Shown here: positions 1-64,000 of the stretch, one piece after another
How the letters are laid out: every line of letters starts with the position of its first letter
Position numbering within the stretch: position 1 is the stretch's first letter
NCBI GenBank assembly: GCA_038323965.1
Contig: JBBQHM010000001.1
Coordinates: 889-64,888 of the forward strand
DNA: 64,000 nucleotides
Direction of reading: 5' to 3'
Source of the DNA: Chthoniobacterales bacterium
GTDB taxonomy: Bacteria > Verrucomicrobiota > Verrucomicrobiia > Chthoniobacterales > UBA10450
Notes under the pieces: generated by a model
What the model was told of the DNA's origin: nothing
Databases searched by the model: none
Seen by the model: only the letters and a program-made list of their open reading frames with translations
Position numbers and translations under genes: made by a program

Positions 1-140
1 GTCGACATCGGCGGATAGATGTTTTCGTCCGATCCTGTGACGGTGAGGCCCCGCTCCCGCAATGCTGCCGCCACCGCACCCATCGCGGTTCCGCAAATGC
101 CGAGGAAATGAAAATGTCGCGCGTCGCGCTTCTGGCTCAC
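1..140 (-). CDS. mpl: UDP-N-acetylmuramate:L-alanyl-gamma-D-glutamyl-meso-diaminopimelate ligase (Mpl), N-terminal fragment; gene continues left of the window
   Basis: My own minus-strand translation from GTG at 140 gives VSQKRDARHFHFLGICGTAMGAVAAALRERGLTVTGSDENIYPPMS. It has the Mur-ligase N-terminal GICGTxMG motif and the Mpl-typical YPPMS. Confidence 0.65.
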   Translation of the reverse strand, partial: MSQKRDARHFHFLGICGTAMGAVAAALRERGLTVTGSDENIYPPMS

Positions 141-205
141 GCGTCTTCTTTACCCGCGCCAAAAACTTTCGCCACCGAAAGCGAGATTGAACGCTCAACA
201 CCGCG

Positions 206-307
206 GTCATCCCGAGCGGAGTGAAGCGCAGTCGAGGGACCCCGTGGCATTCCGCGTAGCTTTGCCTCACGTCCGCAACGGGGTCCCTCTGCTTCGCTCG
301 GGATGAC
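206..307. repeat. palindromic intergenic repeat, copy 1
   Basis: Arms GTCATCCCGAGCGGAGTGAAGCGCAGTCGAGGGACCCCGT ... ACGGGGTCCCTCTGCTTCGCTCGGGATGAC. The terminal inverted repeats are shared with 6 other copies in the window. Confidence 0.9.
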
Positions 308-317
308 CGAGTTGCGG

Positions 318-2423
318 CTACTTTTTCTTGAAGACCTCAACCGCATTCCACGCTTCATCCGGCGGATTCAATTCGTAGGCCGCCGCGTGGTCATGATACA
401 TGTGTGCCAGGTAATCGTCCGGATAAGCCTCCTGGAATTGCATGAACAAATTCTTGGCACCGGTGAAATCGCGCTCGCGGAACTTGCGGAACGCGTCTTC
501 GTAAATATCGAGCAACCGTGCGCGCTCCAGCTCGATTTTATCGGTTTTCGCCCCGATGATCGTTGCCACTTCCACCGGCTCGGTTTTCCCCTTCACCTGC
601 ACGCGCGCGACGCTGCGCAGGCGAAATTCATCCTTGATCAACTCGATCGCGCTCGCGCCGACTAGAATATCGACAGCGTACGTGCGAGTGAGCGCTTCCA
701 GCCGTGACGCAAGATTTACCGCATCGCCGATAACGGTGAGATCGGCACGTTCCTGCGAACCAATATTTCCGGCCAGCACTTCGCCGTGATTGACGCCAAT
801 ACCCATGCCGAGCATCATGCGCCCTTCCGTGCGCCAGCCTTCGTTCAGGCGTTTCAACTCCCGGCGCATCGCCAGTGCCGTCCGCGCGGCCAGCTTCGCG
901 TCCTCGGCCACACCGCGGCTCTGGACATTGCCCCATACGACCATGATGGCGTCGCCGATAAATTTATCGAGGGTCCCGCCATTCTCGAAAACGACGTGCG
1001 TCATCGCGCTCAGATACTCGTTCAGCTGAGTGACGAGCGCCTCCGGATCGGCTTTTTCGGAAAGCGTGGTGAAGCCGATGAGGTCGGAGAACAGCATCGT
1101 CGCTGGCATGCGCGCGCCTTTGAGTGAATTGAGGTATCCGCCGGGATTCTCGAGAATTTCCTTCACGAGATTTTTCGATACGTAACGCTCGAGCGTGCGC
1201 CGCGTGCGCACTTTCTCGAGACGCTCGAGGATGTAATCGAACCCAAGCGAAAAAATGCTGCTCAACAGAAAAGCAGAGAGCACCGGCACAACCAGCAGGA
1301 AAAACCCACGCTGGTTGTATAATTCGAGCGCGACAAACACATACAAGACGGTCAGTCCGATGACCGCCGCGAGCGAAAATGTCGGTCGCCGGAGGAGTGC
1401 TATGAGCAGCCACGCCATCAAGCCCGCGGCGCCAACGAGGGCATAGCCAAGCGTAGGATTGGTTGGGCTCAAAAACTCGTGACCTATCGCAGCCGCCATC
1501 GCATGCAGATGCAGGACCGGTCCATACATCGCCGTCTCGATGGGCGTGTTGACGACGTCATGAACCACCGGTGACGAATCTCCGACGACGATGATCTTGT
1601 TTTTGAAGAAAGCGCCGCTGCCGTAGTTCGCTTTCCAACTTCTATCGTCGAAGATTTCCCACAATTTCAGCGGCTGGTATGATCCGGCCGCGCAGTAGCG
1701 GAAAGTCCGGGGAGTAAAATCCTTCGGAACGTCCGCGGCGTGTCCAACCTTGGTCATCGCCCGCGCACTCAGCGACTGATAAACCGGCTCCCCCGGGAAC
1801 GGTGGCAGTCCAACAAGTATGCGGTCACTCCCCAAGTACTGTGCGGCACGAACTTTCTGATCCATCTGGTCAGGGAAAAAATTCACCAGCCCGACGCGGT
1901 CATCCTGCTCCGGCGGCGGTGGGATCAGGGTCGCGTTCGGGCCTACAATTTTGCTCGAGGCCCGATCAAAGTTTGCGCCAATAACAACGTGATCTCGATA
2001 CTTCTCGAGCGCAGAATGAAACGCCGCATCTCCGTCGTTGGGGGGATTAAAAATGAGATCGAAGATAACGACTTGCGCTCCACCCTCGCCCACCAATCGA
2101 TCCAGCAGGAGCGACCAAATTTCCCGCGACCAAGGGAAAGGTCGCTCCGTCATCAGTTGAAATGCTCGATTCGTTGCGATTTCTTCAGGACCCACTGCGG
2201 TCAGTTGGCGCGATTCTTCATCGAGCCCGACAAACGCAAAATCTTCACGTGCCGGCGTCGTTCGTCCGTCACGGCGAAGCTTATCCTCGAAGCCTTGCTC
2301 ACCGGACCACGGGGAGAAGAGGAAGGGCACGGTGGGGAATGCGCGCCCGAGGAAAATGAGCCCCGTCCAGAAGATGCAGATCGCCGCGAGCGCAGTCCGA
2401 CGATGTTGCGAGAGCCAGTTCAC
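318..2423 (-). CDS. CHASE2-sensor class III adenylate/guanylate cyclase
   Basis: 701 aa with an N-terminal TM segment, a large extracytoplasmic region, then 3 TM segments. The cyclase catalytic core has FSDLIGFTTLSE, GDAIMVVWG and GVNHGEVLAGNIGS motifs. Confidence 0.85.
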   Translation of the reverse strand: MNWLSQHRRTALAAICIFWTGLIFLGRAFPTVPFLFSPWSGEQGFEDKLRRDGRTTPAREDFAFVGLDEESRQLTAVGPEEIATNRAFQLMTERPFPWSREIWSLLLDRLVGEGGAQVVIFDLIFNPPNDGDAAFHSALEKYRDHVVIGANFDRASSKIVGPNATLIPPPPEQDDRVGLVNFFPDQMDQKVRAAQYLGSDRILVGLPPFPGEPVYQSLSARAMTKVGHAADVPKDFTPRTFRYCAAGSYQPLKLWEIFDDRSWKANYGSGAFFKNKIIVVGDSSPVVHDVVNTPIETAMYGPVLHLHAMAAAIGHEFLSPTNPTLGYALVGAAGLMAWLLIALLRRPTFSLAAVIGLTVLYVFVALELYNQRGFFLLVVPVLSAFLLSSIFSLGFDYILERLEKVRTRRTLERYVSKNLVKEILENPGGYLNSLKGARMPATMLFSDLIGFTTLSEKADPEALVTQLNEYLSAMTHVVFENGGTLDKFIGDAIMVVWGNVQSRGVAEDAKLAARTALAMRRELKRLNEGWRTEGRMMLGMGIGVNHGEVLAGNIGSQERADLTVIGDAVNLASRLEALTRTYAVDILVGASAIELIKDEFRLRSVARVQVKGKTEPVEVATIIGAKTDKIELERARLLDIYEDAFRKFRERDFTGAKNLFMQFQEAYPDDYLAHMYHDHAAAYELNPPDEAWNAVEVFKKK

Positions 2424-2474
2424 GCCGCGACGTTATGAAAGTGCGTTTCGTTGAGGAAGCGCAAAACCTCTCCG

Positions 2475-2565
2475 GTCATCCCGAGCGAAGCCGAGGGACC
2501 CAGTCGACGCAGAAGCGACGCGGCTGGTTGTTCCACGGGGTTCCTCGGCTTTCGCTCGGGATGAC
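2475..2565. repeat. palindromic intergenic repeat, copy 2
   Basis: GTCATCCCGAGCGAAGCCGAGGGACCC ... GGGGTTCCTCGGCTTTCGCTCGGGATGAC. Confidence 0.9.
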
Positions 2566-2762
2566 CGGGAAACTGACCCAAACATTGGTTGCGCAGGTTG
2601 CGATTTGCCAAACCGCACCTAATCTCCCCACCGGTTCGCAGTTGAACCAAGATCTGCTCACCTGGTCCGCAAGTCGGATCTGATCAGCACGCGAGGTCGC
2701 GCAGATCATATATATAAGAACAGCGCGCTGAATGAGGATCCCGCCCCGGCGGGAATAACAAC

Positions 2763-3158
2763 ATGCCAAGAGCCACCAACGCCCCGGCCAGCCGGGAGCG
2801 ACGCAAACGCGTTATCAAAGCCGCGAAAGGTTATCGCGGACGCCGTTCTAAACTTTTCCGTTACGCGAAGGATGCGACGATGAAGGCCAAGTATTGGTCT
2901 TATCGCGATCGCAAGACACGCAAACGCAATTTCCGCATGCTCTGGGTGCAGCGCTTGAATGCCGCCGCCCGGGCACACGGCCTGACCTACAGCCGTTTCG
3001 CCGAAGGCTTGAAAGCTTCCGGTATTGGCCTCGACCGGAAAATTCTCGCTGATCTCTGCGTGAACGACGAAGCCGCCTTCAAGAGCATCGTCGAGCAGGT
3101 GAAGACGGCGCTCGAGAAGAAGTCGAGCGAGAAGCCGAAAGCGAAGAAAGCCGCGTAG
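2763..3158 (+). CDS. rplT: 50S ribosomal protein L20
   Basis: MPRATNAPASRERRKRVIKAAKGYRGRRSKLFR... is the typical L20 N-terminus. 131 aa, immediately upstream of pheS. Confidence 0.95.
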   Translation: MPRATNAPASRERRKRVIKAAKGYRGRRSKLFRYAKDATMKAKYWSYRDRKTRKRNFRMLWVQRLNAAARAHGLTYSRFAEGLKASGIGLDRKILADLCVNDEAAFKSIVEQVKTALEKKSSEKPKAKKAA

Positions 3159-3242
3159 CGTAGTTGTGGGGCAGGCGGTGCGCCCGCCCTACAATCGAGA
3201 AGAGCGTTGAACGTTGCGTGTTCGCCGTTCACGTTAATTCCG

Positions 3243-4259
3243 ATGACGCACCCGCTCGAAGTCCTGCGCGCCGACGCGTTGCGCGAGATCGCCGACGCGA
3301 CGGATGAGAAATCTCTCGACGCCGCGCGCGTAAAATTCCTCGGTAAGAGCGGCAGCATCACGGCCTGGAGCGACAAAATGAAGTCGCTCTCTAAAGAAGA
3401 GAAACCGGTCGTCGGCAAACTGCTCAACGAAACGCGCAACGCCGTCACGCCTGCACTCGAGGCGCGCGCCGCAGAATTTCGCGAACGCACCGAGATCGCA
3501 TCGCTTTCGAACATCGACATCACCTTGCCCGGAACACCGCACGCACGCGGCGCAATTCATCCCCTCACCCAGATGCTTGATCGCAGCATTTCGATTTTTC
3601 GACGCATGGGATTCGCGCTCGCCGACGGGCCGGATGTCGATGACGAATGGCACTGCTTCGACGCCCTGAATACCGCCGCCGATCATCCTGCGCGCAACGA
3701 ACAGGACACATTTTATCTGCCCGACGGCCGTTTACTGCGAACGCACACTTCCACCGTCCAGATTCGAACGATGGCATCCGCGCCGCCGCCGATTCGCGTG
3801 ATCGCACCCGGCGCCGCGTATCGGCGTGATGAAGTTGACGCTACGCACAGCGCGCAGTTCCACCAGATCGAAGGTCTCTACGTCGATAAAGATGTGAGCG
3901 TCGCCGACCTCAAAGGCACGATTGAGTTTTTCCTTCGTGAGCTGCTTGGCTCGAAAACGCAGGTTCGTTTCCGTCCGCATTTTTTCCCGTTCACCGAGCC
4001 GAGTTTTGAATTCGATGTGAAATCGAAAGCGCTGAAAACCGGCGAAAAATGGCTGGAACTGGCGGGGTGCGGAATAGTGCATCCCACCGTCTTCGAAGAA
4101 GTGAACCGCGCCCGCGGCGACAACGCTTACGATCCCGAGGAAAACACGGGGTTCGCCTTTGGCCTCGGGATGGATCGGCTCGCCATGATCATGTTCGATA
4201 TTCCCGACATCCGGCTTTTCGCGCAGAACGATCTGCGTTTCCTGAGGCAGTTCGCGTGA
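3243..4259 (+). CDS. pheS: phenylalanine--tRNA ligase alpha subunit
   Basis: Class II aaRS motifs (FRPHFFPFTEPSFEFD, GCGIVHP, AFGLGMDRLAM). Start placed at ATG 3243 (MTHPLEVL...) inside the 3207 ORF. Confidence 0.93.
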   Translation: MTHPLEVLRADALREIADATDEKSLDAARVKFLGKSGSITAWSDKMKSLSKEEKPVVGKLLNETRNAVTPALEARAAEFRERTEIASLSNIDITLPGTPHARGAIHPLTQMLDRSISIFRRMGFALADGPDVDDEWHCFDALNTAADHPARNEQDTFYLPDGRLLRTHTSTVQIRTMASAPPPIRVIAPGAAYRRDEVDATHSAQFHQIEGLYVDKDVSVADLKGTIEFFLRELLGSKTQVRFRPHFFPFTEPSFEFDVKSKALKTGEKWLELAGCGIVHPTVFEEVNRARGDNAYDPEENTGFAFGLGMDRLAMIMFDIPDIRLFAQNDLRFLRQFA

Positions 4260-4269
4260 GCAAACAACG

Positions 4270-4350
4270 GTCATCCCGAGCGAAGCCGAGGGACCCCGCG
4301 GCGGTACGATTGCTTTCGCGACGGGGTCCCTCGGCTTCGCTCGGGATAAC
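4270..4350. repeat. palindromic intergenic repeat, copy 3
   Basis: GTCATCCCGAGCGAAGCCGAGGGACCCCGCG ... CGACGGGGTCCCTCGGCTTCGCTCGGGATAAC, lying between pheS and pheT. Confidence 0.9.
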
Positions 4351-4362
4351 GGACTTAGAGTC

Positions 4363-6723
4363 ATGAAGTTTTCTCTCAACTGGCTGCGCGAGTTCGTTGA
4401 CCTTCCACCGAGCGTGGACGCACTGGCGGAACTTCTTACCCTTGCCGGCGTCGAGATCGAAGGTATCGAAAAACGCGGCGCCGATTTTGAGAAGGTCGTC
4501 GTCGCGCAAATCAAGGAATCAAAGCAGCATCCAAACGCCGATCGCCTCAGCGTTTGCGTAGTGGACGACGGCAGCGGGACGCCGCGCCAAATCGTTTGCG
4601 GCGCGAAGAACTACAAGGTGGGCGACAAGGTCCCGCTCGCGCTGCCAGGCGCAGAATTGCCCGGCGACCTCAAGATCAAGGCGAGCAAACTGCGCGGAGT
4701 CGAAAGTGAAGGAATGCTTTGCAGCGCCAGGGAACTTGGCATCGCCGAAGATGCGGCTGGCCTGCTCATTTTATCGCCCGAAGCCAGGATCGGCACTCCG
4801 ATCGGAACGCTTTTTCCTGCCGATACCATTTTCGACGTCGAGATCACACCCAACCGCGGCGATCTTTTAAGTCACCTCGGTCTGGCGCGGGAAATCTCGG
4901 CTCTTGTTGGACAACCGCTCCGGTCGCCTATCGCGAAGACGTCCCGCGTCGCGCCCACCCTGCAAACGGGCGGCGTCATGATTTCTGCAGAGCGCGAATG
5001 TCCTTTCTACTCCGCGCGCCGGATCGAAAACATCACCGTCGGCCCAAGCCCGGAATGGTTGCGCGCGAAAATCGAAAGCGTCGGCATTCGGTCCATTAAC
5101 AACGTCGTCGATATCACCAACTTTGTGATGCTAGAGCTTGGTCAACCGCTGCACGCTTTCGACGCCGATAAACTCGAAGGCGCGATCAACGTTCGGCTCG
5201 CGCAGGCCGACGAAAAATTTCTCGCGCTCGACGGCAAAACCTATTCGCTCCGCGCGACTGATCTCGTCGTTGGCGATCAAAAATGCGCCGTCGCGATCGC
5301 GGGCGTGATGGGCGGAGAAGAAACCGGCGTCACGGCCACAACGAAAAACGTCCTGCTGGAGAGCGCCTACTTTCGACCGGAAACCGTTCGGAAAACAGCT
5401 CGCGAATTGAATTTGCCGAGCGATTCCAGCTATCGCTTCGAGCGCGGCATCGATCCCGGAATGACCATGCGAGCGTCGGAGCGCGCCGCGAATTTCATTC
5501 ACGAAATCGCGAACGGAGTTCCGATCAAGGAAACCGACATCGCGGGCGACCTGCCGAATAGTCCGCCGGATGTCCGGTTACGATCTGGGCGTGCCGATAA
5601 AATTCTTGGGGTTCATCTCGAAGCCAGTCGCATGGACGAAATTCTAACGAGATTTGGGTTGGTTAAGTCGGGCGAGGAAAGCTGGACAATTCCAAGCTTC
5701 CGCCGCGACCTCGCCCGCGAAGAGGACCTCATCGAGGAGATCGTTCGCGTTCACGGCATCGATAATATCAAGGCAACAGATCGCACTCGTTCGACGCCTC
5801 TCAGTGCCGCGGACCACGCCTACGATTTCGAGGCGGAGCTGCGGCAACAAATGATCGCCGCCGGATTGAACGAAGTGCGTACTTCGCGACTCATTCCGCG
5901 CGCACTGATCGGAAGCGGATTTTCCGAACGCGCGGCCCATCTGCGCAATCCGCTGAATGAGGATCACGTCGCGTTGCGCCCGAGCTTGATTGCCGGATTG
6001 CTCGACGTGGTCGGGCGGAATTTGCGAGCCGGCATGTCTAGCATTGCGCTTTTTGAATTGGGTCGCGTGTTCGATTCCGAAACCGCGATCGAGGAACAAC
6101 GTCTCGCCCTCGTGCTCACGGGCGCGCGCACCAACACGCCTGATTGGCGGGGCGAACCGAAGCGACGCTTCGACGTTTTCGATGTCAAAGGCGTTATCGA
6201 TTCGATCGCGGTTTCCTGTCGCCGCGATTACGCGAAAACCTCTCACCCGAGCCTCGCACTGGCAGCGCAGATCAATTTAAATGCGAAACCTGCAGGTATC
6301 TTTGGCCAGCTGGCGCGCTCACTCGCGAACGGACTGGATGCAACCAGCGGAATTTTCGTCGCCGAGTTTAAGCTTGATGCGATTCTTGCCGGGCGCAGCT
6401 CGACGAAGCGCTTCGCGGAGATCGATAAATTCCCTTCGGTCACGCGCGACATTGCGATGATTGCACCCGATCAACTCGCGCACGCCGAAATCACGCGCGT
6501 AATCGGTTCACCAAAGGAACCGCTCCTCGCGTCGATCGATCTTTTCGATTTGTTCACCGGCAGCGCGGAAAATGCTGTGGGCGCAGGTCGCAAGTCGGTT
6601 GCGTATTCATTGACGTATCGATCGAATAATCGCACGCTAACCAACGACGAAGTGAACGCAGCACATGGACGCATCCGGGAACGGTTACGGACCGAATTAG
6701 GTGTAGAGCTGCGCGAGCAGTAG
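4363..6723 (+). CDS. pheT: phenylalanine--tRNA ligase beta subunit
   Basis: 786 aa. MKFSLNWLREFVDL start, tRNA-binding domain (HPNADRLSVC), B3/4, B5 and FDX-ACB-like C-terminus. Confidence 0.95.
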   Translation: MKFSLNWLREFVDLPPSVDALAELLTLAGVEIEGIEKRGADFEKVVVAQIKESKQHPNADRLSVCVVDDGSGTPRQIVCGAKNYKVGDKVPLALPGAELPGDLKIKASKLRGVESEGMLCSARELGIAEDAAGLLILSPEARIGTPIGTLFPADTIFDVEITPNRGDLLSHLGLAREISALVGQPLRSPIAKTSRVAPTLQTGGVMISAERECPFYSARRIENITVGPSPEWLRAKIESVGIRSINNVVDITNFVMLELGQPLHAFDADKLEGAINVRLAQADEKFLALDGKTYSLRATDLVVGDQKCAVAIAGVMGGEETGVTATTKNVLLESAYFRPETVRKTARELNLPSDSSYRFERGIDPGMTMRASERAANFIHEIANGVPIKETDIAGDLPNSPPDVRLRSGRADKILGVHLEASRMDEILTRFGLVKSGEESWTIPSFRRDLAREEDLIEEIVRVHGIDNIKATDRTRSTPLSAADHAYDFEAELRQQMIAAGLNEVRTSRLIPRALIGSGFSERAAHLRNPLNEDHVALRPSLIAGLLDVVGRNLRAGMSSIALFELGRVFDSETAIEEQRLALVLTGARTNTPDWRGEPKRRFDVFDVKGVIDSIAVSCRRDYAKTSHPSLALAAQINLNAKPAGIFGQLARSLANGLDATSGIFVAEFKLDAILAGRSSTKRFAEIDKFPSVTRDIAMIAPDQLAHAEITRVIGSPKEPLLASIDLFDLFTGSAENAVGAGRKSVAYSLTYRSNNRTLTNDEVNAAHGRIRERLRTELGVELREQ

Positions 6724-7003
6724 TTCTTTGAAATTCGCTGAGAGGCGCCGGTTGAGGGTTGGGATGGAAAGCAGCTTTTTCCGCTCAACTCTCTACCGAC
6801 GACTTTTAGCATTTACGCTGCGATGTACGCGATTACAGGTGTGAATCCCGAACCGATATTTCATTAACAATGGAGGCTTGGTTGTCGGCGACATGACATG
6901 CCTTCATTGGAAGTCAGGAGCGCCGGCGCCGGTCATCCGCCCGTTACCGATAGGGAACGGGAATTCCTCCTAAACGGCACCTGCGGGGTATCTTTTTCCA
7001 AAG

Positions 7004-7042
7004 CGCCCGGATCGAAAAATCGATTCGGGCGTTTTTGCTTTT
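7004..7042 (+). terminator. strong intrinsic terminator with no obvious cognate gene
   Basis: 12-bp stem CGCCCGGATCGA / TCGATTCGGGCG (one G.T pair), AAAA loop, followed by TTTTTGCTTTT. It lies 281 nt downstream of the pheT stop. Confidence 0.7.
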
Positions 7043-7051
7043 CATCTAATC

Positions 7052-7133
7052 GTCATCCCGAGCGAAGCCGAGGGACCCCGTCGCGGTAGCTGTGATTTGC
7101 GTCACGGGGTCCCTCGACTTCGCTCGGGATGAC
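7052..7133. repeat. palindromic intergenic repeat, copy 4
   Basis: GTCATCCCGAGCGAAGCCGAGGGACCCCGTCGC ... CACGGGGTCCCTCGACTTCGCTCGGGATGAC, 60 nt upstream of carA. Confidence 0.9.
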
Positions 7134-7192
7134 AGAAGCGGCGCGGCGCTTCCACGTTGAAATTCCACGCGATGCGCCGAAACTGCCCGCCG

Positions 7193-8329
7193 ATGCGCGC
7201 ACTTCTCGCTCTCGAAGATGGCCGGACATTCGAGGGCGAATCCTTCGGCGCGACGGGCACGAGCGTCGGCGAGATTTGTTTCAATACCTCGATGACCGGT
7301 TACCAGGAAGTGCTAACCGATCCTTCCTACCGCGGCCAGATCGTCGCCATGACTTATCCGCTCATCGGAAATTACGGCACGAACGCGCTCGACCAGGAAA
7401 GCGGCGAGCCGCACGTGCGCGGATTCGTCATCGAAGAATTGAGCGAGATCGCGAGCAACTGGCGTTCAGAAACCTCGCTCAATGATTACCTGAAGCGCTG
7501 GAAAATTCCCGGCATCCAGGGAATCGACACGCGCGCTCTGACGCGACATCTCCGCACGCTCGGCGCCATGAAAGCCTGCCTCACGACCGAGGATATTTCG
7601 CCGGAGCACGCGACCAAACGCGCGCTGGAAGGCGCAGGCGTGATCGGCATGGATTACGTGCGCGAAGTTACCGCGCAGAAATCGTATCGCTGGGATCCGG
7701 ACGATTCGCTCAGTGAGATTTGGTCGATCGCGACGGGCGACGCGCGACCTTTGCTTCCCCCGATTAGATATCGCGTCGTGGCCTACGATTACGGCATTAA
7801 ACAAAACATCCTGCGCCTGCTTCGACAGCACGGATTTGAAGTTACCGTTGTCCCGGCCACCACGAGCGCGGCCGACGCGTTGCAGTTTAATCCCGACGGC
7901 ATCTTTCTCTCGAATGGTCCCGGCGATCCTGCGGCGCTCGACTACGCGCACGAAGCGGTTCGCGGGTTGATGGGCCAGAAACCGATCTTCGGGATTTGTC
8001 TCGGTCACCAGGTGCTGGGTTACGCCTACGGCGGCAAAACCTTCAAGCTTAAGTTCGGACATCGCGGCGGGAATCAGCCGGTGAAGGATCTCCGCACCGG
8101 CAAAGTTGCGATCACGTCACAGAATCACGGCTTCGCGGTCGATCCCGATTCCTTGCCGAAGGAAGTGGAAGTGACGCATGTGAATCTGAATGACGGCACC
8201 GTCGAAGGCATGCGGCATCGCGAACTGCCGGTGTTTAGCGTGCAATATCATCCGGAAGCCGCGCCCGGCCCGCACGATGCCGCATATTTTTTCGAACAAT
8301 TCGCGGAGTTGATCGAAGCAAATCGCTGA
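7193..8329 (+). CDS. carA: carbamoyl-phosphate synthase small (glutaminase) subunit
   Basis: [20 protein letters not shown] start and a GATase triad region ([20 protein letters not shown]). Confidence 0.93.
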
Positions 8330-8364
8330 TCCGACGCTGCCGCTGCGCGAACGGAAAAAGCATC

Positions 8365-9120
8365 CTACCTCGCGGGCCCGAGCGCGGCATCATACTCGCC
8401 GGCTGCTACATGACCGCGCAGCGCGATCACTTCCTTTAACATTCGCAGGGAATCGTGCACAAAATGCACTTTGCTGCCGTCGTGATGGTTCCACCTCACC
8501 GGTAACTCCCGCAGCTTCAGCCCGGCGCGCTGCGCCAATAATAGAAGCTCCACGTCGAAACCGAAGCCATCGATTTTCGCCGCCTCAACCACTGGCCGGC
8601 AAGCGGCCATCCGAAATGCCTTGAAGCCGCATTGCGTGTCCCAGAACGGCAAGCCGGTTGACGTTCGCACCATTAAATTGAAAACGCGCCCAGCCTGTTC
8701 GCGACGCCACGGCTGACGGTTCCCAATCAATTTCCGGTCGAGCGCCCGTGAACCGAATGCGACATCGACGTCGCCTGTTAAAATCGGCGTCACGAGTTTT
8801 GGCATCTCCTCGATCGGAGTTGATAAATCCGCGTCCGAAAAAAGCGCGATCTCCCGCTGCGCCGCCAGCAACCCCTGGCGCACCGCCGCTCCTTTTCCGC
8901 GATTCCGCGCATTCTCCAGCAGGCGCGTCGTGACCGGATGTTGCTCGGCGAAAATATTGCGCGCGACCTCTGCGGTCGTGTCGTTTGAGCCGTCGTCGAC
9001 GACAATCAGTTCGCTCCCGGGCGATTCGCGATCGAGATACGCAATGGTCGCGCGCAACGTTTCACCGAGCCGAACAGCTTCGTCATAAGCTGGAATGATT
9101 ACAGAGATGGCGGGCAGCAT
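8365..9120 (-). CDS. family 2 glycosyltransferase (polyprenyl-phosphate hexosyltransferase-like)
   Basis: VIIPAYDE...VVDDGSNDTT...DADLS is the GT-A DXD architecture. 251 aa. Confidence 0.8.
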   Translation of the reverse strand: MLPAISVIIPAYDEAVRLGETLRATIAYLDRESPGSELIVVDDGSNDTTAEVARNIFAEQHPVTTRLLENARNRGKGAAVRQGLLAAQREIALFSDADLSTPIEEMPKLVTPILTGDVDVAFGSRALDRKLIGNRQPWRREQAGRVFNLMVRTSTGLPFWDTQCGFKAFRMAACRPVVEAAKIDGFGFDVELLLLAQRAGLKLRELPVRWNHHDGSKVHFVHDSLRMLKEVIALRGHVAAGEYDAALGPAR

Positions 9121-9170
9121 GTGGACAGGGAGACGGAGAACCGCCGGGATTCAGCGAAACAAAATCTGCG

Positions 9171-10244
9171 CTACCTGTAAATCTCGACTGCAAACTTACC
9201 GTCGACGCCGACCTGCCCGCGATACATCCCCTGCGTGTTGAACGGGAGCGCCATGTTCCCATCGTGATCCACCGCGATCAGGCCGCCCGTTCCACCCAGG
9301 TCCGCCACATTTTTCAGTGCTGCATCGGCGGCGTCGCGTAACGACATCCCGCGATATTCCATCAACGCTGAGATGGTGTGCGCGACGGCGGTGCGAATGT
9401 AAAACTCACCATCTCCCGTGCAGGAAACTGCGCACGTGGCATTTTTTGCGTAGGTGCCCGCGCCGATGATCGGTGAATCACCCACCCGCCCGGCCCGCTT
9501 GTTCGTGCTTCCACCGGTCGAGGTTGCGGCGGCGAGATTGCCCTGCGCGTCACGTGCGACGGCGCCGACCGTTCCGTAGGGATGAATTTCCGAGAAGACG
9601 AATTTCTTCCCGCCCACGCCACCTGCCTTTTCGCCTTCTTTTACTTTTTGCAGCGCATCCCAGCGCGGCTGCGTGAAAAAATATTTCTCGTCCACCAGTT
9701 CCGCGTTCACTTCTTTGGCGAAGACCTCTGCGCCGGCCCCAACCAGCATGACGTGCTTGGATTTTTCCATGACCGCCCGCGCCAGCGTGATTGGATTTTT
9801 CACGTGGGTGACGTTGGCGACCGCTCCCGCTTTCAACGTCGCGCCATCCATGATGGAAGCGTCGAGCTCGTTCTTCCCTTCCGCGGTGAAGACGGCGCCC
9901 TTCCCGGCATTGAACAACGAATCGTTCTCCAGTGTGCGCACCGCTGTCTCCGTCGCATCCAGCGCGCTGCCGCCGCCTTTTAAAATTTCGTAGCCGGCAG
10001 CGAGCGCGCTTTCGAGCCCGGCCCGGTATTCTTTTTCGTGCTCGGGCGTCATGGTCGCGCGATCGATCGTTCCGGCTCCGCCGTGAATCACGAGTGCAAT
10101 TTTTTGGAGAGACATTGAAGGTGAATCGTGGCCGCGGTTGTCCTCGGCCGGAGCGTTTGCTAATGCTGCGGTTGCGAGCAACGCGCAACTGACAAAGCGC
10201 TTTACGTTTTTCGTCCGCACGTAAGCAAATGTATGCCGTCGCAC
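9171..10244 (-). CDS. isoaspartyl peptidase / L-asparaginase (Ntn hydrolase), secreted
   Basis: Signal peptide, HGGAG motif, autoproteolytic GTVGAVARD threonine site, and GDSPIIGAG. Confidence 0.85.
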   Translation of the reverse strand: MRRHTFAYVRTKNVKRFVSCALLATAALANAPAEDNRGHDSPSMSLQKIALVIHGGAGTIDRATMTPEHEKEYRAGLESALAAGYEILKGGGSALDATETAVRTLENDSLFNAGKGAVFTAEGKNELDASIMDGATLKAGAVANVTHVKNPITLARAVMEKSKHVMLVGAGAEVFAKEVNAELVDEKYFFTQPRWDALQKVKEGEKAGGVGGKKFVFSEIHPYGTVGAVARDAQGNLAAATSTGGSTNKRAGRVGDSPIIGAGTYAKNATCAVSCTGDGEFYIRTAVAHTISALMEYRGMSLRDAADAALKNVADLGGTGGLIAVDHDGNMALPFNTQGMYRGQVGVDGKFAVEIYR

Positions 10245-10258
10245 GCAAACTCAAATAG

Positions 10259-11390
10259 ATGCTGCTGCGACACCTTATACGACGTCATAAATGGCGGCTT
10301 CGCCCGCTTAAGAAAATCGTCCTGCCGTTGCGCAACGCCAGGCGAGCGCTGGTCGCCCTGACGCGTCGCACGCCGCTGATCGTTCGTTCCTGCGCGAACG
10401 CAGTGGAAATTTATCCCGCCGAAAAAGTTCGACCGCACACTGCCAGCTTCGACGTGATTCAGGAGTCAGCCCCGGGAAAGATTTTCCAGTTCCGCGAAAT
10501 CGATTTTTGGAGCCGCTATGGCGGAAGCGTTGTCACGCGCGATCACGAATTGATCGCCGAGTTATCGCCCGATGTCTGGGGCGTCGATAATCATCCGATT
10601 TTTTCGACGCTCCGCCTGCCCCGCCCAGAACGGCTCGACGGCCGAACGGCCATCGCCATTACGCCGGAAGCGCCCGGAAATTATTATCACTGGCTCATCG
10701 ATCTGTTGCCGCGACTTCTGCTCATTCGCGATTTCGCCGGTTCATTTGCCGAATTCGATCGCATTCTCTTGAACGGCTCGCGCACCAACTACGAACGCGA
10801 TTCACTCGCGGCGATCGCCGCGCCGCCATCCAAAATCGTTTACGTCAATCCCAGTGCGCGTTACCAAATCGCGGACGCGACCTTCGCTTCCATGGATCAA
10901 CATTGCGCGGCCACCGCGCCGTGGAAGGTGCGCGCGCTGCGGAGTCTTGCGCCCAAGTCGCGACCGGCGTCCACGCAGCGTCTTTACCTTTCGCGCCGGA
11001 GCGCAGCGGTTCGGCGCGTCGTAAATGAAGAGGCGATTCACGAATTGTTACGCGCGCACGAATTTGAAATTCTAGATCTCGAGAAAATCTCGTGGTGCGA
11101 TCAGGTCGAAAAATTCGCCAGCGCGAATGTGATCGTCGCGCCGCACGGCGCCGCACGGCGCCGCCCTGGCAAACATTGCTTTCTGCCTGCCGGGCACGCG
11201 AGTTTTCGAATTCTGCACCGACGCCGGCTACCGCGACTTCTACCTGCGCCTCGCGGCCGCCGCCGAACTGCCATACGAAGTCATTGCAGCGCAGCCGAGC
11301 ATCAGCGCGGCCACTTCTCATCGCGCAGTCGAGAACGATGACATGATAGTCGACCCGGTGAAGCTTCGAGCTATTCTCGCGTCGCTGTGA
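10259..11390 (+). pseudogene. GT61/DUF563 glycosyltransferase disrupted by a 10-bp tandem duplication
   Basis: Has the EAPGNYYHWLIDLLPRL motif. CCGCACGGCG occurs twice in tandem (11141-11150 and 11151-11160). Removing one copy restores ...APHGAALANIAFCLPGTRVFEF...LRAILASL, with a stop at 11388-11390 that overlaps the next gene's GTG start. Confidence 0.75.
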
Positions 11391-12223
11391 TTCGTCAGCA
11401 TCTGCCAAAGCCAATCCGTCGCATCATAAAATCTGCGGCGGAATTCGCTCTTCCACTACTGGAGGTTGCGCGCGGATTCCGCACCGCGCGCGGTGATTAT
11501 CTGCCAAATCGGTTCCGTATTTTGTTGCGCCGATATGAGGTCGACGAACTAAGGCTGATCGAACCGTTCGTGCGAGACGCGAAGGTGATTTTCGATGTCG
11601 GCGCGAATGTCGGCTACGTCAGTCGCTTCTTCGCCGAGACGAAAACTGCGGGCGCTCGCCTCTACTCTTTTGAGCCCAATCCCATCATTTTCCCCATCCT
11701 CAAGCGCAACGTCGCGCGCCTGCCCGGCGTCCGCGTCTTTAACTTCGGTCTTTCGAACGCCGACTCGGAAATGCCGCTTTTTCTTGCCGGAAACAACCAT
11801 TCCGTCGGTTCGTTTTCCACCGCGTATCCGGCAACGCATGCTGTCCATCAGGAATCGAAAGACGTGCATTCCGTCTCCGCAAAACTCGCACATGGCGACT
11901 CCCTCGCGGCCCACGAAGGGATCTCGCAAATCGATGCCCTGAAGATCGATGTCGAAGGTTGGGAGCTCAACGTGCTGGCCGGCCTTGAGCAGACTATCGG
12001 GCGCTCACCGCACCTTGCGATTTTTTGCGAATACAATGCCGCCGCGCAGCAGTGTGCCGGTCGCGCAGCCGAAGAACTCCCGGCCTGGTTTCTCGAGCGC
12101 GGTTTCACACTCTCCGTGGCAGAAGGCGGCGCGCTCCGGCGCTTGCCCCGCGCTGCGATGGCGGTCGTTGCTGCGCTTCCGCCCGGGGCCGCCTACCCGA
12201 CCCTGTTCGCGACGCGTGAATAG
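11387..12223 (+). CDS. FkbM-family SAM-dependent methyltransferase
   Basis: FDVGANVGYVSRFF glycine-rich SAM motif and LKIDVEGWELNVL motif. 278 aa. Confidence 0.8.
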   Translation: MIRQHLPKPIRRIIKSAAEFALPLLEVARGFRTARGDYLPNRFRILLRRYEVDELRLIEPFVRDAKVIFDVGANVGYVSRFFAETKTAGARLYSFEPNPIIFPILKRNVARLPGVRVFNFGLSNADSEMPLFLAGNNHSVGSFSTAYPATHAVHQESKDVHSVSAKLAHGDSLAAHEGISQIDALKIDVEGWELNVLAGLEQTIGRSPHLAIFCEYNAAAQQCAGRAAEELPAWFLERGFTLSVAEGGALRRLPRAAMAVVAALPPGAAYPTLFATRE

Positions 12224-12277
12224 CCGCGCCATTTTCCGCTTTCCCGTTCCCGTAACCCAGAGGACGTTCCCGGCGTC

Positions 12278-13135
12278 ATGAGCCAGAACCCGGGCGAAAG
12301 CGAGACATCGAGTGCATCTATTCAGGTGCAGCCGGTGGCTGTGCTGCAGAGCCTCGGCGCGGCCGGCCGCGGCTTTTTCTTCGAGATCGGCGCGCTCTTC
12401 TGGTTCATCATCAACGTTTTCGCTGAAACACTCGACCGCATGCGCAGCGGACGCGCGCCGTTTCGCGCCACCAGCTTCTTTCGACATACCCAGCGCGCTG
12501 GCGTCGCATCCGTTCCGCTCGTCGGTCTCGTCTCATTTTTCCTTGGGCTCACCATGGCCCTCCTCACCGGTTACCAATTGCAACGCTTTGGGACGGAACG
12601 CCTCGTGCCGGGCCTTGTCGCCATCTCGTTTACCCGTGAACTCGGGCCGCTGCTGACCGGCATCATGCTCGCGGCCCGGATCGGCGCTGCTTTCACCGCC
12701 GAACTTGGCACCATGAAAGTCTCGGAAGAAGTCGAGGCGATCGAAGCGATGGGCATCGGACCACTGCGTTTCCTTGTCGCTCCTCGCCTCCTCGCCTTGT
12801 TCGCGCTCATGCCCTGCCTCTCCACTGTCTCCAGCATCGCTGCGGTTGCGGCCACTAGTCTTATCAGCAAGGCTTATTTCAGCATCGCCTTCCCTTATTT
12901 TCTCGAGCTCGTCGTCGACTCACTTCTTATTCGCGACATCATCACGGGCGTCATTAAGAGTCTGCTCTTCGGCACGCTCATCGGCGGCATCGCCTGCTAC
13001 CGCGGACTCAACGTTACCGGCGGCGCGGCCGGCGTCGGCACCTCCACCACCTCCAGCGTCGTCACTGCCATTACCGCGGTGATCGGTTTCGATACCGTCT
13101 TCAACGTCGTTTACACCGTTTTCTTCCCGACATGA
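12278..13135 (+). CDS. mlaE: MlaE-family ABC transporter permease
   Basis: FTRELGPLLTGIMLAARIGAAFTAELGTMKVSEEVEAIEAMG is the conserved MlaE/Ttg2B core. Confidence 0.88.
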   Translation: MSQNPGESETSSASIQVQPVAVLQSLGAAGRGFFFEIGALFWFIINVFAETLDRMRSGRAPFRATSFFRHTQRAGVASVPLVGLVSFFLGLTMALLTGYQLQRFGTERLVPGLVAISFTRELGPLLTGIMLAARIGAAFTAELGTMKVSEEVEAIEAMGIGPLRFLVAPRLLALFALMPCLSTVSSIAAVAATSLISKAYFSIAFPYFLELVVDSLLIRDIITGVIKSLLFGTLIGGIACYRGLNVTGGAAGVGTSTTSSVVTAITAVIGFDTVFNVVYTVFFPT

Positions 13136-13923
13136 GCGAAGCGCCAGATCCAGCATTAGTTGAGCTGCGCGATGTCCACCTGCAGTTCGACGAGAAGGAA
13201 ATCCTGAAAGGCGTTTCGCTTGAGGCCAATCACCTCGACCGGCTTGTCATCATGGGACAGAGCGGTAGCGGAAAAAGCACCATTTTGCGCCTTATCCTCG
13301 GCATCCTCCAGCCCGATGCCGGCGAAGTTTACTTCAAGCATTTCGATATGACCCGCCTGAAGCGCCGCAAGATCCAACAGATTCGCCGGAATATCGGGAT
13401 GGTGTATCAATACTCGGCGTTGCTCAGCTCCCGGAACGTGCGCGATAATATCGCCCTGCCGCTCGAGGAGCTGACCGATAAAAAGCGTGACGAGATCGAC
13501 CACATCGTGGACGAAAAACTCACCCTCGTCGGCATGGAAAACGTGCGCGACCAGATGCCATCCGAGCTCAGCGGCGGTATGCGCAAACGCGTCAGCCTCG
13601 CCCGCGCCCTCGTCATGGAGCCCGAGCTTATCCTATTCGATGAGCCCAGCGCCGGCCTCGACCCCGTCATCAGCTCCGTCATCGACGAGCTCATCATCAG
13701 CTTGAGCGAAAAACAGAAGGTCACCTCCGTCATCGTCACCCACGAAATGGACAGCGCCTTTCGCATCGGCACACGAATGGCTATGTTATACCAAGGAAAG
13801 ATCATCGAGCAGGGCACGCCCGAGGAATTTAAGGCGTCAACCAATCCCGTTGTCGCCCAATTCTTGAGCGGCAGCACGGAAGGTCCCATTCTCGAAGGAA
13901 CACAGGATGCAATTACGGCGTAA
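13132..13923 (+). CDS. mlaF: MlaF-family ABC transporter ATP-binding protein
   Basis: Walker A GQSGSGKST, signature LSGGMRKRVSLARAL, Walker B LILFDEP. 4-nt overlap with mlaE. Confidence 0.9.
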   Translation: MSEAPDPALVELRDVHLQFDEKEILKGVSLEANHLDRLVIMGQSGSGKSTILRLILGILQPDAGEVYFKHFDMTRLKRRKIQQIRRNIGMVYQYSALLSSRNVRDNIALPLEELTDKKRDEIDHIVDEKLTLVGMENVRDQMPSELSGGMRKRVSLARALVMEPELILFDEPSAGLDPVISSVIDELIISLSEKQKVTSVIVTHEMDSAFRIGTRMAMLYQGKIIEQGTPEEFKASTNPVVAQFLSGSTEGPILEGTQDAITA

Positions 13924-14959
13924 CGAAATAATGACCGGCCTTCTCGTCATGGGGACGATAGGCGTACTCGTCTTTGTCCTGATCCTGCTCGGCGCGCCCG
14001 GACTTTTCCGGCCGCTCATCACCTATCATATCTACATTGATAACGCCTCCGCCATCAAGCTCGGCGCACCCGTCATGCTCGCGGGACGCAAGATCGGCCA
14101 GGTCGAGAAACTCTTCTCGCCCATGACCAAGGATGAATCGAAGCGTGCCGAAGAGGTAGATGCCGCCATCCATCCGCCCGAACCCGGCGCTTCGCCCACC
14201 CCTTCCGCCTCACCTAATCGTATCAAATACGAAGCCCGCATCGACGTTCAGGTCGAGAAAACAGCCATGGTCTACCGCGACGCCCGTGCTCGCCTCATGA
14301 GCCTTGGCATACTCGGCGAATACGCCATCGATTTCACTCAAGGCAACGATGCTTCCGGCCGCGCTAAGGACGGCGAAATCTTCGCCGGCGAACGCTCGCC
14401 TGAGTTCGGCGAGATCGCCTCCAAGATGGTCGATATCCTTCAGCCCGTCGCCAAGGAAGCGACCAATGCCTTGAAGGAACTGCAGAACACCACCCAGAAC
14501 CTGGGCAGGATTACCGACGACGATTCCCAGCTTAACATGGCCATTGGGCAGTTCCGCACCTTCGCCGAGAACATCACCAGCCTTACCGCGCGCAATAGTT
14601 CACTCAATCAATCGCTCGATAACATCAAGGATATCAGTTCACAGATTTCCGAGAACGATAACCTCAAGGTCACCCTGCAGAACTTTCGCGACTCCTCCGA
14701 TCGGTTGAAGTCCACCTTAAACTCACTTTCGCCTGACCTGAAAGCAGCTGGCGCGAACGTTGCCCAACTGACCGACACCGTGAAGACCGAGCCATGGCGC
14801 CTGCTCTGGCCGAGTAAAAAGAAATACCCCGAAGGCAACCAGCCCGCTGCTGCTGCGCGCACCAAGGACGGGGACACCATCACCGTCCGTAAAAGTACCA
14901 GGGCGAGCGGCTCCCCATCGCCAACGCCCGCAAAGCGTCGCGCCGTCATCGTCCCGTGA
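13907..14959 (+). CDS. mlaD: MlaD/MCE-domain protein
   Basis: N-terminal TM segment, MCE domain (YHIYIDNASAIKLGAPVMLAGRKIGQV), long helical C-terminal region. ATG 13931 is an alternative start. Confidence 0.8.
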   Translation: MQLRRNEIMTGLLVMGTIGVLVFVLILLGAPGLFRPLITYHIYIDNASAIKLGAPVMLAGRKIGQVEKLFSPMTKDESKRAEEVDAAIHPPEPGASPTPSASPNRIKYEARIDVQVEKTAMVYRDARARLMSLGILGEYAIDFTQGNDASGRAKDGEIFAGERSPEFGEIASKMVDILQPVAKEATNALKELQNTTQNLGRITDDDSQLNMAIGQFRTFAENITSLTARNSSLNQSLDNIKDISSQISENDNLKVTLQNFRDSSDRLKSTLNSLSPDLKAAGANVAQLTDTVKTEPWRLLWPSKKKYPEGNQPAAAARTKDGDTITVRKSTRASGSPSPTPAKRRAVIVP

Positions 14960-15132
14960 AAACGGCCCACCGCGGTCGACCCAATCTGATTCTATCAGCT
15001 GACCCTTCAGCTACTTGATCCTCAGACGTCAACTCAATGATCCACCTTCTGAAAGCAGATCACCTCTTTCGTTATCTGTAGCCGGGAATCCAGAAATAGA
15101 TTGCACTTTGCAGCCGAATACTTGTTAGATCT

Positions 15133-15738
15133 ATGAGACTGGCTTGCGCGGTTATCTTACTCACCGCTGGCGTATCATCGGCGGCCACCAACGACCATTT
15201 GGTTCCGCGATCGAAGTCTTTCACCGAATATCGTCAGTTCGTTCGAAGCCGTTTAGAAATTACGCCATTCGATTGCGGAAGAATCGTTCTCATACCCGAC
15301 TTGAGCCCGGAAGCGGCGGTTTCGGTATACACTTCGGGTAATCATTTTTACGTCACCGAAACGGTGGCGAGTGGGCATGGATTTTGGCAAGCAAGAGAGT
15401 CGCATGAGCGTGTTAAGATCCAGAGGTCGGACCACGAGATAAGAAGCGACATCGCCTTAGCGGTCCGGCGCGGGATCACGGCGCTGCTCCGCGATGTTCG
15501 TTCCGATTCCACGTCGCGAACTGTAGGCGGGGATATTCACCTGTTTGAAGTTTCGCTTCACGCGCCGCAAGGCATCTTACGCGGCGATAGCCCGAGAGAA
15601 GCACCGGGCCCGCGCACGAAAGGACTTGAGGAGTTGTGCCAGGCGTTGATTGATTATTGTGAAGCGCCGGCACATAAGCGGCAACCTATCGAAGCACGGA
15701 TCGGGAAATGTGTTACTTCCCTTTTGCGAAAGACCTAA
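15133..15738 (+). CDS. cassette 1: secreted hypothetical protein
   Basis: 201 aa with signal peptide MRLACAVILLTAGVSSA. I recognise no family motif. The TAA stop lies inside the attC1 R'' box. Confidence 0.6.
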   Translation: MRLACAVILLTAGVSSAATNDHLVPRSKSFTEYRQFVRSRLEITPFDCGRIVLIPDLSPEAAVSVYTSGNHFYVTETVASGHGFWQARESHERVKIQRSDHEIRSDIALAVRRGITALLRDVRSDSTSRTVGGDIHLFEVSLHAPQGILRGDSPREAPGPRTKGLEELCQALIDYCEAPAHKRQPIEARIGKCVTSLLRKT

Positions 15739-15856
15739 CCAAGCGATGCAGCGAACCGCGCCCCGCTTTGCGTTTACCTTTTGTCATGACTCGTTCCTTT
15801 CTTGTGTTTGCGACGCGCGCTCCCCGGCGCGGTCGCTGATCTTGTTCTCGTTAGAC
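15733..15856 (+). repeat. attC site 1 (124 bp)
   Basis: ACCTAAC...GTTAGAC. The CAAGCGATGCAGCGAACCGCG arm faces CGCGGTCGCTGATCTTG. Confidence 0.85.
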
Positions 15857-15858
15857 GT

Positions 15859-16221
15859 ATGTTGCGACTTCTTGTCCTCAGCCTTCTGTTGGCGAGCTTA
15901 ACTCGATTGGCTGCCGCGCCATCTTCTGATGCGCCGCGTCACTACACTGGCGAACAGTGGCAGGCGATCAAAGCGCGATTTATCGACACGCCTCGCCCTG
16001 ATTACTACGAGAGCCTACGTCGTCGTCACATCACCGGCAGCGGAGCTTTCCGGCTATACATCGATGCGCAAGGGAGAGTTACACAGGTGAAGATTCTACA
16101 GAGCACCGGCCATCGCGAGCTCGATGCCACAGCTACGGCAGCTTTTCGCAATTGGCGCGCCAAGCCGGGGCCCGCATGGGATCTGGATGTGCCGGCAACG
16201 TTTGCAATGACGCAGCGCTGA
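15859..16221 (+). CDS. cassette 2: secreted TonB C-terminal-domain protein
   Basis: ATG lies 3 nt after attC1. Signal peptide MLRLLVLSLLLASLTRLAAA, and a TonB_C-like GAFRLYIDAQGRVTQVKILQSTGHRELDATATAAF. Confidence 0.65.
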   Translation: MLRLLVLSLLLASLTRLAAAPSSDAPRHYTGEQWQAIKARFIDTPRPDYYESLRRRHITGSGAFRLYIDAQGRVTQVKILQSTGHRELDATATAAFRNWRAKPGPAWDLDVPATFAMTQR

Positions 16222-16240
16222 TGCTTTGGCCACGCGATAC

Positions 16241-16347
16241 GTCTAACCAAGCGATTCAGCCAACCGCGACCGTCCCTATGCCCGGATGTCGGCCTTCATG
16301 AATACCACTCGTAAATCGCGCGGTGGCCGATCTTGGTCGCGTTAGAC
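16241..16347 (+). repeat. attC site 2 (107 bp)
   Basis: GTCTAAC...GTTAGAC. The 5' arm is nearly identical to that of attC3. Confidence 0.85.
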
Positions 16348-16689
16348 CTATTGAGATCGCTCACCTTCCTTCTTGCCTTTGCCTGTTTCAGTTGCGCCAT
16401 CACAAAGCAGCAGGCCATTGACATCGCTGCGCATGAGATTGCTGCGCGCCATCTTCCACTTCCAGCGGATACACAGGTCGAAGTTGCACAGGATCGCATC
16501 CTCGTATTCGATGAGGCTGTTGGCGTAGGCGAAGAGTATCCGCGTTACATTGTGGCATATCGTTTTCGTGGTAAGCTTCTTTATGCTGTCTGCATCCGCT
16601 CATACACTCCACACATGCGGGAGTTTAAAGATTTGAGGCAGCACCCGGACGCTAGTCCTGCTGACGTCTTTGGCTGGAAGGAACGTTAA
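16333..16689 (+). CDS. cassette 3: hypothetical protein with lipoprotein-like N-terminus
   Basis: The only candidate starts are TTG 16333 (inside attC2) and TTG 16351. LLAFACFSC is lipobox-like. I recognise no family. Confidence 0.5.
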   Translation: MVALDLLRSLTFLLAFACFSCAITKQQAIDIAAHEIAARHLPLPADTQVEVAQDRILVFDEAVGVGEEYPRYIVAYRFRGKLLYAVCIRSYTPHMREFKDLRQHPDASPADVFGWKER

Positions 16690-16692
16690 TGG

Positions 16693-16800
16693 GTCTAACC
16701 AAGCGATGCAGCCAACCGCGACCGTCCCTATGTCCGGCTCTCAGACCTTCTGAACGCCACTTGGAAATCGCGCGGTGGCTGATCTTGTGTCTCGTTAAGC
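16693..16800 (+). repeat. attC site 3 (108 bp)
   Basis: GTCTAAC...GTTAAGC. GATGCAGCCAACCGCG faces CGCGGTGGCTGATC, leaving unpaired G and A. Confidence 0.85.
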
Positions 16801-16851
16801 GTTCTTTCTCCAGGCACCGACACACTCACACCTAGACGAAATGAGAAAAGC

Positions 16852-17541
16852 ATGAACAGAATCCTTATCGTACTCACATCGCACAACCAGCTTGGGAACA
16901 CGGGCCGCACCACGGGGTTCTGGCTGGAAGAGCTTGCTGCTCCCTACTACGTGTTCAAAGACGCAGGAGCAGAGCTCACCTTGGCTTCCCCAAAGGGCGG
17001 GCAGCCGCCGCTCGACCCCAAGAGTGACGACCCCGACGCTCAAACCGAGGCGACTCGTCGGTTCAAGGCTGACAGTGCCGCGAATGTCGCACTGGCCGCT
17101 ACCGCCAGGCTGGACTCGCTTTCGGCCCAGGACTTTGACGCGGTCTTCTACCCCGGAGGGCACGGCCCGCTCTGGGATCTTGTCGACAACGAAGTGTCCA
17201 TTCGGCTGATCGAAGACTTCTGGGCAGGCAACAAGCCCGTATCCGCCGTGTGCCATGCTCCGATTGCTCTCGTCAATGCCAAGGACGAAAACGGTGAGCA
17301 CATTGTGAAAGGGCGAGAAGTGGCGGGCTTCACGAACTCTGAGGAGGAAGCTGTCGGCCTCACCAAGGTTGTTCCTCTCCTCGTAGAGGACACGATGATT
17401 GCTCGTGGCGCCAAGTACTCAAAAGCCGACAACTGGCAGTCCTACACGCGCCAGGACGGCAATCTCATCACCGGTCAAAACCCGGGATCATCAGAGGCAG
17501 TGGCAAAGCTCCTTCTCGCAGCGCTTGAAAAGCGACGCTGA
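16852..17541 (+). CDS. cassette 4: DJ-1/PfpI (type 1 glutamine amidotransferase-like) protein
   Basis: ILIVLTSH..., PGGHGPLWDL and nucleophile elbow SAVCHAP. 229 aa. Confidence 0.8.
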   Translation: MNRILIVLTSHNQLGNTGRTTGFWLEELAAPYYVFKDAGAELTLASPKGGQPPLDPKSDDPDAQTEATRRFKADSAANVALAATARLDSLSAQDFDAVFYPGGHGPLWDLVDNEVSIRLIEDFWAGNKPVSAVCHAPIALVNAKDENGEHIVKGREVAGFTNSEEEAVGLTKVVPLLVEDTMIARGAKYSKADNWQSYTRQDGNLITGQNPGSSEAVAKLLLAALEKRR

Positions 17542-17672
17542 GGAGGGATCGAGGTGTCTCAGCTTTCTGCGCTTTTTTCGGTACGATATGAACACCTCAG
17601 CAACACCTGGATGGGACCGGGCTGTGAGTGTGAGTAGCGTTTGGGCTGGTCCTACTAACGTTGCCTATGGCC

Positions 17673-17819
17673 GCCTAACCAGGGCGCTCCAGCGAACCGC
17701 CGCTATCGCTCTCCGCTCGGAGTGGGTTTTGGAGTTCGGGCGCGCGCCATGACTAAACCATTCCACCTCCGATCAACGCTCGCTCTCGGTAGGCGTCGCT
17801 AATCTTGTTCTCGTTAGGC
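17673..17819 (+). repeat. attC site 4 (147 bp)
   Basis: GCCTAAC...GTTAGGC. The central CATGACTAAAC...CACGCTCGCT module is shared with attC6 and attC7. Confidence 0.8.
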
Positions 17820-17830
17820 GACTTGTCACC

Positions 17831-18238
17831 ATGACCGTATCGCAAGACAATCTCATCGTGTTCGACGGCGTCTGTAATTTTTGCACTTCGTCAGTTCAGT
17901 TCATACTTCGGCATGATAGAGGAGCGGTGTTTCGATTCGTTTCCATTCAATCGGAACTCGGCAGAGAGATTTGCCGCACGGCCGGACTCGACCCTGACGA
18001 CATGCAGACATTTCTAGTTTTCACGAATGGTCGCATCCATCTTAGGAGCGATGCGGCCCTTGAAGTCGCAAAGCAGTTCGGCGGCTTGTGGCGCCTGTTG
18101 GTTTTATTCAAAGTGGTGCCGAGACGATTGCGCGATTCGGTGTATTCCTTTGTCGCAAGACACAGATATCGTTGGTTTGGCCGGCGTGATTCTTGTATGA
18201 TTCCCTCGGAAAAAGTCAGACAGAGATTTCTAGCATGA
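17831..18238 (+). CDS. cassette 5: DCC-family thiol-disulfide oxidoreductase (DUF393)
   Basis: FDGVCNFC active-site motif and C-terminal RDSVYSFVARHRYRWFG. Confidence 0.8.
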   Translation: MTVSQDNLIVFDGVCNFCTSSVQFILRHDRGAVFRFVSIQSELGREICRTAGLDPDDMQTFLVFTNGRIHLRSDAALEVAKQFGGLWRLLVLFKVVPRRLRDSVYSFVARHRYRWFGRRDSCMIPSEKVRQRFLA

Positions 18239-18242
18239 TGCC

Positions 18243-18335
18243 GCCTAACCATGCGCTGCAGCGCACGGTAACATCGCATCACTGTTGCAATCGGCGCGCC
18301 TCGTGGCCGCCGTCGCTGAGCTTGGGTCGTTAGGC
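18243..18335 (+). repeat. attC site 5 (93 bp)
   Basis: GCCTAAC...GTTAGGC, starting 4 nt after the cassette 5 stop. Confidence 0.8.
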
Positions 18336-18376
18336 ATTTCTCTTCGCGCAGACATTATTACACCAATGAAATATCA

Positions 18377-18763
18377 ATGAATACACGCTCCCGTTTGTTT
18401 GCCGTTTCGAGCGCGCTTATGATCGTCGCTACAGCTTTTACGTCCACTTACGGACAAGATCCTAACTGGAAGCGACCTGGCTCTGAAGAAACCGCTGCGG
18501 TTGACCGCGCTAATGCCGAAATCGATAGAGTTTATGAGGAGCTCATAAGTAAACTCGACACTGCACAACAAAAGAGTCTGAAAGAGGCCCAACGTGCTTG
18601 GATCAAGTGGCGGGACGCTGAAGCAGATCTCGTGGCACGTTTGGGCGGCGCCGTTGGTGGTAGCGCTTTCCGTGTTGGTTACTCGACTGCGCAGGCCAAG
18701 CTGATTCAGCAACGGAAAGAGTTACTGAGAGGATATCTCAAGGATGCCGGGAGTAATCGATGA
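18377..18763 (+). CDS. cassette 6: secreted DUF1311 / LprI-like (lysozyme-inhibitor family) protein
   Basis: Signal peptide and the DUF1311 pattern ...EIDRVYEELISKL...QKSLKEAQRAWIKWRDAEADL. Confidence 0.7.
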   Translation: MNTRSRLFAVSSALMIVATAFTSTYGQDPNWKRPGSEETAAVDRANAEIDRVYEELISKLDTAQQKSLKEAQRAWIKWRDAEADLVARLGGAVGGSAFRVGYSTAQAKLIQQRKELLRGYLKDAGSNR

Positions 18764-18779
18764 TAGCATTAAAACCCCT

Positions 18780-18899
18780 ATCCAACCGATGCAGCGAACG
18801 TCTACCCGCTGCTCGCGCCACATTTTCCATGACTAAACCTATTCCTGCACGAGCCACGCTCGCTGCCGATAGGCATCCCTGATCTTATGCTCGTTAAGT
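18780..18899 (+). repeat. attC site 6 (120 bp)
   Basis: ATCCAAC...GTTAAGT. This is the most divergent R boxes in the array, but they still fit RYYYAAC/GTTRRRY. Confidence 0.7.
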
Positions 18900-18939
18900 G
18901 GTACAATTAACTATCAAATGAGCACAGGGGAGATAAGTC

Positions 18940-19572
18940 ATGCAGATTGATACAATTGATCCGCAGAAGACCGCGATGATCGTGGTCGATATGCAGAACG
19001 ACTTCGTGGCGGCGGGCGCTGCGATGGAAACGCCTGCGGCACGTGCCGTGGTGCCCAAGCTTGCCGAGGCGCTGAAAGTCTGCCGCGATGCCAAAATCAA
19101 AGTCATCTATACGGCTCATGTGCATCGCCGTGACGGATGCGATATGGGACTCTTCAATATGCATCCGCCAATCGCCAATCGTGCTGCGTTAGTCGATGGC
19201 ACGCCAGGGGTAGACATTTACCCTGAGCTCGCGCCGGCACCGGGTGAGCATGTCATCAAGAAGCATCGCTACAGCGGTTTTTTTGGCACGGACATGGACA
19301 TTATCCTGCGCGAGTGGGGTGTCGATACCGTCATCATTTCGGGGACGACTACCGAGAATTGCTGCCACGCAACGGCAAGGGACGCGATGTTTCGTAATTA
19401 CCGGGTCGTCTTTCTGTCGGACGCCACCGCAACCTATGACTACCCGGACCGCGGATTTGGCGCGATGCCAAACGCCCAGGTGCACCACGCCACACTCGTG
19501 ATCCTCGCGGCATCAACGGCCCACGTCATGTCGGTCAATGATATGCAGACGCGCATATCGCGACGCGAATGA
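18940..19572 (+). CDS. cassette 7: isochorismatase-family cysteine hydrolase
   Basis: TAMIVVDMQNDFV, and ISGTTTENCCHATARDA with the catalytic Cys. GGGGAG Shine-Dalgarno sequence upstream. Confidence 0.85.
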   Translation: MQIDTIDPQKTAMIVVDMQNDFVAAGAAMETPAARAVVPKLAEALKVCRDAKIKVIYTAHVHRRDGCDMGLFNMHPPIANRAALVDGTPGVDIYPELAPAPGEHVIKKHRYSGFFGTDMDIILREWGVDTVIISGTTTENCCHATARDAMFRNYRVVFLSDATATYDYPDRGFGAMPNAQVHHATLVILAASTAHVMSVNDMQTRISRRE

Positions 19573-19594
19573 CGACTGTGCTGTCCACGCTAAC

Positions 19595-19717
19595 ACCTAA
19601 CCAGGCGATGCAGCCAACCGCTGGCCGTTCGGAAGCCGCGTCTCAGTTTATGAAAACACCTCCATTACAAGCCACGCTCGCTCTCGCCAGCGGTGGCTGA
19701 TCTTGGTCTCGTTAGGT
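19595..19717 (+). repeat. attC site 7 (123 bp)
   Basis: ACCTAAC...GTTAGGT. GATGCAGCCAACCGCTGGC faces GCCAGCGGTGGCTGATC, leaving two extrahelical bases. Confidence 0.85.
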
Positions 19718-19873
19718 GAATGGAGAAGTAAGCGCGCGGGGAAAACGGATAGCGATTGAGATGTTCCCTGATCTGCGATCAACGTCTGGAAGCGGAGTCT
19801 TAGTTTATCAAATCGGAGCCTTCGTAATTCGTGCTCGCTACCGGTGACCGGAGCTGATGTACTGACGTTGGCG

Positions 19874-21007
19874 ATGGAACAGCACTTGGAACAGACGAAA
19901 CCGCGCCGCCGCGGTAAACTCAGGCGCGTCTTCTATACCCTGCTTCTGCTGCTCTTAATTTTTGCGGTGTATCTCTGGGCCACGGGCGCGCGGCAGGACC
20001 CGATTGAAACAGGCGAGCCGTCGATGAAGGCGGTGATTTACACTGATTACGGGTCGCCGGAAGTTCTCCAGCTCAGGGAGATTACGAAGCCGGTCCCTAA
20101 CGACGATCAGATTTTGATCAAGGTCCGGGCCGCTTCGCTCAATCCACTCGACTGGCATTTCATGGAAGGCACTCCCTACCTCATGCGCGCGCTCGGAGTA
20201 GGCCTGCGCAAACCAAAGGTCCCGCGCCTTGGGGTGGATCTGGCGGGCGTGGTCGAGGCGGTCGGTAAAAACGTGACTCAGTTCAAGATGGGCGACGAGG
20301 TGTTCGGCGGCAAGACGGGGGCGCTGGCAGAGTATGTCTGCGCGCGCGCGGATCAAAGCATCACGCTCAAGCCGGCCAACGTGACGTTCGAACAGGCTGC
20401 GGCAGCTCCAATCGCCGGGCTGACCGCGCTGCAGGGTCTGCGCGACAAGGGGCACGTCCAACCGGGGCAGAAGGTGCTAATCAACGGAGCGTCGGGAGGG
20501 GTCGGCACTTTTGCGGTCCAAATCGCAAAGTCCTACGGCGCGGAAGTGACTGGTGTCTGCAGCACGCGGAACCTGGAGCTGGTGCGTTCGCTCGGCGCGG
20601 ACCGCGTGATCGATTATACGAAGGAAGATTTCACGCAGGGACAGGAACGTTACGATGTGATTCTCGATAATGTCGGCAATCAGCCCTTAGCGGGATTCCG
20701 GCGCGTCCTGCAGACGAAAGGAATCTGCGTCATGATCGGCGGCGGCGGACCGAATGACGGCGGATTGATCGGCCCAATGGGTCGCCCGCTGCAGGCGCTC
20801 ATCATGTCGCCGTTCGTGAGCCAGAAGATGGGGATGTTCATGGCGGACATAACAAAAAGCGATTTGGCGATTCTGGGCGATATGATGCAGACCGGAAAGG
20901 TGAAGGCGGTGATCGACCGCACCTATCCGCTGAGTCAGATCGCCGAGGCGATGCGCTACCTCGAAGCGGGCCACGCCCGCGGGAAGGTAGTTATCGAGGT
21001 CCAGTAA
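19874..21007 (+). CDS. cassette 8: zinc-type MDR NAD(P)-dependent dehydrogenase / quinone oxidoreductase with an in-frame N-terminal TM extension
   Basis: The canonical core begins MKAVIYTDYGSPEVL at ATG 20024, with GASGGVGTFAVQIAK as the NAD(P) motif. ATG 19874 adds a basic-plus-hydrophobic segment, RRVFYTLLLLLLIFAVYLWA. Confidence 0.8.
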   Translation: MEQHLEQTKPRRRGKLRRVFYTLLLLLLIFAVYLWATGARQDPIETGEPSMKAVIYTDYGSPEVLQLREITKPVPNDDQILIKVRAASLNPLDWHFMEGTPYLMRALGVGLRKPKVPRLGVDLAGVVEAVGKNVTQFKMGDEVFGGKTGALAEYVCARADQSITLKPANVTFEQAAAAPIAGLTALQGLRDKGHVQPGQKVLINGASGGVGTFAVQIAKSYGAEVTGVCSTRNLELVRSLGADRVIDYTKEDFTQGQERYDVILDNVGNQPLAGFRRVLQTKGICVMIGGGGPNDGGLIGPMGRPLQALIMSPFVSQKMGMFMADITKSDLAILGDMMQTGKVKAVIDRTYPLSQIAEAMRYLEAGHARGKVVIEVQ

Positions 21008-21017
21008 AGCGTTGCAC

Positions 21018-21542
21018 CTAACTCCCGTTAGGCGCGGGCACGATCTGAACGCTCTCGATGTTCACGCGCTGGTGCGGACGGTCGGATGAATTGGTCGCGG
21101 TGGTCCCGATTTTATCGAGGACCTCTTCGCCTTTAATCAGCTGGCCGAAGGCGGTGTACTGGCGATCGAGAAATTTGGCCGGGCCGTGGCAGATGAAAAA
21201 CTGGCTGCCGGCCGAATCAGGATCCTGCGAACGCGCCATCGAGAGAACGCCGCGGTCGTGCGATTTCGCATTAAACTCCGCCTTGATCTTGTAACCCGGG
21301 TCGCCGGTGCCCCAACGATTTTGCTGTGCTTCATCCTTGGTCAGCGGATCGCCGCCTTGAATCATAAATCCCTTGATTACGCGATGAAACGCGGTGCCGT
21401 CGTAAAAGCCTTCGCGCGCGAGCTTCTTGAAATTCTCGACCGTCTTCGGCGCCACATCCGGCCAGAACTCCAGCACCATTTCGCCTTCGCTGGTTTTAAT
21501 GACTGCGACTTCATCGGGAGTGGAATTGGATACGGAATTCAT
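21018..21542 (-). CDS. ppiB: cyclophilin-type peptidyl-prolyl cis-trans isomerase
   Basis: FHRVIKGFMIQGGDP and SAGSQFFI motifs. Start placed at ATG 21542 (MNSVSNS...); the upstream part of the 271-aa ORF is Arg/Ser-rich and looks non-coding. Confidence 0.88.
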   Translation of the reverse strand: MNSVSNSTPDEVAVIKTSEGEMVLEFWPDVAPKTVENFKKLAREGFYDGTAFHRVIKGFMIQGGDPLTKDEAQQNRWGTGDPGYKIKAEFNAKSHDRGVLSMARSQDPDSAGSQFFICHGPAKFLDRQYTAFGQLIKGEEVLDKIGTTATNSSDRPHQRVNIESVQIVPAPNGS

Positions 21543-21654
21543 GAGGGCAATATCCTCGCGGCGCTCGCCGGCAGAGGCAACCGGCGTTCGCGTGAAGGAA
21601 CGATACCAGCAAGATGGCAAGCGGTGCGCTTGCCCTGCCATTCGCGCCGGCGGA

Positions 21655-21963
21655 TTAGAGCCAGTAGTTCGCGAGCGTGGTCCAAAGCGCGGAGAGCGGC
21701 CAGGCCGCGATCGCGATGATGACAACGAACATGACGGCATCGACGCGTGAATCACGCGCGTTAGCCTCGTTGACTTGGGCAGTGCTCCATTTCCGGAAAT
21801 TGCTGGAAGCAACGGACGGAAGGGCCGGTGCAATTTTGGTAGCGCCGGCGCCAGCGAGGGCCGCGCCGGACTGGAAGTGGTAATCGGTATTGGGGAAACG
21901 GTGGACTCCGCGGCGTGAGGTCCGGTCGGAGATTTTTGCGACAGTTCTGTAAGTAGGTTTCAT
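21655..21963 (-). CDS. hypothetical small membrane protein
   Basis: 102 aa with a C-terminal TM segment (AVMFVVIIAIAAWPLSALW). Codon usage looks coding. No family recognised. Confidence 0.35.
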   Translation of the reverse strand: MKPTYRTVAKISDRTSRRGVHRFPNTDYHFQSGAALAGAGATKIAPALPSVASSNFRKWSTAQVNEANARDSRVDAVMFVVIIAIAAWPLSALWTTLANYWL

Positions 21964-22341
21964 ATTTTTAGCGCGTCGGTTGGCGCGGTACGCAGGCTGC
22001 AGACGCAGCAGCCGGCGGAATAAGTCCTTCGCGCCGGGAGTGGCGCGGATTCATCTACTCCAACGCAACCGGCGCTGATCTCTCAGCCACCGCCTGCGTC
22101 ACTCGCTTTCGAGGCGATTATACAGCAGTTTCCTTGCCGGTCTAGCGGATGAGTTGCAACCTGCTCTCCCAGAATAGGATAGTATTAGTTAGGGGCGGCT
22201 CAAAGTGTTCGCGGTCATCCAAGGATGAGTTCCGGGCGCGCGATCTCCAGCACGGTCACATGGTCTGCTCGAATCAGCGCGAGAACGATGGCCGCGATCC
22301 GAAGCGTCCATGGGACAACAGCGTGTGGAGGTTCACCCCCT

Positions 22342-22445
22342 GTCATCCTCAGCGAAGCGGAGCACAGCCGAAGGATCCCGTCGCGTTAGAAGCAGTCGGC
22401 GCCGCTCGTACTTCGACGGGGTCCCTCGACTTCGCTCGGGATGAC
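22342..22445. repeat. palindromic intergenic repeat, copy 5 (divergent left arm)
   Basis: GTCATCCTCAGCGAAGCGGAGCACAGCCGAAGGATCCCGTCGC ... CGACGGGGTCCCTCGACTTCGCTCGGGATGAC. Confidence 0.85.
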
Positions 22446-22459
22446 CGTTAGGAAATGAT

Positions 22460-23128
22460 GTGCTCTATGTCGTCGCCACACCGATTGGGAATCTCGGCGA
22501 CATTACGTTGCGCGCGATCGAGGCGTTGAAATCGGCCAACGTGATCGCGGCCGAGGATACGCGGCATTCCGGCAATCTCTTGAAACATCTCGGAATTGCA
22601 AAGCCGTTAGTGAGTTATCATGAACACAACGAGGCGATGCGAACCGCGGAGCTGGCCGAGCGTCTGGCCGCTGGCGAAAGCGTCGCGCTGATCACGGATG
22701 CCGGAATGCCGGGGATCTCGGACCCCGGCGCGAGGTTAATTCGCAAATGTGTGGAGCTCGATTTGCCGTTCACGGTCATCCCGGGGGCATCCTCGATTCT
22801 CACGGCGCTGGTCGGCTCCGGGTTCGCGATGGAGACGTTTACCTTCCGCGGATTTCTCCCGGTGAAAAGTGGACAGCGCGAGCGCGAGTTGATCGCTGCC
22901 GCTGGACGCAGCGAGACGACGATTTTTTTCGAATCACCTTACCGGCTGACGAAGACGCTGGCGAAATGCGCGGAGTTAATGCCCGACCGGCGGATTTGCG
23001 TGGCGCGCGAGCTGACGAAGAAGTTCGAGGAATTTCGGCGCGGGAACGCGGCGGTATTGCTGGCGCATTACGAAGCGCGAACGGTGAAGGGGGAGATTGT
23101 GCTGCTGATCGAGGGATTGGCGGAGTGA
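22460..23128 (+). CDS. rsmI: 16S rRNA (cytidine1402-2'-O)-methyltransferase
   Basis: LYVVATPIGNLGDITLRAIEALKSANVIAAEDTRHS is the RsmI signature. GTG start. Confidence 0.9.
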   Translation: MLYVVATPIGNLGDITLRAIEALKSANVIAAEDTRHSGNLLKHLGIAKPLVSYHEHNEAMRTAELAERLAAGESVALITDAGMPGISDPGARLIRKCVELDLPFTVIPGASSILTALVGSGFAMETFTFRGFLPVKSGQRERELIAAAGRSETTIFFESPYRLTKTLAKCAELMPDRRICVARELTKKFEEFRRGNAAVLLAHYEARTVKGEIVLLIEGLAE

Positions 23129-23251
23129 CGAACCCGTTTAAGCACGCGTGAGGTCCTTCGCGCCGTGACGGATGGGGTCGCGCCGAATCCGACTATTGCG
23201 CACCGCAGCGTGCGAAAATCACGGCCGCTGCATCCGCGCAAACGTAATCCT

Positions 23252-23992
23252 ATGCGAATGACTCTTCCCAAGTTCGCATTTTTTGTTTTAGCCATGGCTG
23301 CACTTGTCTTCGCGCCGCGCTCCCAGGCAGGGGTCACCAGAGTCGCCTTCCTCAGTGGCGGCAAAAAGATCGCGGTCGACCGCTTTGCGCCCATCGGAAC
23401 ACCGACTTCGCACGCGATTCTCGTCCTGCACGGGGCGGGCGGAACGTTGCTCGATGGTCCCGAGATGCGCCGGAAGGCGGACAGCCTGGCGGCCGCCGGG
23501 AACACAGTTTACCTCGTGCATTATTTTAACCGCACCGGCTCTTTCGTAGCAGTCGATTCGACAATGCAGCAGCATTTCAACGTCTGGCTGGAGACGGTGC
23601 GCGATGCGGCGACGTGGGCGGCCACGGAAAGCAAAGCGCGAAGTGTGGGAATTTACGGGTACTCGCTTGGGGCGTTTCTGGCGGTGGCCGCGGCATCCGA
23701 TAATCCGCGCGTTGGTGCGGTGGTGGAACAGGCGGGTGGCGTCTGGAACAGCCAGGAACAGCGCATCGGTCGCATGCCGCCTGTGCTCATAGTGCATGGC
23801 CGCGAAGATCGACGCGTGCCGTTTGCGAAATATGCGGAGCCGCTGGCGCGACTTCTGCGCGAACGTCACGCCTTGGCGGGCACGCTTTACCTCCCGAACG
23901 AAGGCCACGTTTTCACCGCGCCAGCCAATGCCCAGGTAAGTGCAAAAGCGGCGCCGTTCTTCGCGCACCACCTCGGGACGGGCGGCCATTAA
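23252..23992 (+). CDS. secreted alpha/beta hydrolase (dienelactone hydrolase-like)
   Basis: Signal peptide MRMTLPKFAFFVLAMAALVFA, nucleophile elbow GYSLGA, and a late HGREDRRVP...EGH. Confidence 0.7.
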   Translation: MRMTLPKFAFFVLAMAALVFAPRSQAGVTRVAFLSGGKKIAVDRFAPIGTPTSHAILVLHGAGGTLLDGPEMRRKADSLAAAGNTVYLVHYFNRTGSFVAVDSTMQQHFNVWLETVRDAATWAATESKARSVGIYGYSLGAFLAVAAASDNPRVGAVVEQAGGVWNSQEQRIGRMPPVLIVHGREDRRVPFAKYAEPLARLLRERHALAGTLYLPNEGHVFTAPANAQVSAKAAPFFAHHLGTGGH

Positions 23993-24074
23993 CGGGGACG
24001 GGACAGCTTTCGCTTGTCAACCGCGGCGGTTCGTGTGAATTTGAGCGGCTTTTCGCTCGGAAAGCATCTCTCGT

Positions 24075-24428
24075 ATGGCTTACGCAATTATTAAAACTGG
24101 TGGTCGGCAATTTCGCGTGGAGGAAGGCGACACGATCGACGTCGATCTTCTCGATGTGGAGGCCGGCAAAACGACAACTTTTGGCGAAGTGCTGATGCAT
24201 GCCGATGGCGGCAAACTTACGCACGGATCGCCGATCGACGGCGCGCACGTGACCGCGGAAGTGGTGGAACAGCGGAAGGACAAGAAAGTCATCGCTTTCA
24301 AATATCGCCGCCGCAAAGGGTATCACCGCACGGTTGGACATCGCCGCAAACTCACGCGCGTGAAAATTACCGGCATCAGCCTGGGCGGCGCAAAAGCGAA
24401 GAAAGAAAAAGCGAGCAAGTCGGAGTAG
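24075..24428 (+). CDS. rplU: 50S ribosomal protein L21
   Basis: [19 protein letters not shown] start, with a Lys-rich tail. Confidence 0.95.
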
Positions 24429-24434
24429 TTCGTC

Positions 24435-24686
24435 ATGGCACACAAAAAAGGACAGGGCAGCGTCAAGAACGGTCGCGATAGCGTCAGCAAACGGCTCGGC
24501 GTGAAAAAATTTGGCAGCGAAGAAGTCGTCGCGGGCAACATCATCATCCGCCAGCGTGGAACAAAATTCCGTCCCGGTAAGAATGTTGGGCTCGGACGTG
24601 ATTACACGATCTTTGCTCTGGTGGACGGCCGGGTGCGCTTCGATCGCGCCAGCCGGCGCGTGAACGTGGTTCCGACTGCGGCCTAG
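24435..24686 (+). CDS. rpmA: 50S ribosomal protein L27
   Basis: [27 protein letters not shown]... and [10 protein letters not shown]. Confidence 0.95.
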
Positions 24687-25696
24687 CTGCGGTCGATTCC
24701 GATTTCGCCGCGCGCGATTTTCCGCGCGAATTCCGCGATATTCCGGGTTCTCCGGCGGGTAGGACTGCGCACCAGCGCGACGGCCAGCGCGGCATAAGCG
24801 CGAGGGCGTTCTCCCGCTGCCGCCAGCGTCATGACGCGCGCCTCCAGCATGTTCCAGTACCATTGCCATGCGATCGCCTTGCGTTCGCGGCGCGGCAGAT
24901 CAGCCGACAGCATCTCGGTTTCCGCAAAGGCGCGCTGCTGGCTCCGTGATTTTTTTGCCGGGGACGTGCCGCGCGAGGTGCCGCCGGAATGCTCGCGCTT
25001 TTCCATAAGCGGCTCCGGGATGTAAACGAACTCCGTCGTTTTGGCGAGGCGCAGGGAGAGGATATAGCCGTCGTGATGACGACATTCGGGATCGAGAAAT
25101 CCGGCGGCTTGGATCAAATCAATGCGCGCAACGAGGGTCCGTAGAATACCGGTCTCACCGCGCGCGACCTGGGCGAAAATATTTCCCGACGGTTTCGGTG
25201 CGTCCGAATGGACGCGCAGGCGCTCGCCTGTCGGACTCATCACATAACGGTTGCTGTAACTGCAACCGGCACGCGAGTTGGTCGCCAGCGCTGCGAGATG
25301 ACGCTCAATGAAGTTCGGCAAGAGCCGGTCGTCACCGTCCAGCATGGTCACGAATTCGCTGGTGACGGTGGCCAGAGCGGCGTTGCGGTTTCGCGGAATG
25401 AAAACATTTTCCTGCTGGAAAACGCCCCGGACCAATCCGGGAAACCGTGTCTGGTAATCGCGGATTAGCGCGACCGAGTTGTCGCGCGTCGAATGGTCAT
25501 CGGCGACGATGATTTCGTGCGGGCGAACGGTCTGGTTCAGAGCGCTATCGATCGCTTCCCGCAGGTACGCTTCCTGGTTGTAGGAAGTGATAATGATTGA
25601 AATCCCGCGCGACGCCACGCGACTACGTTCTCGACGTGTGCGCTTTTGAAAAGGCCAAACTCCGAGCCACTCTCGAACTCCATGAGCGTGAGGCAC
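24683..25696 (-). CDS. family 2 glycosyltransferase
   Basis: [25 protein letters not shown]...IIVADDHS...LDGDD. The start is uncertain; GTG 25618 is possible. Confidence 0.75.
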
Positions 25697-25759
25697 GCAC
25701 AGGGCAACGCTGCCGCGATTGCCTAATCAGACCTGATTGAGCTATAAGGGAAGTCCCGC

Positions 25760-26362
25760 ATGAAATATAAAACGTTCCTACTCTTCGGCGCGCCGGGCAG
25801 CGGCAAAGGCACTCAGGGCAAAACGCTCGGCACCATTCCGCGCTTTTATCACTGCGCGTGCGGCGATGTTTTTCGCTCGATTGATACGCGCTCGAAAGTC
25901 GGCAAGGCATTCCTGGACTATTCGAGCAGAGGACAACTCGTGCCGGATGAAATTACCGTGGAATTGTGGCGCGAAGCGATCGACGCCGCGGTCGATGCCC
26001 ACAAATTCAAACCCGATCTCGACACGCTCGTGCTCGATGGAATTCCGCGAAACGTCGAGCAGGCGAAGATCATGGAGAATTTAATCGAGGTCGAAAAAGT
26101 CTTTCACCTCTCCTGCCCCGACCGCGACACCCTTTTCAATCGTCTGAAAAAGCGCGCGCTGAAGGACAACCGGCTGGACGACGCGAACGAAGAAGTGATC
26201 CGCAAACGGCTCGAGCTTTACGACACGGATTCCAAACCGGTGCTGAGCTTTTATCCAAAGGAATCGATCACCTGCATCGACGCCACGCAGCCACCATCGC
26301 GCGTGATGTTCGAGATTCTGGCAGGCGTGAACGGGATGAACGGCACCCATGCAACAGTTTGA
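25760..26362 (+). CDS. adk: adenylate kinase
   Basis: P-loop FGAPGSGKGTQ. Short lid type, 200 aa. Confidence 0.88.
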   Translation: MKYKTFLLFGAPGSGKGTQGKTLGTIPRFYHCACGDVFRSIDTRSKVGKAFLDYSSRGQLVPDEITVELWREAIDAAVDAHKFKPDLDTLVLDGIPRNVEQAKIMENLIEVEKVFHLSCPDRDTLFNRLKKRALKDNRLDDANEEVIRKRLELYDTDSKPVLSFYPKESITCIDATQPPSRVMFEILAGVNGMNGTHATV

Positions 26363-26597
26363 GAATTTTACCGCTTCCAGCCTCTACTGCGAAAAATGCA
26401 AGGCGGCGATGCCGGTGCGCGAGCGACTTCTGCTAGTGCTGCCGGAGAAAGAAATTTACGATTATCTCTGCACCGGTTGCGCCTCCTCGGTCGGTTCGCG
26501 CGAAATCACAGCTGGCGATAAAGTGATGGCGCAGGCCGCCGCGGCCCAGCAGGCCCGTCGTAAACGTCGCGCGCCCGCCCATTCAATGCTTCTTTAG
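26349..26597 (+). CDS. small zinc-ribbon-like hypothetical protein
   Basis: CEKC...CTGC cysteine pairs and a basic C-terminus. Overlaps the adk stop by 14 nt. Confidence 0.45.
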   Translation: MQQFENFTASSLYCEKCKAAMPVRERLLLVLPEKEIYDYLCTGCASSVGSREITAGDKVMAQAAAAQQARRKRRAPAHSMLL

Positions 26598-26604
26598 ACG
26601 CGCC

Positions 26605-27540
26605 ATGCGCGTCGTCTTTATCGGCACGGGCGAGATTGGATTGCCGGCTCTGCGATGGTTGCAGAGTTCGCGGGATCACGAGCTCGTCGGTGTGGTGACT
26701 CAACCGGATAAACCGGCCGGTCGCGCGCAACAGATCACTCCGCCGTCGATCAAGGTAGCTCTCGCTGAAACTAAGACACCGATTCTCCAACCCGCCCGGA
26801 TCAAAAGTGCGGATGCGATTGATGAAATCCGCGGGTTAGAGCCGAACGTCATCGTGGTAATGGCATACGGGCAGATCCTTCCGAAAAGCGTTCTCGAAAT
26901 TCCCCCGGTCGCCTGTTTGAATCTGCACGCATCCATCCTTCCGCTCTGGCGCGGGGCGGCGCCGATCCAGGCGGCGATTGCGAACGGCGACGCTGAGACA
27001 GGGATCACCGTTATGTACATGGATGAGGGGCTGGATACCGGCGATATCCTATTGATTCGCAAAATTCCGATCGCAGCCGATGAGACGGGCGGTTCACTGC
27101 ACGATCGGCTGGGCGAGGTCGCGCCGGAGGCATTGCGCGATGCGTTTGAGTGGCTGCAAAAAGGCAACCCGCCCCGCGCCGCGCAGGACAACACCTGCGC
27201 AACGCATTCTCCGAAACTCGAGCGCGAGCATGGGCGCGTTGATTGGAACGACCCGGCTGAAATTATCGAGAGAAAAATGCGCGCCTTTCATCCATGGCCC
27301 GGCGCTTTCACCATGCTCTACGACGAGGCCGGGGTGCCGCGTAAGCTCAAATTGTTTGGCGGGAAAATTATGAGCGGCGAAGGAAGGCCCGCCAGTATCG
27401 TGCGGGTGGATGACGAGATTGTGGTCGGGACAGGCCGCGGGACGCTCTCGCTCAGTGGTGTTCAATTGGAAGGTAAAAAGCGCATGTCGGCCGCAGAATT
27501 TGCCGGCGGCTGGCGCGCGCCGTTGCGCATCATGCCGTGA
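26605..27540 (+). CDS. fmt: methionyl-tRNA formyltransferase
   Basis: MRVVFIGTGEIGLP, NLHASILPLWRGAAPIQ, C-terminal LQLEGKKRMSA. Confidence 0.93.
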   Translation: MRVVFIGTGEIGLPALRWLQSSRDHELVGVVTQPDKPAGRAQQITPPSIKVALAETKTPILQPARIKSADAIDEIRGLEPNVIVVMAYGQILPKSVLEIPPVACLNLHASILPLWRGAAPIQAAIANGDAETGITVMYMDEGLDTGDILLIRKIPIAADETGGSLHDRLGEVAPEALRDAFEWLQKGNPPRAAQDNTCATHSPKLEREHGRVDWNDPAEIIERKMRAFHPWPGAFTMLYDEAGVPRKLKLFGGKIMSGEGRPASIVRVDDEIVVGTGRGTLSLSGVQLEGKKRMSAAEFAGGWRAPLRIMP

Positions 27541-27585
27541 GCGCAGGCTTTTTGCCTAGCCAAGCGGCGCGCGTTCGGCTCATGT

Positions 27586-28320
27586 TTGCCCCCCATGCCA
27601 AACGAAGTCACCGCGTATAAGCGCATCGTCCTGAAGTTGAGCGGCGAAGCGCTGCGTGAACGCGGCGCGCGGGAAAATATCTCGCCCGAACTAGTGCGCG
27701 AGATTGCCGAGCGCGTGCGCGAAGTGCGCGACCTCGGAGCGCAGGTGGCGATCGTGATTGGCGGTGGGAACATCTGGCGCGGATTAAGCGCTTCGCATCG
27801 CGGGATGGATCGCACGACGGCGGATTACATGGGCATGCTTGCCACGGTGATCAACGGCCTGGCGTTGCAGAGCGCGTTAACGCAGGCCGGCGTCGATACC
27901 CGCGTGCAGACCGCGATCGAAATGAAAAATGTGGCGGAGCCGTTTATTCGCGGCCGCGCCATTCGACATCTGGAACTCGGCCGCGTCGTCGTGTTCGTCG
28001 CCGGCACCGGCAATCCTTTCTTTTCTACCGACACCACCGCCGCTCTACGCGCGAGCGAGATTGGCGCCGATGTCATCTTGAAAGCGACAAAAGTGGATGG
28101 CGTTTACGATTCGGACCCGGAGAAAAATCCGGACGCGAAACGCTACGATCGCGTGAGCTACACCGAGGCGCTGAGCAAGCGACTGCAGGTGATGGATTCA
28201 ACGGCGTTCAGTCTTTGCATGGATAACAAGATCCCGATCGTGGTGTTCGGCATGAACCCGGCCAGTAATTTCCGCGACGTCGTGCTGGGGCAAAAAATCG
28301 GCACGCTGGTTTGCGATTAG
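27586..28320 (+). CDS. pyrH: UMP kinase
   Basis: [40 protein letters not shown]. Confidence 0.93.
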
Positions 28321-28344
28321 CGGCTGGCCGCACCAGTTTTCACC

Positions 28345-28905
28345 ATGAGCAGCGACGATATACTTTTAGAGGCGGAAATGACGATGGATAAGAGCGTGGA
28401 CTACATGATCCACGAATTCTCGTCGGTGCGCACCGGCAAGGCCTCGCCCGCGCTGGTGGAAAATGTGGACGTGGAAGCTTACGGCTCAGCCATGAAATTG
28501 AAGCAACTCGCGTTGATCACCACGCCGGAACCGCGGCTGCTGGTCGTGCAGCCCTTTGACGCAGCCACGGTCAAGGACATCGAGAAAGCGCTCAAGGAAT
28601 CGAAGATCGGCATTACCCCAATCGTTGACGGAAAAATTATTCGGCTGCCGATTCCGGAGCTGTCGGAAGAGCGACGGAAGGACCTGGTAAAGTCGCTTAG
28701 CAAAATGGCGGAGGAAGCGCGGGTGCGCGTCCGTTCGAATCGGCGAACGGCGATCGACGAAGCCAAGAAGGCGAAAGCCGCCGGCGACATGACCGAGGAT
28801 GGTTTGCGCGATGCCGAGGATTCAGTGCAGAAACTTACCGATCGTTTCGTAAAATCGATCGACGACCACTTCGACCGCAAGCAAGCCGAAGTGATGAAAG
28901 TTTAG
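28345..28905 (+). CDS. frr: ribosome recycling factor
   Basis: 186 aa, with FSSVRTGKASPALVENV... and LSEERRKDLVK. Confidence 0.93.
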   Translation: MSSDDILLEAEMTMDKSVDYMIHEFSSVRTGKASPALVENVDVEAYGSAMKLKQLALITTPEPRLLVVQPFDAATVKDIEKALKESKIGITPIVDGKIIRLPIPELSEERRKDLVKSLSKMAEEARVRVRSNRRTAIDEAKKAKAAGDMTEDGLRDAEDSVQKLTDRFVKSIDDHFDRKQAEVMKV

Positions 28906-28910
28906 CGCGG

Positions 28911-29726
28911 CTACAACCTGACGAGATCCAGCAGGAACTGGCACCAGAGATAGACCATTCCGCGCCAGGTATATTTCACTTCACCGTCGGCCGCCGGTTT
29001 CAAGACTCCCGCACTGATGTTGTGCGCGATCTGGTCGCGCAAATCGTTTTCGATCTCGAGCTGAATCTGTTCGTCATCGAGCGACGTGAGAGCCTCGATG
29101 CCAACGCCGTTTTCCCGAAGGAATTGGCGATGACTCTGGTACAATTGCCAGAATGACTGGTCGGGTCGCTGGCGGTTGATGCGAAATTGCGGCGTCAGTT
29201 TCAGGCCGTACGACAGCGGATAATTCCACGTCGTCCAGATGATCCCGTCCGTCGCGCGCGAGGAGATGCGCAGGTAATAAAATGAAAGATCGTGCTGCTC
29301 ATTCAGGCAGATCGTCGCCTGAGCGCGCTCCTCGGATTTGTAGAACAAGCGGAAGAACTGGCGGTAATCGTTCCAGTCCCAGCCGGCATCATTGACGTGG
29401 GTAAAAGCCTCGTTCTCGATCTCACGCGTGATCTCCTCGAGCGTCGGGAAATTATCAGCGGAGGGCGCGCTTTTGGGGCGTAGTCGCTTCTCCTTCGGCA
29501 ATCGCAGCGAACGAATCCGGGTGAGGATTTCCAGCCACGGCAAAAACAACCAGCTGAGTGCGCCGACGGTGCCCCAGGCGAAAGAACCGGTGACGAAATA
29601 AACCGCGAGGAATGACGCGATGAGGATGCCAACCGCGCCGGTCTTTTGCGCAAACGACGTCTGATAACTCCTCAGCGCGATGCTGAGGACAGCCACGCCC
29701 AGCGTGAGGAAAAGGCCGAAAAGCAT
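28911..29726 (-). CDS. hypothetical membrane protein (3 N-terminal TM segments plus a soluble domain)
   Basis: 271 aa, no recognised family. Its start overlaps the upstream glutaredoxin-like stop (TAATG). Confidence 0.55.
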   Translation of the reverse strand: MLFGLFLTLGVAVLSIALRSYQTSFAQKTGAVGILIASFLAVYFVTGSFAWGTVGALSWLFLPWLEILTRIRSLRLPKEKRLRPKSAPSADNFPTLEEITREIENEAFTHVNDAGWDWNDYRQFFRLFYKSEERAQATICLNEQHDLSFYYLRISSRATDGIIWTTWNYPLSYGLKLTPQFRINRQRPDQSFWQLYQSHRQFLRENGVGIEALTSLDDEQIQLEIENDLRDQIAHNISAGVLKPAADGEVKYTWRGMVYLWCQFLLDLVRL

Positions 29727-29977
29727 TAAGGGTTAATGCCGTGTTCGTTCAGAAATTTTTCGAGCTGATCGGTATCGAAGTTGGCCAGCACTTCATCTCC
29801 GGCGCGGAGCGTAGGAACGTAGGTTTGATCGGATAACTCCGTCATTTCGTGGTAGGCATCCCGATCTTTTCCCACGTCGATTTCGGTAAACGCGAAACCG
29901 CGCTCGGTGAGATATTCTTTCGCGTCCGTGCACCACGAACACCATTCGCGGCTGAAGAGCGTGATGTCGGTTGCCAT
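29726..29977 (-). CDS. glutaredoxin-like (NrdH/Grx fold) protein
   Basis: 83 aa with CSWC redox motif near the N-terminus and a YVPTL cis-Pro region. Confidence 0.75.
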   Translation of the reverse strand: MATDITLFSREWCSWCTDAKEYLTERGFAFTEIDVGKDRDAYHEMTELSDQTYVPTLRAGDEVLANFDTDQLEKFLNEHGINP

Positions 29978-30031
29978 GAGAGAATTAAACCGCCGAGGCC
30001 AAGCCCGTCAATGGACGCAGGCCCGGCAAGG

Positions 30032-31567
30032 TCAATACGATTTGGCCCAGACGACGCGGCGCTGGCTGTGCTCTCCCGTAAACGGGCACGTTCCTGCTTC
30101 GCCTTCGCCAAATGGGATGCAGCGGATGGTCACCTTGAGATCGTTCTTGATCTGTTGCTCTACTTTGCGCGAGCCATCCCAATGTGCGAGCGCGAAGCCG
30201 CCATGGATCTCCGGCTTGGCGGCATCGCGCGGGGTAAAGAATTCGTAAAATTCTTCCTTTGAATTGATGACGCGAGTATTGGCATCACGAAATTCAGTCG
30301 CGCGTTGCAAAAGATTTTGCTGGATGGATTCCAGAAGTCCCGCTGCGCTGCTTAAGCACTCATCCCGGGTCACGAAATCCTTCGCCTTAGCGGATTGATC
30401 GCGCCGGCTGACCGCGACCATGTTCTTTTCCAGGTCGCGCGGCCCAATTTCGAGGCGGAGAGGCACGCCTTTTTTGATCCAGTCCCAGTTTTTCACACCG
30501 CCGCCAAGATCGCGCCGGTCCACCTCGACTTCGATGGGCAGCCCGGCGTAGCGCAGATCACGCAGTTCAGCAGCAAGTTTGTCGCAGTATTCCAGCACTG
30601 CGGCGCGCGTTTCCTCCTTCGGCGTGATGGGAATAATAACAATGTGAGTCGGCGCGATGCGCGGCGGAAGGACGAGGCCGTCATCATCCGCGTGCGCCAT
30701 GATGACGGTGCCGACAAGTCGCGTGCTCATACCCCAACTCGTCGTCCAGCCAAACTCCTGTTTGCCTTCGCGCGATTGAAATTGGATCCCGCTCGCACGC
30801 GAAAAGTTTTGGCCAAGGAAGTGCGATGTGCCGGCTTGGATCGCTTTTCGGTCCTGCACCATGGCTTCAATGCAAAGCGTCTCGACCGCGCCGGGAAAGC
30901 GCTCGCTCTCCGATTTTTCCCCGCTGAAAACCGGTATCGCCAGATGATCGCGGACAAACGTTTCGTAGACATCCAGCATTCGCTTCGTTTCCTCGCGCGC
31001 CTCGGTCTCCGTCTCGTGCACGGTGTGCCCTTCCTGCCAAAGAAATTCGGTGGTGCGAAGAAAGACGCGCGGCCGCATTTCCCAGCGCACGACGTTGCAC
31101 CACTGATTAATCAGAATCGGGAGGTCGCGGTACGATTGCACCCATTTCGCATAGGTCGCCCCGATGATCGTCTCGCTCGTCGGCCGGACGACTAACGGCT
31201 CCGCCAACTCCGCCGCCGGGGCCGGGCGCATTTTCCCGTCCGGGCCGATGTCGAGCCGATGGTGCGTCACGACGGCACATTCCTTGGCAAAGCCTTCGAC
31301 GTGATCCGCCTCTTTCTGCAGGTAGCTCAGCGGAATGAAGAGCGGGAAATAGGCGTTACGATGTCCGGTCGCGCGGAACATGACATCGAGTTGCCGCTGC
31401 ATGTTTTCCCACATCCCGTAACCCCATGGACGAATGACCATGCAGCCGCGGACATCGGAGGGATCGGCCAGTTCCGCGGCGCGGATGACCTGCTGATACC
31501 ATTCAGGGAAATCCTCTTCCCGACGCGGCGAGATGGCGTTGCGCTGCTGCTTTGGACTCTCGGACAT
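30032..31567 (-). CDS. proS: proline--tRNA ligase (archaeal/eukaryote-like type)
   Basis: DFPEWYQQVIRAAELAD, WGYGMWE, FRAT...YFPLFIP, and a C-terminal ProRS-C1 domain ending ...VVWAKSY. There is no INS editing domain. Confidence 0.9.
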   Translation of the reverse strand: MSESPKQQRNAISPRREEDFPEWYQQVIRAAELADPSDVRGCMVIRPWGYGMWENMQRQLDVMFRATGHRNAYFPLFIPLSYLQKEADHVEGFAKECAVVTHHRLDIGPDGKMRPAPAAELAEPLVVRPTSETIIGATYAKWVQSYRDLPILINQWCNVVRWEMRPRVFLRTTEFLWQEGHTVHETETEAREETKRMLDVYETFVRDHLAIPVFSGEKSESERFPGAVETLCIEAMVQDRKAIQAGTSHFLGQNFSRASGIQFQSREGKQEFGWTTSWGMSTRLVGTVIMAHADDDGLVLPPRIAPTHIVIIPITPKEETRAAVLEYCDKLAAELRDLRYAGLPIEVEVDRRDLGGGVKNWDWIKKGVPLRLEIGPRDLEKNMVAVSRRDQSAKAKDFVTRDECLSSAAGLLESIQQNLLQRATEFRDANTRVINSKEEFYEFFTPRDAAKPEIHGGFALAHWDGSRKVEQQIKNDLKVTIRCIPFGEGEAGTCPFTGEHSQRRVVWAKSY

Positions 31568-31659
31568 GACGACGAACAACTAACCGCGCGGGATAAAATT
31601 CACCAGTCTGACTTGTCAGGCTCGCAACTTTTGGTCATTGCTGGGTTTAATCGAATGTT

Positions 31660-31989
31660 ATGAAAACACCTTTTGTCATAGCTTTGGTCCTCGCCGCAGG
31701 TTTGCAATTATCGACCACTGCATCCGCCCAGCCTCAGCCCGGACGCGGGCGCGCCAGTGGTCGTCCGGTGCGCGAAGCGTGGGCGAAACTAACCCCGGAT
31801 GAGCGCACCAAATTGCGCGGTGCACATCGCTCGGCAGTGGCCGATCCCAGCGTCCAGGCAGCCCGCGAGCGCATGCAGGCAGCACGAAAACAATATCACG
31901 ATTCCATGCGCGCAGCGCTCCTGAAGGCGGATCCATCCGTGCAGCCAATCCTGGAAAAGCTTCCGACGCCGCCCGAGAAGAATCCCTGA
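31660..31989 (+). CDS. small secreted helical protein (possibly Spy/CpxP-like, LTxxQ-type)
   Basis: Signal peptide. LTPDERTKL, and repeated ADPSVQ motifs. Confidence 0.45.
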   Translation: MKTPFVIALVLAAGLQLSTTASAQPQPGRGRASGRPVREAWAKLTPDERTKLRGAHRSAVADPSVQAARERMQAARKQYHDSMRAALLKADPSVQPILEKLPTPPEKNP

Positions 31990-32010
31990 TCGCCGATTGA
32001 GTTGCGCCGA

Positions 32011-32673
32011 CTAAAGGTTGCCCGCGACCGAATTCTGCGCTCCACGCAATTCGCTCTTGTCCGCGAACCCACCGGCGAACTCGATGCTGCAGACGCTGCC
32101 GTAAATTGCGTGCGGGCCGTAAGCCGCCCCCGCGACGTTGTAGGTCGAGCTGAAAATATTTTTACGATGGCCGCGACCGCGCACGCCGTCATCGATGATG
32201 AGCGCCAGCACGATGTCGCGTGCTGATTTTTTGCCGTACGAAATATTTTCGCCCCACGCTCCCTGCCATCCGCCGTATTTGCTGATGCGCTGGCCAGGAC
32301 TGCTCCAGTCGCTGCCCTTGTGTCCCATGCGGCCGTTGGCCTGGTCGGCACAATGATCCGCCGCGGCGCGACACATCCCGTCCGACACCGCCAGCGGGGC
32401 CTGCGGTTGCGCGCGTTGCAAAAACCGCATTGCTTCATCGAGAGCGCGGACGCCTTCGTGTGTTCGAAGCCTGGTGTTGCCGGGAAGAAGACAGAGGTTG
32501 CCGTTGAAATGGCCTCTCATTTCCGCGATGTAACCGGCGTAAAGAGTGGGGTTTTGCCGCGCCAGATTCATCTCGCGCACGATGGCGGGACCGGAGACGG
32601 CAATGGAATCGGCATAGGAAACCGAAGCGATAAAAAACGTCGCCAACGAACAGGCAAGAGACCGGATGTGCAT
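32011..32673 (-). CDS. secreted CAP/SCP/PR1-like domain protein
   Basis: Signal peptide MHIRSLACSLATFFIASVSYA. HKGSD..., GENISYG and GHRKNIF are CAP signature elements. Confidence 0.75.
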   Translation of the reverse strand: MHIRSLACSLATFFIASVSYADSIAVSGPAIVREMNLARQNPTLYAGYIAEMRGHFNGNLCLLPGNTRLRTHEGVRALDEAMRFLQRAQPQAPLAVSDGMCRAAADHCADQANGRMGHKGSDWSSPGQRISKYGGWQGAWGENISYGKKSARDIVLALIIDDGVRGRGHRKNIFSSTYNVAGAAYGPHAIYGSVCSIEFAGGFADKSELRGAQNSVAGNL

Positions 32674-32792
32674 TATAATTTCTAGAAAGCAGCTCCGGTG
32701 CCAGCCGACTTCGTGCACGCGGCATCGTCATCGCGTAACGGCATTTGACACTCGCCGTGCCGCCCCGTAGTTTCCGTGCCCTTTTCCGTCTG

Positions 32793-33224
32793 ATGAAAAC
32801 GTTTTCCGCAAAAGCCAACGAAGTGCCGCGCAAGTGGTGGATTATTGACGCCAAAGACCAAGTGCTGGGGCGTGTTGCCGTCAAAGCCGCGAACCTTCTG
32901 CGCGGGAAGGAAAAGCCGATCGTGACGCCGCATGTCGATACCGGTGACTTCGTTGTTGTCATTAATGCCGATAAAGTTCGCGTGACTGGCAAGAAGGAAG
33001 AGCAGAAAACTTTCATGAGTTTCTCAGGGTTTGTCGGCGGCCATAAGACGGAAACGCTGCGTTCCCGCCGCGCGCGGCATCCGGAACTGCTCGTCGAACA
33101 CGCCGTTCGTGGAATGATTCCGCACAACAAACTTGGCCGCGCGATTTACCGGAAATTGAAGGTCTACGCAGGCGACGAGCATCCGCATGGCGCGCAGCAA
33201 CCGACTGCCATCACCATTGGCTAA
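32793..33224 (+). CDS. rplM: 50S ribosomal protein L13
   Basis: MKTFSAKANEVPRKWWIIDAKDQVLGRVA start. Confidence 0.95.
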   Translation: MKTFSAKANEVPRKWWIIDAKDQVLGRVAVKAANLLRGKEKPIVTPHVDTGDFVVVINADKVRVTGKKEEQKTFMSFSGFVGGHKTETLRSRRARHPELLVEHAVRGMIPHNKLGRAIYRKLKVYAGDEHPHGAQQPTAITIG

Positions 33225-33228
33225 CTTT

Positions 33229-33624
33229 ATGGCACAGACAGAAGAAATCGTTGCAACCGGCCGTCGGAAAACTTCGGTTGCCCGTGTGCGCATGAGCACG
33301 GGAAGCGGCAAGATCGAAGTGAATGGCCGCTCATTTGAAGACTATTTCCCGACCACTCCGCTGCAAAATACCGTGTTAGCGCCGTTGCAAACGGTGCAGA
33401 TGGTAAACGCCTATGACGCGTCCATTAACGTCACGGGTGGCGGTTCCACCGGCCAGGCTGGCGCAGCTCGCCTCGCGATTGCTCGTGCCCTACTGCAGGT
33501 CGAGGGCGACCTGCGCGGCACCTTGAAGGCCGCGGGATTACTCACGCGCGATCCGCGCATGAAAGAGCGCAAGAAGTCCGGGCAACCGGGCGCACGCAAG
33601 CGCTTCCAGTTCTCGAAACGCTAA
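33229..33624 (+). CDS. rpsI: 30S ribosomal protein S9
   Basis: GRRKTSVARV... and C-terminal KKSGQPGARKRFQFSKR. Confidence 0.95.
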   Translation: MAQTEEIVATGRRKTSVARVRMSTGSGKIEVNGRSFEDYFPTTPLQNTVLAPLQTVQMVNAYDASINVTGGGSTGQAGAARLAIARALLQVEGDLRGTLKAAGLLTRDPRMKERKKSGQPGARKRFQFSKR

Positions 33625-33633
33625 GAGCGTTCT

Positions 33634-34329
33634 TTACGGTTTCGCGGGTGGAACAGCCGGATTCGGTTGCGGCGGTTGGCCTGGAGCTGATGGCTGCATT
33701 TTCGCCGTCGCGACGGACGCCGGCTTAAGCCTTCGCAACATCGCGCCGGCTTCCGCGGCGAAATAGCTGTCGCTGTGCTGCGACATCACATCTTCGCAGG
33801 CTTTGCGCGCTTCATCGTGCTGACCCTTGGCCTCGAAAAGGTGCACCTCGGAGATCATCGCCAGCGGGGCCAGGAAATCGCGCGGATAACTCGCTGCAAT
33901 TTTTTGATAAGTCGCAAGCGCTTCATCATTTTTACCCATCGCCTCCAGGTTTGAGGCAATCGCCATGCGCGCAGTTGTCGCCATCGAATGTGACGGAAAT
34001 TTATCGACGAACTGTTGCAGCTCGGCATTGGCCCCGGCGTAATCTTTGGCAATGCGAAGTGCGTCGGCCGCAGAAAGATAGGCCGTGGCCAGCGCGGGAC
34101 TGTTCGGGTAATTCGCGATCGCGCGGCGATAATCTTCCGGCGTTTTGGCTGAGGCTACCGCGGCGGCGGCCTCGTTCTCCCTGCGCTGTTGATAGTAGCG
34201 ATAGGTGGAGAATCCAATCGCCGCGACCAGTGCGATACCGATCACCGCTGCAATTTCGCGTTTATATCGATCCCAGAAAATTCGCGTCTCAAGAACAGGA
34301 TCAGGCGTGGAAGTCGTCGGAGTAACCAT
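33634..34329 (-). CDS. membrane-anchored TPR-like protein (YfgM-like architecture)
   Basis: Start at ATG 34329. One TM segment (IAAVIGIALVAAIGF) followed by TPR-like helices, with a Pro-rich tail. Confidence 0.6.
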   Translation of the reverse strand: MVTPTTSTPDPVLETRIFWDRYKREIAAVIGIALVAAIGFSTYRYYQQRRENEAAAAVASAKTPEDYRRAIANYPNSPALATAYLSAADALRIAKDYAGANAELQQFVDKFPSHSMATTARMAIASNLEAMGKNDEALATYQKIAASYPRDFLAPLAMISEVHLFEAKGQHDEARKACEDVMSQHSDSYFAAEAGAMLRRLKPASVATAKMQPSAPGQPPQPNPAVPPAKP

Positions 34330-34636
34330 GGAATCACGCGCTCCAATGGCGCGAGCGATGTAATTGCCACGCGGAGAAACGCAGCGCAAGTCTGCGCGAC
34401 TCTCCGCCGGGCGGGGAATCGAATTTTTTGACGACGCGCGCGTCTCGGCCTTGAGAAATTTGCGCATTAACCGCAATGCCTGCCGGTTCTCTTCCGGCGT
34501 ATTCGATACGCAACCATCCTCGCGAATGAACAATTCGTAATCCCGCATGTAGGCGTCGTTCGCAGTGAAGAGAACGCAGTTTCATCAAGAAAAATGGGTG
34601 ATTCGCGCCTGCGCCTTTCGCCGGTAGGTTCGGTGA

Positions 34637-35722
34637 GTGTCCGTCCACGATAAGCTCTTCATCCCGGGCCCGGTCGAGGTTTCACCCGCCACCCTCGCCG
34701 CCTTTTCGCGGCCGATGATCGGACATCGCGGCTCCGAGTTTAAAGAGCTGTACCGCGCAATTCATCCGCGGCTGCAGTCGCTCTTCGGCACGAGGCAACC
34801 CGTCTTCCTGTCGAGCTCGTCGGCTTGGGGAGTGATGGAAGGAGCGATTCGTAATGTCGTCCGCGAGCGCGTTCTCTGCTGCATGTGCGGCGCGTTTTCG
34901 GACAAATGGCTCGAGGTGGCGCGGCGATGCGGGAAGGAAGCGGAGCCCTTACAGGTTGAATGGGGCCAACATATCGAGCCGGCAGCATTGGACGCAAAAC
35001 TTGCAACCGGCCGCTTCGACGCGGTAACGCTAATCCACAACGAGACCTCGACCGGCGTCATGAATCCACTGCCGGAACTCTGCTGCACCCTCGCGAAATA
35101 TCCGGAGGTCGCGTCGATTGTGGATAGCGTTTCGTCATTTTCTGCGGTTCCCCTCGCGATGGATGACCTGCGAATCGACGTGCTCCTCACCGGCAGCCAG
35201 AAAGCGCTGGCGCTGCCTCCTGGGTTCTCGCTTTTCAGCGTTTCAGAAAAGGCATTGGCGCGCGCCGCGGAAAATCCGGAGCGCGGGTTTTATTTCGATT
35301 TCCTCGAGTTCAAGAAACAGCAGGCGGAGAACATGACGCCGACTACCCCAAGTGTCGGCCACATTTACGCGCTGGAATCGAAGCTCGATGAAATTTTCGC
35401 GGAAGGTCTGGTGAATCGATACGAGCGCCATCGGCGCACCAATGCTCTCGTGCACGAGTGGGTGCGCAGCCGCGGGTTCGATTTTTTCGCGGAAAAAGGC
35501 TTCCGCTCCGTCACCTTGACCTGCGTGAAGAACAGCCGCGGCATCGATGTGGCGAAACTCGTGCGCGATCTGCGCGAGAGTCATCATCTCGTGATCGACG
35601 GCGGTTATGGAAAGATCAAAGGCGAAACCTTTCGGCTCTCCAACATGGGCGATGAAACGGAGGAGACGGTCGCGCACCTGGTCGCCTGCCTCGACGACGT
35701 AATGCCGTCATCCCGAGCGTAG
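34637..35722 (+). CDS. class V PLP-dependent aminotransferase (serine/alanine-glyoxylate or phosphoserine aminotransferase-like)
   Basis: LFIPGPVEV start region, HNETSTGV, and TGSQKALALPPG with the PLP lysine. The last 5 codons and the stop lie inside repeat copy 6. Confidence 0.8.
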   Translation: MSVHDKLFIPGPVEVSPATLAAFSRPMIGHRGSEFKELYRAIHPRLQSLFGTRQPVFLSSSSAWGVMEGAIRNVVRERVLCCMCGAFSDKWLEVARRCGKEAEPLQVEWGQHIEPAALDAKLATGRFDAVTLIHNETSTGVMNPLPELCCTLAKYPEVASIVDSVSSFSAVPLAMDDLRIDVLLTGSQKALALPPGFSLFSVSEKALARAAENPERGFYFDFLEFKKQQAENMTPTTPSVGHIYALESKLDEIFAEGLVNRYERHRRTNALVHEWVRSRGFDFFAEKGFRSVTLTCVKNSRGIDVAKLVRDLRESHHLVIDGGYGKIKGETFRLSNMGDETEETVAHLVACLDDVMPSSRA

Positions 35723-35846
35723 CGAAGCGCAGTCGAGGGACCCCGTCGCCATACGAGCTGCGTGAACTACTCTTTACGCGACGGGGTCCCCATTCGACTC
35801 GGCTTCGCCTCGCTCAGGGCAGGCTCTCGGCTTCGCTCGGGATGAC
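35707..35846. repeat. palindromic intergenic repeat, copy 6 (longest; extra internal segment)
   Basis: GTCATCCCGAGCGTAGCGAAGCGCAGTCGAGGGACCCCGTCGC ... CGCGACGGGGTCCCC...CTCGGCTTCGCTCGGGATGAC. Confidence 0.88.
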
Positions 35847-36778
35847 GGCGTGTTTCCGATAGCGGCGGCTTCGACTTGCGGCGCATTTGCCGGGGCGATC
35901 CTGCGAAAAATCATCCAGACGCCAGCGAGCACGAAGCAGGCTCCGACCAGAAACCAGGCGGAGAGGCGTTCCCCGCCCGCGAACCAACCCAACAAAAGCG
36001 CACCGGGCGGAGTGACGAGCGAAATGGACTGCGCCTGCGCGACCGACGTTCGGGGCATAAGCCAGTAGAGCAGAATAAAGGCGAGCGCAGAGCCGAGCAG
36101 CGCCAAATAAAGGAGGCAGGCAACGGCGGAGTTGCTCCAGTGAAACCGGACGGGATTTCCATCGACCGCCCATCCGAGCAGCAGCAACGGGGCAGTGCCA
36201 AAGATCATCTGCCACGCCGCGAGCATCGAAGGAGGAAGATCGATCCGGCGCGCTTTCAAAACGACGTTCGAATAAGCGGCGCTGGCCGCACCCACGGTGA
36301 TGGCAAGCCCGCCGATAAACGCGAGCAATCCGTTAAAACTTAGCAGGCGCGCACAAATAATCGCCACCCCGGCCATCGCCACCAACGCGCCGCTCAACCT
36401 TTCCAGGCGCAGCGGTTCGTCGGGCAAAAGCCAGTGCGCAAAGACCATTCCAAAAATAGGAATTGAGGCCTGGATGATCGCAGCCAACCCCGACGAAACG
36501 TGCAGCTCCGCCCAGAAGAGAAGCGTATAATTCAGCGCGAACATCAGGATACCGGTGCCGGCCAGAACAAAATAATCCGCACGACGTTTCGGGAGAAGCG
36601 GTCCGCGACCGATCGAAACCGCGAGAAGCGCCAGAATCGCGATGAGAAAGCGGTAGGCGACGAATGAGATCGGCGGCAAATCGCGCAGCCCGATCTTAAT
36701 GACGAGCCACGTCGAGCTCCAGACTACGCAGAGCGTCGCGAAGGCGGCGATGATAGCGAGACGCGAAGCGCGCGGCAT
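35774..36778 (-). CDS. EamA/DMT-family transporter
   Basis: 10 predicted TM segments in two EamA repeats. About the last 24 codons are read from repeat copy 6. Confidence 0.8.
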   Translation of the reverse strand: MPRASRLAIIAAFATLCVVWSSTWLVIKIGLRDLPPISFVAYRFLIAILALLAVSIGRGPLLPKRRADYFVLAGTGILMFALNYTLLFWAELHVSSGLAAIIQASIPIFGMVFAHWLLPDEPLRLERLSGALVAMAGVAIICARLLSFNGLLAFIGGLAITVGAASAAYSNVVLKARRIDLPPSMLAAWQMIFGTAPLLLLGWAVDGNPVRFHWSNSAVACLLYLALLGSALAFILLYWLMPRTSVAQAQSISLVTPPGALLLGWFAGGERLSAWFLVGACFVLAGVWMIFRRIAPANAPQVEAAAIGNTPSSRAKPRACPERGEAESNGDPVA

Positions 36779-36814
36779 CGCTTATGAGCGCATCAGCGGA
36801 ACAGAGTTGCAACC

Positions 36815-38137
36815 CTACATTTGGGAACGGAATGGCAGCATGAGCCATTCTGTCGTGCGTTCGGACAGGGACCGATTTTTGAATTCGCTCAAGGTGTATT
36901 CCTTCGCGAGCGCGAGATCTTTCTCATACGAACGCTCCATCGCCGCGCCAAACTTCGCGTCATAGATTACCACATCCAGTTCCTCGTTAATTTCCGAGGA
37001 TCGCGAATCGAAGTTCGACGATCCGAACATGGTAAAAAGACCGTCTACCACCAACGACTTCTGGTGAATCATGGCTGGCTGGTACTCGAGAATTTTGACC
37101 CCGCCCTCCAGCAGTTTTCCGTAAGCGGCGCGGCCCGCGGACTTCGTCATCGGTTGATCGTTATTCGGACCGGGCAGGAGTAGTCGCACGTCGACGCCGC
37201 GTTTCACAGCACCGACCAGTTGCTTCACCTGATCTTCCGTTGGTGTGCAGTACGCGTTAGTGATCCAGATGCGATGCGCGGCGGCGGTGAACGCGACCGC
37301 CTGGACAAGCGGCACGGGCGCCATCGAGAACGAATGCGAGGAAACAATCTGAGCTTTCAAATCACCCGTCGCCTGCAGCTGCGGAAACTGGTCGGATCCG
37401 CTCAGCGCTTCTGCAAATGTCTTGACCCAATGCTCCTGAAAAGCCGCCTGCAGTTTCGCCACTATCGGCCCTTCGATGCGCAACTGCGAGTCCCGCCAGT
37501 GTTCCTTGTCCTGCGCGTGTCCGCTCCATTTCGCGGCGAACCCGGCGCTGCCAGTGAAGCCGATTTTGCCATCGAGCACGATGATGCGGCGATGCGTGCG
37601 GCGATTCGAGCGATCCACCCGCCAGGAATGCAGCGGGTGATAATAGCTAAACTTGCAGCCGGCCTCTTTCATCTGGCGCACGTCGGAATTATCCAGCTTT
37701 GAACTGGAGCCGATGCCATCCAGCAAAATGCGGACTTCGACTCCGACGCGAGCCCTTTCGATCAACGCATCTCGAAATTGCCGGCCAATCTCATCGCTGT
37801 AGAAGATAAACGCCTCAAAGTTAATAGTTTTCCTGGCGGCACGAATCGCGTCGAGCATCGCCGGGAAATAGGCATCGCCATTTTCCAGCACCTCGATCTT
37901 GTTACCCGGGATGAGGACGGGATCGCTTAGCGCCAGGGCGGAACCGATAAATTCCGGATCACGCACCGCGTAGGTGTGTTCAAGATGATATTCGAGCGTC
38001 TTCCGCCGAATGAAAAAAAGGCAGAAGACCAGGATGACGGCGATGAACAGGAGCACGACCGAAATCCATTCACCGTAGGCGAGCTTGCCCCAGCAGATAT
38101 TCAGCCAGTGGGAAGGGTGAGCTCGCTGCTTCGCCAT
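36815..38137 (-). CDS. cls: cardiolipin synthase (PLD superfamily)
   Basis: Two HKD motifs (HRRIIVLDGKIGFTGSAG and HQKSLVVDGLFTMFGSSNFD) and an N-terminal TM segment. Confidence 0.88.
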   Translation of the reverse strand: MAKQRAHPSHWLNICWGKLAYGEWISVVLLFIAVILVFCLFFIRRKTLEYHLEHTYAVRDPEFIGSALALSDPVLIPGNKIEVLENGDAYFPAMLDAIRAARKTINFEAFIFYSDEIGRQFRDALIERARVGVEVRILLDGIGSSSKLDNSDVRQMKEAGCKFSYYHPLHSWRVDRSNRRTHRRIIVLDGKIGFTGSAGFAAKWSGHAQDKEHWRDSQLRIEGPIVAKLQAAFQEHWVKTFAEALSGSDQFPQLQATGDLKAQIVSSHSFSMAPVPLVQAVAFTAAAHRIWITNAYCTPTEDQVKQLVGAVKRGVDVRLLLPGPNNDQPMTKSAGRAAYGKLLEGGVKILEYQPAMIHQKSLVVDGLFTMFGSSNFDSRSSEINEELDVVIYDAKFGAAMERSYEKDLALAKEYTLSEFKNRSLSERTTEWLMLPFRSQM

Positions 38138-38192
38138 AACGTCGTGCGCAAAGAGCTACTCCTATCGCGCCATGCGCGCGAAGTTATTCTCG

Positions 38193-39176
38193 TTACTGCG
38201 ACGCGCCAGCGTTGCTGCGGCCGGGGCGACGACGCTGATAGTGCGGCAGGCCGTTCGTCTGAATCTGCGCTTCGCGAATCTTATCCGAGGGCACGCGTCG
38301 CAGGTTTCGAGTCAGCCCAAGCTTGGATAACGTCCAGATGATCCATTTCGTCGGATCGAGATTCCAAGGCTTCACTCCATTCCGATAATCGTACTGAAAT
38401 TCGTGGTGATAGTTATGATATCCCTCACCAAAAGTGAAGATCGCGAGCAGCCATGAATCTCGCGCGCTGCACTTCGTCGAATAAGGCTGCGCACCCATCA
38501 CGTGACAGGCGCTGTTGATCAAAAAGGTGCAGTGCTGCACGAACACCACGCGCGCCACACCGGCGATCAGAAACGCACCGAGCGCACCCATCCATCCGTT
38601 CCAGAGACCGCCGATTAACGCGGGCAACCCGAAGCTCACGACCACCGCGATCAGATGAATGTACTTATGCTGCCAGCGAATGAGCGGATCCTTTTGGAGA
38701 TCCGCGACGTTATCGAACGGCGGCTCGGGATTGAGCTTAAAGATCAGCCAGCCGATATGCGCCCACCAGAATCCCTTCGAGATGCTGTAGGGATCGTCGT
38801 GATCGTGGTCGACGAATTTGTGGTGGCGGCGGTGTTCGCTCGACCAGAGCAGCACCGAATTTTCGAATGCCGCCGCGCCAAAGATCAGCGTCCACAAACG
38901 GATCGGCCAGGCCGCCTGAAACGTAATGTGCGAAAAGAGGCGGTGATAGCCCAGGCTGATGCTGAACCCGCTGGCCGCGACGAACGCGAAGAAAAGGCCG
39001 ACGTCAAACCAGGTCAGGCCGACTTTCCAGATGTAGAGCGGAACAACCGTCAACGTGAGCAGCAGCGTGCCCATGAGGAACGAACTGGTGATCCAGTTGA
39101 TCCGATCGAGCGGAAATCGATCTAAAAGGTTGCGCGAGGGAGCGGTTTGTTCGGCAGAGGTCGTTGAGTCCAACAT
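38193..39176 (-). CDS. acyl-CoA/acyl-lipid delta-9-type fatty acid desaturase
   Basis: Three histidine boxes: HRLFSH, HRRHHKFVD, HNYHHEF. Confidence 0.88.
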   Translation of the reverse strand: MLDSTTSAEQTAPSRNLLDRFPLDRINWITSSFLMGTLLLTLTVVPLYIWKVGLTWFDVGLFFAFVAASGFSISLGYHRLFSHITFQAAWPIRLWTLIFGAAAFENSVLLWSSEHRRHHKFVDHDHDDPYSISKGFWWAHIGWLIFKLNPEPPFDNVADLQKDPLIRWQHKYIHLIAVVVSFGLPALIGGLWNGWMGALGAFLIAGVARVVFVQHCTFLINSACHVMGAQPYSTKCSARDSWLLAIFTFGEGYHNYHHEFQYDYRNGVKPWNLDPTKWIIWTLSKLGLTRNLRRVPSDKIREAQIQTNGLPHYQRRRPGRSNAGASQ

Positions 39177-39290
39177 ACTATACTTGTTCTAGGCTAGGGC
39201 TGCGATGTTTACGCGAATCGCGCTTTGCGGTCCACTTAAACGGAGGGGGTTACAATGCGTAAGATCGCACAATTATGGGGTATTCGCCCG

Positions 39291-39330
39291 CAAAAAAGAG
39301 AAGGACGCCTCGTTTTGCGAAGCGCCCTTC
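39291..39330 (-). terminator. intrinsic terminator of rnpB
   Basis: On the minus strand, a 13-bp stem GAAGGGCGCUUCG / CGAGGCGUCCUUC with an AAAA-containing loop, followed by UCUUUUUUG. Confidence 0.8.
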
Positions 39331-39331
39331 A

Positions 39332-39732
39332 TATTTGATGGCGATAAGCCGAATTCTGTCCGGTCGCCGTAGCGACCGTGATGATCATTTATCTCATCCG
39401 TGGGGGCGGACGCCCGACGCTTGCGCGCCGTGATGCGACGATACCCGAGGATCAACGGACCGGCTATCCTTCCTCTGTTTTGTCTTGCACCGCATGGGGT
39501 TTTTCGTGCCACGCGAATCGCTTCGCGCGCGGTGAGCTCTTACCTCGCCTTTTCACCCTTGCCTGCACTCTGTTGCCAAAGAACCGGCGGTCTATTTTCT
39601 GCGACACTTTCCGTCACCGCAATTTTTCAACCGCGACGCCCGCGTCTTCTACGCGGCATGCTGCCGTATGGTGTTCGGACTTTCCTCTGGCAGAGCGTTG
39701 CCGCACCGCCAGCGATCATCTGCCATCACCGA
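39332..39732 (-). ncRNA. rnpB: RNase P RNA, bacterial type A (ends approximate, +/-10 nt)
   Basis: The minus strand contains GAGGAAAGUCCGAACACCAUACGGCAG, GGUAAGAGCUCACC, GGCACGAAAAACCCCAUGCGGUGCAAG and ACAGAAUUCGGCUUAUCGCCAUC, which align with the conserved regions of E. coli M1 RNA. P1 is UGAUGGC/GCCAUCA. Confidence 0.9.
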
Positions 39733-39758
39733 CAGTTTATCACGAAGCCGGACAACTG

Positions 39759-40295
39759 CTACGAACTCTTCTGCAGCTCGGCCAGATCCTTCAGCACCTG
39801 CTCGCTATGGTCGGCTGGTTTCACGCCGGTGTATACTTTCGCGATCTCGCCCTTGGGATTGATGATGAACGTATTTCGCGCGGCCATCTTCTGTCCCTGG
39901 TACTCCATCATCGAGCCATATTGAGTCGCGACTTTTGCCTCCGGATCTGCGAGCAATTTGAAGTTTAAACCTTCCTTGGTGCAGAAGTTCTTATGCGAAT
40001 CCGCCGTGTCCGCACTGACTCCGACGACAGTCGCCTGCAGCTGCTCATACTTCGCGAGATCGCGCTGGAAATTGTGCGCTTCGAGCGTGCAGCCGCCGGT
40101 GAAATCTTTCGGGTAAAAGTAAAGGATCACCCACTTTCCTTTGAAGTCGGCGAGGCTGACCTGGGTGCCGTCGCCGGCAGCAAGTTTCAGTGCGGGCGCG
40201 GGCGAGCCAGCGGCCGGTTGCGTTGCGGTTTCCGCTGCGACCGCGACGCTAAAAGTCGCGGCGGCCACTGCGCTGAGGACAAAGAAGTTTTTCAT
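39759..40295 (-). CDS. bcp: secreted Bcp-type peroxiredoxin
   Basis: Start at ATG 40295 with signal peptide MKNFFVLSAVAAATFSVAVA. WVILYFYPKDFTGGCT carries the peroxidatic Cys motif. Confidence 0.85.
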   Translation of the reverse strand: MKNFFVLSAVAAATFSVAVAAETATQPAAGSPAPALKLAAGDGTQVSLADFKGKWVILYFYPKDFTGGCTLEAHNFQRDLAKYEQLQATVVGVSADTADSHKNFCTKEGLNFKLLADPEAKVATQYGSMMEYQGQKMAARNTFIINPKGEIAKVYTGVKPADHSEQVLKDLAELQKSS

Positions 40296-40409
40296 AATTT
40301 TGTTACTGACAAAACCTAACAGCCGTTCGCCCACGGGTGAAGTCTTTCTGTCACCCCGAGCAATTCGGCGCTTGCTCTTCCATCGGCGTTCGGCTTCAAC
40401 CGGACGCAG

Positions 40410-41393
40410 ATGGCGAACGAAATTACGATTCCGCAGGGCTATCGGGTGCATCCGCTGCGCCTAGTTCTCGGCATCATCGGCTTCATCGGGCTGATGACGC
40501 TGATCTTTGCGCTGCTCTTTGGATTCACCTCCATTCCCGCAAACTCCATCGGCGTAAAGACCCGGTTTGGCGCCTTCTCCGGAACGGTCCAGCCCGGCCT
40601 CGCCTACGCCATCCCGCACGTCGACGAGATCATGGTCGTGCCCACGCAACGCTTGCTGAAACTCGAGTTCGGATTCGCCACCGCCGGTGCGTCCAATCTT
40701 TACCAGGGCGACCGCGACACCGATGACACTGAGACGATGATCACGGGCGACCTGAACACCGCGCTGGTGCCGTGGGTCGTGCAATATCGGATTACTGATC
40801 CACGCCTGTATTTATTCGGGGCGCGCGAGCCGGAGAAAACATTGCGCGATCTTTCCGAGAGCGTGATGCGCGAAGTAATCGGCGACCGCACCGTCGACGA
40901 AGTGCTGACGATCGGACGTCACGATATCGAGACATCCGCACTAAAACGTCTCACGGATCTGAGCTCGGAATACGAACTCGGATTACAGATCCAGCAGGTC
41001 CAGCTCGCGACTGTCCGTCCACCGCCGGTGGTGCAAGCCGCCTTTAACGAAGTGAACCAGGCGCAACAGGAAAAACAAACTGCGATCAATCAGGCATGGG
41101 CGAATTACAATGACGCCGTTCCCAACGCGTCCGGTAAAGCCAAGGAACGCCAGAAGCAGGCCGAGGCTTACGCATTTCGCCGCATCAACCAGGCCAAGGG
41201 TGACACCGAGAAATTTTCGCTGCTGGTGGCCGAATATCGCAAGGCGCCGGAGATCACGCGCCGCCGGCTTTATCTCGAGGCGATGCAGGAAATCCTGCCG
41301 AACCTTCAGCGCAAAATCATCATCGACGAAAGCGTTAAAGGCATTCTGCAAACATTGCCGCTTGGCCCGGACACAGCGGTAAAACAACCATGA
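40410..41393 (+). CDS. hflK: FtsH protease modulator HflK (SPFH/band 7)
   Basis: N-terminal TM segment and SPFH domain. Paired with, and overlapping, the hflC-like gene. Confidence 0.8.
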   Translation: MANEITIPQGYRVHPLRLVLGIIGFIGLMTLIFALLFGFTSIPANSIGVKTRFGAFSGTVQPGLAYAIPHVDEIMVVPTQRLLKLEFGFATAGASNLYQGDRDTDDTETMITGDLNTALVPWVVQYRITDPRLYLFGAREPEKTLRDLSESVMREVIGDRTVDEVLTIGRHDIETSALKRLTDLSSEYELGLQIQQVQLATVRPPPVVQAAFNEVNQAQQEKQTAINQAWANYNDAVPNASGKAKERQKQAEAYAFRRINQAKGDTEKFSLLVAEYRKAPEITRRRLYLEAMQEILPNLQRKIIIDESVKGILQTLPLGPDTAVKQP

Positions 41394-42424
41394 GCGCCGA
41401 TCCCCGCGAGACCGCCATCCTGTTCGCCGCGATGCGATTAATTCAGAGCCGGGTGATGGCCTTCCTCGGAGTCATCTTCATTTTCACGGCCGTAAAATGG
41501 GGCGCGATACTCTTCACCGTTCATCAATACGAGAACGTGATCGTCACGCGTTTCGGCAAGGCGATTCACACCGAGACAACGCCCGGATTAAAGTTCAAGC
41601 TGCCTTTTTTCGATGTCGTTCATCGTTTCGATAATCGCATTCTGGCCTGGGATGGACCGCCCACCGAATGCCCGACGAAAGATAAACTTTATCTCATCGT
41701 CGACTCCTTCGCGCGCTGGCGCATCAGCGATCCCCTTCTCTATTATAATCGCCTGAATGACGAGCGGAGCGCGCTCTCACGGCTCGACGATATCGTGGGG
41801 AGCGAGACCAGAACGGCGGTCGCGACGAACGATCTCGTTGAGATCATTCGCGTCATCAAAAACCGAAAACCGGTTCGGGATGAGGCGATGGAAAAAGCCG
41901 GCACGATTCTCCCGAGCAATATTCCCGACATTCAGCTTGGGCGCGGTGAGATCGAGAAACAAATTACAGAACGCGCCCGGCAAAAGATGTCGGACTTCGG
42001 CATTGAAATGATCGACTCTCGCTTCAAGCGGAGCCGCTATAATCCGGCCGTCGCCGAGAAAATCGTCGAGCGCATGTCGAGCGAACGTCACCAGATCGCC
42101 GCCAAATTCCGCTCCGAGGGACGCGGCGAAGCAGCTAACATCAGCGGCCAGAAAGAAAGCGATGTCGCGTCAATCACATCGACGGCAAACCGCGAAGCCC
42201 TCAAGATCGAGGGCGAAGCCGATGCCGAGGCCGCTCGTATTTACACCGCGACGTACGCAACGCCGGACGCGCAGGAGCTCTATACATTTTTGCGTAGTCT
42301 GGAAGTGCTCCGCGCTGGCTTGGAGAAGGACACTACCGCCGTGCTATCCACTAACAGCGAGCTCGGTCGCCTGCTAAAAGGAATCGGCTCGTGGGCGCCA
42401 GCGTCGAAGACCCCAACTCCTTGA
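41390..42424 (+). CDS. hflC: FtsH protease modulator HflC (SPFH/band 7)
   Basis: TM segment plus SPFH domain (VVTRFGK...). 4-nt overlap with hflK. Confidence 0.8.
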   Translation: MSADPRETAILFAAMRLIQSRVMAFLGVIFIFTAVKWGAILFTVHQYENVIVTRFGKAIHTETTPGLKFKLPFFDVVHRFDNRILAWDGPPTECPTKDKLYLIVDSFARWRISDPLLYYNRLNDERSALSRLDDIVGSETRTAVATNDLVEIIRVIKNRKPVRDEAMEKAGTILPSNIPDIQLGRGEIEKQITERARQKMSDFGIEMIDSRFKRSRYNPAVAEKIVERMSSERHQIAAKFRSEGRGEAANISGQKESDVASITSTANREALKIEGEADAEAARIYTATYATPDAQELYTFLRSLEVLRAGLEKDTTAVLSTNSELGRLLKGIGSWAPASKTPTP

Positions 42425-42435
42425 AGCAACGAGCA

Positions 42436-42490
42436 TGGGTTGGGCGGGACTCGAACCCGCAACCAACCCCGAAAGCTTTCGGGGCTGCTC
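42436..42490 (-). pseudogene. 3' portion of a tRNA-like gene (D-stem 3' strand, palindromic pseudo-anticodon arm, T-arm, acceptor 3' strand)
   Basis: Minus strand reads GAGCAGCCCCGAAAGCTTTCGGGGTTGGTTGCGGGTTCGAGTCCCGCCCAACCCA. The T-arm and acceptor are identical to tRNA-Lys at 42739-42810. It begins directly after the GIY-YIG stop codon. Confidence 0.8.
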
Positions 42491-42730
42491 TCATTGATTC
42501 AATTTAAAAATCGCCAGCTGCGGATTTTTCTTTGCTTTCAATTGCAGCTCTAGCTTCCGGGCTTCGGACATTGAAGGCACCTGCTTGGCTGCAACAATTA
42601 CAGGCTTGGCGCCGAAGCGATGCGTGCTGTGATTACTGCCACGCTCATGCTCCGCCAGTCGACGTTCAAGGTTCTCTGTCGCTCCGATGTAGTGGCGACG
42701 CGCGCAGCGCAAGATGTAAACCCAAGCCAT
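42491..42730 (-). CDS. minimal GIY-YIG nuclease-domain protein (URI-domain only, 79 aa)
   Basis: MAWVYILRCARRHYIGATENLERRLAEHERG...EARKLELQLK has the GIY (VYIL), YIG, Arg and Glu catalytic-core elements. The ATG lies 8 nt after the tRNA-Lys 3' end. Confidence 0.8.
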   Translation of the reverse strand: MAWVYILRCARRHYIGATENLERRLAEHERGSNHSTHRFGAKPVIVAAKQVPSMSEARKLELQLKAKKNPQLAIFKLNQ

Positions 42731-42738
42731 AAGATAGC

Positions 42739-42810
42739 TGGGTTGGGCGGGACTCGAACCCGCAACCAACGCCTTAAAAGGGCGCTGCTCTACCATTGAG
42801 CTACCAACCC
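42739..42810 (-). tRNA. tRNA-Lys (anticodon UUU)
   Basis: GGGTTGG TA GCTC AATGGTA GAGC A GCGCC CTTTTAA GGCGT TGGTT GCGGG TTCGAGT CCCGC CCAACCC A. Canonical cloverleaf, 72 nt, CCA not encoded. Confidence 0.93.
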
Positions 42811-42844
42811 GTGGAGTCCGTTTTACGCGCGACGCGCCCATCTG

Positions 42845-42896
42845 GCAACCAACCCCGAATGCTTTCGGGGCTGCTCTACCATTGAGCTACCAACCC
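42845..42896 (-). pseudogene. 5' portion of a tRNA-like gene (acceptor 5' strand, D-arm, palindromic pseudo-anticodon arm, variable loop), truncated at the T-stem
   Basis: Minus strand reads GGGTTGGTAGCTCAATGGTAGAGCAGCCCCGAAAGCATTCGGGGTTGGTTGC, then unrelated sequence. The first 25 nt are identical to tRNA-Lys. Confidence 0.8.
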
Positions 42897-42917
42897 GCAC
42901 AGAGATGACGTTTTAAT

Positions 42918-43583
42918 CTACAACGCGGGATGTCGCAAGAGATCGCGCAACGACTTCGTTTTGCGGTCCAGCTCAAAAACGTGCAACCCGACCGCGGCTG
43001 CGGCGCGCCAATCGCGCGCAGGATCATCGCCCACGTGGAGGGTCACGTCCGCGGAAACGCCGATGAATTTGAGGGAGCGATGAAAGATTTCCGGGTCGGG
43101 TTTGTCGGCGCCGAGTTCGCTGGAAAGGAAGACGTACTTGAAGAATTTTCGCACGCCAAGATGCTCGAGCACGAAACGCAGGCGGCCGTCAAAATTAGAA
43201 ATCACTGCCAGCTGATAGCGCGGATGCAGTTCGCTGAGCACTTCGATCACGTCGGGAAATAATTCCCACACCTCAGGCTCGGCGAAGTGCTCATACGCAA
43301 TCTCGAAAAAGTTGTCTCGATCTAGGGCGGACAAACCGGGCGCCGCCCTGTCCAGGACGCGAAAGACGATGTCGTGCCAAAGGCCTTTGTCGTCATCATC
43401 GCGCGGACCGTCGATCGCCTTGCGCGAAGGCAGCGCTGTCCAAGCGAGCGAAAACGCTTGATCGAGTTGCTGCGCATTAAGTCGAAGCCCAACCTGCGTT
43501 CCGACGTAGGCATAATTCTCGCCGACGCTGCGGGTCAGCCTGATCAGAGTTCCCGCCGCGTCGAAGAGGATTGCCTTTACCAT
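42918..43583 (-). CDS. HAD-superfamily hydrolase, subfamily IA
   Basis: Start at ATG 43583. Motif I is ILFDAAGTL; later SNFD and HVGDDPARD (motifs III/IV). Confidence 0.8.
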   Translation of the reverse strand: MVKAILFDAAGTLIRLTRSVGENYAYVGTQVGLRLNAQQLDQAFSLAWTALPSRKAIDGPRDDDDKGLWHDIVFRVLDRAAPGLSALDRDNFFEIAYEHFAEPEVWELFPDVIEVLSELHPRYQLAVISNFDGRLRFVLEHLGVRKFFKYVFLSSELGADKPDPEIFHRSLKFIGVSADVTLHVGDDPARDWRAAAAVGLHVFELDRKTKSLRDLLRHPAL

Positions 43584-43653
43584 CTTGTCGAATTTAACTG
43601 CGAATCCCGCTCGCGCATTGGACAAGCGTTCGGCCGCGGAGGATTGATTGACG

Positions 43654-44760
43654 ATGCTTCCAGTCGAGCACAACGATTCGCTTAACGCGCAGATTCTCGC
43701 TATCTCCGAGGATAAGATCGAAGGCTTTGTGCGGGAGCCTTTCGAGGAAATCGCGAAACGCAGTGGCGTAGCGGTCGCCGACGTGATGTCGCGCATCGCA
43801 GCGATGCTAAAAGCTGGAACGATTCGGCGCGTGCGCCAGACTTTGCTGGCGACCAACCTGGCGGATGGAGCGCTGGTCGCTTGGAAAGTGGCGCCGGAGA
43901 AACTCGATGCGGCATTCGATTTTATGTTTCAGCGTGATCCGTTTTCCGGCCACGTCGTCTTGCGTTCGACCGATGGGGTGACGGCAGGCTCGGAGTACAA
44001 ACTCTGGACGACGCTTAAAGTCCCACACGGTTTCTCTCTCGCAGCGCACGCCGAGATTCTCGCCGGCCACACCGGCGCGGAACATTTCCGGCTGATGCCG
44101 GCCAAAGGAATTTTCACGCTCGGGGTTGGACACGTGCGCCGAAAAAACGTGGAGCCAGGAAGCAAGGCGCCGGACCTGGCGAAGATGAATTCGGTGCGCG
44201 CGGTAAAGTTAAACGAACTCGAGTGGCGCGTCCTTGTCGCACTCAAGCGCGAGTTTGCGTCGGAGGAAATTGCTCCGACGCCCTGGCGCGCTCGTGCGGA
44301 AGAGGCGGGCATTTCGCTCGACGAATTTTACGAGATGGCCGAGGACTTGAGCACACGAAATGTCATCGGCCGATTCTCAACCTTTCTTGAGCATGTGAAA
44401 CCCTCCGCCACCGGCGTGCGGGTGACGCGCTTCAACGCGCTTTTTCACTGGGCCGTTCCCGCGGGCCGGGAAATCGAAGCTGGGGGCGAGGTCGGGCGGC
44501 ATCACATCCTCACGCACTGTTATTGGCGCGAAGCGGGTCCGGAGTTCCGCAATGTGAACATCATGGCGGTGGCACATGGAACCGACAAAGCGCGCTTGCT
44601 CGAACATAAGGCTGCGATCGACGCGCATCTCGACGCGTGCGCGATTCCAGTAAGCTACACCAATGTTTTTTGGGGCGGCCGGAGCGAGATCAAGCCATCT
44701 GAAATTTCGCCGCAGGCGCATCTCGAATGGATGCGCGAATTCGCACCGCCAGTCGCGTGA
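43654..44760 (+). CDS. two-repeat Lrp/AsnC-fold protein resembling siroheme decarboxylase (NirDL / AhbAB-like fusion)
   Basis: Two tandem halves, each with an HTH-like region followed by a ligand-domain-like region. The second half has LFHWAVP...ILTHCYWRE..., reminiscent of the Nir/Ahb family. This assignment rests on recall only. Confidence 0.45.
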   Translation: MLPVEHNDSLNAQILAISEDKIEGFVREPFEEIAKRSGVAVADVMSRIAAMLKAGTIRRVRQTLLATNLADGALVAWKVAPEKLDAAFDFMFQRDPFSGHVVLRSTDGVTAGSEYKLWTTLKVPHGFSLAAHAEILAGHTGAEHFRLMPAKGIFTLGVGHVRRKNVEPGSKAPDLAKMNSVRAVKLNELEWRVLVALKREFASEEIAPTPWRARAEEAGISLDEFYEMAEDLSTRNVIGRFSTFLEHVKPSATGVRVTRFNALFHWAVPAGREIEAGGEVGRHHILTHCYWREAGPEFRNVNIMAVAHGTDKARLLEHKAAIDAHLDACAIPVSYTNVFWGGRSEIKPSEISPQAHLEWMREFAPPVA

Positions 44761-44783
44761 CATCACCCAGCTCCGACGGCCCG

Positions 44784-45833
44784 ATGAAGGCGCTCACGGA
44801 TAAGCTCCGCGATGGCGCCGATCTTAACGGCAACGATGTTCGCTACGCCGTAAGTCTGCTTCTCTCGGACTCAATCGAGGCCGCCGCGAAAGGAGACTTT
44901 CTCACCGCCTTGCACGAGAAGGGCGAGACCGTCGACGAGATTACCAATCTCGTTTGCGATCTCATGGAGCGCGCGGTGGACCCGATGCTCGAACTCGGCA
45001 AATCGGGCCGGACGGTAATCGACATCTGCGGGACCGGCGGCGATGGTTTCGATCTCTTTAATGTCTCGACCGCGGTGATGTTCGTGATCGCGGCGGCGGA
45101 TCTGGCAGTCATTAAACATGGAAATCGCAGTGTCACGTCGCGCTCGGGCAGTGCCGACGTGCTCGAAGCACTCGGCGTTACCATCGATCTCAACCCGGAC
45201 GATCTAAAGCGATGCGTCGACGATCTCGGCTTCGGCTTCATCTACGCGCGCCGTTACCATCCGGCCTTCCGTGCGCTTGCTGAAATGCGGCGTCAGCTCG
45301 CGCGCGAAAACAAGCGCACCGTCTTTAACATCGTGGGGCCACTGCTCAATCCCGCGTCACCGCCTTACCAACTTATCGGCGTTTACAATCCGCGACTGAC
45401 GAATGTCTTCGCGCAGGTTCTACGCGAGCTCGGCTGCAAACGCGCGTGGGTGGTGCATGGGCTCGCGGAGGGAAATCGCGGCGTCGATGATGTGTCAACG
45501 GTGGGGCCGACCACCGTAGCGGAGTTACACGAAGGCAAAGTAAAGTCAGCCGTGCTCGACACGCGATGGCTCGGCATTCCGCAGGCGACCATCGCCGAAC
45601 TCACAGGCGGTGATGCGGCCGAGAATGCGAAGACGATCGAAAGTATTCTTGGCGGCGAAGACCGCGGCGCGAAGTACAACTACGTCGTGGCCAATGCCGC
45701 TGCTGCCCTCATTGTCGCCGAAGTAGTACACGATATGAACTCGGGCGCGGCGCTCGCTCGCGAATACATCGATAGTGGTCGCGCGTTGAAAAAGCTGCGC
45801 GCTTTGCAGGCGTTCACCGCGTCCGTTTCCTAA
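44784..45833 (+). CDS. trpD: anthranilate phosphoribosyltransferase
   Basis: DICGTGGDGFDLFNVST, KHGNRSVTSRSGSADVLEALG, and NPASP. Confidence 0.92.
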   Translation: MKALTDKLRDGADLNGNDVRYAVSLLLSDSIEAAAKGDFLTALHEKGETVDEITNLVCDLMERAVDPMLELGKSGRTVIDICGTGGDGFDLFNVSTAVMFVIAAADLAVIKHGNRSVTSRSGSADVLEALGVTIDLNPDDLKRCVDDLGFGFIYARRYHPAFRALAEMRRQLARENKRTVFNIVGPLLNPASPPYQLIGVYNPRLTNVFAQVLRELGCKRAWVVHGLAEGNRGVDDVSTVGPTTVAELHEGKVKSAVLDTRWLGIPQATIAELTGGDAAENAKTIESILGGEDRGAKYNYVVANAAAALIVAEVVHDMNSGAALAREYIDSGRALKKLRALQAFTASVS

Positions 45834-46444
45834 TCGGCAAATTTTCGGAACGGGTAGCTTGTTTCAATTACTCGCAGAATCGCGACGGCAACTTCATTAC
45901 GATCTAGCGAACGCCCAAGTTCCAGCGCCAGCGACGTCGCGCGCTCGCGCAATGATTCAGAAAAATCAGCCAGGGTATGATTGACGTTTATCCCGATGCC
46001 CAGAATAGCGATGTGCGTTGAGCCAGGTCTGGCGCGCAGCTCGACCAGGACGCCCCCTAGTTTTCTTGAGTCGACATAAATATCGTTAGGGAAATTCACT
46101 TTGGCTTCAATTCCAAAGGCATCATGTAGCGCAATCACAATTGCCCTCGCCGCCCACGCCGTCACCGCGGCGGATTCTCGCACGTCGATTTCGGGAAACA
46201 GGAGAGTCGAGAACCAAAGACCCTTGCCCGCTGCCGATTCCCAATGATTCCCGCGCTGACCGCGGCCGGCGGTCTGCTTTTCCGCGAAAACGACAACGCC
46301 CTCGGACGCGTGATCAACGAGCCGAACGATTTCGTCATTGGTTGAAGTCGTTTCTGTGAGAACGGTCACTTCATGGCCGACGATCGCGCCCTGTAGCGCA
46401 CGACGAATTCGCTCAACATCGATTTTATCCGGGACGGCGCTCAC
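45830..46444 (-). CDS. birA: biotin--[acetyl-CoA-carboxylase] ligase (no HTH domain)
   Basis: QTAGRGQRGNHWES biotin-binding loop. 204 aa. Confidence 0.85.
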   Translation of the reverse strand: MSAVPDKIDVERIRRALQGAIVGHEVTVLTETTSTNDEIVRLVDHASEGVVVFAEKQTAGRGQRGNHWESAAGKGLWFSTLLFPEIDVRESAAVTAWAARAIVIALHDAFGIEAKVNFPNDIYVDSRKLGGVLVELRARPGSTHIAILGIGINVNHTLADFSESLRERATSLALELGRSLDRNEVAVAILRVIETSYPFRKFAD

Positions 46445-47292
46445 GACGCCACGCGCGTCAGTTCCATCGATAAATCAGCTGCGATGGCCGAATGCGTGAG
46501 CGCACCGACCGAAACGTAATCGACACCGGTGGCAGCGATCTGCCGGACCGTCTGCAGCGTAATTCCACCGCTCGCCTCAAGCTGCACCGGCCGCGTTTTG
46601 CGCAAGGCTACCGCTTCCCGCAATTGAGCGGTTTTCATGTTATCGAGCAAAATAATGTCGACTCCCGGCGTCTCGAGAAATTCGCGCACCTGATCGAGCG
46701 AATCGGCTTCGATCTCCACGCGAACTTTCGGATGCTGCACTTTTAATTGCGCGATCCGCGCGGCCATGTCGCCCCGCGTTGATCCTGTCGCAATGTGGTT
46801 GTCCTTCACCAGAATCATGTCGTGCAGCCCGAATCGATGATTCACCCCGCCGCCCGCAACGACCGCCGCCTTTTCGAGACGCCTCATGCCGGGAGTTGTC
46901 TTTCGAGTATCTAAAATCTTGGTCTTCGTCGACGCGGCGGCGTCCACAAATTCGCGCGTTAAGGTTGCCACGCCCGAGAGATGCTGCAGGAAATTCAACG
47001 CGACGCGCTCAGCCGTGAGGATCGATCGGGCGGCGCCACGAATTTCCATGACGCTTTCACCGGCCCGCACCGCGCTCCCGTCCCCACGCATCACTTCGAC
47101 TCGAAGCGCGGGATCGACCTGACGAAAAACTTCCACCGCCGCCTCAATTCCGCTTACGACCAGGCGGTTCCGCGCGACAATCCGACCGAGGGCGCGCAGA
47201 TCGGAGTCGACAAAAGTGTCAGTTGTGAGGTCGCCGGTTCCAATGTCTTCACGCAGGGCTATCGATACTAATTCGATATCTGCGGGAGTCAT
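46441..47292 (-). CDS. nadC: nicotinate-nucleotide diphosphorylase (carboxylating)
   Basis: ALREDIGTGDLTT, ILDTRKTTPGMR, ILLDNM, and SGGITL. Confidence 0.92.
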   Translation of the reverse strand: MTPADIELVSIALREDIGTGDLTTDTFVDSDLRALGRIVARNRLVVSGIEAAVEVFRQVDPALRVEVMRGDGSAVRAGESVMEIRGAARSILTAERVALNFLQHLSGVATLTREFVDAAASTKTKILDTRKTTPGMRRLEKAAVVAGGGVNHRFGLHDMILVKDNHIATGSTRGDMAARIAQLKVQHPKVRVEIEADSLDQVREFLETPGVDIILLDNMKTAQLREAVALRKTRPVQLEASGGITLQTVRQIAATGVDYVSVGALTHSAIAADLSMELTRVAS

Positions 47293-47510
47293 CGTGCCAA
47301 ACTCCCGGAGGCTGCGCGCGCGATGCCGATGCCGGTACAAAAAGATTCGGGCAGCGCACGCACGGAGAAACAGCGAATTTTACAGAAGCGTGCGACTACC
47401 CGAATCGCCTTAACCTGTATCATTGGACAGACATAACCCGGACTCGTTCGAAATATTTTGAGCGATTACAGGATAAATGCACTTCGAGTATGTGTCTTGG
47501 TTTCAATATG

Positions 47511-48425
47511 TTACAGTGCAAGTTCGCCTTGGCCACCCCGCGAGGCCTGTTCAGCTTCAACCCGCACTTCCTGAAGTAACGACTTAAATTCACATTTATC
47601 GAGCGCCTCGATTAATCGGGGGTAATCGGGCGTGATCTTCAACTTCTCAAACGGCACCGACAACTCGATATCGCATTCGAGCTCCACCATTTTGCGGTTC
47701 TGCAATATCTGCTCCCGCGCGGTCGCCAATTTTTCGCGGGTCCGCACGCTTTTGACCGCATCGAGATTTCCCAGCAAGGCGTCGAGGCCGCCGTGTTCGC
47801 GGATAAGACCCGCAGCGACTTTACGTCCGATCCCCGCGCCGGGAATGTTATCGACGGAATCGCCTGCGATCGCGAGAACGTCGCCGATTTGATTCGGAGC
47901 GACTTCCCATTTTTTGAATACTTCCGTCTCTCCCAGGAGCGCGAATGCGTCCTTTGGCGAGACCAGATCCGCCTTCGCCGTCGTGTAAACTTTCACGCAC
48001 GGCCCGACGAGTTGGAACAGGTCCTTGTCGTTGGTTGCGAGCACGACCTCGATATCTCGTTTGCAGGCGGTGACCGCGTAGCATCCCATCAGATCATCGG
48101 CCTCAGTATTTGGGCGTGAGATATTCTTGAAACCCATCAGTGACGTGAGCGTATTCTGAATGAAGTCGAGCTGGGGCACCATCGGCAAAGGCATTTCCTT
48201 GCGTGTCTCCTTGTAAGCGGGTTGTAATTCGACCCGGCGCTGCGGAAGACCCTGGTCCCAGAAAACCGCTCCCAATTCCGGCTTCAAATGCTTCATCATG
48301 AGCCGGAGCGTCTTGGTGAAGCCGTAGATCGCGTTGGTCGGTTCACCCCGGGAATTACTCAGGTTCTGGATCGCGAAGAACGAGCGGTAAACATAATAAT
48401 GGCCGTCAACGAGCAGCAGCTTCAT
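47511..48425 (-). CDS. stand-alone 5'-3' exonuclease / flap endonuclease (Pol I N-terminal-domain-like)
   Basis: MKLLLVDGHYYVYRSFFA, EADDLMG, TNDKDLFQL, DSVDNIPGAGIG (H3TH). 304 aa with no polymerase domain. Confidence 0.85.
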   Translation of the reverse strand: MKLLLVDGHYYVYRSFFAIQNLSNSRGEPTNAIYGFTKTLRLMMKHLKPELGAVFWDQGLPQRRVELQPAYKETRKEMPLPMVPQLDFIQNTLTSLMGFKNISRPNTEADDLMGCYAVTACKRDIEVVLATNDKDLFQLVGPCVKVYTTAKADLVSPKDAFALLGETEVFKKWEVAPNQIGDVLAIAGDSVDNIPGAGIGRKVAAGLIREHGGLDALLGNLDAVKSVRTREKLATAREQILQNRKMVELECDIELSVPFEKLKITPDYPRLIEALDKCEFKSLLQEVRVEAEQASRGGQGELAL

Positions 48426-48506
48426 GGCAGACGACAGGATTCACGGGATTCACGAGATTTCAAAGCTTCGTCGCGCAGCCTAGCCGACCCAGGCGTTTTC
48501 CTTTTC

Positions 48507-48630
48507 GTCATTTCGAGCGAAGTCGAGGGACCCCGTCGCAGTTCTCACGCCCAGACTACGGCGAAGGCTCAGCCGTATTCGGTCGCCTATCCTACGCGCG
48601 ACGGGGTTCCTCGACTTCGCTCGGAATGAC
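48507..48630. repeat. palindromic intergenic repeat, copy 7 (divergent: TTTCGAGC / GGAATGAC)
   Basis: GTCATTTCGAGCGAAGTCGAGGGACCCCGTCGC ... GCGCGACGGGGTTCCTCGACTTCGCTCGGAATGAC. Confidence 0.85.
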
Positions 48631-48644
48631 CGTTAGTTGCGGGC

Positions 48645-49724
48645 ATGTCCGAAGAATGGGTCGTCCGCGTAGAGGGCAAGGAATACGGCCCGGTCGACGT
48701 GCCCACACTTATCGAATGGAAACGCGAGGGGCATTTACTCGCGACCAACCAAGCACGGCGGGAGGAAGATGAGACGTGGACGATTGCCGAATCCATCCCG
48801 GGCGTTTTCCCTCCCAAGCCACCGCCCGCGGCGGAGCCATCGCTTTTTCAGCGCCGAAGCTTTGCCCAAATCATCGGCGATTCGCTGCGAATTTATCGGC
48901 GTGGATTCCCGACGTTTCTATTTCTGACCCTGCTCATTGCGTTGCCGTCAGCCGCGCTGCAATTCATCCCGGCCGCCGTCGATATTAATGGCCAACCGCA
49001 AACCGATTTTATTCAGAACGCGAGCCTCACGCTCACCGCGATCGTCGCGCTCGTCGTTTGCTGGCCACTCTTCCTGGCCGGTATTCAAATCGCGACTGCG
49101 GATCTCGCGAAAGGTGAAGTTATTCGTCTAAGCGACGTGCTCCGGCGCGCCGTAAATTACTGGCCGCGTTTTGCACGGCTTTGTCTTGTCGTTTACGGCA
49201 GCTACTTTTTCTGGGGCGCCATTCCCATCGTCGTGATCACATCGATGGTCGCGGCGCAGCCGTCGCTGATCTCGATTTTTCTCGCGCTGCTCGTCCTCGC
49301 GATTCAGGTCTTCATGGTCTCGCGGCTCTGGGTGAATTTTTTATTCTGGCAACAATCGGCCACGATTGGTGGACACGATGTTCTCGATGCCCTGCGGGAA
49401 AGTCGCTCGCTGGCACGAAGCAAAACGCGGAAGGCGCGGCTCGATCGCCCGATCTGGCGTGGCGCCATCCTCGCCTCGTTCTGGTTTCTGGTGGTGATCG
49501 CCCTCAGCGCGATAGTGGAGCTGCCATTCGCGGTCCAGCAAATGCAGAGCGCGATTACGACGGGCGATCTCGATGCCTTAATAAAAAGCGTGAGCGCTGC
49601 CCGTGTCCCGACCACCCTGACCATCATTCTAAGTATCGTTAGCGCGATGATACACACGTTGCTGCGACCGTTGCTCGGGATTGCATTCGTCCTGTTGTAT
49701 TTTGACGCGAAAACTGACCACTGA
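48645..49724 (+). CDS. GYF-like-domain (DUF4339-type) polytopic membrane protein
   Basis: N-terminal WVVRVEGKEYGPVDVPTLIEWKREGHL followed by about 6 TM segments. Confidence 0.6.
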   Translation: MSEEWVVRVEGKEYGPVDVPTLIEWKREGHLLATNQARREEDETWTIAESIPGVFPPKPPPAAEPSLFQRRSFAQIIGDSLRIYRRGFPTFLFLTLLIALPSAALQFIPAAVDINGQPQTDFIQNASLTLTAIVALVVCWPLFLAGIQIATADLAKGEVIRLSDVLRRAVNYWPRFARLCLVVYGSYFFWGAIPIVVITSMVAAQPSLISIFLALLVLAIQVFMVSRLWVNFLFWQQSATIGGHDVLDALRESRSLARSKTRKARLDRPIWRGAILASFWFLVVIALSAIVELPFAVQQMQSAITTGDLDALIKSVSAARVPTTLTIILSIVSAMIHTLLRPLLGIAFVLLYFDAKTDH

Positions 49725-49832
49725 TCGCGCTTGCCTTGTTACTGTTGTTCATGCCAATGCTGAAATACTTGGAAATGCATGCGCAGAAGAGCATCGACGG
49801 CGTGTCGATATCTCTTTTGAACAGGTGACGGT

Positions 49833-50423
49833 ATGAAACAACGCCGCGCTACAGCAGTTCTTGTTCGCCTAACTGTTGTCATTTCAGCCGTTTCAACTAT
49901 GGCGGCAGCGGCTGAGCCGCGCGTCTACGGCAACATTTCAGAAACCGACGTTCGCGCGATTGTCGCAACAATCCGTTCAACGACGCGCGACAAAATCGTC
50001 TCGGTTCGCGCGAGCTCGGCGCCCGATGCAGCGGGCGTCCGGACTCAATCTGGGGCAACAGCTGGGTGCCAGTACTTCGTTCGGCGAATCGCTGGCCAGT
50101 GGATAATCGGCGGAAAGAGCTGTTGGACGCATGTTTCGAAGTGGCCACCAGCTCCTCGGAGCAAAGATGCTCCTCCAGATATTTATGGTGCGATTAGCAA
50201 AGAAGACGTGCGCGAGATAATCGCCGCTATCAGGGTTGTTAGTTCAAAGCCGATTACGTTTATCGATAGTCGTGTTTACAATCCGCGCTGGCCGCACGAG
50301 CCACGTAACGATATCGCCCACGTCTCGATGGGATCCGAGGACAAGGTCACCGGCGACAGCTACACGATTGAGAAAAAAGATGGTCGTTGGCGCATCACCG
50401 ACCGAGGTCGGTGGATACACTGA
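49833..50423 (+). CDS. secreted hypothetical protein with an internal duplication
   Basis: Signal peptide. Two repeats begin VYGNISETDVRAIVATIRSTT and IYGAISKEDVREIIAAIRVVS. Confidence 0.5.
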   Translation: MKQRRATAVLVRLTVVISAVSTMAAAAEPRVYGNISETDVRAIVATIRSTTRDKIVSVRASSAPDAAGVRTQSGATAGCQYFVRRIAGQWIIGGKSCWTHVSKWPPAPRSKDAPPDIYGAISKEDVREIIAAIRVVSSKPITFIDSRVYNPRWPHEPRNDIAHVSMGSEDKVTGDSYTIEKKDGRWRITDRGRWIH

Positions 50424-50428
50424 GGCGA

Positions 50429-51970
50429 TTACCGTGAGTCCAACTGCACGTAGGGCATCAGGCCGTGCAGGCCACCCTCGCGACCGAAGCCGCTTTCCTT
50501 GTAACCGCCGAATGGACTGGTCGGGTCGAACTTGTTGAAGGTGTTCGCCCAGACGATCCCTGCGCGCAGTTTGCTGACGATCTTAAATATCTTGCTGCCC
50601 TTGTCGGTCCAGACGCCGGCGCTTAATCCGTACATCGTATTATTCGCGCGCTCGATCGCTTCTTCGGGGGTTCGGAATGTCATCACGCTTAGCACCGGGC
50701 CGAAGATTTCCTCCTGCGCGATGCGGTGAGAGGCAGTCACGCCGGTAAAAAAACTTGGCGGATACCAGTAACCTTTTTCCGGCAACGGCCGCTTCGATTG
50801 CACGAGGTGAGCGCCCTGTTGCAAACCGCTGTCCACGAGCTCGCAAATCTTCTCGAGCTGCATCTTCGAATTGATGGCACCGATATCGGTGTTTTTATCG
50901 AGCGGATCGCCGACTCGCAGGGTTGCAATGCGGTCGCGCAACTTCCGAATCACGTGCGGAAAAATGCCTTCCTGAACCAACAGCCGGGAGCCGGCGCAAC
51001 AGACGTGACCTTGGTTGAAATAAATTCCGGCGATAATCCCCTCCACTGCCTGGTCGAGCGGCGCGTCGTCAAAAATAATGTTCGCCGCCTTGCCGCCGAG
51101 CTCGAGCGTGAGCTTCTTTTTCGTGCCGGCAATCGACCGCGCAATCCGTTTACCGACATCGGTGGAACCGGTGAACGCGATTTTGTTTACGTCTTTGTGA
51201 TCAACCAGGGAGCGGCCGGTCTCGCCGGCGCCGGTGACAATATTCACGACGCCGTCCGGCAACTCGGCCTGCTGAAAAATTTCCGCAAGATGCATCGCGC
51301 TGATGCTGGTGGTTTCCGCCGGTTTCAATACGCAGGTATTCCCGCACGCCAGCGCAGGCGCCAGCTTCCAGGCCGCCATCAAGAGCGGGAAGTTCCATGG
51401 AATAATCTGGCCAGCTACGCCTAACGAACGCGCCGTTCTACCCGGAAACGCGTACTGAAGTTTATCGGCCCACCCCGCATAATAGAAGAAGTGCGCGGCC
51501 ACGAGCGGTAGATCGATGTCGCGCGATTCCTTGATCGTCTTGCCGCCATCCATCGTCTCGATAATCGCGAGCTCGCGCGATTTCTCCTGAATTAAGCGCG
51601 CGATCCGAAACAGATATTTGCCCCGCTCGCGACCGGACATCCTGCCCCAGACACCGTCATGCGCTCTCCGCGCAGCCCTGACCGCGCGATCGACATCCAC
51701 CGCGTTGCCTTCGGCGATCTCGGCCAGCTTCTCTTCCGTCGCCGGATTAATGGAATCGAAATATTTTCCCGACTTCGGTTTGCTGAATTCGCCGTCGATA
51801 AAAAGGTCGTATCGCTGGCGCAGCTTGATATGAGTATTCGCTTCCAGCGCGGGCGCGTAACTCCAACGATCGCCAAAATTCAGCACTCGCTCGTGCGGTC
51901 GAAGCGCAACCCGGTGGTCGCCGTTTTCGAGCTGGTCAACGATCAGGATCGATTGTTTTTTGCGCGCCAT
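50429..51970 (-). CDS. NAD(P)-dependent aldehyde dehydrogenase
   Basis: FTGSTDVGK, ELGGKA, and catalytic QGHVCCAGSR. ATG at 51970; TTG 51979 is an alternative start. Confidence 0.88.
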   Translation of the reverse strand: MARKKQSILIVDQLENGDHRVALRPHERVLNFGDRWSYAPALEANTHIKLRQRYDLFIDGEFSKPKSGKYFDSINPATEEKLAEIAEGNAVDVDRAVRAARRAHDGVWGRMSGRERGKYLFRIARLIQEKSRELAIIETMDGGKTIKESRDIDLPLVAAHFFYYAGWADKLQYAFPGRTARSLGVAGQIIPWNFPLLMAAWKLAPALACGNTCVLKPAETTSISAMHLAEIFQQAELPDGVVNIVTGAGETGRSLVDHKDVNKIAFTGSTDVGKRIARSIAGTKKKLTLELGGKAANIIFDDAPLDQAVEGIIAGIYFNQGHVCCAGSRLLVQEGIFPHVIRKLRDRIATLRVGDPLDKNTDIGAINSKMQLEKICELVDSGLQQGAHLVQSKRPLPEKGYWYPPSFFTGVTASHRIAQEEIFGPVLSVMTFRTPEEAIERANNTMYGLSAGVWTDKGSKIFKIVSKLRAGIVWANTFNKFDPTSPFGGYKESGFGREGGLHGLMPYVQLDSR

Positions 51971-51975
51971 GATGA

Positions 51976-52911
51976 TCAAGGAAGCGAGAAGTAATCGCTG
52001 CTTTGGTAATTACCGTCGACGGTTTTCGCGATTTGCATGAGGACGTCGTTGACGAGCGTGCTCGCCCCGAAACGAAAAAGGTCGGGCGTGAGCCAGTCGT
52101 CGCCGAGCGTTTCTTTCACCATCACGAGATAGGCCAGCGCCTGCTTCGCGTTGCGGATTCCGCCGGCCGGTTTCATCCCGATGCGAACACCGGTTTCGTG
52201 GAAGAAATCGCGAATAGCTTCGAGCATTACCAGTGTGACGGGCATCGTCGCAGCGGGTGAGATTTTTCCGGTCGAGGTCTTAATGAAATCGGCGCCGGCC
52301 CGCATCGCGATCTCGCTCGCGAGGCGAACGTTGTCGTAGCTTTGCAGTTCACCCGTTTCTAGGATGACTTTCAGGTGAGCGTCGCCGCAAGCTGCTTTTG
52401 TGGCCGCGATTTCGTCGAAAACGCGATGGTGTTCGCCCGCGAGAAATTCGCCGCGATTAATGACCATGTCGATTTCATCCGCACCATCGTTCGCGGCGCC
52501 GCGTACTTCCTCGAGTTTCAACTTCCCACTCATCAATCCGCTGGGAAAAGCCGTGGCAACCGACGCGACTTTGACTGCGGAACTGCCGAGAAATTTTTTC
52601 GCGACGCGCACAAAGTTCGGGTAGACGCAGACCGCAGCGCACGAGGACACATCGTATCTTTGATCCATCGGCTGCACCGCCTTTCGACAAAGGAAGGCGA
52701 CTTTTCCCGGAGTATCTTTCCCCTCCAGCGTAGTGAGATCCATCATCGAAACGGCGAGCTTTAAACCCTGAAGTTTCGCGGAAGTCTTAATGCTCCGCCT
52801 GGTGAATGCAGCCGCGCGTTCCTCGACCATGACTTGATCCATCGTAGTAGACGCGCGGTACATTCGCGGCGCCACAACGCGAGCTTCCGGAGGTGACGCG
52901 ACGGCTTTCAT
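51976..52911 (-). CDS. deoC: deoxyribose-phosphate aldolase (long form)
   Basis: MMDLTTLEG, CVYPNFV, GADEIDMVINRG, KVILETGEL, and FIKTSTGK with the Schiff-base Lys. Confidence 0.85.
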   Translation of the reverse strand: MKAVASPPEARVVAPRMYRASTTMDQVMVEERAAAFTRRSIKTSAKLQGLKLAVSMMDLTTLEGKDTPGKVAFLCRKAVQPMDQRYDVSSCAAVCVYPNFVRVAKKFLGSSAVKVASVATAFPSGLMSGKLKLEEVRGAANDGADEIDMVINRGEFLAGEHHRVFDEIAATKAACGDAHLKVILETGELQSYDNVRLASEIAMRAGADFIKTSTGKISPAATMPVTLVMLEAIRDFFHETGVRIGMKPAGGIRNAKQALAYLVMVKETLGDDWLTPDLFRFGASTLVNDVLMQIAKTVDGNYQSSDYFSLP

Positions 52912-52965
52912 GCAGCCGCGAATTTACGGGCGCGGGCGAGCGCCGGCAAAGCAAAAGCCGGGAAA

Positions 52966-53038
52966 CGTGCCTGGAGGGGTCGAACCCCCAACCTGCTGAT
53001 CCGAAATCAGCTGCTCTATCCGGTTGAGCTACAGACAC
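52966..53038 (-). tRNA. tRNA-Arg (anticodon UCG); T-loop appears 1 nt short
   Basis: GTGTCTG TA GCTC AACCGGATA GAGC A GCTGA TTTCGGA TCAGC AGGTT GGGGG TTCGAC CCCTC CAGGCAC G. The acceptor stem only closes if the T-loop is 6 nt, which is consistent with one C missing from a C-run. Confidence 0.8.
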
Positions 53039-53137
53039 TAATGACGCTATTTTAGGATTGAGTCCGATGGCAGCAACGTGCGGGATGGCTGGAATAAATT
53101 GTGCTGCTTTAGAATCGCCGCAACCGGTCCCCCCGAT

Positions 53138-53771
53138 ATGAACATTGATCTTAGCACTGCTTTCAAGACGGAGTCTCTGCCTTCACCGTCGGTCCCGGCA
53201 GCGACCCCCAAAGTCGCGGCGGACCTTGCGCAAACGATCGAGCAACCTGCGATTTCGCCTGAACAAGGCTCGCACGCGAAAAATTAATTCCGTGGTAATT
53301 GCGGTTCTCTCCGCCGCCGCCGCGGGCTTGATCTGCGCCTTCACTCTTTTCAACTCCGCCGGGTGGAGCAATCCGACGCGCGGTTGGTTTCACGATGAGA
53401 GCCGCAGAACGACGCCATTAGACGCGGCGGCAGCAACATCGGAAATAATCCCGTCATTACAAAACGCGCTAGATCCATCAACGCGGTCGATGCCTTTGTC
53501 TAACGCGACAGACCCCGCGTCGTCAACTTCCGCGCAGACCCCCGGAGTTACCCCCGCGTCATTTCAACCTTCAAATAATTCGATCGGGACGCTGTCGGCT
53601 GCGATTAAAACTGTTCGTCACCAGACGAGTAAAGCGCAGGTAAATGCCGCCGTTAAACAGACCGCGAAAACGCAAACTCAGTCGATCACTTCAACAACGC
53701 GATCGACGGCGAATATCGGTTCCCCGACGCAGTCACTTTCCGCCAGCGAATTCTCGGCAAGGGTGGCCTGA
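53138..53771 (+). pseudogene. hypothetical single-pass membrane protein, apparent frameshift at an A5 run
   Basis: MNIDLSTAFKTESLPSPSVP...GSHAKN stops at 53285-53287. The adjacent frame continues NSVVIAVLSAAAAGLICAFTLF (TM) plus a Ser/Thr-rich tail to 53771. The junction is AAAAA at 53279-53283. Confidence 0.4.
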
Positions 53772-53862
53772 CGTCAGTGGGAAGCACCTTTTCTGCTCAA
53801 TCAGCGGTGCAATCTGCCGGCGCGGCGCTCGACGGACTCGGCAAACACTAGCAACAGCAACG

Positions 53863-55194
53863 CTAGCTGGCAGCGCAATAGAGCGGCTCGGCCCCGAAAC
53901 GAGCGGTCGCGCTGGCTAACAATCTCGCCGGTCGACGCCACCATCCGGGGATATCGAGCAACGGATCCGCGAACGATTTTTCGGAAGCGAGAGCGCCGAT
54001 CATTTCGGCCAATACTGTCGGCTGCATCTCGGCGCTAGATACGTCAAACGCGCCGCTTTCGTAGCGGCCGTCGTCGCGCGTCACCAGACTATCCCAGTCG
54101 TATGCGCCCAACAGTGCCCACGCGGTGACCGCACGGATATCCGCACCCGCACGGCGCAATTTATTGGCAGCGTCCCAAATTTCGTGGAACCACCTCATCT
54201 GCTCGTCGGGCGTACAACCCAGATGCGCTTCCGTGATCGCCAACGGAATTTTGTAACGCGACCATGCGTCCCAATAAAGCCGGGAAGGACCAAAAATTCC
54301 TTCGGCTCGGACCCCGACCGTGCTCACGTCGACATACTGGTCGCGCCCGTTCCCGGCGTGATCTTCTCCCGGATAACGCCGCCAATCCGCGTCAATAAAC
54401 CTCTCGCTCGTGATGTAGTAATTGATGCCGAGGAGATCCGGCGGACAGGGCTCGTCGCGGAAGATGAGGATCTCTTTCTCCGCCAGGCCAGACCATCGCA
54501 GGTAGCTCCACATCGCATGCCCGGGATCCACTTTGCCAACCAATAAATCCCAGCCCAACCAGCGACGTTCGTTCTCAAAATCGACCTGATATTGCAAACC
54601 CGGCGAACCGACGGTGCAGCCGAGATCGTCGGTCTGAATCAGGATGGCCGCCGGATTCACCGTGCGAATCTCCTGCATCGCCAGCACAGTTGCCCGCGAT
54701 TGGTTCCAGAGCGCGCGGACAAAGCTTTCTTTATCGCGACGATGAGGAAACCAAAGACCGTACAACGCGCTGAATCGCGCCGTAGTCAGCGGTTCATTGA
54801 TCGGCGTGTAAGCGTCAATCCACGGATAGCGCTCGGCGACTGCTCGCGCGTACGCCGCAAATTTTTGTGGGAAATCAGGATCGAGAAGATCGGTGTAGCG
54901 CGGACCACTGCCGTGATGAAGCAAACCGACAATCGGCCGAATTCCGAGTTCGCGGCAGCGGTGCAGTGCGGCATCGCTCCACCGCCAGTCGAAATCATCG
55001 GCAAGCGGCGCGACGGCTTCCCACAAAATCGGGAAGCGCAACGTGTGCAAACTCAGCGCGGCGAATCGATCCAGATCGTCCAGACGTCTGCGATGGCCGC
55101 TACGTTCGAGTTGATCGTAGTAACGATCCCCGATGCGATTCAATGTACACTCTACGCCTCCCCATAGCTCGAGGCCTGGCGCGTTGCTTTTCAT
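53863..55194 (-). CDS. TIM-barrel glycoside hydrolase-like protein (GH1-like)
   Basis: Start at ATG 55194. LELWGGVECTLNRIGDRYYDQ..., RFPILWE, and TPINEPLTT (acid/base NEP). Confidence 0.5.
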   Translation of the reverse strand: MKSNAPGLELWGGVECTLNRIGDRYYDQLERSGHRRRLDDLDRFAALSLHTLRFPILWEAVAPLADDFDWRWSDAALHRCRELGIRPIVGLLHHGSGPRYTDLLDPDFPQKFAAYARAVAERYPWIDAYTPINEPLTTARFSALYGLWFPHRRDKESFVRALWNQSRATVLAMQEIRTVNPAAILIQTDDLGCTVGSPGLQYQVDFENERRWLGWDLLVGKVDPGHAMWSYLRWSGLAEKEILIFRDEPCPPDLLGINYYITSERFIDADWRRYPGEDHAGNGRDQYVDVSTVGVRAEGIFGPSRLYWDAWSRYKIPLAITEAHLGCTPDEQMRWFHEIWDAANKLRRAGADIRAVTAWALLGAYDWDSLVTRDDGRYESGAFDVSSAEMQPTVLAEMIGALASEKSFADPLLDIPGWWRRPARLLASATARFGAEPLYCAAS

Positions 55195-55205
55195 GCCTCC
55201 CGCGC

Positions 55206-56435
55206 TTAGGCCGCGGTAACGGCTACCGGCTCTCTCCGGGCGAGGACGTCTTCGATGTGCCCTTCGAGTTTGCGCACGATCGCTTCCCACGAATTGCGCC
55301 GCACTAATTTGAGCCCGTGCTCGATCTTCTTTTTGTCGGCGCGTCTCGCAGCGCGATGCGCGAGACGAATGAACTCTTCGTGGGAATCGCCAATCTCAAC
55401 CGCTTCGCTAAATTGAAGGACCACATCTTCGATCGCGGTCGAGACAATCGGCTTGCCCGTCGCCATATATTCCAGCGCCTTGGTTGGATTGATGAACTCG
55501 GTCGCTTCGTTGATCGCGAACGGCATCATGCAAACATCGAATCCCTTCGCGTAGGTCGGGAGTTCGCTGTAATCGCGACCGCCGAGCCAGTGCAGATTCG
55601 GACGCTGCGGAAATTTCGCGGGATCAACCTTCGTCCAGGGGCCCACGTAAACGACGCTCCCGTTTGGAGTTTCATCCGCGAGTCGCGCGGCTAGCTCATA
55701 GTCGAGGCGCTCATCTACGACGCCGATGTAACCAAATATCGGACGCGGCAGATCGGCGAGATCGGGCGCGATAATGGTGTTGGCGTCGAGAACTTTGTCG
55801 AAGTGTTTGCGGTCCACGCCGCAGCCGTAGGAAAAGCAGTTCGAATTATGCAGCCGTTTCGATTTCCAAATCTTCGGTCCGCCGGCGAACACAACATCCG
55901 AGATCGCGAGTAATTCGCGCTCCCGTTTCACCAGCTCGGGATGGGCCCCGCGAAATTTCGAAAGTTCATCCATGCAATCGTACACGATCACGCTCTCGTT
56001 CATTTTGCCGGCAAACGCGGTGACCGCCATCGGGTCGTAAAACCATTGCACGGCCTCTTCGAAATCGCGTCCGATCGGACTTGCCAGAAGTGACTGCACC
56101 AACCGCCGACGTTCGGCGTCGACCCATGCGCCATCGCTCCAGCGCGATTCGGGGATAGCGGTTTGCAGGACAACGATGTTCGGATAATCGCTCACCTCGC
56201 GAACAGTGATGGCCGACTTCGTGATCCCTGCGACGGGTTGCGGTCCTTCGACGAAAAGAACGCGATGATTTTTCGACAGGCGCGACAAGAATTGTTGCGG
56301 GCGCTGCCAGACCCAATCCCAGCCAAGATGTGAGTGCACGATGATCGGAAACGGCTGCTGAGCGGGCGGCGCGAAGTTGATCTGCTTGGTGCGTCCAGCG
56401 GCCGCGATGGGGTTTTTAAGTAGTGTTGTAGCCAT
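55206..56435 (-). CDS. GT-B fold glycosyltransferase (group 1-like)
   Basis: 409 aa. C-terminal ...CMMPFAINEATEFINPTKALEYMATGKPIVST is the EX7E-type region. Confidence 0.7.
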   Translation of the reverse strand: MATTLLKNPIAAAGRTKQINFAPPAQQPFPIIVHSHLGWDWVWQRPQQFLSRLSKNHRVLFVEGPQPVAGITKSAITVREVSDYPNIVVLQTAIPESRWSDGAWVDAERRRLVQSLLASPIGRDFEEAVQWFYDPMAVTAFAGKMNESVIVYDCMDELSKFRGAHPELVKRERELLAISDVVFAGGPKIWKSKRLHNSNCFSYGCGVDRKHFDKVLDANTIIAPDLADLPRPIFGYIGVVDERLDYELAARLADETPNGSVVYVGPWTKVDPAKFPQRPNLHWLGGRDYSELPTYAKGFDVCMMPFAINEATEFINPTKALEYMATGKPIVSTAIEDVVLQFSEAVEIGDSHEEFIRLAHRAARRADKKKIEHGLKLVRRNSWEAIVRKLEGHIEDVLARREPVAVTAA

Positions 56436-56548
56436 GATCTGCGGGGTAAAGTCGAGCCGTCGGAGTCTCCCGTACTAGCCAACGGAGACGCATCAAACGG
56501 TAAGGTTTTTACGTAGCAGAACGACGACTGGACTCGCCGTTTTCAGCG

Positions 56549-56621
56549 GGTGGCCAACGGGACTCGAACCCGCAACAACCGGCTCCACAAGCCGGGGCTC
56601 TACCATTGAGCTATGGCCACC
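56549..56621 (-). tRNA. tRNA-His (anticodon GUG) with encoded G-1
   Basis: G GTGGCCA TA GCTC AATGGTA GAGC C CCGGC TTGTGGA GCCGG TTGTT GCGGG TTCGAGT CCCGT TGGCCAC C. G-1 opposite C73 is the His identity element. Confidence 0.93.
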
Positions 56622-56777
56622 GTTTGTTGTCGCTCTGCGAGCGGGGAACGTAGCCGCTTTTCCGGAAAGGGAAAGCGACCGCTCGCATTTGGCACGATGC
56701 CCGCTCTAATTACGAGCGTGGCGCTCCCTCGCTTTGCAGTATCGGTGCTGCGCATTATGCTGTCTCGTCGTGACGAC

Positions 56778-58919
56778 ATGAGGCGCATCGCTTTTTTTCT
56801 CATCGTTGCCTTGTCGACGTTTGGGGCTGCTCAGACCCGAGCGCAGTCGGACGATCCGAGCGAGATTTTCCTGAAGGCCTACATGACGTCGCAACAGGGC
56901 GAGAAACTTGAGCACGAGAGCCAATTCGCCACCGCGCTGTCGAAGTTTCGCTTCGCCGGGGCGATGTTGGATGATCTGCGAAAACGCCACGGGGACTGGC
57001 AGCCGGCGATCGTGGAATACCGGAGCAGAAAAGTTTCGGAAAGTATCCTGCGAGTGCAGGGCAAGGCAGGGACGCAGCAGGAGTTGAATGCGACGGCACA
57101 ACAGCCGCCTGAGTCACCTTCGGTTCTTCCACAAAAGCGCACCGCCACTGCACCAAGCGTTGAAATCAGCGCTCCGAAATCGGCCGCCGCGCCCCAGCAA
57201 TTACTGGTGGAAACGCGACCGGAACCTCGCGTGCAGGCGGCCAATGATGCTGCAGTCCAGGAAGCGACGAAAAAGTTGCGGGAGAAAGTCGATCAGCTGG
57301 AAGCAGATCTACAGAAATCGCGGACGCAGATCGCCGCCGCTGTGAAAGATAAGGAAGCGCTCAGCACCAAACTGCAGGCGACAAATGGCAAGCTCGATGA
57401 AGCGCACAAGGAATTGGAGAAGTCGAAAAGCGCCGAGAAACAGGTGCGCGATCAACTCGCGCAGGCCGAGGATTCGCTAAAGAAAGTGCGGACTGCCGGA
57501 AGCGACACGAAGGCGGAACAGGCTTTAAAAGGCGAGATCGCGCAGTTAAAGAAAGCTCTCACCGTGGCGGAGGAAGGTAGGACGGCGGCGCAGAAAGAGC
57601 GCGATTCCGAGAGCTTCGCATTGGCCGAGGAGAAAAATAAGTTCGCGAGCGTTGCGCGCGAGCGCGATGAGGCCGTCGAGCAAGTGAAAGGGATGAAGGA
57701 AGCGGCGCAGCGCGTGCAGACGCTGGTCGCAGAAAATTCCGACCTGAAGCAAAAACTCGCGGACGCGGAAAAGACCGTGCGATCGATTGGCGAAGGAAAA
57801 CCGCAGAAGGAACAGGAGCTCGCGGATGTGCGTCGGCAGGTCGAACAGCTTCGTCAACAACTCGCCACCAGCGACAAGCAGAACAAGGAATCCGAAACCA
57901 TGATCGCGGATCTGCGCACGCAACTCGAAGATGCTGCCAAACAACTTGAGACAGCGAAACTTGCAGGCGCGAGTGCGGAAGACACCGCACGCCTGACGAA
58001 GGAAAATCAAATGCTTCGCGCTATCGTGATACGCGAACGTCAGGAGGAAGCTCGCCGCGAATCGACGAAAAAACTCATGCTCGCGGAGTTCGACAAGCTG
58101 AAGGTGAAATCAGACTCTCTGACTGAGCAGGTCGAGCTTCTGACGCAGCCCATTACGCGATTATCGCCGGAAGAACTGGCGCTTCTTCGCACTCCGATGG
58201 TGACGGTTTCGGACGACGGTTCTGCGCCTTTGAAAGCAAGTTTCACCTACGCGAAACCAGCGACCGCGAACTCCAACGCGCCAGCGCAGCCCGGATCTGC
58301 CACAGATGGAAAGACGGCGTCCACTCCGCCGGGGCCAGCTTCGGATTCGGCGACCAGAGGAGTGCCCGAAGAATTGGCGCCGCTCGCGCGGGAGGCACGG
58401 CAGAACTTTGCGGAAGGAAAACTGCGCGCCGCCGAAAAGCAGTACCAGGAGATTCTCACCAAGGCGCCCAACAACCTTTATTCATTGTCCAACCTTGGCG
58501 TGGTCTATTTTCGAACCGGCAAACTAAAGGCGGCAGAGTTGACGCTTAAGAAAGCGGTGACTGTTGCGCCGAAAGATGAGTTCGCGCACACCACGCTCGG
58601 GATCGTTTATTATCGGCAGGCGAAGTTCGACGATGCATTGAACGAATTAACAAAGTCGCTCGCGATTAATCCGAAGAGCGCTTCCGCGCACAATTATCTG
58701 GGAATCACGGCGAGCCAGAAAGGCTGGCAGGAAGCCGCCGAGAAAGAAATGCTCGAAGCTATCTCGGTGAATCCCGATTATGCGGACGCGCATTTCAACC
58801 TCGCTGTCGTCTATGCAACGGCGAGTCCGCCGTCGAAAGAGATGGCGAAGAAGCATTACGCGAAAGCGACTCAGCTCGGCGCCGAGCCCGATCCGTCACT
58901 CGAGAAACTGCTGCACTAG
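56778..58919 (+). CDS. secreted coiled-coil protein with C-terminal TPR repeats
   Basis: Start at ATG 56778 (signal peptide MRRIAFFLIVALSTFGAAQT). Long E/K/Q/A-rich coiled coil, then TPR repeats (YSLSNLGVVYF..., AHNYLGI..., ADAHFNLAVVY). Confidence 0.7.
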   Translation: MRRIAFFLIVALSTFGAAQTRAQSDDPSEIFLKAYMTSQQGEKLEHESQFATALSKFRFAGAMLDDLRKRHGDWQPAIVEYRSRKVSESILRVQGKAGTQQELNATAQQPPESPSVLPQKRTATAPSVEISAPKSAAAPQQLLVETRPEPRVQAANDAAVQEATKKLREKVDQLEADLQKSRTQIAAAVKDKEALSTKLQATNGKLDEAHKELEKSKSAEKQVRDQLAQAEDSLKKVRTAGSDTKAEQALKGEIAQLKKALTVAEEGRTAAQKERDSESFALAEEKNKFASVARERDEAVEQVKGMKEAAQRVQTLVAENSDLKQKLADAEKTVRSIGEGKPQKEQELADVRRQVEQLRQQLATSDKQNKESETMIADLRTQLEDAAKQLETAKLAGASAEDTARLTKENQMLRAIVIRERQEEARRESTKKLMLAEFDKLKVKSDSLTEQVELLTQPITRLSPEELALLRTPMVTVSDDGSAPLKASFTYAKPATANSNAPAQPGSATDGKTASTPPGPASDSATRGVPEELAPLAREARQNFAEGKLRAAEKQYQEILTKAPNNLYSLSNLGVVYFRTGKLKAAELTLKKAVTVAPKDEFAHTTLGIVYYRQAKFDDALNELTKSLAINPKSASAHNYLGITASQKGWQEAAEKEMLEAISVNPDYADAHFNLAVVYATASPPSKEMAKKHYAKATQLGAEPDPSLEKLLH

Positions 58920-59012
58920 TCAACCTGTCGGAGCACTGTTTCGCTTAGGGATGGTGCGCGAAGTCAGAACTATCTCTGCGTATTATGCGATTCCGCGCAA
59001 GATGAGAGAACG

Positions 59013-59736
59013 ATGCTGAACCCATTCCTCACCGCGCGTTGGCTGTATCTCGCCATGCTGGACTTTCGAGTGGATCCCGCCATCCTGGCACCGCACGTTC
59101 CGGTCGGCACCGAGATCGATTTTCACAACGGCGAGACTTACCTCAGCGTCATCGGCTTCCAGTTTCATCATACTTTGGCGATGGGATCGCCCATTCCGCG
59201 ACACCGGAATTTCGAGGAAGTGAATCTCCGCTTTTACGTGCGCAAAAAGTTCGGCGACACCTGGCACCGGGACGTCGTTTTCATCCGCGAACTCGTTCCG
59301 AAAATCGCGATCGCCGTAACGGCGCGAGTTTTCTACGGCGAACCTTATCACGCACTGCCCAATGCGAAGTGAAGTGACCGATCGTGACGGCGAATTAAAT
59401 GTTCGTTACGAATGGCGACGCGGCCGGAAGTGGGAATCGCTCGCGATGATGGCGCGCGGCTCGGCGCAAAGCATCCCCGCCGGTTCGCACGAGAAATTCA
59501 TCACTGAGCATTACTGGGGTTACACCCGGCGCGGCCGACGTACGAGCGAGTATTTGGTGGAACATCCACGCTGGAATTTGTGGATGGCGACCGGACACGA
59601 GTTCAAAGCCGATACCGCGACGCTCTACGGCGAGAAGTTCTTCGAAGCACTCATCTCGCTCCCGGCTTCGGCGTTCATCGCCGACGGCTCTTCTGTCGCC
59701 GTCTATCAAGGCGTAGCCGGCGATGATCTCAAGTAA
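59013..59736 (+). pseudogene. DUF2071-family protein split by a 1-nt frameshift
   Basis: The ORFs at 59013-59372 and 59362-59736 are the N- and C-halves of one protein of about 240 aa (…FEEVNLRFYV… / …EHPRWNLW…). The frame changes at CTGCCCAATGCG (59355-59366). Confidence 0.65.
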
Positions 59737-59789
59737 CAAAAAGGCCGATCGGAGCTGAATACCGCTGCTCTTAGGCTCGTCAAAAGAGA

Positions 59790-60758
59790 ATGAACAAGAT
59801 TCTAAACTTAATCGCCGGCGCGTCGCTGGCTCTCGTGACGTTCGCGTCCGCGCAGCAGCCTGACGCTTCCCCGAGCCCAGACAAACATTCGAAGAAGGAA
59901 GCAGCCCAGACCGCGCCTGCGACCGGTGCTCCCGACGCGGGCGTAACAGCTAAACAGTCCAAGCAGGAGCGTAAAGCCGCCAAATCCGCGACGGCGCAAG
60001 ACGCAAACGCTGCCGGAACATCGAACCCCGATAATCCTGTCAAACAGTCGAAACAGGAACGCAAAGCAGCGAAGGCCGCTGCGGCGCAACAACAGGGTGA
60101 CCAAACGGTCCCCGGCAATGGAACGAAGGGCGAGCGCAAAGCGGCAAAAGCTGCTGCCGCTGCCAGCGCCAGCGTAGCCCCTTCACCGGCCGGTGCCGCG
60201 GTCGCGAGCAGTAGCACCACCGCCGTGAAGACTAAGAAGCTCGACACGCAGAAGGTGGAAACGATCAAGCAAAAGTATGTGACGTTTCAGGCTCAGCCGC
60301 GTCCGGACAAAGTTCCGACGGTTACCTTCAACGCGAGCTATCGCATTACCGGCGCGAATCAATGGCAAGGCCCGCAATATGGGGTCTTCCGTGATTATCA
60401 GCCCGCGATGCACGACGCAGCGTTCTACCGCTCAAGCTACGGCCGCGTGGAAAATTTCGGCGGCGGAGCCTACTACTGGAACAATGGCTATTGGTATCCA
60501 GCCTGGGGTTATGACAACGCCTATTCCTATTATCCGTACGACGGCCCGATTTACGTCGGCCGCAGTGCGCTCCCGGTCGATCGCGTCATCGCGAACGTCC
60601 AGGCTCAGCTCCAGGAAATGGGATATTACCGGGGCGAAGTCGATGGCCTCCTTGGACCGCTTACGCGAGAAGCGCTGGCCTCTTACCAGCGTGACAACGG
60701 CCTGTATGCCACCGCGGTCATGGATGAACCGACACTCAGCTCGCTGGGTCTAGGCTAA
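59790..60758 (+). CDS. secreted protein with low-complexity KQSKQERKAAK repeats and a C-terminal peptidoglycan-binding (PG_binding_1-like) domain
   Basis: Signal peptide and three K/A/Q-rich repeats. C-terminal LQEMGYYRGEVDGLLGPLTREALASYQRDNGL. Confidence 0.7.
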   Translation: MNKILNLIAGASLALVTFASAQQPDASPSPDKHSKKEAAQTAPATGAPDAGVTAKQSKQERKAAKSATAQDANAAGTSNPDNPVKQSKQERKAAKAAAAQQQGDQTVPGNGTKGERKAAKAAAAASASVAPSPAGAAVASSSTTAVKTKKLDTQKVETIKQKYVTFQAQPRPDKVPTVTFNASYRITGANQWQGPQYGVFRDYQPAMHDAAFYRSSYGRVENFGGGAYYWNNGYWYPAWGYDNAYSYYPYDGPIYVGRSALPVDRVIANVQAQLQEMGYYRGEVDGLLGPLTREALASYQRDNGLYATAVMDEPTLSSLGLG

Positions 60759-60780
60759 GCCAAAACCATTGCAAACTTCG

Positions 60781-60814
60781 AAAGCCGCTGGGCGAAAGCT
60801 CAGCGGCTTTTTTG
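60781..60814. terminator. intrinsic terminator between convergent genes
   Basis: AAGCCGCTG ggcgaaagct CAGCGGCTT followed by TTTTTTG on the + strand. It lies between the 60758 stop and the acnA stop at 60857. Confidence 0.75.
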
Positions 60815-60856
60815 TTGCCTGGAAGAATCCATTAGCGCAGTGAACTGAATCTCGGC

Positions 60857-63736
60857 TTACGCCCGGTCATGCGAGATGATTTCGCGCAACACGAACGGCA
60901 GAATGCCGCCGTGCCGGTAGTAATCGACTTCGATCGGCGTATCGATCCGCAGTTTCACCGGCACCTTTTCGTTCGCGCCATTTTTGCGCGTAATCTCAAG
61001 CGTGAGCTGCTGTCCCGGTGCGATCTGTTCCGATAACCCTGTGACGCTAAACGTTTCGCTGCCCTCAAGGCCTAAGGACTGCGCACTTTGTTCGTCGAGA
61101 AATTGCAACGGCAGCACGCCCATGCCCACCAGGTTCGATCGGTGAATTCGCTCGAAGCTCGCTGCCACCACCGCTTTCACGCCCAGCAGTCGCGTTCCCT
61201 TCGCTGCCCAGTCGCGCGACGAACCCGTCCCATATTCATGACCCGCGAGAATGACCAGCGGGACATTTGCCGCCTGATATTTCATCGACGCATCGTAGAT
61301 CGACATCTGCTCGCCGCCGGGCTGATAAACGGTCACCCCGCCTTCGATCCCAGGCACCATCAGATTCTTGATCCGGACATTCGCGAAAGTCCCGCGCGTC
61401 ATCACGACATCGTTGCCGCGCCGCGATCCGTAACTGTTAAAGTCTGTCGCTTCGATGCCGCGTGAATTCAGATAATGTCCTGCCGGCGATGTCGCCTTGA
61501 TCGCGCCAGCCGGTGAAATGTGATCGGTTGTCACCGAGTCGCCGAAAATCCCGAGCGCACGCGCATTTTTAATGTCGGCGATTTTGCCGGCCTCCATGCC
61601 GAAGTCCGTGAAAAACGGGGGCTCATGGATGTAATCGCTGTTTGCGTCCCACTCATACACCTCGCCGGTGCTCGAAGTGATTTCATTCCACTTCGGATTT
61701 TGATCCGCAAAATCGCGATACAACCGCCGAAAAACTTCGGGCGTCAGCGCCGAACGCATTGTGTCGCGGATCTCCTGAAGCGATGGCCAGAGTTCGCGCA
61801 GATACACCTCCTTGCCTTCGCGATCCGTGCCAAGAGGTTCGGTTGCGAGATCGATATCCACCCGACCCGCGAGCGCGAATGCGACAACCAGCGGCGGCGA
61901 CATTAGGAAGTTAGCCTTGATATTTTGATGGATGCGCGCCTCGAAATTTCGATTTCCCGATAACACTGCGGCGGCGATGAGATCGTTGTCATTGATCACC
62001 TTCTCGATCTTCGGATCGAGCGGACCGGAATTTCCGATGCAGGTCGTGCAACCGTAACCGACCGTCTGAAAACCGAGCTGATCCAGATACTTCTGAAGTC
62101 CAGTTTTGCCCAGGTAATCGGTGACGACGCGCGAACCCGGCGCGAGTGACGTCTTGACCGAAGGATCAACCCGCAATCCACGCTCGACTGCTTTTTTCGC
62201 CAGCAATCCGGACGCGAGCATCACGCTTGGATTACTCGTATTAGTGCAGCTTGTGATCGCCGCAATCAGCACGCTGCCGTGGCCAATTCGCGAATCCCCT
62301 TCCTTGAATTCCCTGGCGTGAGTCACGGCAATCAGATCGGCGGGGGTCGCGGTCGGCCGATTCGTAATCATTTCACCGTGGCCCGCTGTTTCTCCGATCT
62401 TCGTCCCACCGTCTGCCACCATTCCTTCCGCAGCGTCGGTCGGCCCCGCCACGCTCGCATTTTCTCGCTCACCGTCAGTCGGATGCGCTCCGCCGTTGAG
62501 GTGAATAGGAAAACGTTTCGCGAGATCGGCGATGCTTTTCCCATAACCGCCTTCCTTAACCGGCTGCGCAAAAAGTTGACGAAATGTGTCGCCGAGTTGC
62601 GGGAGATTAATTCGATCCTGCGGGCGCTTCGGTCCCGCCACGCTGGGCTGCACTTCGCCAAGATTGAGTTCAATGTCGACGCTGTAATCGATGTCGCCTC
62701 GACGCGGCATCCCGAACATTTTTTGCGCGCGGAAATAGCTTTCGAATACAGCGCATTGTTCGTCCGTCCGGCCAGTCGCTCGCAGATAAGCCACGGATTC
62801 TTCGTCAATCGGGAAAAAGCCCATGGTCGCTCCGTACTCGGGCGACATATTTCCGATCGTGGCGCGATCGGCCACCGGCAATGACGCCGCGCCTTCGCCA
62901 TAAAACTCGACGAATTTCCCAACGACTTTTTGCGCGCGCAGCAATTGCGTGATGTGCAGCGCCAGGTCCGTCGCGGTGACGCCTTCCCGCATGGCGCCGC
63001 TCAAGTGAACTCCGACGACTTCCGGCGTTAAAAAGTAAACCGGTTGCCCGAGCATTCCCGCTTCCGCTTCGATCCCGCCAACGCCCCAGCCGACAACGCC
63101 GAGACCGTTGATCATCGTCGTGTGCGAGTCCGTCCCGACCAGCGTGTCGGGGAAATAGACGCCATCCTTTTCCAGCACGCCCTTCGCGAGATATTCGAGA
63201 TTCACCTGGTGCACGATGCCGATTCCCGGCGGGACGAGGCCGAAAGTCTTGAACGCCTGCTGGCCCCATTTGAGGAACTCGTAACGCTCGCGGTTACGCT
63301 TGAATTCTATCTCCATGTTGAGCTGCAGCGCCTGCGCAGAGCCGGCAAAATCAACCTGCACACTGTGATCGACCACGAGATCCACGGGGACGAGCGGCTC
63401 GATGATTTTCGGGTCGCCGCCGAGACGTTTCACCGCACTACGCATGGCCGCCAGGTCGACCACCAGCGGCACGCCGGTGAAATCCTGGAGAACGATGCGC
63501 GCAACGACGAACGGGATCTCGTCGTTCGCAGGTTTCTTCGCGTTCCAATTCGCGAGTGTCTCTACATCTTTGCGCCGAACTTTTTTGCCGTCGCAATTCC
63601 GCAGCACTGACTCGAGCACGATGCGGATACTGACCGGCAGGCGCGAAATCGGCCCGATGCCCTGCCCTTCCAGCGCGGGCAAGGAATGAAATTTACCGGC
63701 GCCAAATGTCTGAAGCGTGCGGAACTCGTTACTCAT
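60857..63736 (-). CDS. acnA: aconitate hydratase A
   Basis: 959 aa. [40 protein letters not shown], and C-terminal swivel domain [17 protein letters not shown]. Confidence 0.95.
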
Positions 63737-64000
63737 TTTATTTCCGCCAGTCGCTTCTTCACCTTGTCGAAATTGGGCAACGCCCGCGCGTCATCATTAC
63801 TTTCCGAGTATTGGATAACGCCGTTGCGATCGATGATAAAAACCGCGCGCTTCGGCACGCCGCCCATCGGCAGATTCATCTGCGGCAGAAACGAGTCGTA
63901 GGCCACGTCGTAGGCGCGCGCGACGTGATGCTCGTAATCGCTCAACAACGGCACGCCGATTTTCTCTTTTTCCGCCCACACTTCCTGCGCAAAAGGATTG
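63733..64000 (-). CDS. AhpC/TSA-family peroxiredoxin, C-terminal part; gene continues right of the window
   Basis: ...[16 protein letters not shown]...[15 protein letters not shown]. Its TGA stop overlaps the acnA ATG (ATGA). Confidence 0.7.

Follow-up and report, generated by a model that had tools for sequence, protein, structure and literature searches.

Cassette arrays that stand apart from an integron integrase are a well-known kind of element, little described in the Chthoniobacterales lineage. The class designated CALIN by IntegronFinder (2016) comprises two or more attC sites in one orientation, with gaps below 4 kb and intI not nearby; an attI is not required, and usually goes unassessed, since most integrons have no known attI. 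In sedentary chromosomal integrons, of which the Vibrio cholerae superintegron (VCR) is an example, attC sites are homogeneous, lineage-specific and of fixed length, and such uniformity is the norm (PMC5027507). Because attC is conserved within a taxon, a covariance model can tell the source lineage (Ghaly et al. 2021, Commun Biol). Eleven such models are published, for six gammaproteobacterial orders and for Acidobacteria, Cyanobacteria, Deltaproteobacteria, Planctomycetes and Spirochaetes. Cassettes also occur away from an integrase where they have inserted at attG sites of the genome (SALIN and small CALIN; Loot et al.), a route to SALIN and CALIN demonstrated by experiment for class 1-3 integrases (bioRxiv 10.1101/2022.09.11.507474).

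The locus described here lies on the + strand of a 64 kb stretch of DNA (the window) from a member of the Chthoniobacterales, soil Verrucomicrobiota. Positions 15092-19717, and possibly the sequence on to 21033, very probably form the cassette array of a Chthoniobacterales-type chromosomal integron that has lost its integrase gene. It resembles a CALIN in the orientation and spacing of its attC sites with no intI nearby, in its cassettes of mostly unknown or non-resistance function, and in its size (seven sites here, against a CALIN mean of about 5), and differs in keeping a recognisable attI-like head. With the Vibrio cholerae superintegron it shares uniform, lineage-specific attC sites, one small ORF per cassette with many products secreted or of unknown function, and, in related genomes, long arrays with 14 or more cassettes in 8 kb. 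Unlike the superintegron, it has no integrase, only seven sites, and a host in the Verrucomicrobiota rather than the Gammaproteobacteria; its attC sites also depart from the Vibrio cholerae type in both extrahelical bases, the first being C instead of G and the second falling at position 22 instead of 23/24. The conservation of attC sequence and structure within the taxon is as in the families of Ghaly et al. 2021, whose eleven models do not include Verrucomicrobia, and no description of a Chthoniobacterales attC family was found in the literature searched. As with attG insertions, the cassettes lie away from an integrase and are possibly expressed from a neighboring host promoter, but the head of the array is homologous to an attI region and is not an arbitrary GWT.

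Repeat search and MAFFT alignment showed that the seven repeats proposed by an earlier sequence-only reading are all real, co-oriented, and 93-147 nt long, with one start misplaced by 4 nt: the homologous R'' of attC6 is a degenerate CCCTATC at 18776, rather than ATCCAAC at 18780. Scores below are from a covariance model, R1, trained on 66 repeats, all from other genomes, and run on the 64 kb with filters off.

attC1, 15733..15856, + strand: R'' ACCTAAC, R' GTTAGAC; 104.9 bits, E 4e-25
attC2, 16241..16347, + strand: short 107-nt subtype, 85% identical to attC3; 66 bits
attC3, 16693..16800, + strand: R' GTTAAGC; 77.3 bits
attC4, 17673..17819, + strand: longest (147 nt) and most divergent; 37 bits, E 1e-7
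attC5, 18243..18335, + strand: shortest (93 nt); 50 bits
attC6, 18776..18899, + strand: degenerate R'' CCCTATC; 50.7 bits with six non-standard pairs
attC7, 19595..19717, + strand: best-preserved and last complete attC; 109.4 bits

R1 returned exactly seven significant matches in the 64 kb (37-109 bits, all + strand), and the next best, at 21 bits, is attC7 read on the reverse strand. Rfam contains no attC family. The R1 training set was fished with a pattern drawn from the window's own attC1, attC2, attC3 and attC7, and conservation at model positions 4-26 is therefore partly by construction; independent support comes from the 3' half, from the covarying columns, and from the matches to attC4, attC5 and attC6, which lack the fishing pattern.

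Inspection of the sequence confirmed the RYYYAAC and GTTRRRY cores of the sites. Each site also has an R box, separated by an unpaired spacer from an L box whose two single-base bulges are fixed, and its center varies. The arms of attC7 pair as the sequence-only reading described, the 5' arm having one extra G and one extra A. Pairing is seen in 89.4% of the stem cells of the seven sites and falls to 20-38% with the partner slid; compensatory changes occur in nine of 24 stem pairs, including GAT/ATC to GCT/AGC and CCG/CGG to CGG/CCG in the L box of attC5. Stem pairing and covariation support folding of the repeats into R and L boxes with extrahelical bases. Minimum-energy folds of single sites are canonical in only two of the seven: the canonical hairpin is the minimum-energy DNA fold of the bottom strand for attC3, and the bottom-strand fold of attC7 is canonical with z = -3.2, while five sites have z-scores between -0.8 and -1.6 and attC4 has +0.14. 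The degenerate R'' and several L-box mismatches suggest that attC6 is possibly a decaying site.

A 22-nt pattern from the 5' half of the attC occurs in at least 119 stretches of DNA, nearly all from Chthoniobacterales or Verrucomicrobiae MAGs, and nhmmer found 500 copies of the repeat in those loci, in strictly co-oriented arrays that can hold 14 or more within 8 kb. Stem pairing in the family as a whole is 91.8%, against 14-43% in slid controls, with compensatory changes at unconstrained columns (for example 21/110, GC:46 CG:14, and 31/103, GC:26 UA:23). Among 429 unique sites of the family, the arm on the R'' side has its single-base bulges fixed at positions 16 and 22; extrahelical bases of attC are reported at positions 16 and 23/24 (PMC5027507). 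Read on the bottom strand, the first extrahelical base of the family is a C, in place of the G usual in canonical sites. Non-Watson-Crick stem cells fit a bottom-strand G.T in 166 cases and a top-strand G.T in 87, an excess that fits folding of the bottom strand. An IntI homolog is present in 16 of the repeat loci fetched, and all four that were scored belong to TIGR02249, "integron integrase," at 451-493 bits (cut-off 265). The register of the repeats was examined at 199 sites in related arrays by scoring the outer bases of R'' for Watson-Crick complementarity to R'. These bases complement the R' of the preceding site in 177/199 and 176/199 cases (89%); with the R' of the same site the counts are 111/199 and 119/199 (56-60%), and with that of the following site 103 and 105. 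In the window, pairing with the preceding R' holds at 7/7 scorable cassettes. An R'' that matches the preceding R', and not its own, is the signature of crossover at G|TT.

The left end of the array and the genes on either side are as follows.

mlaD, 13907..14959, + strand: left flank, Pfam MlaD, last gene of an mlaE-mlaF-mlaD operon
attI-like leader, 15092..15130, + strand: CAGAAATAGATTGCACTTTGCAGCCGAATACTT-GTTAGAT, 95% identical to the attI region of locus L106
cyclophilin-type peptidyl-prolyl isomerase, 21018..21551, - strand: right flank, Pfam PF00160, E 3e-53, convergent with the array

Pfam and homologs agree with the neighbors named before, mlaE/F/D on the left and cyclophilin on the right. 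The statement that the array is inserted between mlaD and the cyclophilin gene holds for the neighbors; for the insertion itself, the relatives compared, all too distant for one, showed no empty site at this junction. The mlaD gene is intact and runs in the same direction as the array; relatives align with its protein across residues 1-345, and synteny is kept upstream and broken downstream at the mlaD stop codon. The region had also been called visibly more AT-rich than its flanks, which is right in direction, although the difference is only modest (GC 0.51-0.58 over 15-19 kb, against about 0.58-0.62).

The crossover core of the leader, GTTAGAT at 15124-15130, lies 2 nt ahead of the ATG of ORF1. 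Across 39 nt the leader matches L106 5140-5178 (95% identity, E 3e-11), a segment that heads the first cassette of L106 and is separated by 37 nt from the start of a divergent intI gene's coding sequence. The same type of leader stands at the array heads of L013, L016, L038, L039, L080, L085, L100 and L105, and a ...AATTCTC|GTTAGRY-type junction was present in all 14 intI-bearing loci examined; the leader of the window meets its first cassette in the same way as in these complete integrons. Within the locus sequence examined, intI is adjacent to only three of ten such leaders. On this homology and its position we regard 15092-15130 as a putative attI. Homology to an attI adjacent to intI points to an integron minus intI, not to cassettes at a secondary site. 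A tblastn search with fourteen related IntI sequences or fragments found neither intI nor a remnant in the 64-kb window (best E 0.08), and at this sensitivity the earlier statement that the 64 kb contains no tyrosine recombinase holds; "integrase-less" is meant here for the 64 kb.

Every interval contains one + strand ORF, as first described, and Pfam upheld the families given, six ORFs having a family and two having none. The first seven are listed here.

Cassette 1 ORF, 15133..15738, + strand: 201 aa, signal-peptide-like N-terminal segment, no family
Cassette 2 ORF, 15859..16221, + strand: signal peptide and TonB_C, Pfam PF03544, E 1e-13
Cassette 3 ORF, 16351..16689, + strand: about 112 aa, probable TTG start, hydrophobic lipoprotein-like N-terminus, no family
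Cassette 4 ORF, 16852..17541, + strand: DJ-1/PfpI, Pfam PF01965
Cassette 5 ORF, 17831..18238, + strand: DCC1-like thiol-disulfide oxidoreductase, Pfam PF04134, E 7e-31
Cassette 6 ORF, 18377..18763, + strand: signal peptide and LprI (former DUF1311), Pfam PF07007
Cassette 7 ORF, 18940..19572, + strand: isochorismatase/cysteine hydrolase, Pfam PF00857, E 7e-45

The cassettes are compact, with start codons 2-52 nt past R', and the TAA stop of cassette 1 falls within the R'' of attC1. Four of the eight ORFs of the array have secretion signals, and the functions are mutually unrelated. Homologs of the TonB_C protein are cassettes in seven related arrays, and the cassette 3 product has a 37% homolog in array locus L083. 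The DJ-1 gene has a copy, 89% identical in nucleotides and 92% in amino acids, in an unrelated metagenome array (L001), where it stands behind an attC of another type; the isochorismatase belongs to a cluster at 90% identity or above with 82 members from soil metagenomes.

An integrase encoded elsewhere might instead have built the array in place by adding cassettes at a GWT site of the genome, of the non-classical kind (attC x attG), in which case no intI ever headed the array. The route is the one known from class 1-3 integrases, the left junction consists of GTTAGAT alone, without an attC ahead of it, and the sequence after attC7 has host-like GC; but the 39 nt that finish with GTTAGAT nearly match (95% identity) the intI-proximal attI region of L106, a complete integron, and their architecture is common to nine other array heads, homology that a random GWT site would lack. 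We consider this origin unlikely. It is quite improbable that the locus still belongs to a complete integron, with intI beyond the window or the array misjoined to the mla operon by metagenome assembly. In its favor, the window comes from a MAG contig of 66.6 kb, assemblies classically break at attC repeats, and rearrangements split integrons into CALIN plus In0 (Cury et al.). Against this, intI lies within about 40-500 nt of the attI junction in 14/14 related integrons examined, whereas here mlaD ends 132 nt upstream of that junction and the mlaD-leader join is outside any repeat; no IntI similarity appears across 15 kb upstream and 43 kb downstream, and L085 and L100 each independently show the leader without intI.

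That the repeats are lineage-specific intergenic palindromes (REP/MITE-like, or a terminator family), with no tie to integron recombination, is scarcely credible, even though they are unusually uniform for attC, mostly 123-124 nt, and very abundant in one clade. Such uniformity is normal in sedentary chromosomal integrons, the family forms strictly co-oriented arrays with integron integrases at their heads, the R''/R' register is that of exchange at G|TT between neighboring units, and the bulge positions agree with the extrahelical bases of attC (PMC5027507). An integrase-less, CALIN-like array, as originally proposed, is thus borne out by the anatomy and covariation of the attC sites, the link of their family to IntI, the register, and the absence of intI from the window. 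The locus is best explained as an attI-like site followed by seven promoterless cassettes, each of one short ORF and one attC.

We infer that these sites may be active and open to mobilization in trans, that the array may be expressed, and that a deletion probably removed intI. On established integron biology, the bottom strand of each attC would fold into an imperfect hairpin made of an R box, an unpaired spacer and an L box, the last carrying two extrahelical bases. An integron integrase acting in trans could cleave GTTRRRY between G and TT, and a cassette would then be excised as a circle and re-inserted at an attI. Because no intI lies within 64 kb, the array would be a passive cassette store, a CALIN by the IntegronFinder definition, and only an IntI from another part of the genome, or one that comes in from outside, could mobilize it. 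Expression by read-through from mlaEFD is plausible, since the array follows that operon on the same strand and no terminator is predicted in between.

Two features at the right end bear on how far the array extends.

ORF8, 19844..21007, + strand: MDR zinc-type dehydrogenase, Pfam ADH_N/ADH_zinc_N
Mini-palindrome, 21016..21033, + strand: ACCTAAC-TCCC-GTTAGGC, only 10 bits with R1 (E about 0.8)

ORF8 has a hydrophobic N-terminal segment (candidate starts 19844, 19874 or 20021), a host-like GC of 0.61, and no full attC. The gene is widespread in Chthoniobacterales, with more than 100 homologs at 79-85% identity, and the two whose surroundings were examined (L130, L131) lie in different contexts, neither of them beside an attC of this repeat family. 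ORF8 may thus be a backbone gene rather than an eighth cassette. The mini-palindrome may be a collapsed attC in which R'' has become joined to the last part of the 3' spacer and R'; its outer R'' bases match TTAGGT at the start of putative cassette 8, and L046 has a similar collapsed site within an array (2926-2948). In L135, the closest relative, ORF8 and ppiB converge at the same junction, with a degenerate counterpart of the mini-palindrome, GTCTAAT-TTCC-GTTAGGC. In the window the mini-palindrome overlaps the stop codon and last four codons of the cyclophilin gene. Cyclophilin homologs end in ...IVPA(D/S/G)SV(K/A/G) or ...IVPAADAV, while in the window and in L135 the mini-palindrome encodes a different C-terminus, IVPAPNG(S/N).

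Between the stop codon of mlaD (14959), in the mlaE-mlaF-mlaD operon, and the stop codon of the convergent cyclophilin gene ppiB (21018-21020, - strand), the window carries eight + strand ORFs (ORF1-ORF8) and seven repeats, all on the + strand, 93-147 nt long and 452-1102 nt apart from start to start. Their centres cannot be aligned.

Repeats (attC sites) of the array
15733-15856, + strand, attC1
16241-16347, + strand, attC2
16693-16800, + strand, attC3
17673-17819, + strand, attC4
18243-18335, + strand, attC5
18776-18899, + strand, attC6, with R'' CCCTATC
19595-19717, + strand, attC7, the last complete site

The coordinates proposed in the sequence-only reading stand for six sites, but for attC6 the homologous R'' box starts at 18776 and reads CCCTATC, a degenerate form, instead of the proposed ATCCAAC at 18780. 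This degenerate box and six non-standard pairs suggest that attC6 is partly decayed. The ORF families proposed there were recovered by Pfam (TonB_C, DJ-1/PfpI, DCC1-like, LprI/DUF1311, isochorismatase and MDR dehydrogenase, with two ORFs lacking a family), and the AT-richness it described is a real drop in GC, but a small one, 0.51-0.58 against about 0.58-0.62.

One genome of each prokaryotic species was searched for TAACCANGCGATNCAGCSAACC, a 22-nt pattern taken from the repeats' 5' half. It occurred in at least 119 stretches, where about one is expected by chance. Nearly all listed matches carry the labels of metagenome-assembled genomes (MAGs) of Chthoniobacterales, Verrucomicrobiae, Udaeobacter or "Spartobacteria". 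A few exact matches fall in MAGs of other phyla, namely Acidobacteria or Terriglobales bins (related loci L022, L046, L047, L070 and L099), Nitrospira (L074), Nostoc (L103), Methylomirabilota (L104), Limnocylindria (L037) and Alphaproteobacteria (L087); these could reflect either binning contamination or cassette transfer between phyla.

From 66 complete, non-redundant elements (<85% identity) of this family in other genomes, the window excluded, we made an alignment, wrote down the R-box and L-box pairing, and built a covariance model, R1. Run over the whole window with filters off, R1 gives exactly seven significant hits, all + strand, at 37-109 bits; below these, the highest score is 21 bits, for attC7 read on its reverse strand. 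Because the elements used for training had been found with a pattern taken from the window, some of the conservation at model positions 4-26 is built in. Evidence independent of the pattern comes from the 3' halves of the repeats, from covarying columns, and from the fact that R1 also detects attC4, attC5 and attC6, three sites that the pattern misses.

Read along the top strand, a repeat consists of a core xxCTAAC (R''), a 5-nt spacer, an arm GAT-G-CAGCS-A-ACCGC..., and a variable centre, followed by the complementary arm ...GCGGTSGCTGATC lacking the two extra bases, an 8-9-nt spacer, and GTTARRY (R'). R' fits GTTRRRY at all seven sites of the window and R'' fits RYYYAAC at six, the exception being attC6. 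Among 401 family sites, which were kept for their TAAC and GTTA ends, 384 fit RYCTAAC and 385 fit GTTAGRY. Length classes of about 109, 123-124 and 129 nt are found in the family. Stem cells are paired in 91.8% of cases in the family and 89.4% in the window, and in 14-43% when the partner is slid by one to three columns. Compensatory changes, with both sides changed, are seen at 9 of 24 pairs in the window and 8 of 24 in the family; the compensatory column pairs 21/110 (GC 46, CG 14) and 31/103 (GC 26, UA 23, CG 3) lie outside the fishing pattern.

Across 429 unique family sites, single-base bulges occur at positions 16 and 22 of the R''-side arm, the first a bottom-strand C in 405 (94%) and the second a bottom-strand T in 401 (93%). 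The extrahelical bases of attC sites lie at positions 16 and 23/24 and are usually G and T on the bottom strand (Nivina et al., PMC5027507); the family agrees in positions and arm, but has C instead of G as the first base. Among its non-Watson-Crick stem cells, 166 would allow a G.T wobble on the bottom strand, against 87 on the top strand, an excess that fits the bottom strand as the probable folding strand. In minimum-energy DNA folds of single bottom strands, the canonical hairpin was obtained for attC3 and attC7 only (2 of 7 sites).

A crossover between G and TT of R' implies that the TTRRRY heading a cassette was once part of that cassette's own attC. Since TTRRRY moves with the downstream cassette, the outer R'' bases of any site are expected to find their partner in the R' of the site before it, rather than in their own R'. 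We therefore asked whether these bases are complementary to the preceding R', to the site's own R', or to the next one. Scored over 199 internal sites in related arrays, the two outer positions are complementary to the R' of the site before in 177 and 176 instances; the counts fall to 111 and 119 with their own R' and to 103 and 105 with the R' that follows. In the window, all seven cassettes that can be scored behave likewise. We take such a register as direct evidence, of the kind that sequence can provide, that this family is recombined as integron cassettes. The R'' and R' boxes and attC-type arms with two extrahelical bases, as first read from the sequence, are thus confirmed by cores, pairing, and bulges at positions 16 and 22, and the repeats, judged by anatomy, folding strand, cassette register and the association with integrases described below, are integron attC sites.

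Individual cassettes have counterparts elsewhere, which speaks for cassette exchange. A metagenome contig (L001) contains a gene with 89% nucleotide identity to the DJ-1 gene; it stands behind an attC that differs in sequence type, and its array lies downstream of another prolyl isomerase gene. Cassettes homologous to ORF2, of the TonB_C family, occur in seven related arrays. Collapsed attC-like remnants were seen within or near arrays at L046 2926-2948, L022 6629-6661 and L062 1273-1305; in one, R'' is fused directly to the 3' spacer and R', and in the others the fusion follows the first 7 nt of L''. Their form suggests deletion of the hairpin body.

A homologue of the integron integrase IntI was found in 16 of the examined loci with this attC family, many of them adjoining arrays, and related arrays have up to 14 or more attC sites per 8 kb. 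All four IntI sequences scored against TIGR02249, "integron integrase", reach 451-493 bits (cut-off 265). In Chthoniobacterales MAGs with one attC family, intI is divergent from the cassettes in seven loci (L012, L016, L057, L059, L073, L105 and L106), and in seven others (L014, L030, L050, L078, L107, L108 and L109) it is co-directional with them, an "inverted integrase". Both orientations are known integron types, and both share a similar junction, ...CGTCTAATTCTC followed by GTTAGAT. In L107, at about 4300-4600 (- strand), the intI frame is broken between ...VQELLGH and KDVSTTMIYTHV, just upstream of the catalytic tyrosine, by an insertion of about 290 nt with a GIY-YIG-like ORF (YVGLTRDL...) that itself carries an internal stop. 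In L108 (OY970345.1, 48001-56000), from a complete-chromosome MAG, intI is apparently frameshifted, with the IntI-specific patch and box II in different frames, and nonetheless heads at least 14 cassettes; further attC loci lie at 392-400 kb and 1200-1208 kb of that chromosome.

The sequence-only reading had seen no tyrosine recombinase in the 64 kb, and this holds: tblastn with 14 IntI queries, whole or fragmentary, from related loci found no IntI similarity (best E 0.08) in the whole window, which makes up 64.0 kb of its 66.6-kb NCBI contig. A CALIN, as defined for IntegronFinder by Cury et al., has two or more attC sites clustered on the same strand at distances below 4 kb, and no integrase or integrase pseudogene within 4-10 kb; the window array, with seven + strand sites and no IntI similarity in 64 kb, agrees on both points. 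It differs from a complete integron, where intI adjoins attI and the array. With attC sites that belong to a family and keep its register, and with no IntI in 64 kb, the earlier designation of an integrase-less, CALIN-like cassette array is upheld.

The left end of the array adds something new to that reading. A 39-nt leader at 15092-15130, CAGAAATAGATTGCACTTTGCAGCCGAATACTTGTTAGAT, is 95% identical (E 3e-11) to L106 5140-5178, which lies 37 nt from the start codon of a divergent intI and has the first cassette directly after it. Such leaders are imperfect inverted repeats that start with GAAATAG and end in ...AAT(T/A/C)CT(C/T)-GTTAGRY, with an ATG 2-4 nt further on, and they are found at the array heads of L013, L016, L038, L039, L080, L085, L100 and L105. 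A comparable junction stands beside intI in every integron examined, seven divergent and seven co-directional. In the window, by comparison, intact mlaD ends 132 nt upstream of the leader, and no intI-like sequence lies between the two. From its homology to L106 and the common junction architecture, we regard the leader as a putative attI-like site. Among these eight loci, L106 and window 15092-15130, its inner part takes two variants, ATTGCA..TGCA or GGCGAAAC..GTTTCG, with the palindromic arrangement kept in both; the palindrome may be either a protein operator or a DNA structure.

Leaders of arrays whose upstream sequence (0.5-6 kb) shows no IntI similarity
L085 1904-1941, - strand
L100 2489-2528, + strand
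L039 7429-7468, - strand

The simplest reading of the locus is that of an integron whose intI would have been deleted or separated from it by rearrangement. Capture of cassettes at an arbitrary genomic GWT site (the route of Loot et al.) would also give an array lacking intI, but fits less well, because the array head is homologous to the intI-proximal region of L106 and shares its leader architecture with other array heads. Integrase-less arrays headed by an intact attI-like leader are recurrent in this clade (the window, L085, L100 and perhaps L039). That they are satellite platforms, kept and served in trans by one integrase elsewhere, rather than decaying remnants, strikes us as improbable; if it were so, these genomes would run several cassette insertion points, here one behind mlaEFD, which would supply transcription.

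The loss or separation of intI is one matter, and insertion of the array between mlaD and the cyclophilin gene, as first proposed, is another: the array does lie between the two, but comparison with relatives yielded no empty site, so insertion is unproven. The upstream gene order (about 300-14959) is kept in five long metagenome contigs (L122-L125 and L129; MlaD 55-58% identical), with homology ending at the end of mlaD. In nine metagenome relatives (MlaD 51-64% identical), all with the upstream gene order preserved, neither attC, cyclophilin nor any other window gene was found downstream of mlaD, these relatives being too distant to show an empty site from that side. From the cyclophilin side, there is none among L132, L133 (both 88% identical in the cyclophilin) and L135 (93%, a 1-kb contig). 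L132 and L133 retain rsmI, a 102-aa ORF and ppiB, and have a PEP-CTERM gene in the place of ORF8 and a different four-residue cyclophilin tail. In a related MAG (L110 1-6444, MlaD 61% identical), an array of the same attC family lies near the 3' end of mlaD in the opposite orientation, parted from it by three ORFs without attC (cupin, SnoaL-like, and M19 peptidase, a dipeptidase).

At the right end, the proposed array of eight ORFs is less certain than its first seven members. Eight + strand ORFs and seven attC sites are present, but ORF8, the MDR dehydrogenase gene (19844..21007), has no complete attC. It has host-like GC, and Chthoniobacterales data contain over 100 homologues that are 79-85% identical; those in L130 and L131 lie in other contexts with homology confined to the ORF, and no attC of this family was found beside them. 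ORF8 is followed by a mini-palindrome, ACCTAAC-TCCC-GTTAGGC (21016-21033), whose R'' matches the TTAGGT heading putative cassette 8, and a similar collapsed site lies inside an array (L046 2926-2948). It scores only 10 bits on R1, and a general search for remnants of the form R''-short spacer-R' found 4 sites in 1 Mb, not above chance. Because such short palindromes are not enriched overall, its reading as the remains of an attC, reduced to R'', the last part of the 3' spacer and R', is only suggestive. The closest relative found by its cyclophilin, L135, has the same convergent ORF8/ppiB junction with a degenerate palindrome. ORF8 may be either an eighth cassette or a backbone gene.

On the model of known integron biology, the bottom strand of each attC would fold, recombination between attC sites by an IntI produced elsewhere in the cell could release cassettes, and these could be re-inserted at an attI, possibly the leader at 15092-15130. 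Scans for sigma-70 promoters and intrinsic terminators found nothing between mlaD and ORF1, and overall gave fewer sites than shuffled controls. Since the ORFs have no predicted promoters and no terminator was predicted after mlaEFD, the array is most likely transcribed by read-through from that operon.

Sedentary chromosomal integrons have uniform attC sites (PMC5027507), and the uniform, lineage-specific sites of the window are alike in this. They also fit the concept of taxon-specific attC families, for which eleven models have been published, Verrucomicrobia not among them (Ghaly et al. 2021). Integrons in Verrucomicrobia have already been noted (Cury et al.), and we found no description of a Chthoniobacterales or Udaeobacter attC family or of its attI in the literature searched. 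The finding is correct and well supported, would not surprise a specialist, and leaves the understanding of integron function unchanged. Its interest is that Chthoniobacterales, among the most abundant soil bacteria, have large integrons whose attC family is their own and very uniform, and that integrase-less arrays derived from these lie scattered in their chromosomes. The family can serve to assign gene cassettes from soil metagenomes to a host lineage, and it offers a concrete attI candidate for a non-proteobacterial integron and, with C in place of G as the first extrahelical base, a natural variant open to recombination assays.

Two observations concern the rest of the window. A Rfam scan at gathering thresholds gave no match in the array region; to our knowledge, Rfam has no attC family. 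The sole matches in the window are a class A bacterial RNase P RNA (203 bits) and three tRNA genes.

Rfam matches in the window
39332-39728, - strand, RNase P RNA
42739-42810, - strand, tRNA gene
52966-53038, - strand, tRNA gene
56549-56620, - strand, tRNA gene

Upstream of the array, a segment of about 2 kb (10250-12224) that includes an ORF for an FkbM-family methyltransferase (11387-12223) separates two genes that are adjacent in every syntenic relative (L122-L125 and L129), and is a second lineage-specific insertion in the window.

Follow-up and report, generated by a model that had tools for sequence, protein, structure and literature searches.

A minimal GIY-YIG nuclease gene bracketed by hairpins and partial tRNA copies at a tRNA-Lys(UUU) gene of a Chthoniobacterales bacterium resembles a small mobile module

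In the 64,000-nucleotide stretch of Chthoniobacterales DNA analysed here (the window), an intact tRNA-Lys(UUU) gene is coupled to a real, conserved gene for a 79-aa GIY-YIG protein, and the pair is flanked by tRNA-derived repeats, as the original prediction had held. The locus looks like a small mobile nuclease-plus-hairpin module and not like decayed tRNA duplicates. Its flanking tRNA pieces are copies of the resident tRNA in which a hairpin (H) stands in the place of the anticodon arm. We give about an even chance to the reading that this is an Ssn-like, hairpin-directed nuclease cassette, which sits in the tRNA-Lys(UUU) gene and moves and rearranges by homologous recombination via its tRNA-derived arms.

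All elements lie on the minus strand, and their predicted order and coordinates held to the base: a 5' tRNA part (42896-42845), a 34-nt spacer, the tRNA-Lys(UUU) gene, 8 nt, the 79-aa ORF and a 3' tRNA part (42490-42436). A native leader, L1 (42897-42940), lies 5' of the upstream fragment and is ~97% identical to its counterpart in the close relative L093. The 5' part begins with F (42871-42896), a 26-nt copy of the tRNA-Lys 5' half that spans the acceptor 5' strand and the D arm up to GAGCAG and agrees at every base with positions 1-26 of the intact tRNA. It continues with the upstream copy of H (42853-42870), the hairpin CCCCGAAAGCATTCGGGG in place of the anticodon arm, and ends with t' (42845-42852), the 8 first nucleotides of the tRNA 3' half (TTGGTTGC). 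The 34-nt spacer or leader before the intact tRNA, L2 (42811-42844), is 33/34 identical in L093; it is unlike L1, but the motif TAAAAC is common to both. ARAGORN calls the intact gene (42739-42810) as tRNA-Lys(ttt), in agreement with the predicted identity; it scores 77.9 bits against the Rfam tRNA model (gathering score 29) and its cloverleaf has a minimum free energy of -33.3 kcal/mol. The 8-nt spacer x (42731-42738; GCTATCTT) connects the tRNA 3' end to the ATG of the ORF (42491-42730, stop codon included). Downstream follow F' (42485-42490), the sequence GAGCAG, which is a remnant of the tRNA 5' half and the conserved 5' flank of the hairpin; the second copy of H (42467-42484), a perfect palindrome (CCCCGAAAGCTTTCGGGG) 6 nt past the stop codon; and T (42436-42466), 31 nt that repeat the 3' half of tRNA-Lys from the variable loop through the T arm and the acceptor 3' strand to the discriminator and are identical to that of the intact gene.

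A repeat finder recovered the same relationships as three pairs at 97% identity each: a 33-nt direct repeat (42459-42491 and 42845-42877), a 31-nt repeat of the 5' half (42781-42811 and 42867-42897) and a 35-nt repeat of the 3' half (42436-42470 and 42739-42773). The T-arm/acceptor 25-mer occurs just twice in the 64 kb (chance expectation 0.00). An Rfam search of the locus returned nothing but tRNA, the matches to YrlA and mascRNA being weak and far under threshold, and a consensus scan of the module for promoters and terminators found no sites. Between the repeats the 79-aa GIY-YIG frame is the sole ORF, and no recombinase or transposase is present there.

The ORF matches the Pfam GIY-YIG family (PF01541) at 1.3e-13 over residues 1-70. 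Its ~200 homologues are 79-88 aa long and all begin with MAWVY, which supports 79 aa as the length of the ORF. Residues Y5, Y14, G16, R23, R24, H28, N33 and E61 are invariant among them and N69 is nearly so (at least 90%), and we predict a catalytically intact single-domain GIY-YIG protein from these sequences. With a dN/dS of ~0.12 the ORF is under purifying selection, which speaks against its being an unconserved frame, a concern attached to the original prediction. An AF2 model shows one compact domain (pLDDT 87.5), for which Foldseek placed UPF0213 BH0048 (1zg2), Slx1 and the UvrC N-terminal domain at the top; no I-TevI-type match was among these top structural hits. Sequence matches to structures were 1zg2 (E = 2e-7), 1ywl (1.5e-4) and Slx1 6seh (1.5e-3). 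The protein stops at residue 79, and a linker and C-terminal DNA-binding domain are absent. Searches of NCBIfam, PADLOC and PHROGs with the protein gave nothing significant, no close relatives were found on phages, viral contigs (IMG/VR) or plasmids, and a lookup of the window's own protein returned no record. The public annotation of the ORF (P0001, 101 aa) puts its start inside the tRNA gene.

In the 64 kb the 18-nt palindrome CCCCGAAAGC(A/T)TTCGGGG occurs solely at 42467-42484 and 42853-42870 (chance expectation 0.03). What had been described as an anticodon-arm substitute does replace the arm, and can be refined to a hairpin with a 7-bp stem and a 4-nt loop, so that 18 nt separate GAGCAG from TTGGTT compared with 15 nt in a real tRNA. 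Both copies in the window carry oriented GAGCAG/TTGGT flanks, and a hypothetical joined F-H-T would fold as a cloverleaf (-39.7 kcal/mol, z = -4.9). Across 149 H copies the loop of 4 nt varies and the stem CCCCGAA/TTCGGGG does not, with GAGCAG directly 5' of the hairpin in 131. Counted by exact pattern among 80 intact homologous ORFs, the 7+4+7 hairpin stands 3' of the stop in 60, mostly 4-9 nt past it, and a one-change form in 10 further ORFs, giving 70/80. A conservation profile anchored on the T loop was unusable because the Lys and Met types lie in different registers. The same H accompanies Lys- and Met-type cassettes, whose proteins are ~56% identical (dS ~1.4). Stem-preserving variants are confined to the most divergent ORFs, L078 and L079, all L078 copies being alike, and the variant in L080 has one mismatch. 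Conservation of the partial tRNA copies equals that of H (1.2-2.2% mismatches per nt), and concerted evolution therefore has a share in it. As a simple alternative, H could serve the ORF as a terminator or stabilise the 3' end of its mRNA.

Solitary H cores number ~4 in 570 kb of related loci (~1 per 140 kb), and the 64-kb window has none. Cores away from tRNA genes lie at L016:116, L016:4575, L022:2549 and L055:5711; solitary copies lack the GAGCAG/TTGGT flanks. In L057 a degenerate tRNA-Met copy holds several H insertions. In L026, L055, L068, L069 and L076, H, D-loop or T-arm copies enclose a second small hairpin. We also considered the 3' part as an acceptor/T-arm minihelix (GGGTTGG/CCAACCC; compare the mascRNA-like alignment) and rejected this, as Met-type copies cannot form one.

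The arrangement recurs in relatives. At ~75 of the 80 genome loci a tRNA-Lys(UUU) or tRNA-Met(CAU) gene ends 7-15 nt before the homologous ORF, across a pyrimidine-rich spacer that has no Shine-Dalgarno sequence, and the ORF is followed by (G)AGCAG, CCCCGAA-N4-TTCGGGG and the 3' half of the local tRNA, which at tRNA-Met loci is the tRNA-Met 3' half. Other GIY-YIG copies thus share the association with tRNAs and repeats that had been proposed for the window. The length of F' ranges from 5 to 22 nt. Most related loci have 1-3 upstream F-H-t' units, whose break-off point in t' varies by lineage and often abuts the promoter-like start of the next leader. Both units also form tandem arrays, (F-H-t'-leader)n and (x-ORF-F'-H-T)n, in which ORF copies are 61-99% identical. 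About a quarter of the loci are tRNA-ORF-H-T without the 5' part (form A), as in L094, where an L1-type leader sits directly before the intact tRNA-Lys. The window represents form B (F-H-t'-leader-tRNA-ORF-H-T), and L098 has the 5' fragment and no ORF (form C). In L039, L067, L080 and L105 tRNA genes are cut off exactly at the boundary between F and the anticodon arm. The cassette is present in other phyla as well, for example on the Acidobacteriota contig L060. L2 is similar in several genomes to the leader native to another locus type, so the intact tRNA and its leader may have entered as a block; the first F-H-t' unit could stem from local duplication or from import of a block with its own leader.

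Empty sites exist, as expected for a polymorphic, exchangeable module, although they are ordinary tRNA-Lys genes and not an uninterrupted tRNA-like target. Four of them (L097, L099, L100 and L102) are plain tRNA-Lys genes whose flanks are ~90% alignable to filled sites. The inserted segment is exactly x-ORF-F'-H-T; L099/L001 and L097/L008 are orthologous pairs of an empty and a filled site. When contigs were chosen through the neighbouring HAD gene, regardless of the ORF, 3/9 loci carried it. The ORF is a pseudogene in L023, L041 and L094. Between the window and L093 the flanks are ~97% identical and the ORF bodies ~55-60%, and the L093 ORF belongs to a different deep clade, which also holds Met-type ORFs. 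The divergence of the ORFs correlates only weakly with that of a neighbouring gene (r = 0.35). The cassette is therefore present or absent at orthologous tRNA genes, arrayed, decaying and swapped between ORF clades. HAD/NirDL synteny is common to most Lys-type loci, and judged from gene order this would fit long vertical residence also. Inversion between the palindromic H copies, entertained as the source of the two tRNA orientations relative to the HAD gene, was dropped because the flanking F and T pieces keep the orientation of the tRNA.

The closest known system is the Ssn family, single-domain GIY-YIG nucleases of single-stranded DNA whose genes are flanked by a cognate hairpin repeat (Chenal 2025, Nat Commun, PMC11893778). 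On single-stranded DNA the ~94-aa protein binds the hairpin and cuts immediately 5' to it; cleavage can be rebuilt from two oligonucleotides carrying half a hairpin each, and the copy number of the motif differs greatly between species (PMC11893778). Both systems have one GIY-YIG domain of ~80-95 aa, no DNA-binding domain, and a gene bracketed by short hairpin copies with conserved, oriented, non-palindromic flanks. The layout of the motifs is also alike (5-6-nt flank, 7-8-bp stem, 3-4-nt loop, 5-nt flank). We located N. gonorrhoeae ssnA through pilT in a chromosome filed as a plasmid, and recovered the hairpin repeat (NTS) 2 nt after its stop, compared with 4-9 nt here, with NTS clusters on either side; small plasmids with NTS matches had no GIY-YIG gene nearby. 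The A1 profile aligned with the gonococcal SsnA at an hhalign probability of 90% (E = 1.5e-6, 34-36% identity over 64-66 aa). UPF0213 BH0048 outscores the gonococcal SsnA (34.3 versus 21.6 bits), so the window's protein is no more than a candidate member of the Ssn (cd10448) clade. The Ssn motif HGTCWYN(0-2)YYVSBRHN(0-5)WNVSBRGN(0-2)RNCYNB gave 0 matches in the window or the module sequences, and 11 in a 40.8-kb N. gonorrhoeae positive control, 9 of them around ssnA. In the sequence covered (2 copies in 64 kb, both in the module, and ~4 solitary cores in the 570 kb of related loci), H does not reach the tens or hundreds of copies of the Ssn repeat. The original prediction knew of no described bacterial module of this form; the hairpin-nuclease-hairpin architecture was in fact published in 2025, but the cassette described here is embedded in tRNA genes, which PMC11893778 never mentions.

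Other systems share part of the picture. The analogy drawn at the outset with SegB, a free-standing homing endonuclease of the T4/T6 tRNA cluster, is apt: its GIY-YIG gene adjoins tRNA genes, the enzyme promotes the inheritance of the neighbouring tRNA region and its exchange (PMC2330249, PMC13096335), and it drives recombination-dependent tandem repeats of tRNA and segB, joined at microhomology, that resemble the arrays seen here (PMC13096335). SegB, however, is encoded by phages, has a DNA-binding region at its C terminus and cuts double-stranded DNA, whereas the present protein has 79 aa and its gene is chromosomal, bacterial and hairpin-flanked. Slx1-like/UPF0213 proteins (BH0048, 1zg2; EF2693, 1ywl; E. 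coli YhbQ; PMC1564403) likewise consist of a minimal GIY-YIG domain without accessory domains, but no hairpin or tRNA association is described for them. A Sphingomonas relative with 37% identity lies in the MTase operon noted in 2006 (Dunin-Horkawicz et al., PMC1564403), not beside a tRNA. REP/RAYT systems (REPtrons) and IS200/IS605 also pair a small nuclease gene with its own flanking palindromic hairpins, and compare with the few dispersed H copies; their enzymes are Y1 HUH transposases and not GIY-YIG proteins, and REPs are highly amplified, unlike H in the sequence covered here. As with tRNA-targeting integrative elements, the insert leaves the tRNA intact and is bounded by a directly repeated copy of its 3' part. 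Such elements differ from the ~330-bp insert described here, which has no integrase, a hairpin within the repeat and an extra upstream copy of the 5' half.

Several of these observations are also what a classical free-standing homing endonuclease would leave, if it made a double-strand break in cassette-less tRNA-Lys or tRNA-Met genes and repair copied the ORF together with the partial tRNAs; H would then merely mark or immunise non-functional copies by removing the anticodon-arm target. Exact presence or absence at a fixed site between alignable flanks, the cassette swap between conserved arms at the window and L093, pseudogenes typical of a homing cycle, the tRNA truncations at the boundary of F and the anticodon arm, and the SegB precedent (PMC2330249, PMC13096335) all point this way. 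We nevertheless consider such homing unlikely. The 79-aa protein is the catalytic domain alone, without the linker and DNA-binding domain that give specificity, and its structural relatives are UPF0213, Slx1 and UvrC, not I-TevI. Because the intact tRNA beside the ORF has an unaltered anticodon arm, an enzyme with its target within the tRNA would cut its own locus, and the Lys and Met anticodon arms have no common sequence; the invariance of H is left unexplained. A resident, non-mobile Slx1/UPF0213-type gene, long co-transcribed with tRNA-Lys, would account for the strong purifying selection, the HAD/NirDL synteny and the lack of phage, plasmid or viral carriers among those searched. H would then be a terminator or mRNA-stabilising hairpin, found 4-9 nt past the stop where a 3' hairpin would be, and the tRNA fragments by-products of unequal recombination at a highly transcribed, repeat-rich locus. 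Residence of this kind is hard to reconcile with the patchy occurrence of the ORF among loci chosen regardless of it, with empty sites in close relatives, with pseudogenes, with two deep ORF clades at one locus between near-identical flanks, and with the cassette's occurrence at two different tRNA genes and in further phyla. If H were a plain terminator, its 14 stem bases would not have stayed invariant with synonymous sites saturated, and H has no T tract. This leaves the resident gene a quite improbable account.

The locus had been interpreted as a tRNA-Lys plus GIY-YIG block that site-specific recombination or transposition had placed in a distinct tRNA-like gene, with the 32-nt repeat as attL/attR or a target duplication. 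L2, which differs from the native L1 and in several genomes looks like another locus type's leader, makes block import possible. However, there is no recombinase or transposase between the repeats, form A has no 5' half, form C has no ORF, both units are tandemly amplified and the t' break-off points vary among lineages; the repeat itself consists of the conserved hairpin and the GAGCAG/TTGGT flanks, and tRNA-Met loci have this hairpin too. Nor did a separate target gene emerge: 12/12 long F-H-T matches in metagenomes directly follow a GIY-YIG ORF, no free-standing F-H-T was present among the loci fetched, and the empty sites are normal tRNA-Lys genes. The metagenome pattern, GGTAGAGCAG-N17/18-T, matches hairpin-type copies only, as a real tRNA-Lys has 15 nt there; the scan thus answers the question of an uninterrupted gene and gives no unbiased estimate of occupancy. 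Insertion into a distinct tRNA-like gene is accordingly very unlikely in our view. We hold it similarly far-fetched, and if anything a shade more so, that the nuclease propagates the H palindrome as RAYT propagates REP, with tRNA loci as the residence of the master copy: the copy number is very low in the window and related loci, the solitary copies have no GAGCAG/TTGGT flanks, and strand transfer is not a known activity of GIY-YIG enzymes. The H cores away from tRNA genes (L016, L022, L055), the multiple insertions in L057 and the nested second hairpins are in its favour, and Chenal et al. draw the same parallel with REPtrons for NTS-ssnA-NTS (PMC11893778). Degenerating tandem tRNA-Lys duplicates around a spurious ORF have nothing to recommend them beyond a superficial likeness of the flanks to tRNA pseudogenes. 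This reading is already refuted and keeps next to no probability, as the ORF is conserved in ~200 proteins with low dN/dS and a confident GIY-YIG fold, and an identical non-tRNA hairpin occupies the place of the anticodon arm in more than 150 copies.

For the hairpin-directed nuclease cassette, a sequence of events can be proposed. Transcription from the tRNA promoter would read through into the ORF, and tRNA 3' processing would free its mRNA. By analogy with Ssn and NTS, H is the candidate cognate site of the nuclease, which may nick near it when the DNA is single-stranded, as it may be where a tRNA gene is heavily transcribed, at replication forks or in DNA entering by transformation. With homology arms provided by the nearly invariant tRNA halves, such nicks could lead to gene conversion, tandem duplication and deletion, and alternative pairing of the F and T arms could generate empty sites, forms A, B and C and the arrays. 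The same arms would let the cassette cross species boundaries through homologous recombination. Replacement of the anticodon arm by H would mean that the duplicated pieces do not make a second tRNA and that the nuclease site lies between the arms. A more speculative extension, to which we assign little probability, is that the F-H and H-T units are not debris but targeting adaptors in a nucleic-acid-guided form of homing. In an allele that lacks the cassette, the tRNA arm would pair with the tRNA gene in its single-stranded state and bring the mini-nuclease, bound to the hairpin, to the edges of the anticodon arm, and retargeting would amount to an exchange of arms, Lys versus Met. This is compatible with Ssn cleavage from two oligonucleotides (PMC11893778), with the tRNA genes truncated at that boundary, and with arms that follow the resident tRNA in their variation, H being constant.

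If the hairpin-directed cassette is the correct reading, it provides a concrete setting for single-domain GIY-YIG proteins, that of a nuclease/hairpin pair nested in essential tRNA genes. There are thousands of such proteins, mostly still annotated as 'hypothetical'. The hairpin specificity and the genomic niche would both be new to the Ssn paradigm, and the pair is a candidate new ssDNA-nuclease/hairpin combination for tool development. An autonomous-looking unit of ~330 bp could persist and spread by host recombination alone, using tRNA halves, which are conserved almost universally, as homology arms, and would be the bacterial-chromosome counterpart of phage SegB; were the adaptor model true, an 80-aa nuclease and a unit of this size would make up a guided homing system. 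The locus also misleads annotation, with the ORF start placed inside the tRNA and tRNA-like fragments called as odd tRNAs. The hosts, Udaeobacter/Chthoniobacterales, rank with the most abundant bacteria of soils. The cassette recurs at tRNA-Lys and tRNA-Met genes in many soil Verrucomicrobia, and may serve as a marker of recombination and horizontal exchange in these hard-to-culture lineages.

On the minus strand, the window module begins with a copy of the tRNA 5′ half (F, 42896-42871), followed by a hairpin replacing the anticodon arm (H, CCCCGAAAGCATTCGGGG, 42870-42853) and the first 8 nt of the tRNA 3′ half (t′, TTGGTTGC, 42852-42845). A 34-nt spacer separates t′ from an intact tRNA-Lys(UUU) (42810-42739), the sole tRNA called in the module by ARAGORN and Rfam. 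After an 8-nt gap comes the 79-aa ORF with its GIY-YIG domain (42730-42491; Pfam, 1.3e-13), then GAGCAG, a downstream copy of H (CCCCGAAAGCTTTCGGGG, 42484-42467) and a copy of the tRNA 3′ half (T, 42466-42436). A HAD hydrolase gene lies upstream and convergent HflK/HflC genes downstream. The element order and repeats of the original prediction were borne out at these coordinates, the repeats occurring far above chance; the module is real, and broader than a first reading of the window could see. Some gene calls are confounded by the tRNA sequence: at 42491-42841 on the minus strand, the public record P0001 (101 aa) and a mechanical 116-aa ORF start inside tRNA-Lys, P0075, P0012 and other homologues are called with extensions that translate tRNA-derived sequence (giving peptides like 'GSSP'), and ARAGORN reports anomalous 'tRNA-???(agct)' and 'tRNA-Glu' genes from the 3′ fragments at loci L049 and L047.

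The ORF has ~200 homologues of 79-88 aa and 65-78% identity, all starting with MAWVY. A genome scan at one genome per species found 179 relatives, and the best 80 of these 179 (L001-L080) come nearly all from Chthoniobacterales/Udaeobacter MAGs. Other GIY-YIG copies with the same flanks, for which the original prediction proposed a search, do exist: in ~75 of the 80 loci a tRNA-Lys(UUU) or tRNA-Met(CAU) ends 7-15 nt upstream of the ATG on the same strand. Form A reads leader-tRNA-x-ORF-(G)AGCAG-H-T, where x is the spacer from the tRNA 3′ end to the ATG; form B, the commonest and that of the window, reads leader1-F-H-t′-leader2-tRNA-x-ORF-F′-H-T, F′ being the GAGCAG remnant. Across L001-L080 the upstream unit (F-H-t′-leader) is present in 1-3 repeats and the downstream unit (x-ORF-F′-H-T, ~320-338 bp) in up to 3. 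The sequence copied in F and T is always that of the local tRNA, Lys or Met, and H with its flanks GAGCAG/TTGGT is the same at Lys and Met loci alike. In the most amplified array found (L024:2344-2993), intact tRNA-Lys genes and ORFs number two each, alongside five 5′ units of the hairpin type. The cassette also occurs on MAG contigs labelled Nitrospirota (L008), Bifidobacterium (L064) and Akkermansia muciniphila (L067); the L008 contig has Udaeobacter-type HAD/NirDL synteny, and therefore at least this one looks mis-binned.

The ORF product is predicted, from sequence and model, to be a real, minimal nuclease. Its dN/dS is ~0.12 (139 pairs), residues Y5, Y14, G16, R23/R24, H28, N33 and E61 are invariant and N69 nearly so (at least 90%), and the AF2 model has a pLDDT of 87.5. 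The top sequence and structure matches were UPF0213 BH0048 (1zg2), EF2693, Slx1 and the UvrC N-terminal domain. On a Sphingomonas parapaucimobilis plasmid (L108:1486-2534), a gene for a 106-aa GIY-YIG protein, with 37% identity to that of the window, overlaps the beginning of an RNA methyltransferase gene; Dunin-Horkawicz et al. (2006, PMC1564403) had already noted such nuclease-MTase pairing.

The hairpin is constrained: the stem CCCCGAA/TTCGGGG does not vary in any of 149 H copies, and changes fall only in the 4-nt loop. An exact 7+4+7 hairpin lies 3′ of the stop, mostly at 4-9 nt, in 60 of the 80 intact ORFs, and a one-change version in another 10. This constancy spans ORFs with saturated synonymous sites (median dS 1.36) and third codon positions that vary freely along their length, and Lys- and Met-type proteins sharing the constant H are ~56% identical. 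Stem-preserving variants (CCCCGC-AAC-GCGGGG and CCCCGAC-CCT-GTCGGGG) accompany only the most divergent ORFs, L078 and L079, a single variant being common to all copies in L078; L080 has a variant with one mismatch. As a caveat to this constraint, the partial tRNA copies, at 1.6-2.2% mismatches per nt against the neighbouring tRNA, are preserved as well as H, which indicates that gene conversion is at work there. A functional tRNA can serve these partial copies as a master copy; H lacks one unless H is functional in its own right.

Solitary H cores (L016:116, L016:4575, L022:2549, L055:5711) occur at a distance from tRNA sequence and without the GAGCAG/TTGGT flanks, recalling the distinction between dRS3 core and full NTS, the hairpin repeat of Ssn nucleases, in Neisseria. 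A degenerate tRNA-Met copy (L057:2692-2741) carries several H at different positions, following the acceptor 5′ strand as well as within the D loop, and H is therefore able to land outside the anticodon arm. A second family of small hairpins (~18-25 nt, CTCC...GAA...TTTCGGAG, for example CTCCTGCTCGCGAAACCTTTCGGAG) occupies the H loop, D loop or T arm of non-functional tRNA copies in L026 (after ORF2), L055 (upstream D-loop copy), L068, L069 and L076 (after the ORF), suggesting nested insertion of miniature palindromes.

Contigs for the occupancy comparison were picked via the neighbouring HAD gene, so that their choice was independent of the ORF. Empty sites, to be looked for under the original prediction, were found as plain tRNA-Lys genes with neither ORF nor H (L097, L099, L100/101, L102-104). 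Its uninterrupted tRNA-like target was not: no free-standing F-H-T was found, and 12 of 12 metagenome matches to a long-F-H-T pattern directly follow an ORF. The reading as att sites or a target duplication is not supported. L098 has the upstream F-H-t′ unit and no ORF, L094 is a pseudogene with its start lost and H mutated, and L093 and L096 are filled. Empty and filled orthologous sites (L099/L001, L097/L008) have ~90% identical flanks, and their alignments give the insertion as exactly x-ORF-F′-H-T, 3′ of the tRNA end.

The window and L093 have HAD-module-HflC synteny in common, with HAD genes 89% identical. They are ~97% identical over the stretch from native leader to tRNA end and ~96% across the final 55 nt of the ORF together with F′-H-T, but x and the 200 nt that open the ORF reach only ~55-60%. 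The L093 ORF falls in another deep clade, otherwise of Met-type and other-lineage Lys-type ORFs. Divergence of a neighbouring gene correlates only weakly with that of the ORF (r = 0.35), and tandem ORF copies are 61-99% identical. The leader before the intact tRNA is unlike the native leader and in several genomes resembles that of another locus type; its junctions with t′, which are of several independent kinds, coincide with promoter-like -35 boxes. Recombination between F copies or between T copies can interconvert all observed forms. These comparisons indicate that cassettes come and go, and are exchanged.

Relative to the conserved HAD gene, tRNA-Lys with or without the cassette runs one way in L004, L007, L008, L010, L016, L024, L030, L034, L041, L097, L098, L100 and L102 and the opposite way in the other Lys-type loci. 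L001 has a decayed minus-strand F′-H-T remnant beside HAD (1790-1880) as well as a plus-strand module, which points to past rearrangement at the locus. The tRNA genes in L039, L067, L080 and L105 are truncated precisely where the 5′ half (…GAGCAG) meets the anticodon arm, and the sequence upstream is unrelated; a breakpoint that recurs in this way may mark a hot spot of cleavage or recombination, or be an artefact of assembly.

No bacterial module of tRNA and minimal GIY-YIG gene was described in the literature searched, and two systems are close precedents. SegB, a phage GIY-YIG enzyme encoded within a tRNA cluster, drives recombination-dependent formation of tandem repeats in which 718-bp tRNA-Tyr+segB units meet at microhomology (PMC13096335). 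Ssn proteins are single-domain GIY-YIG proteins (~94 aa) that bind the NTS/SRM hairpin repeat on single-stranded DNA and cleave immediately upstream, their genes being bracketed by their own repeat (NTS-ssnA-NTS); tRNA is mentioned nowhere in that paper (PMC11893778). In N. gonorrhoeae, an NTS begins 2 nt past the ssnA stop with NTS clusters on both sides, the same layout as the window module, and the family profile matched the ssnA product at an hhalign probability of 90% and 34% identity. However, UPF0213 outscores SsnA against this profile, H misfits the published SRM motif (0 matches versus 11 in the Neisseria control), and H is not amplified, with ~4 solitary cores in related loci totalling 570 kb and no copy in the rest of the window. 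The ssnA gene (25258-25593, minus strand) was recovered from L110 with its NTS clusters; the PLSDB entries NZ_CP119140.1 and NZ_CP119142.1 (L110) are 2.17-Mb Neisseria gonorrhoeae chromosomes filed as plasmids and nearly unannotated.

There are two main rival readings, each of lower probability than the best-supported one. A classical homing endonuclease is the more probable of these rivals; I-TevI-type homing enzymes are not among the best sequence or structure matches of the 79-aa protein, which has no room for a DNA-binding domain. To a resident, non-mobile gene, as the purifying dN/dS might also be read, we give somewhat less credence; the ORF is present at three of nine distinct HAD-selected loci. 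The best-supported reading, held with roughly even confidence, is an Ssn-like nuclease/hairpin cassette inside tRNA genes, in which the tRNA promoter would drive expression of the cassette and the tRNA-derived flanks would act as recombination arms.
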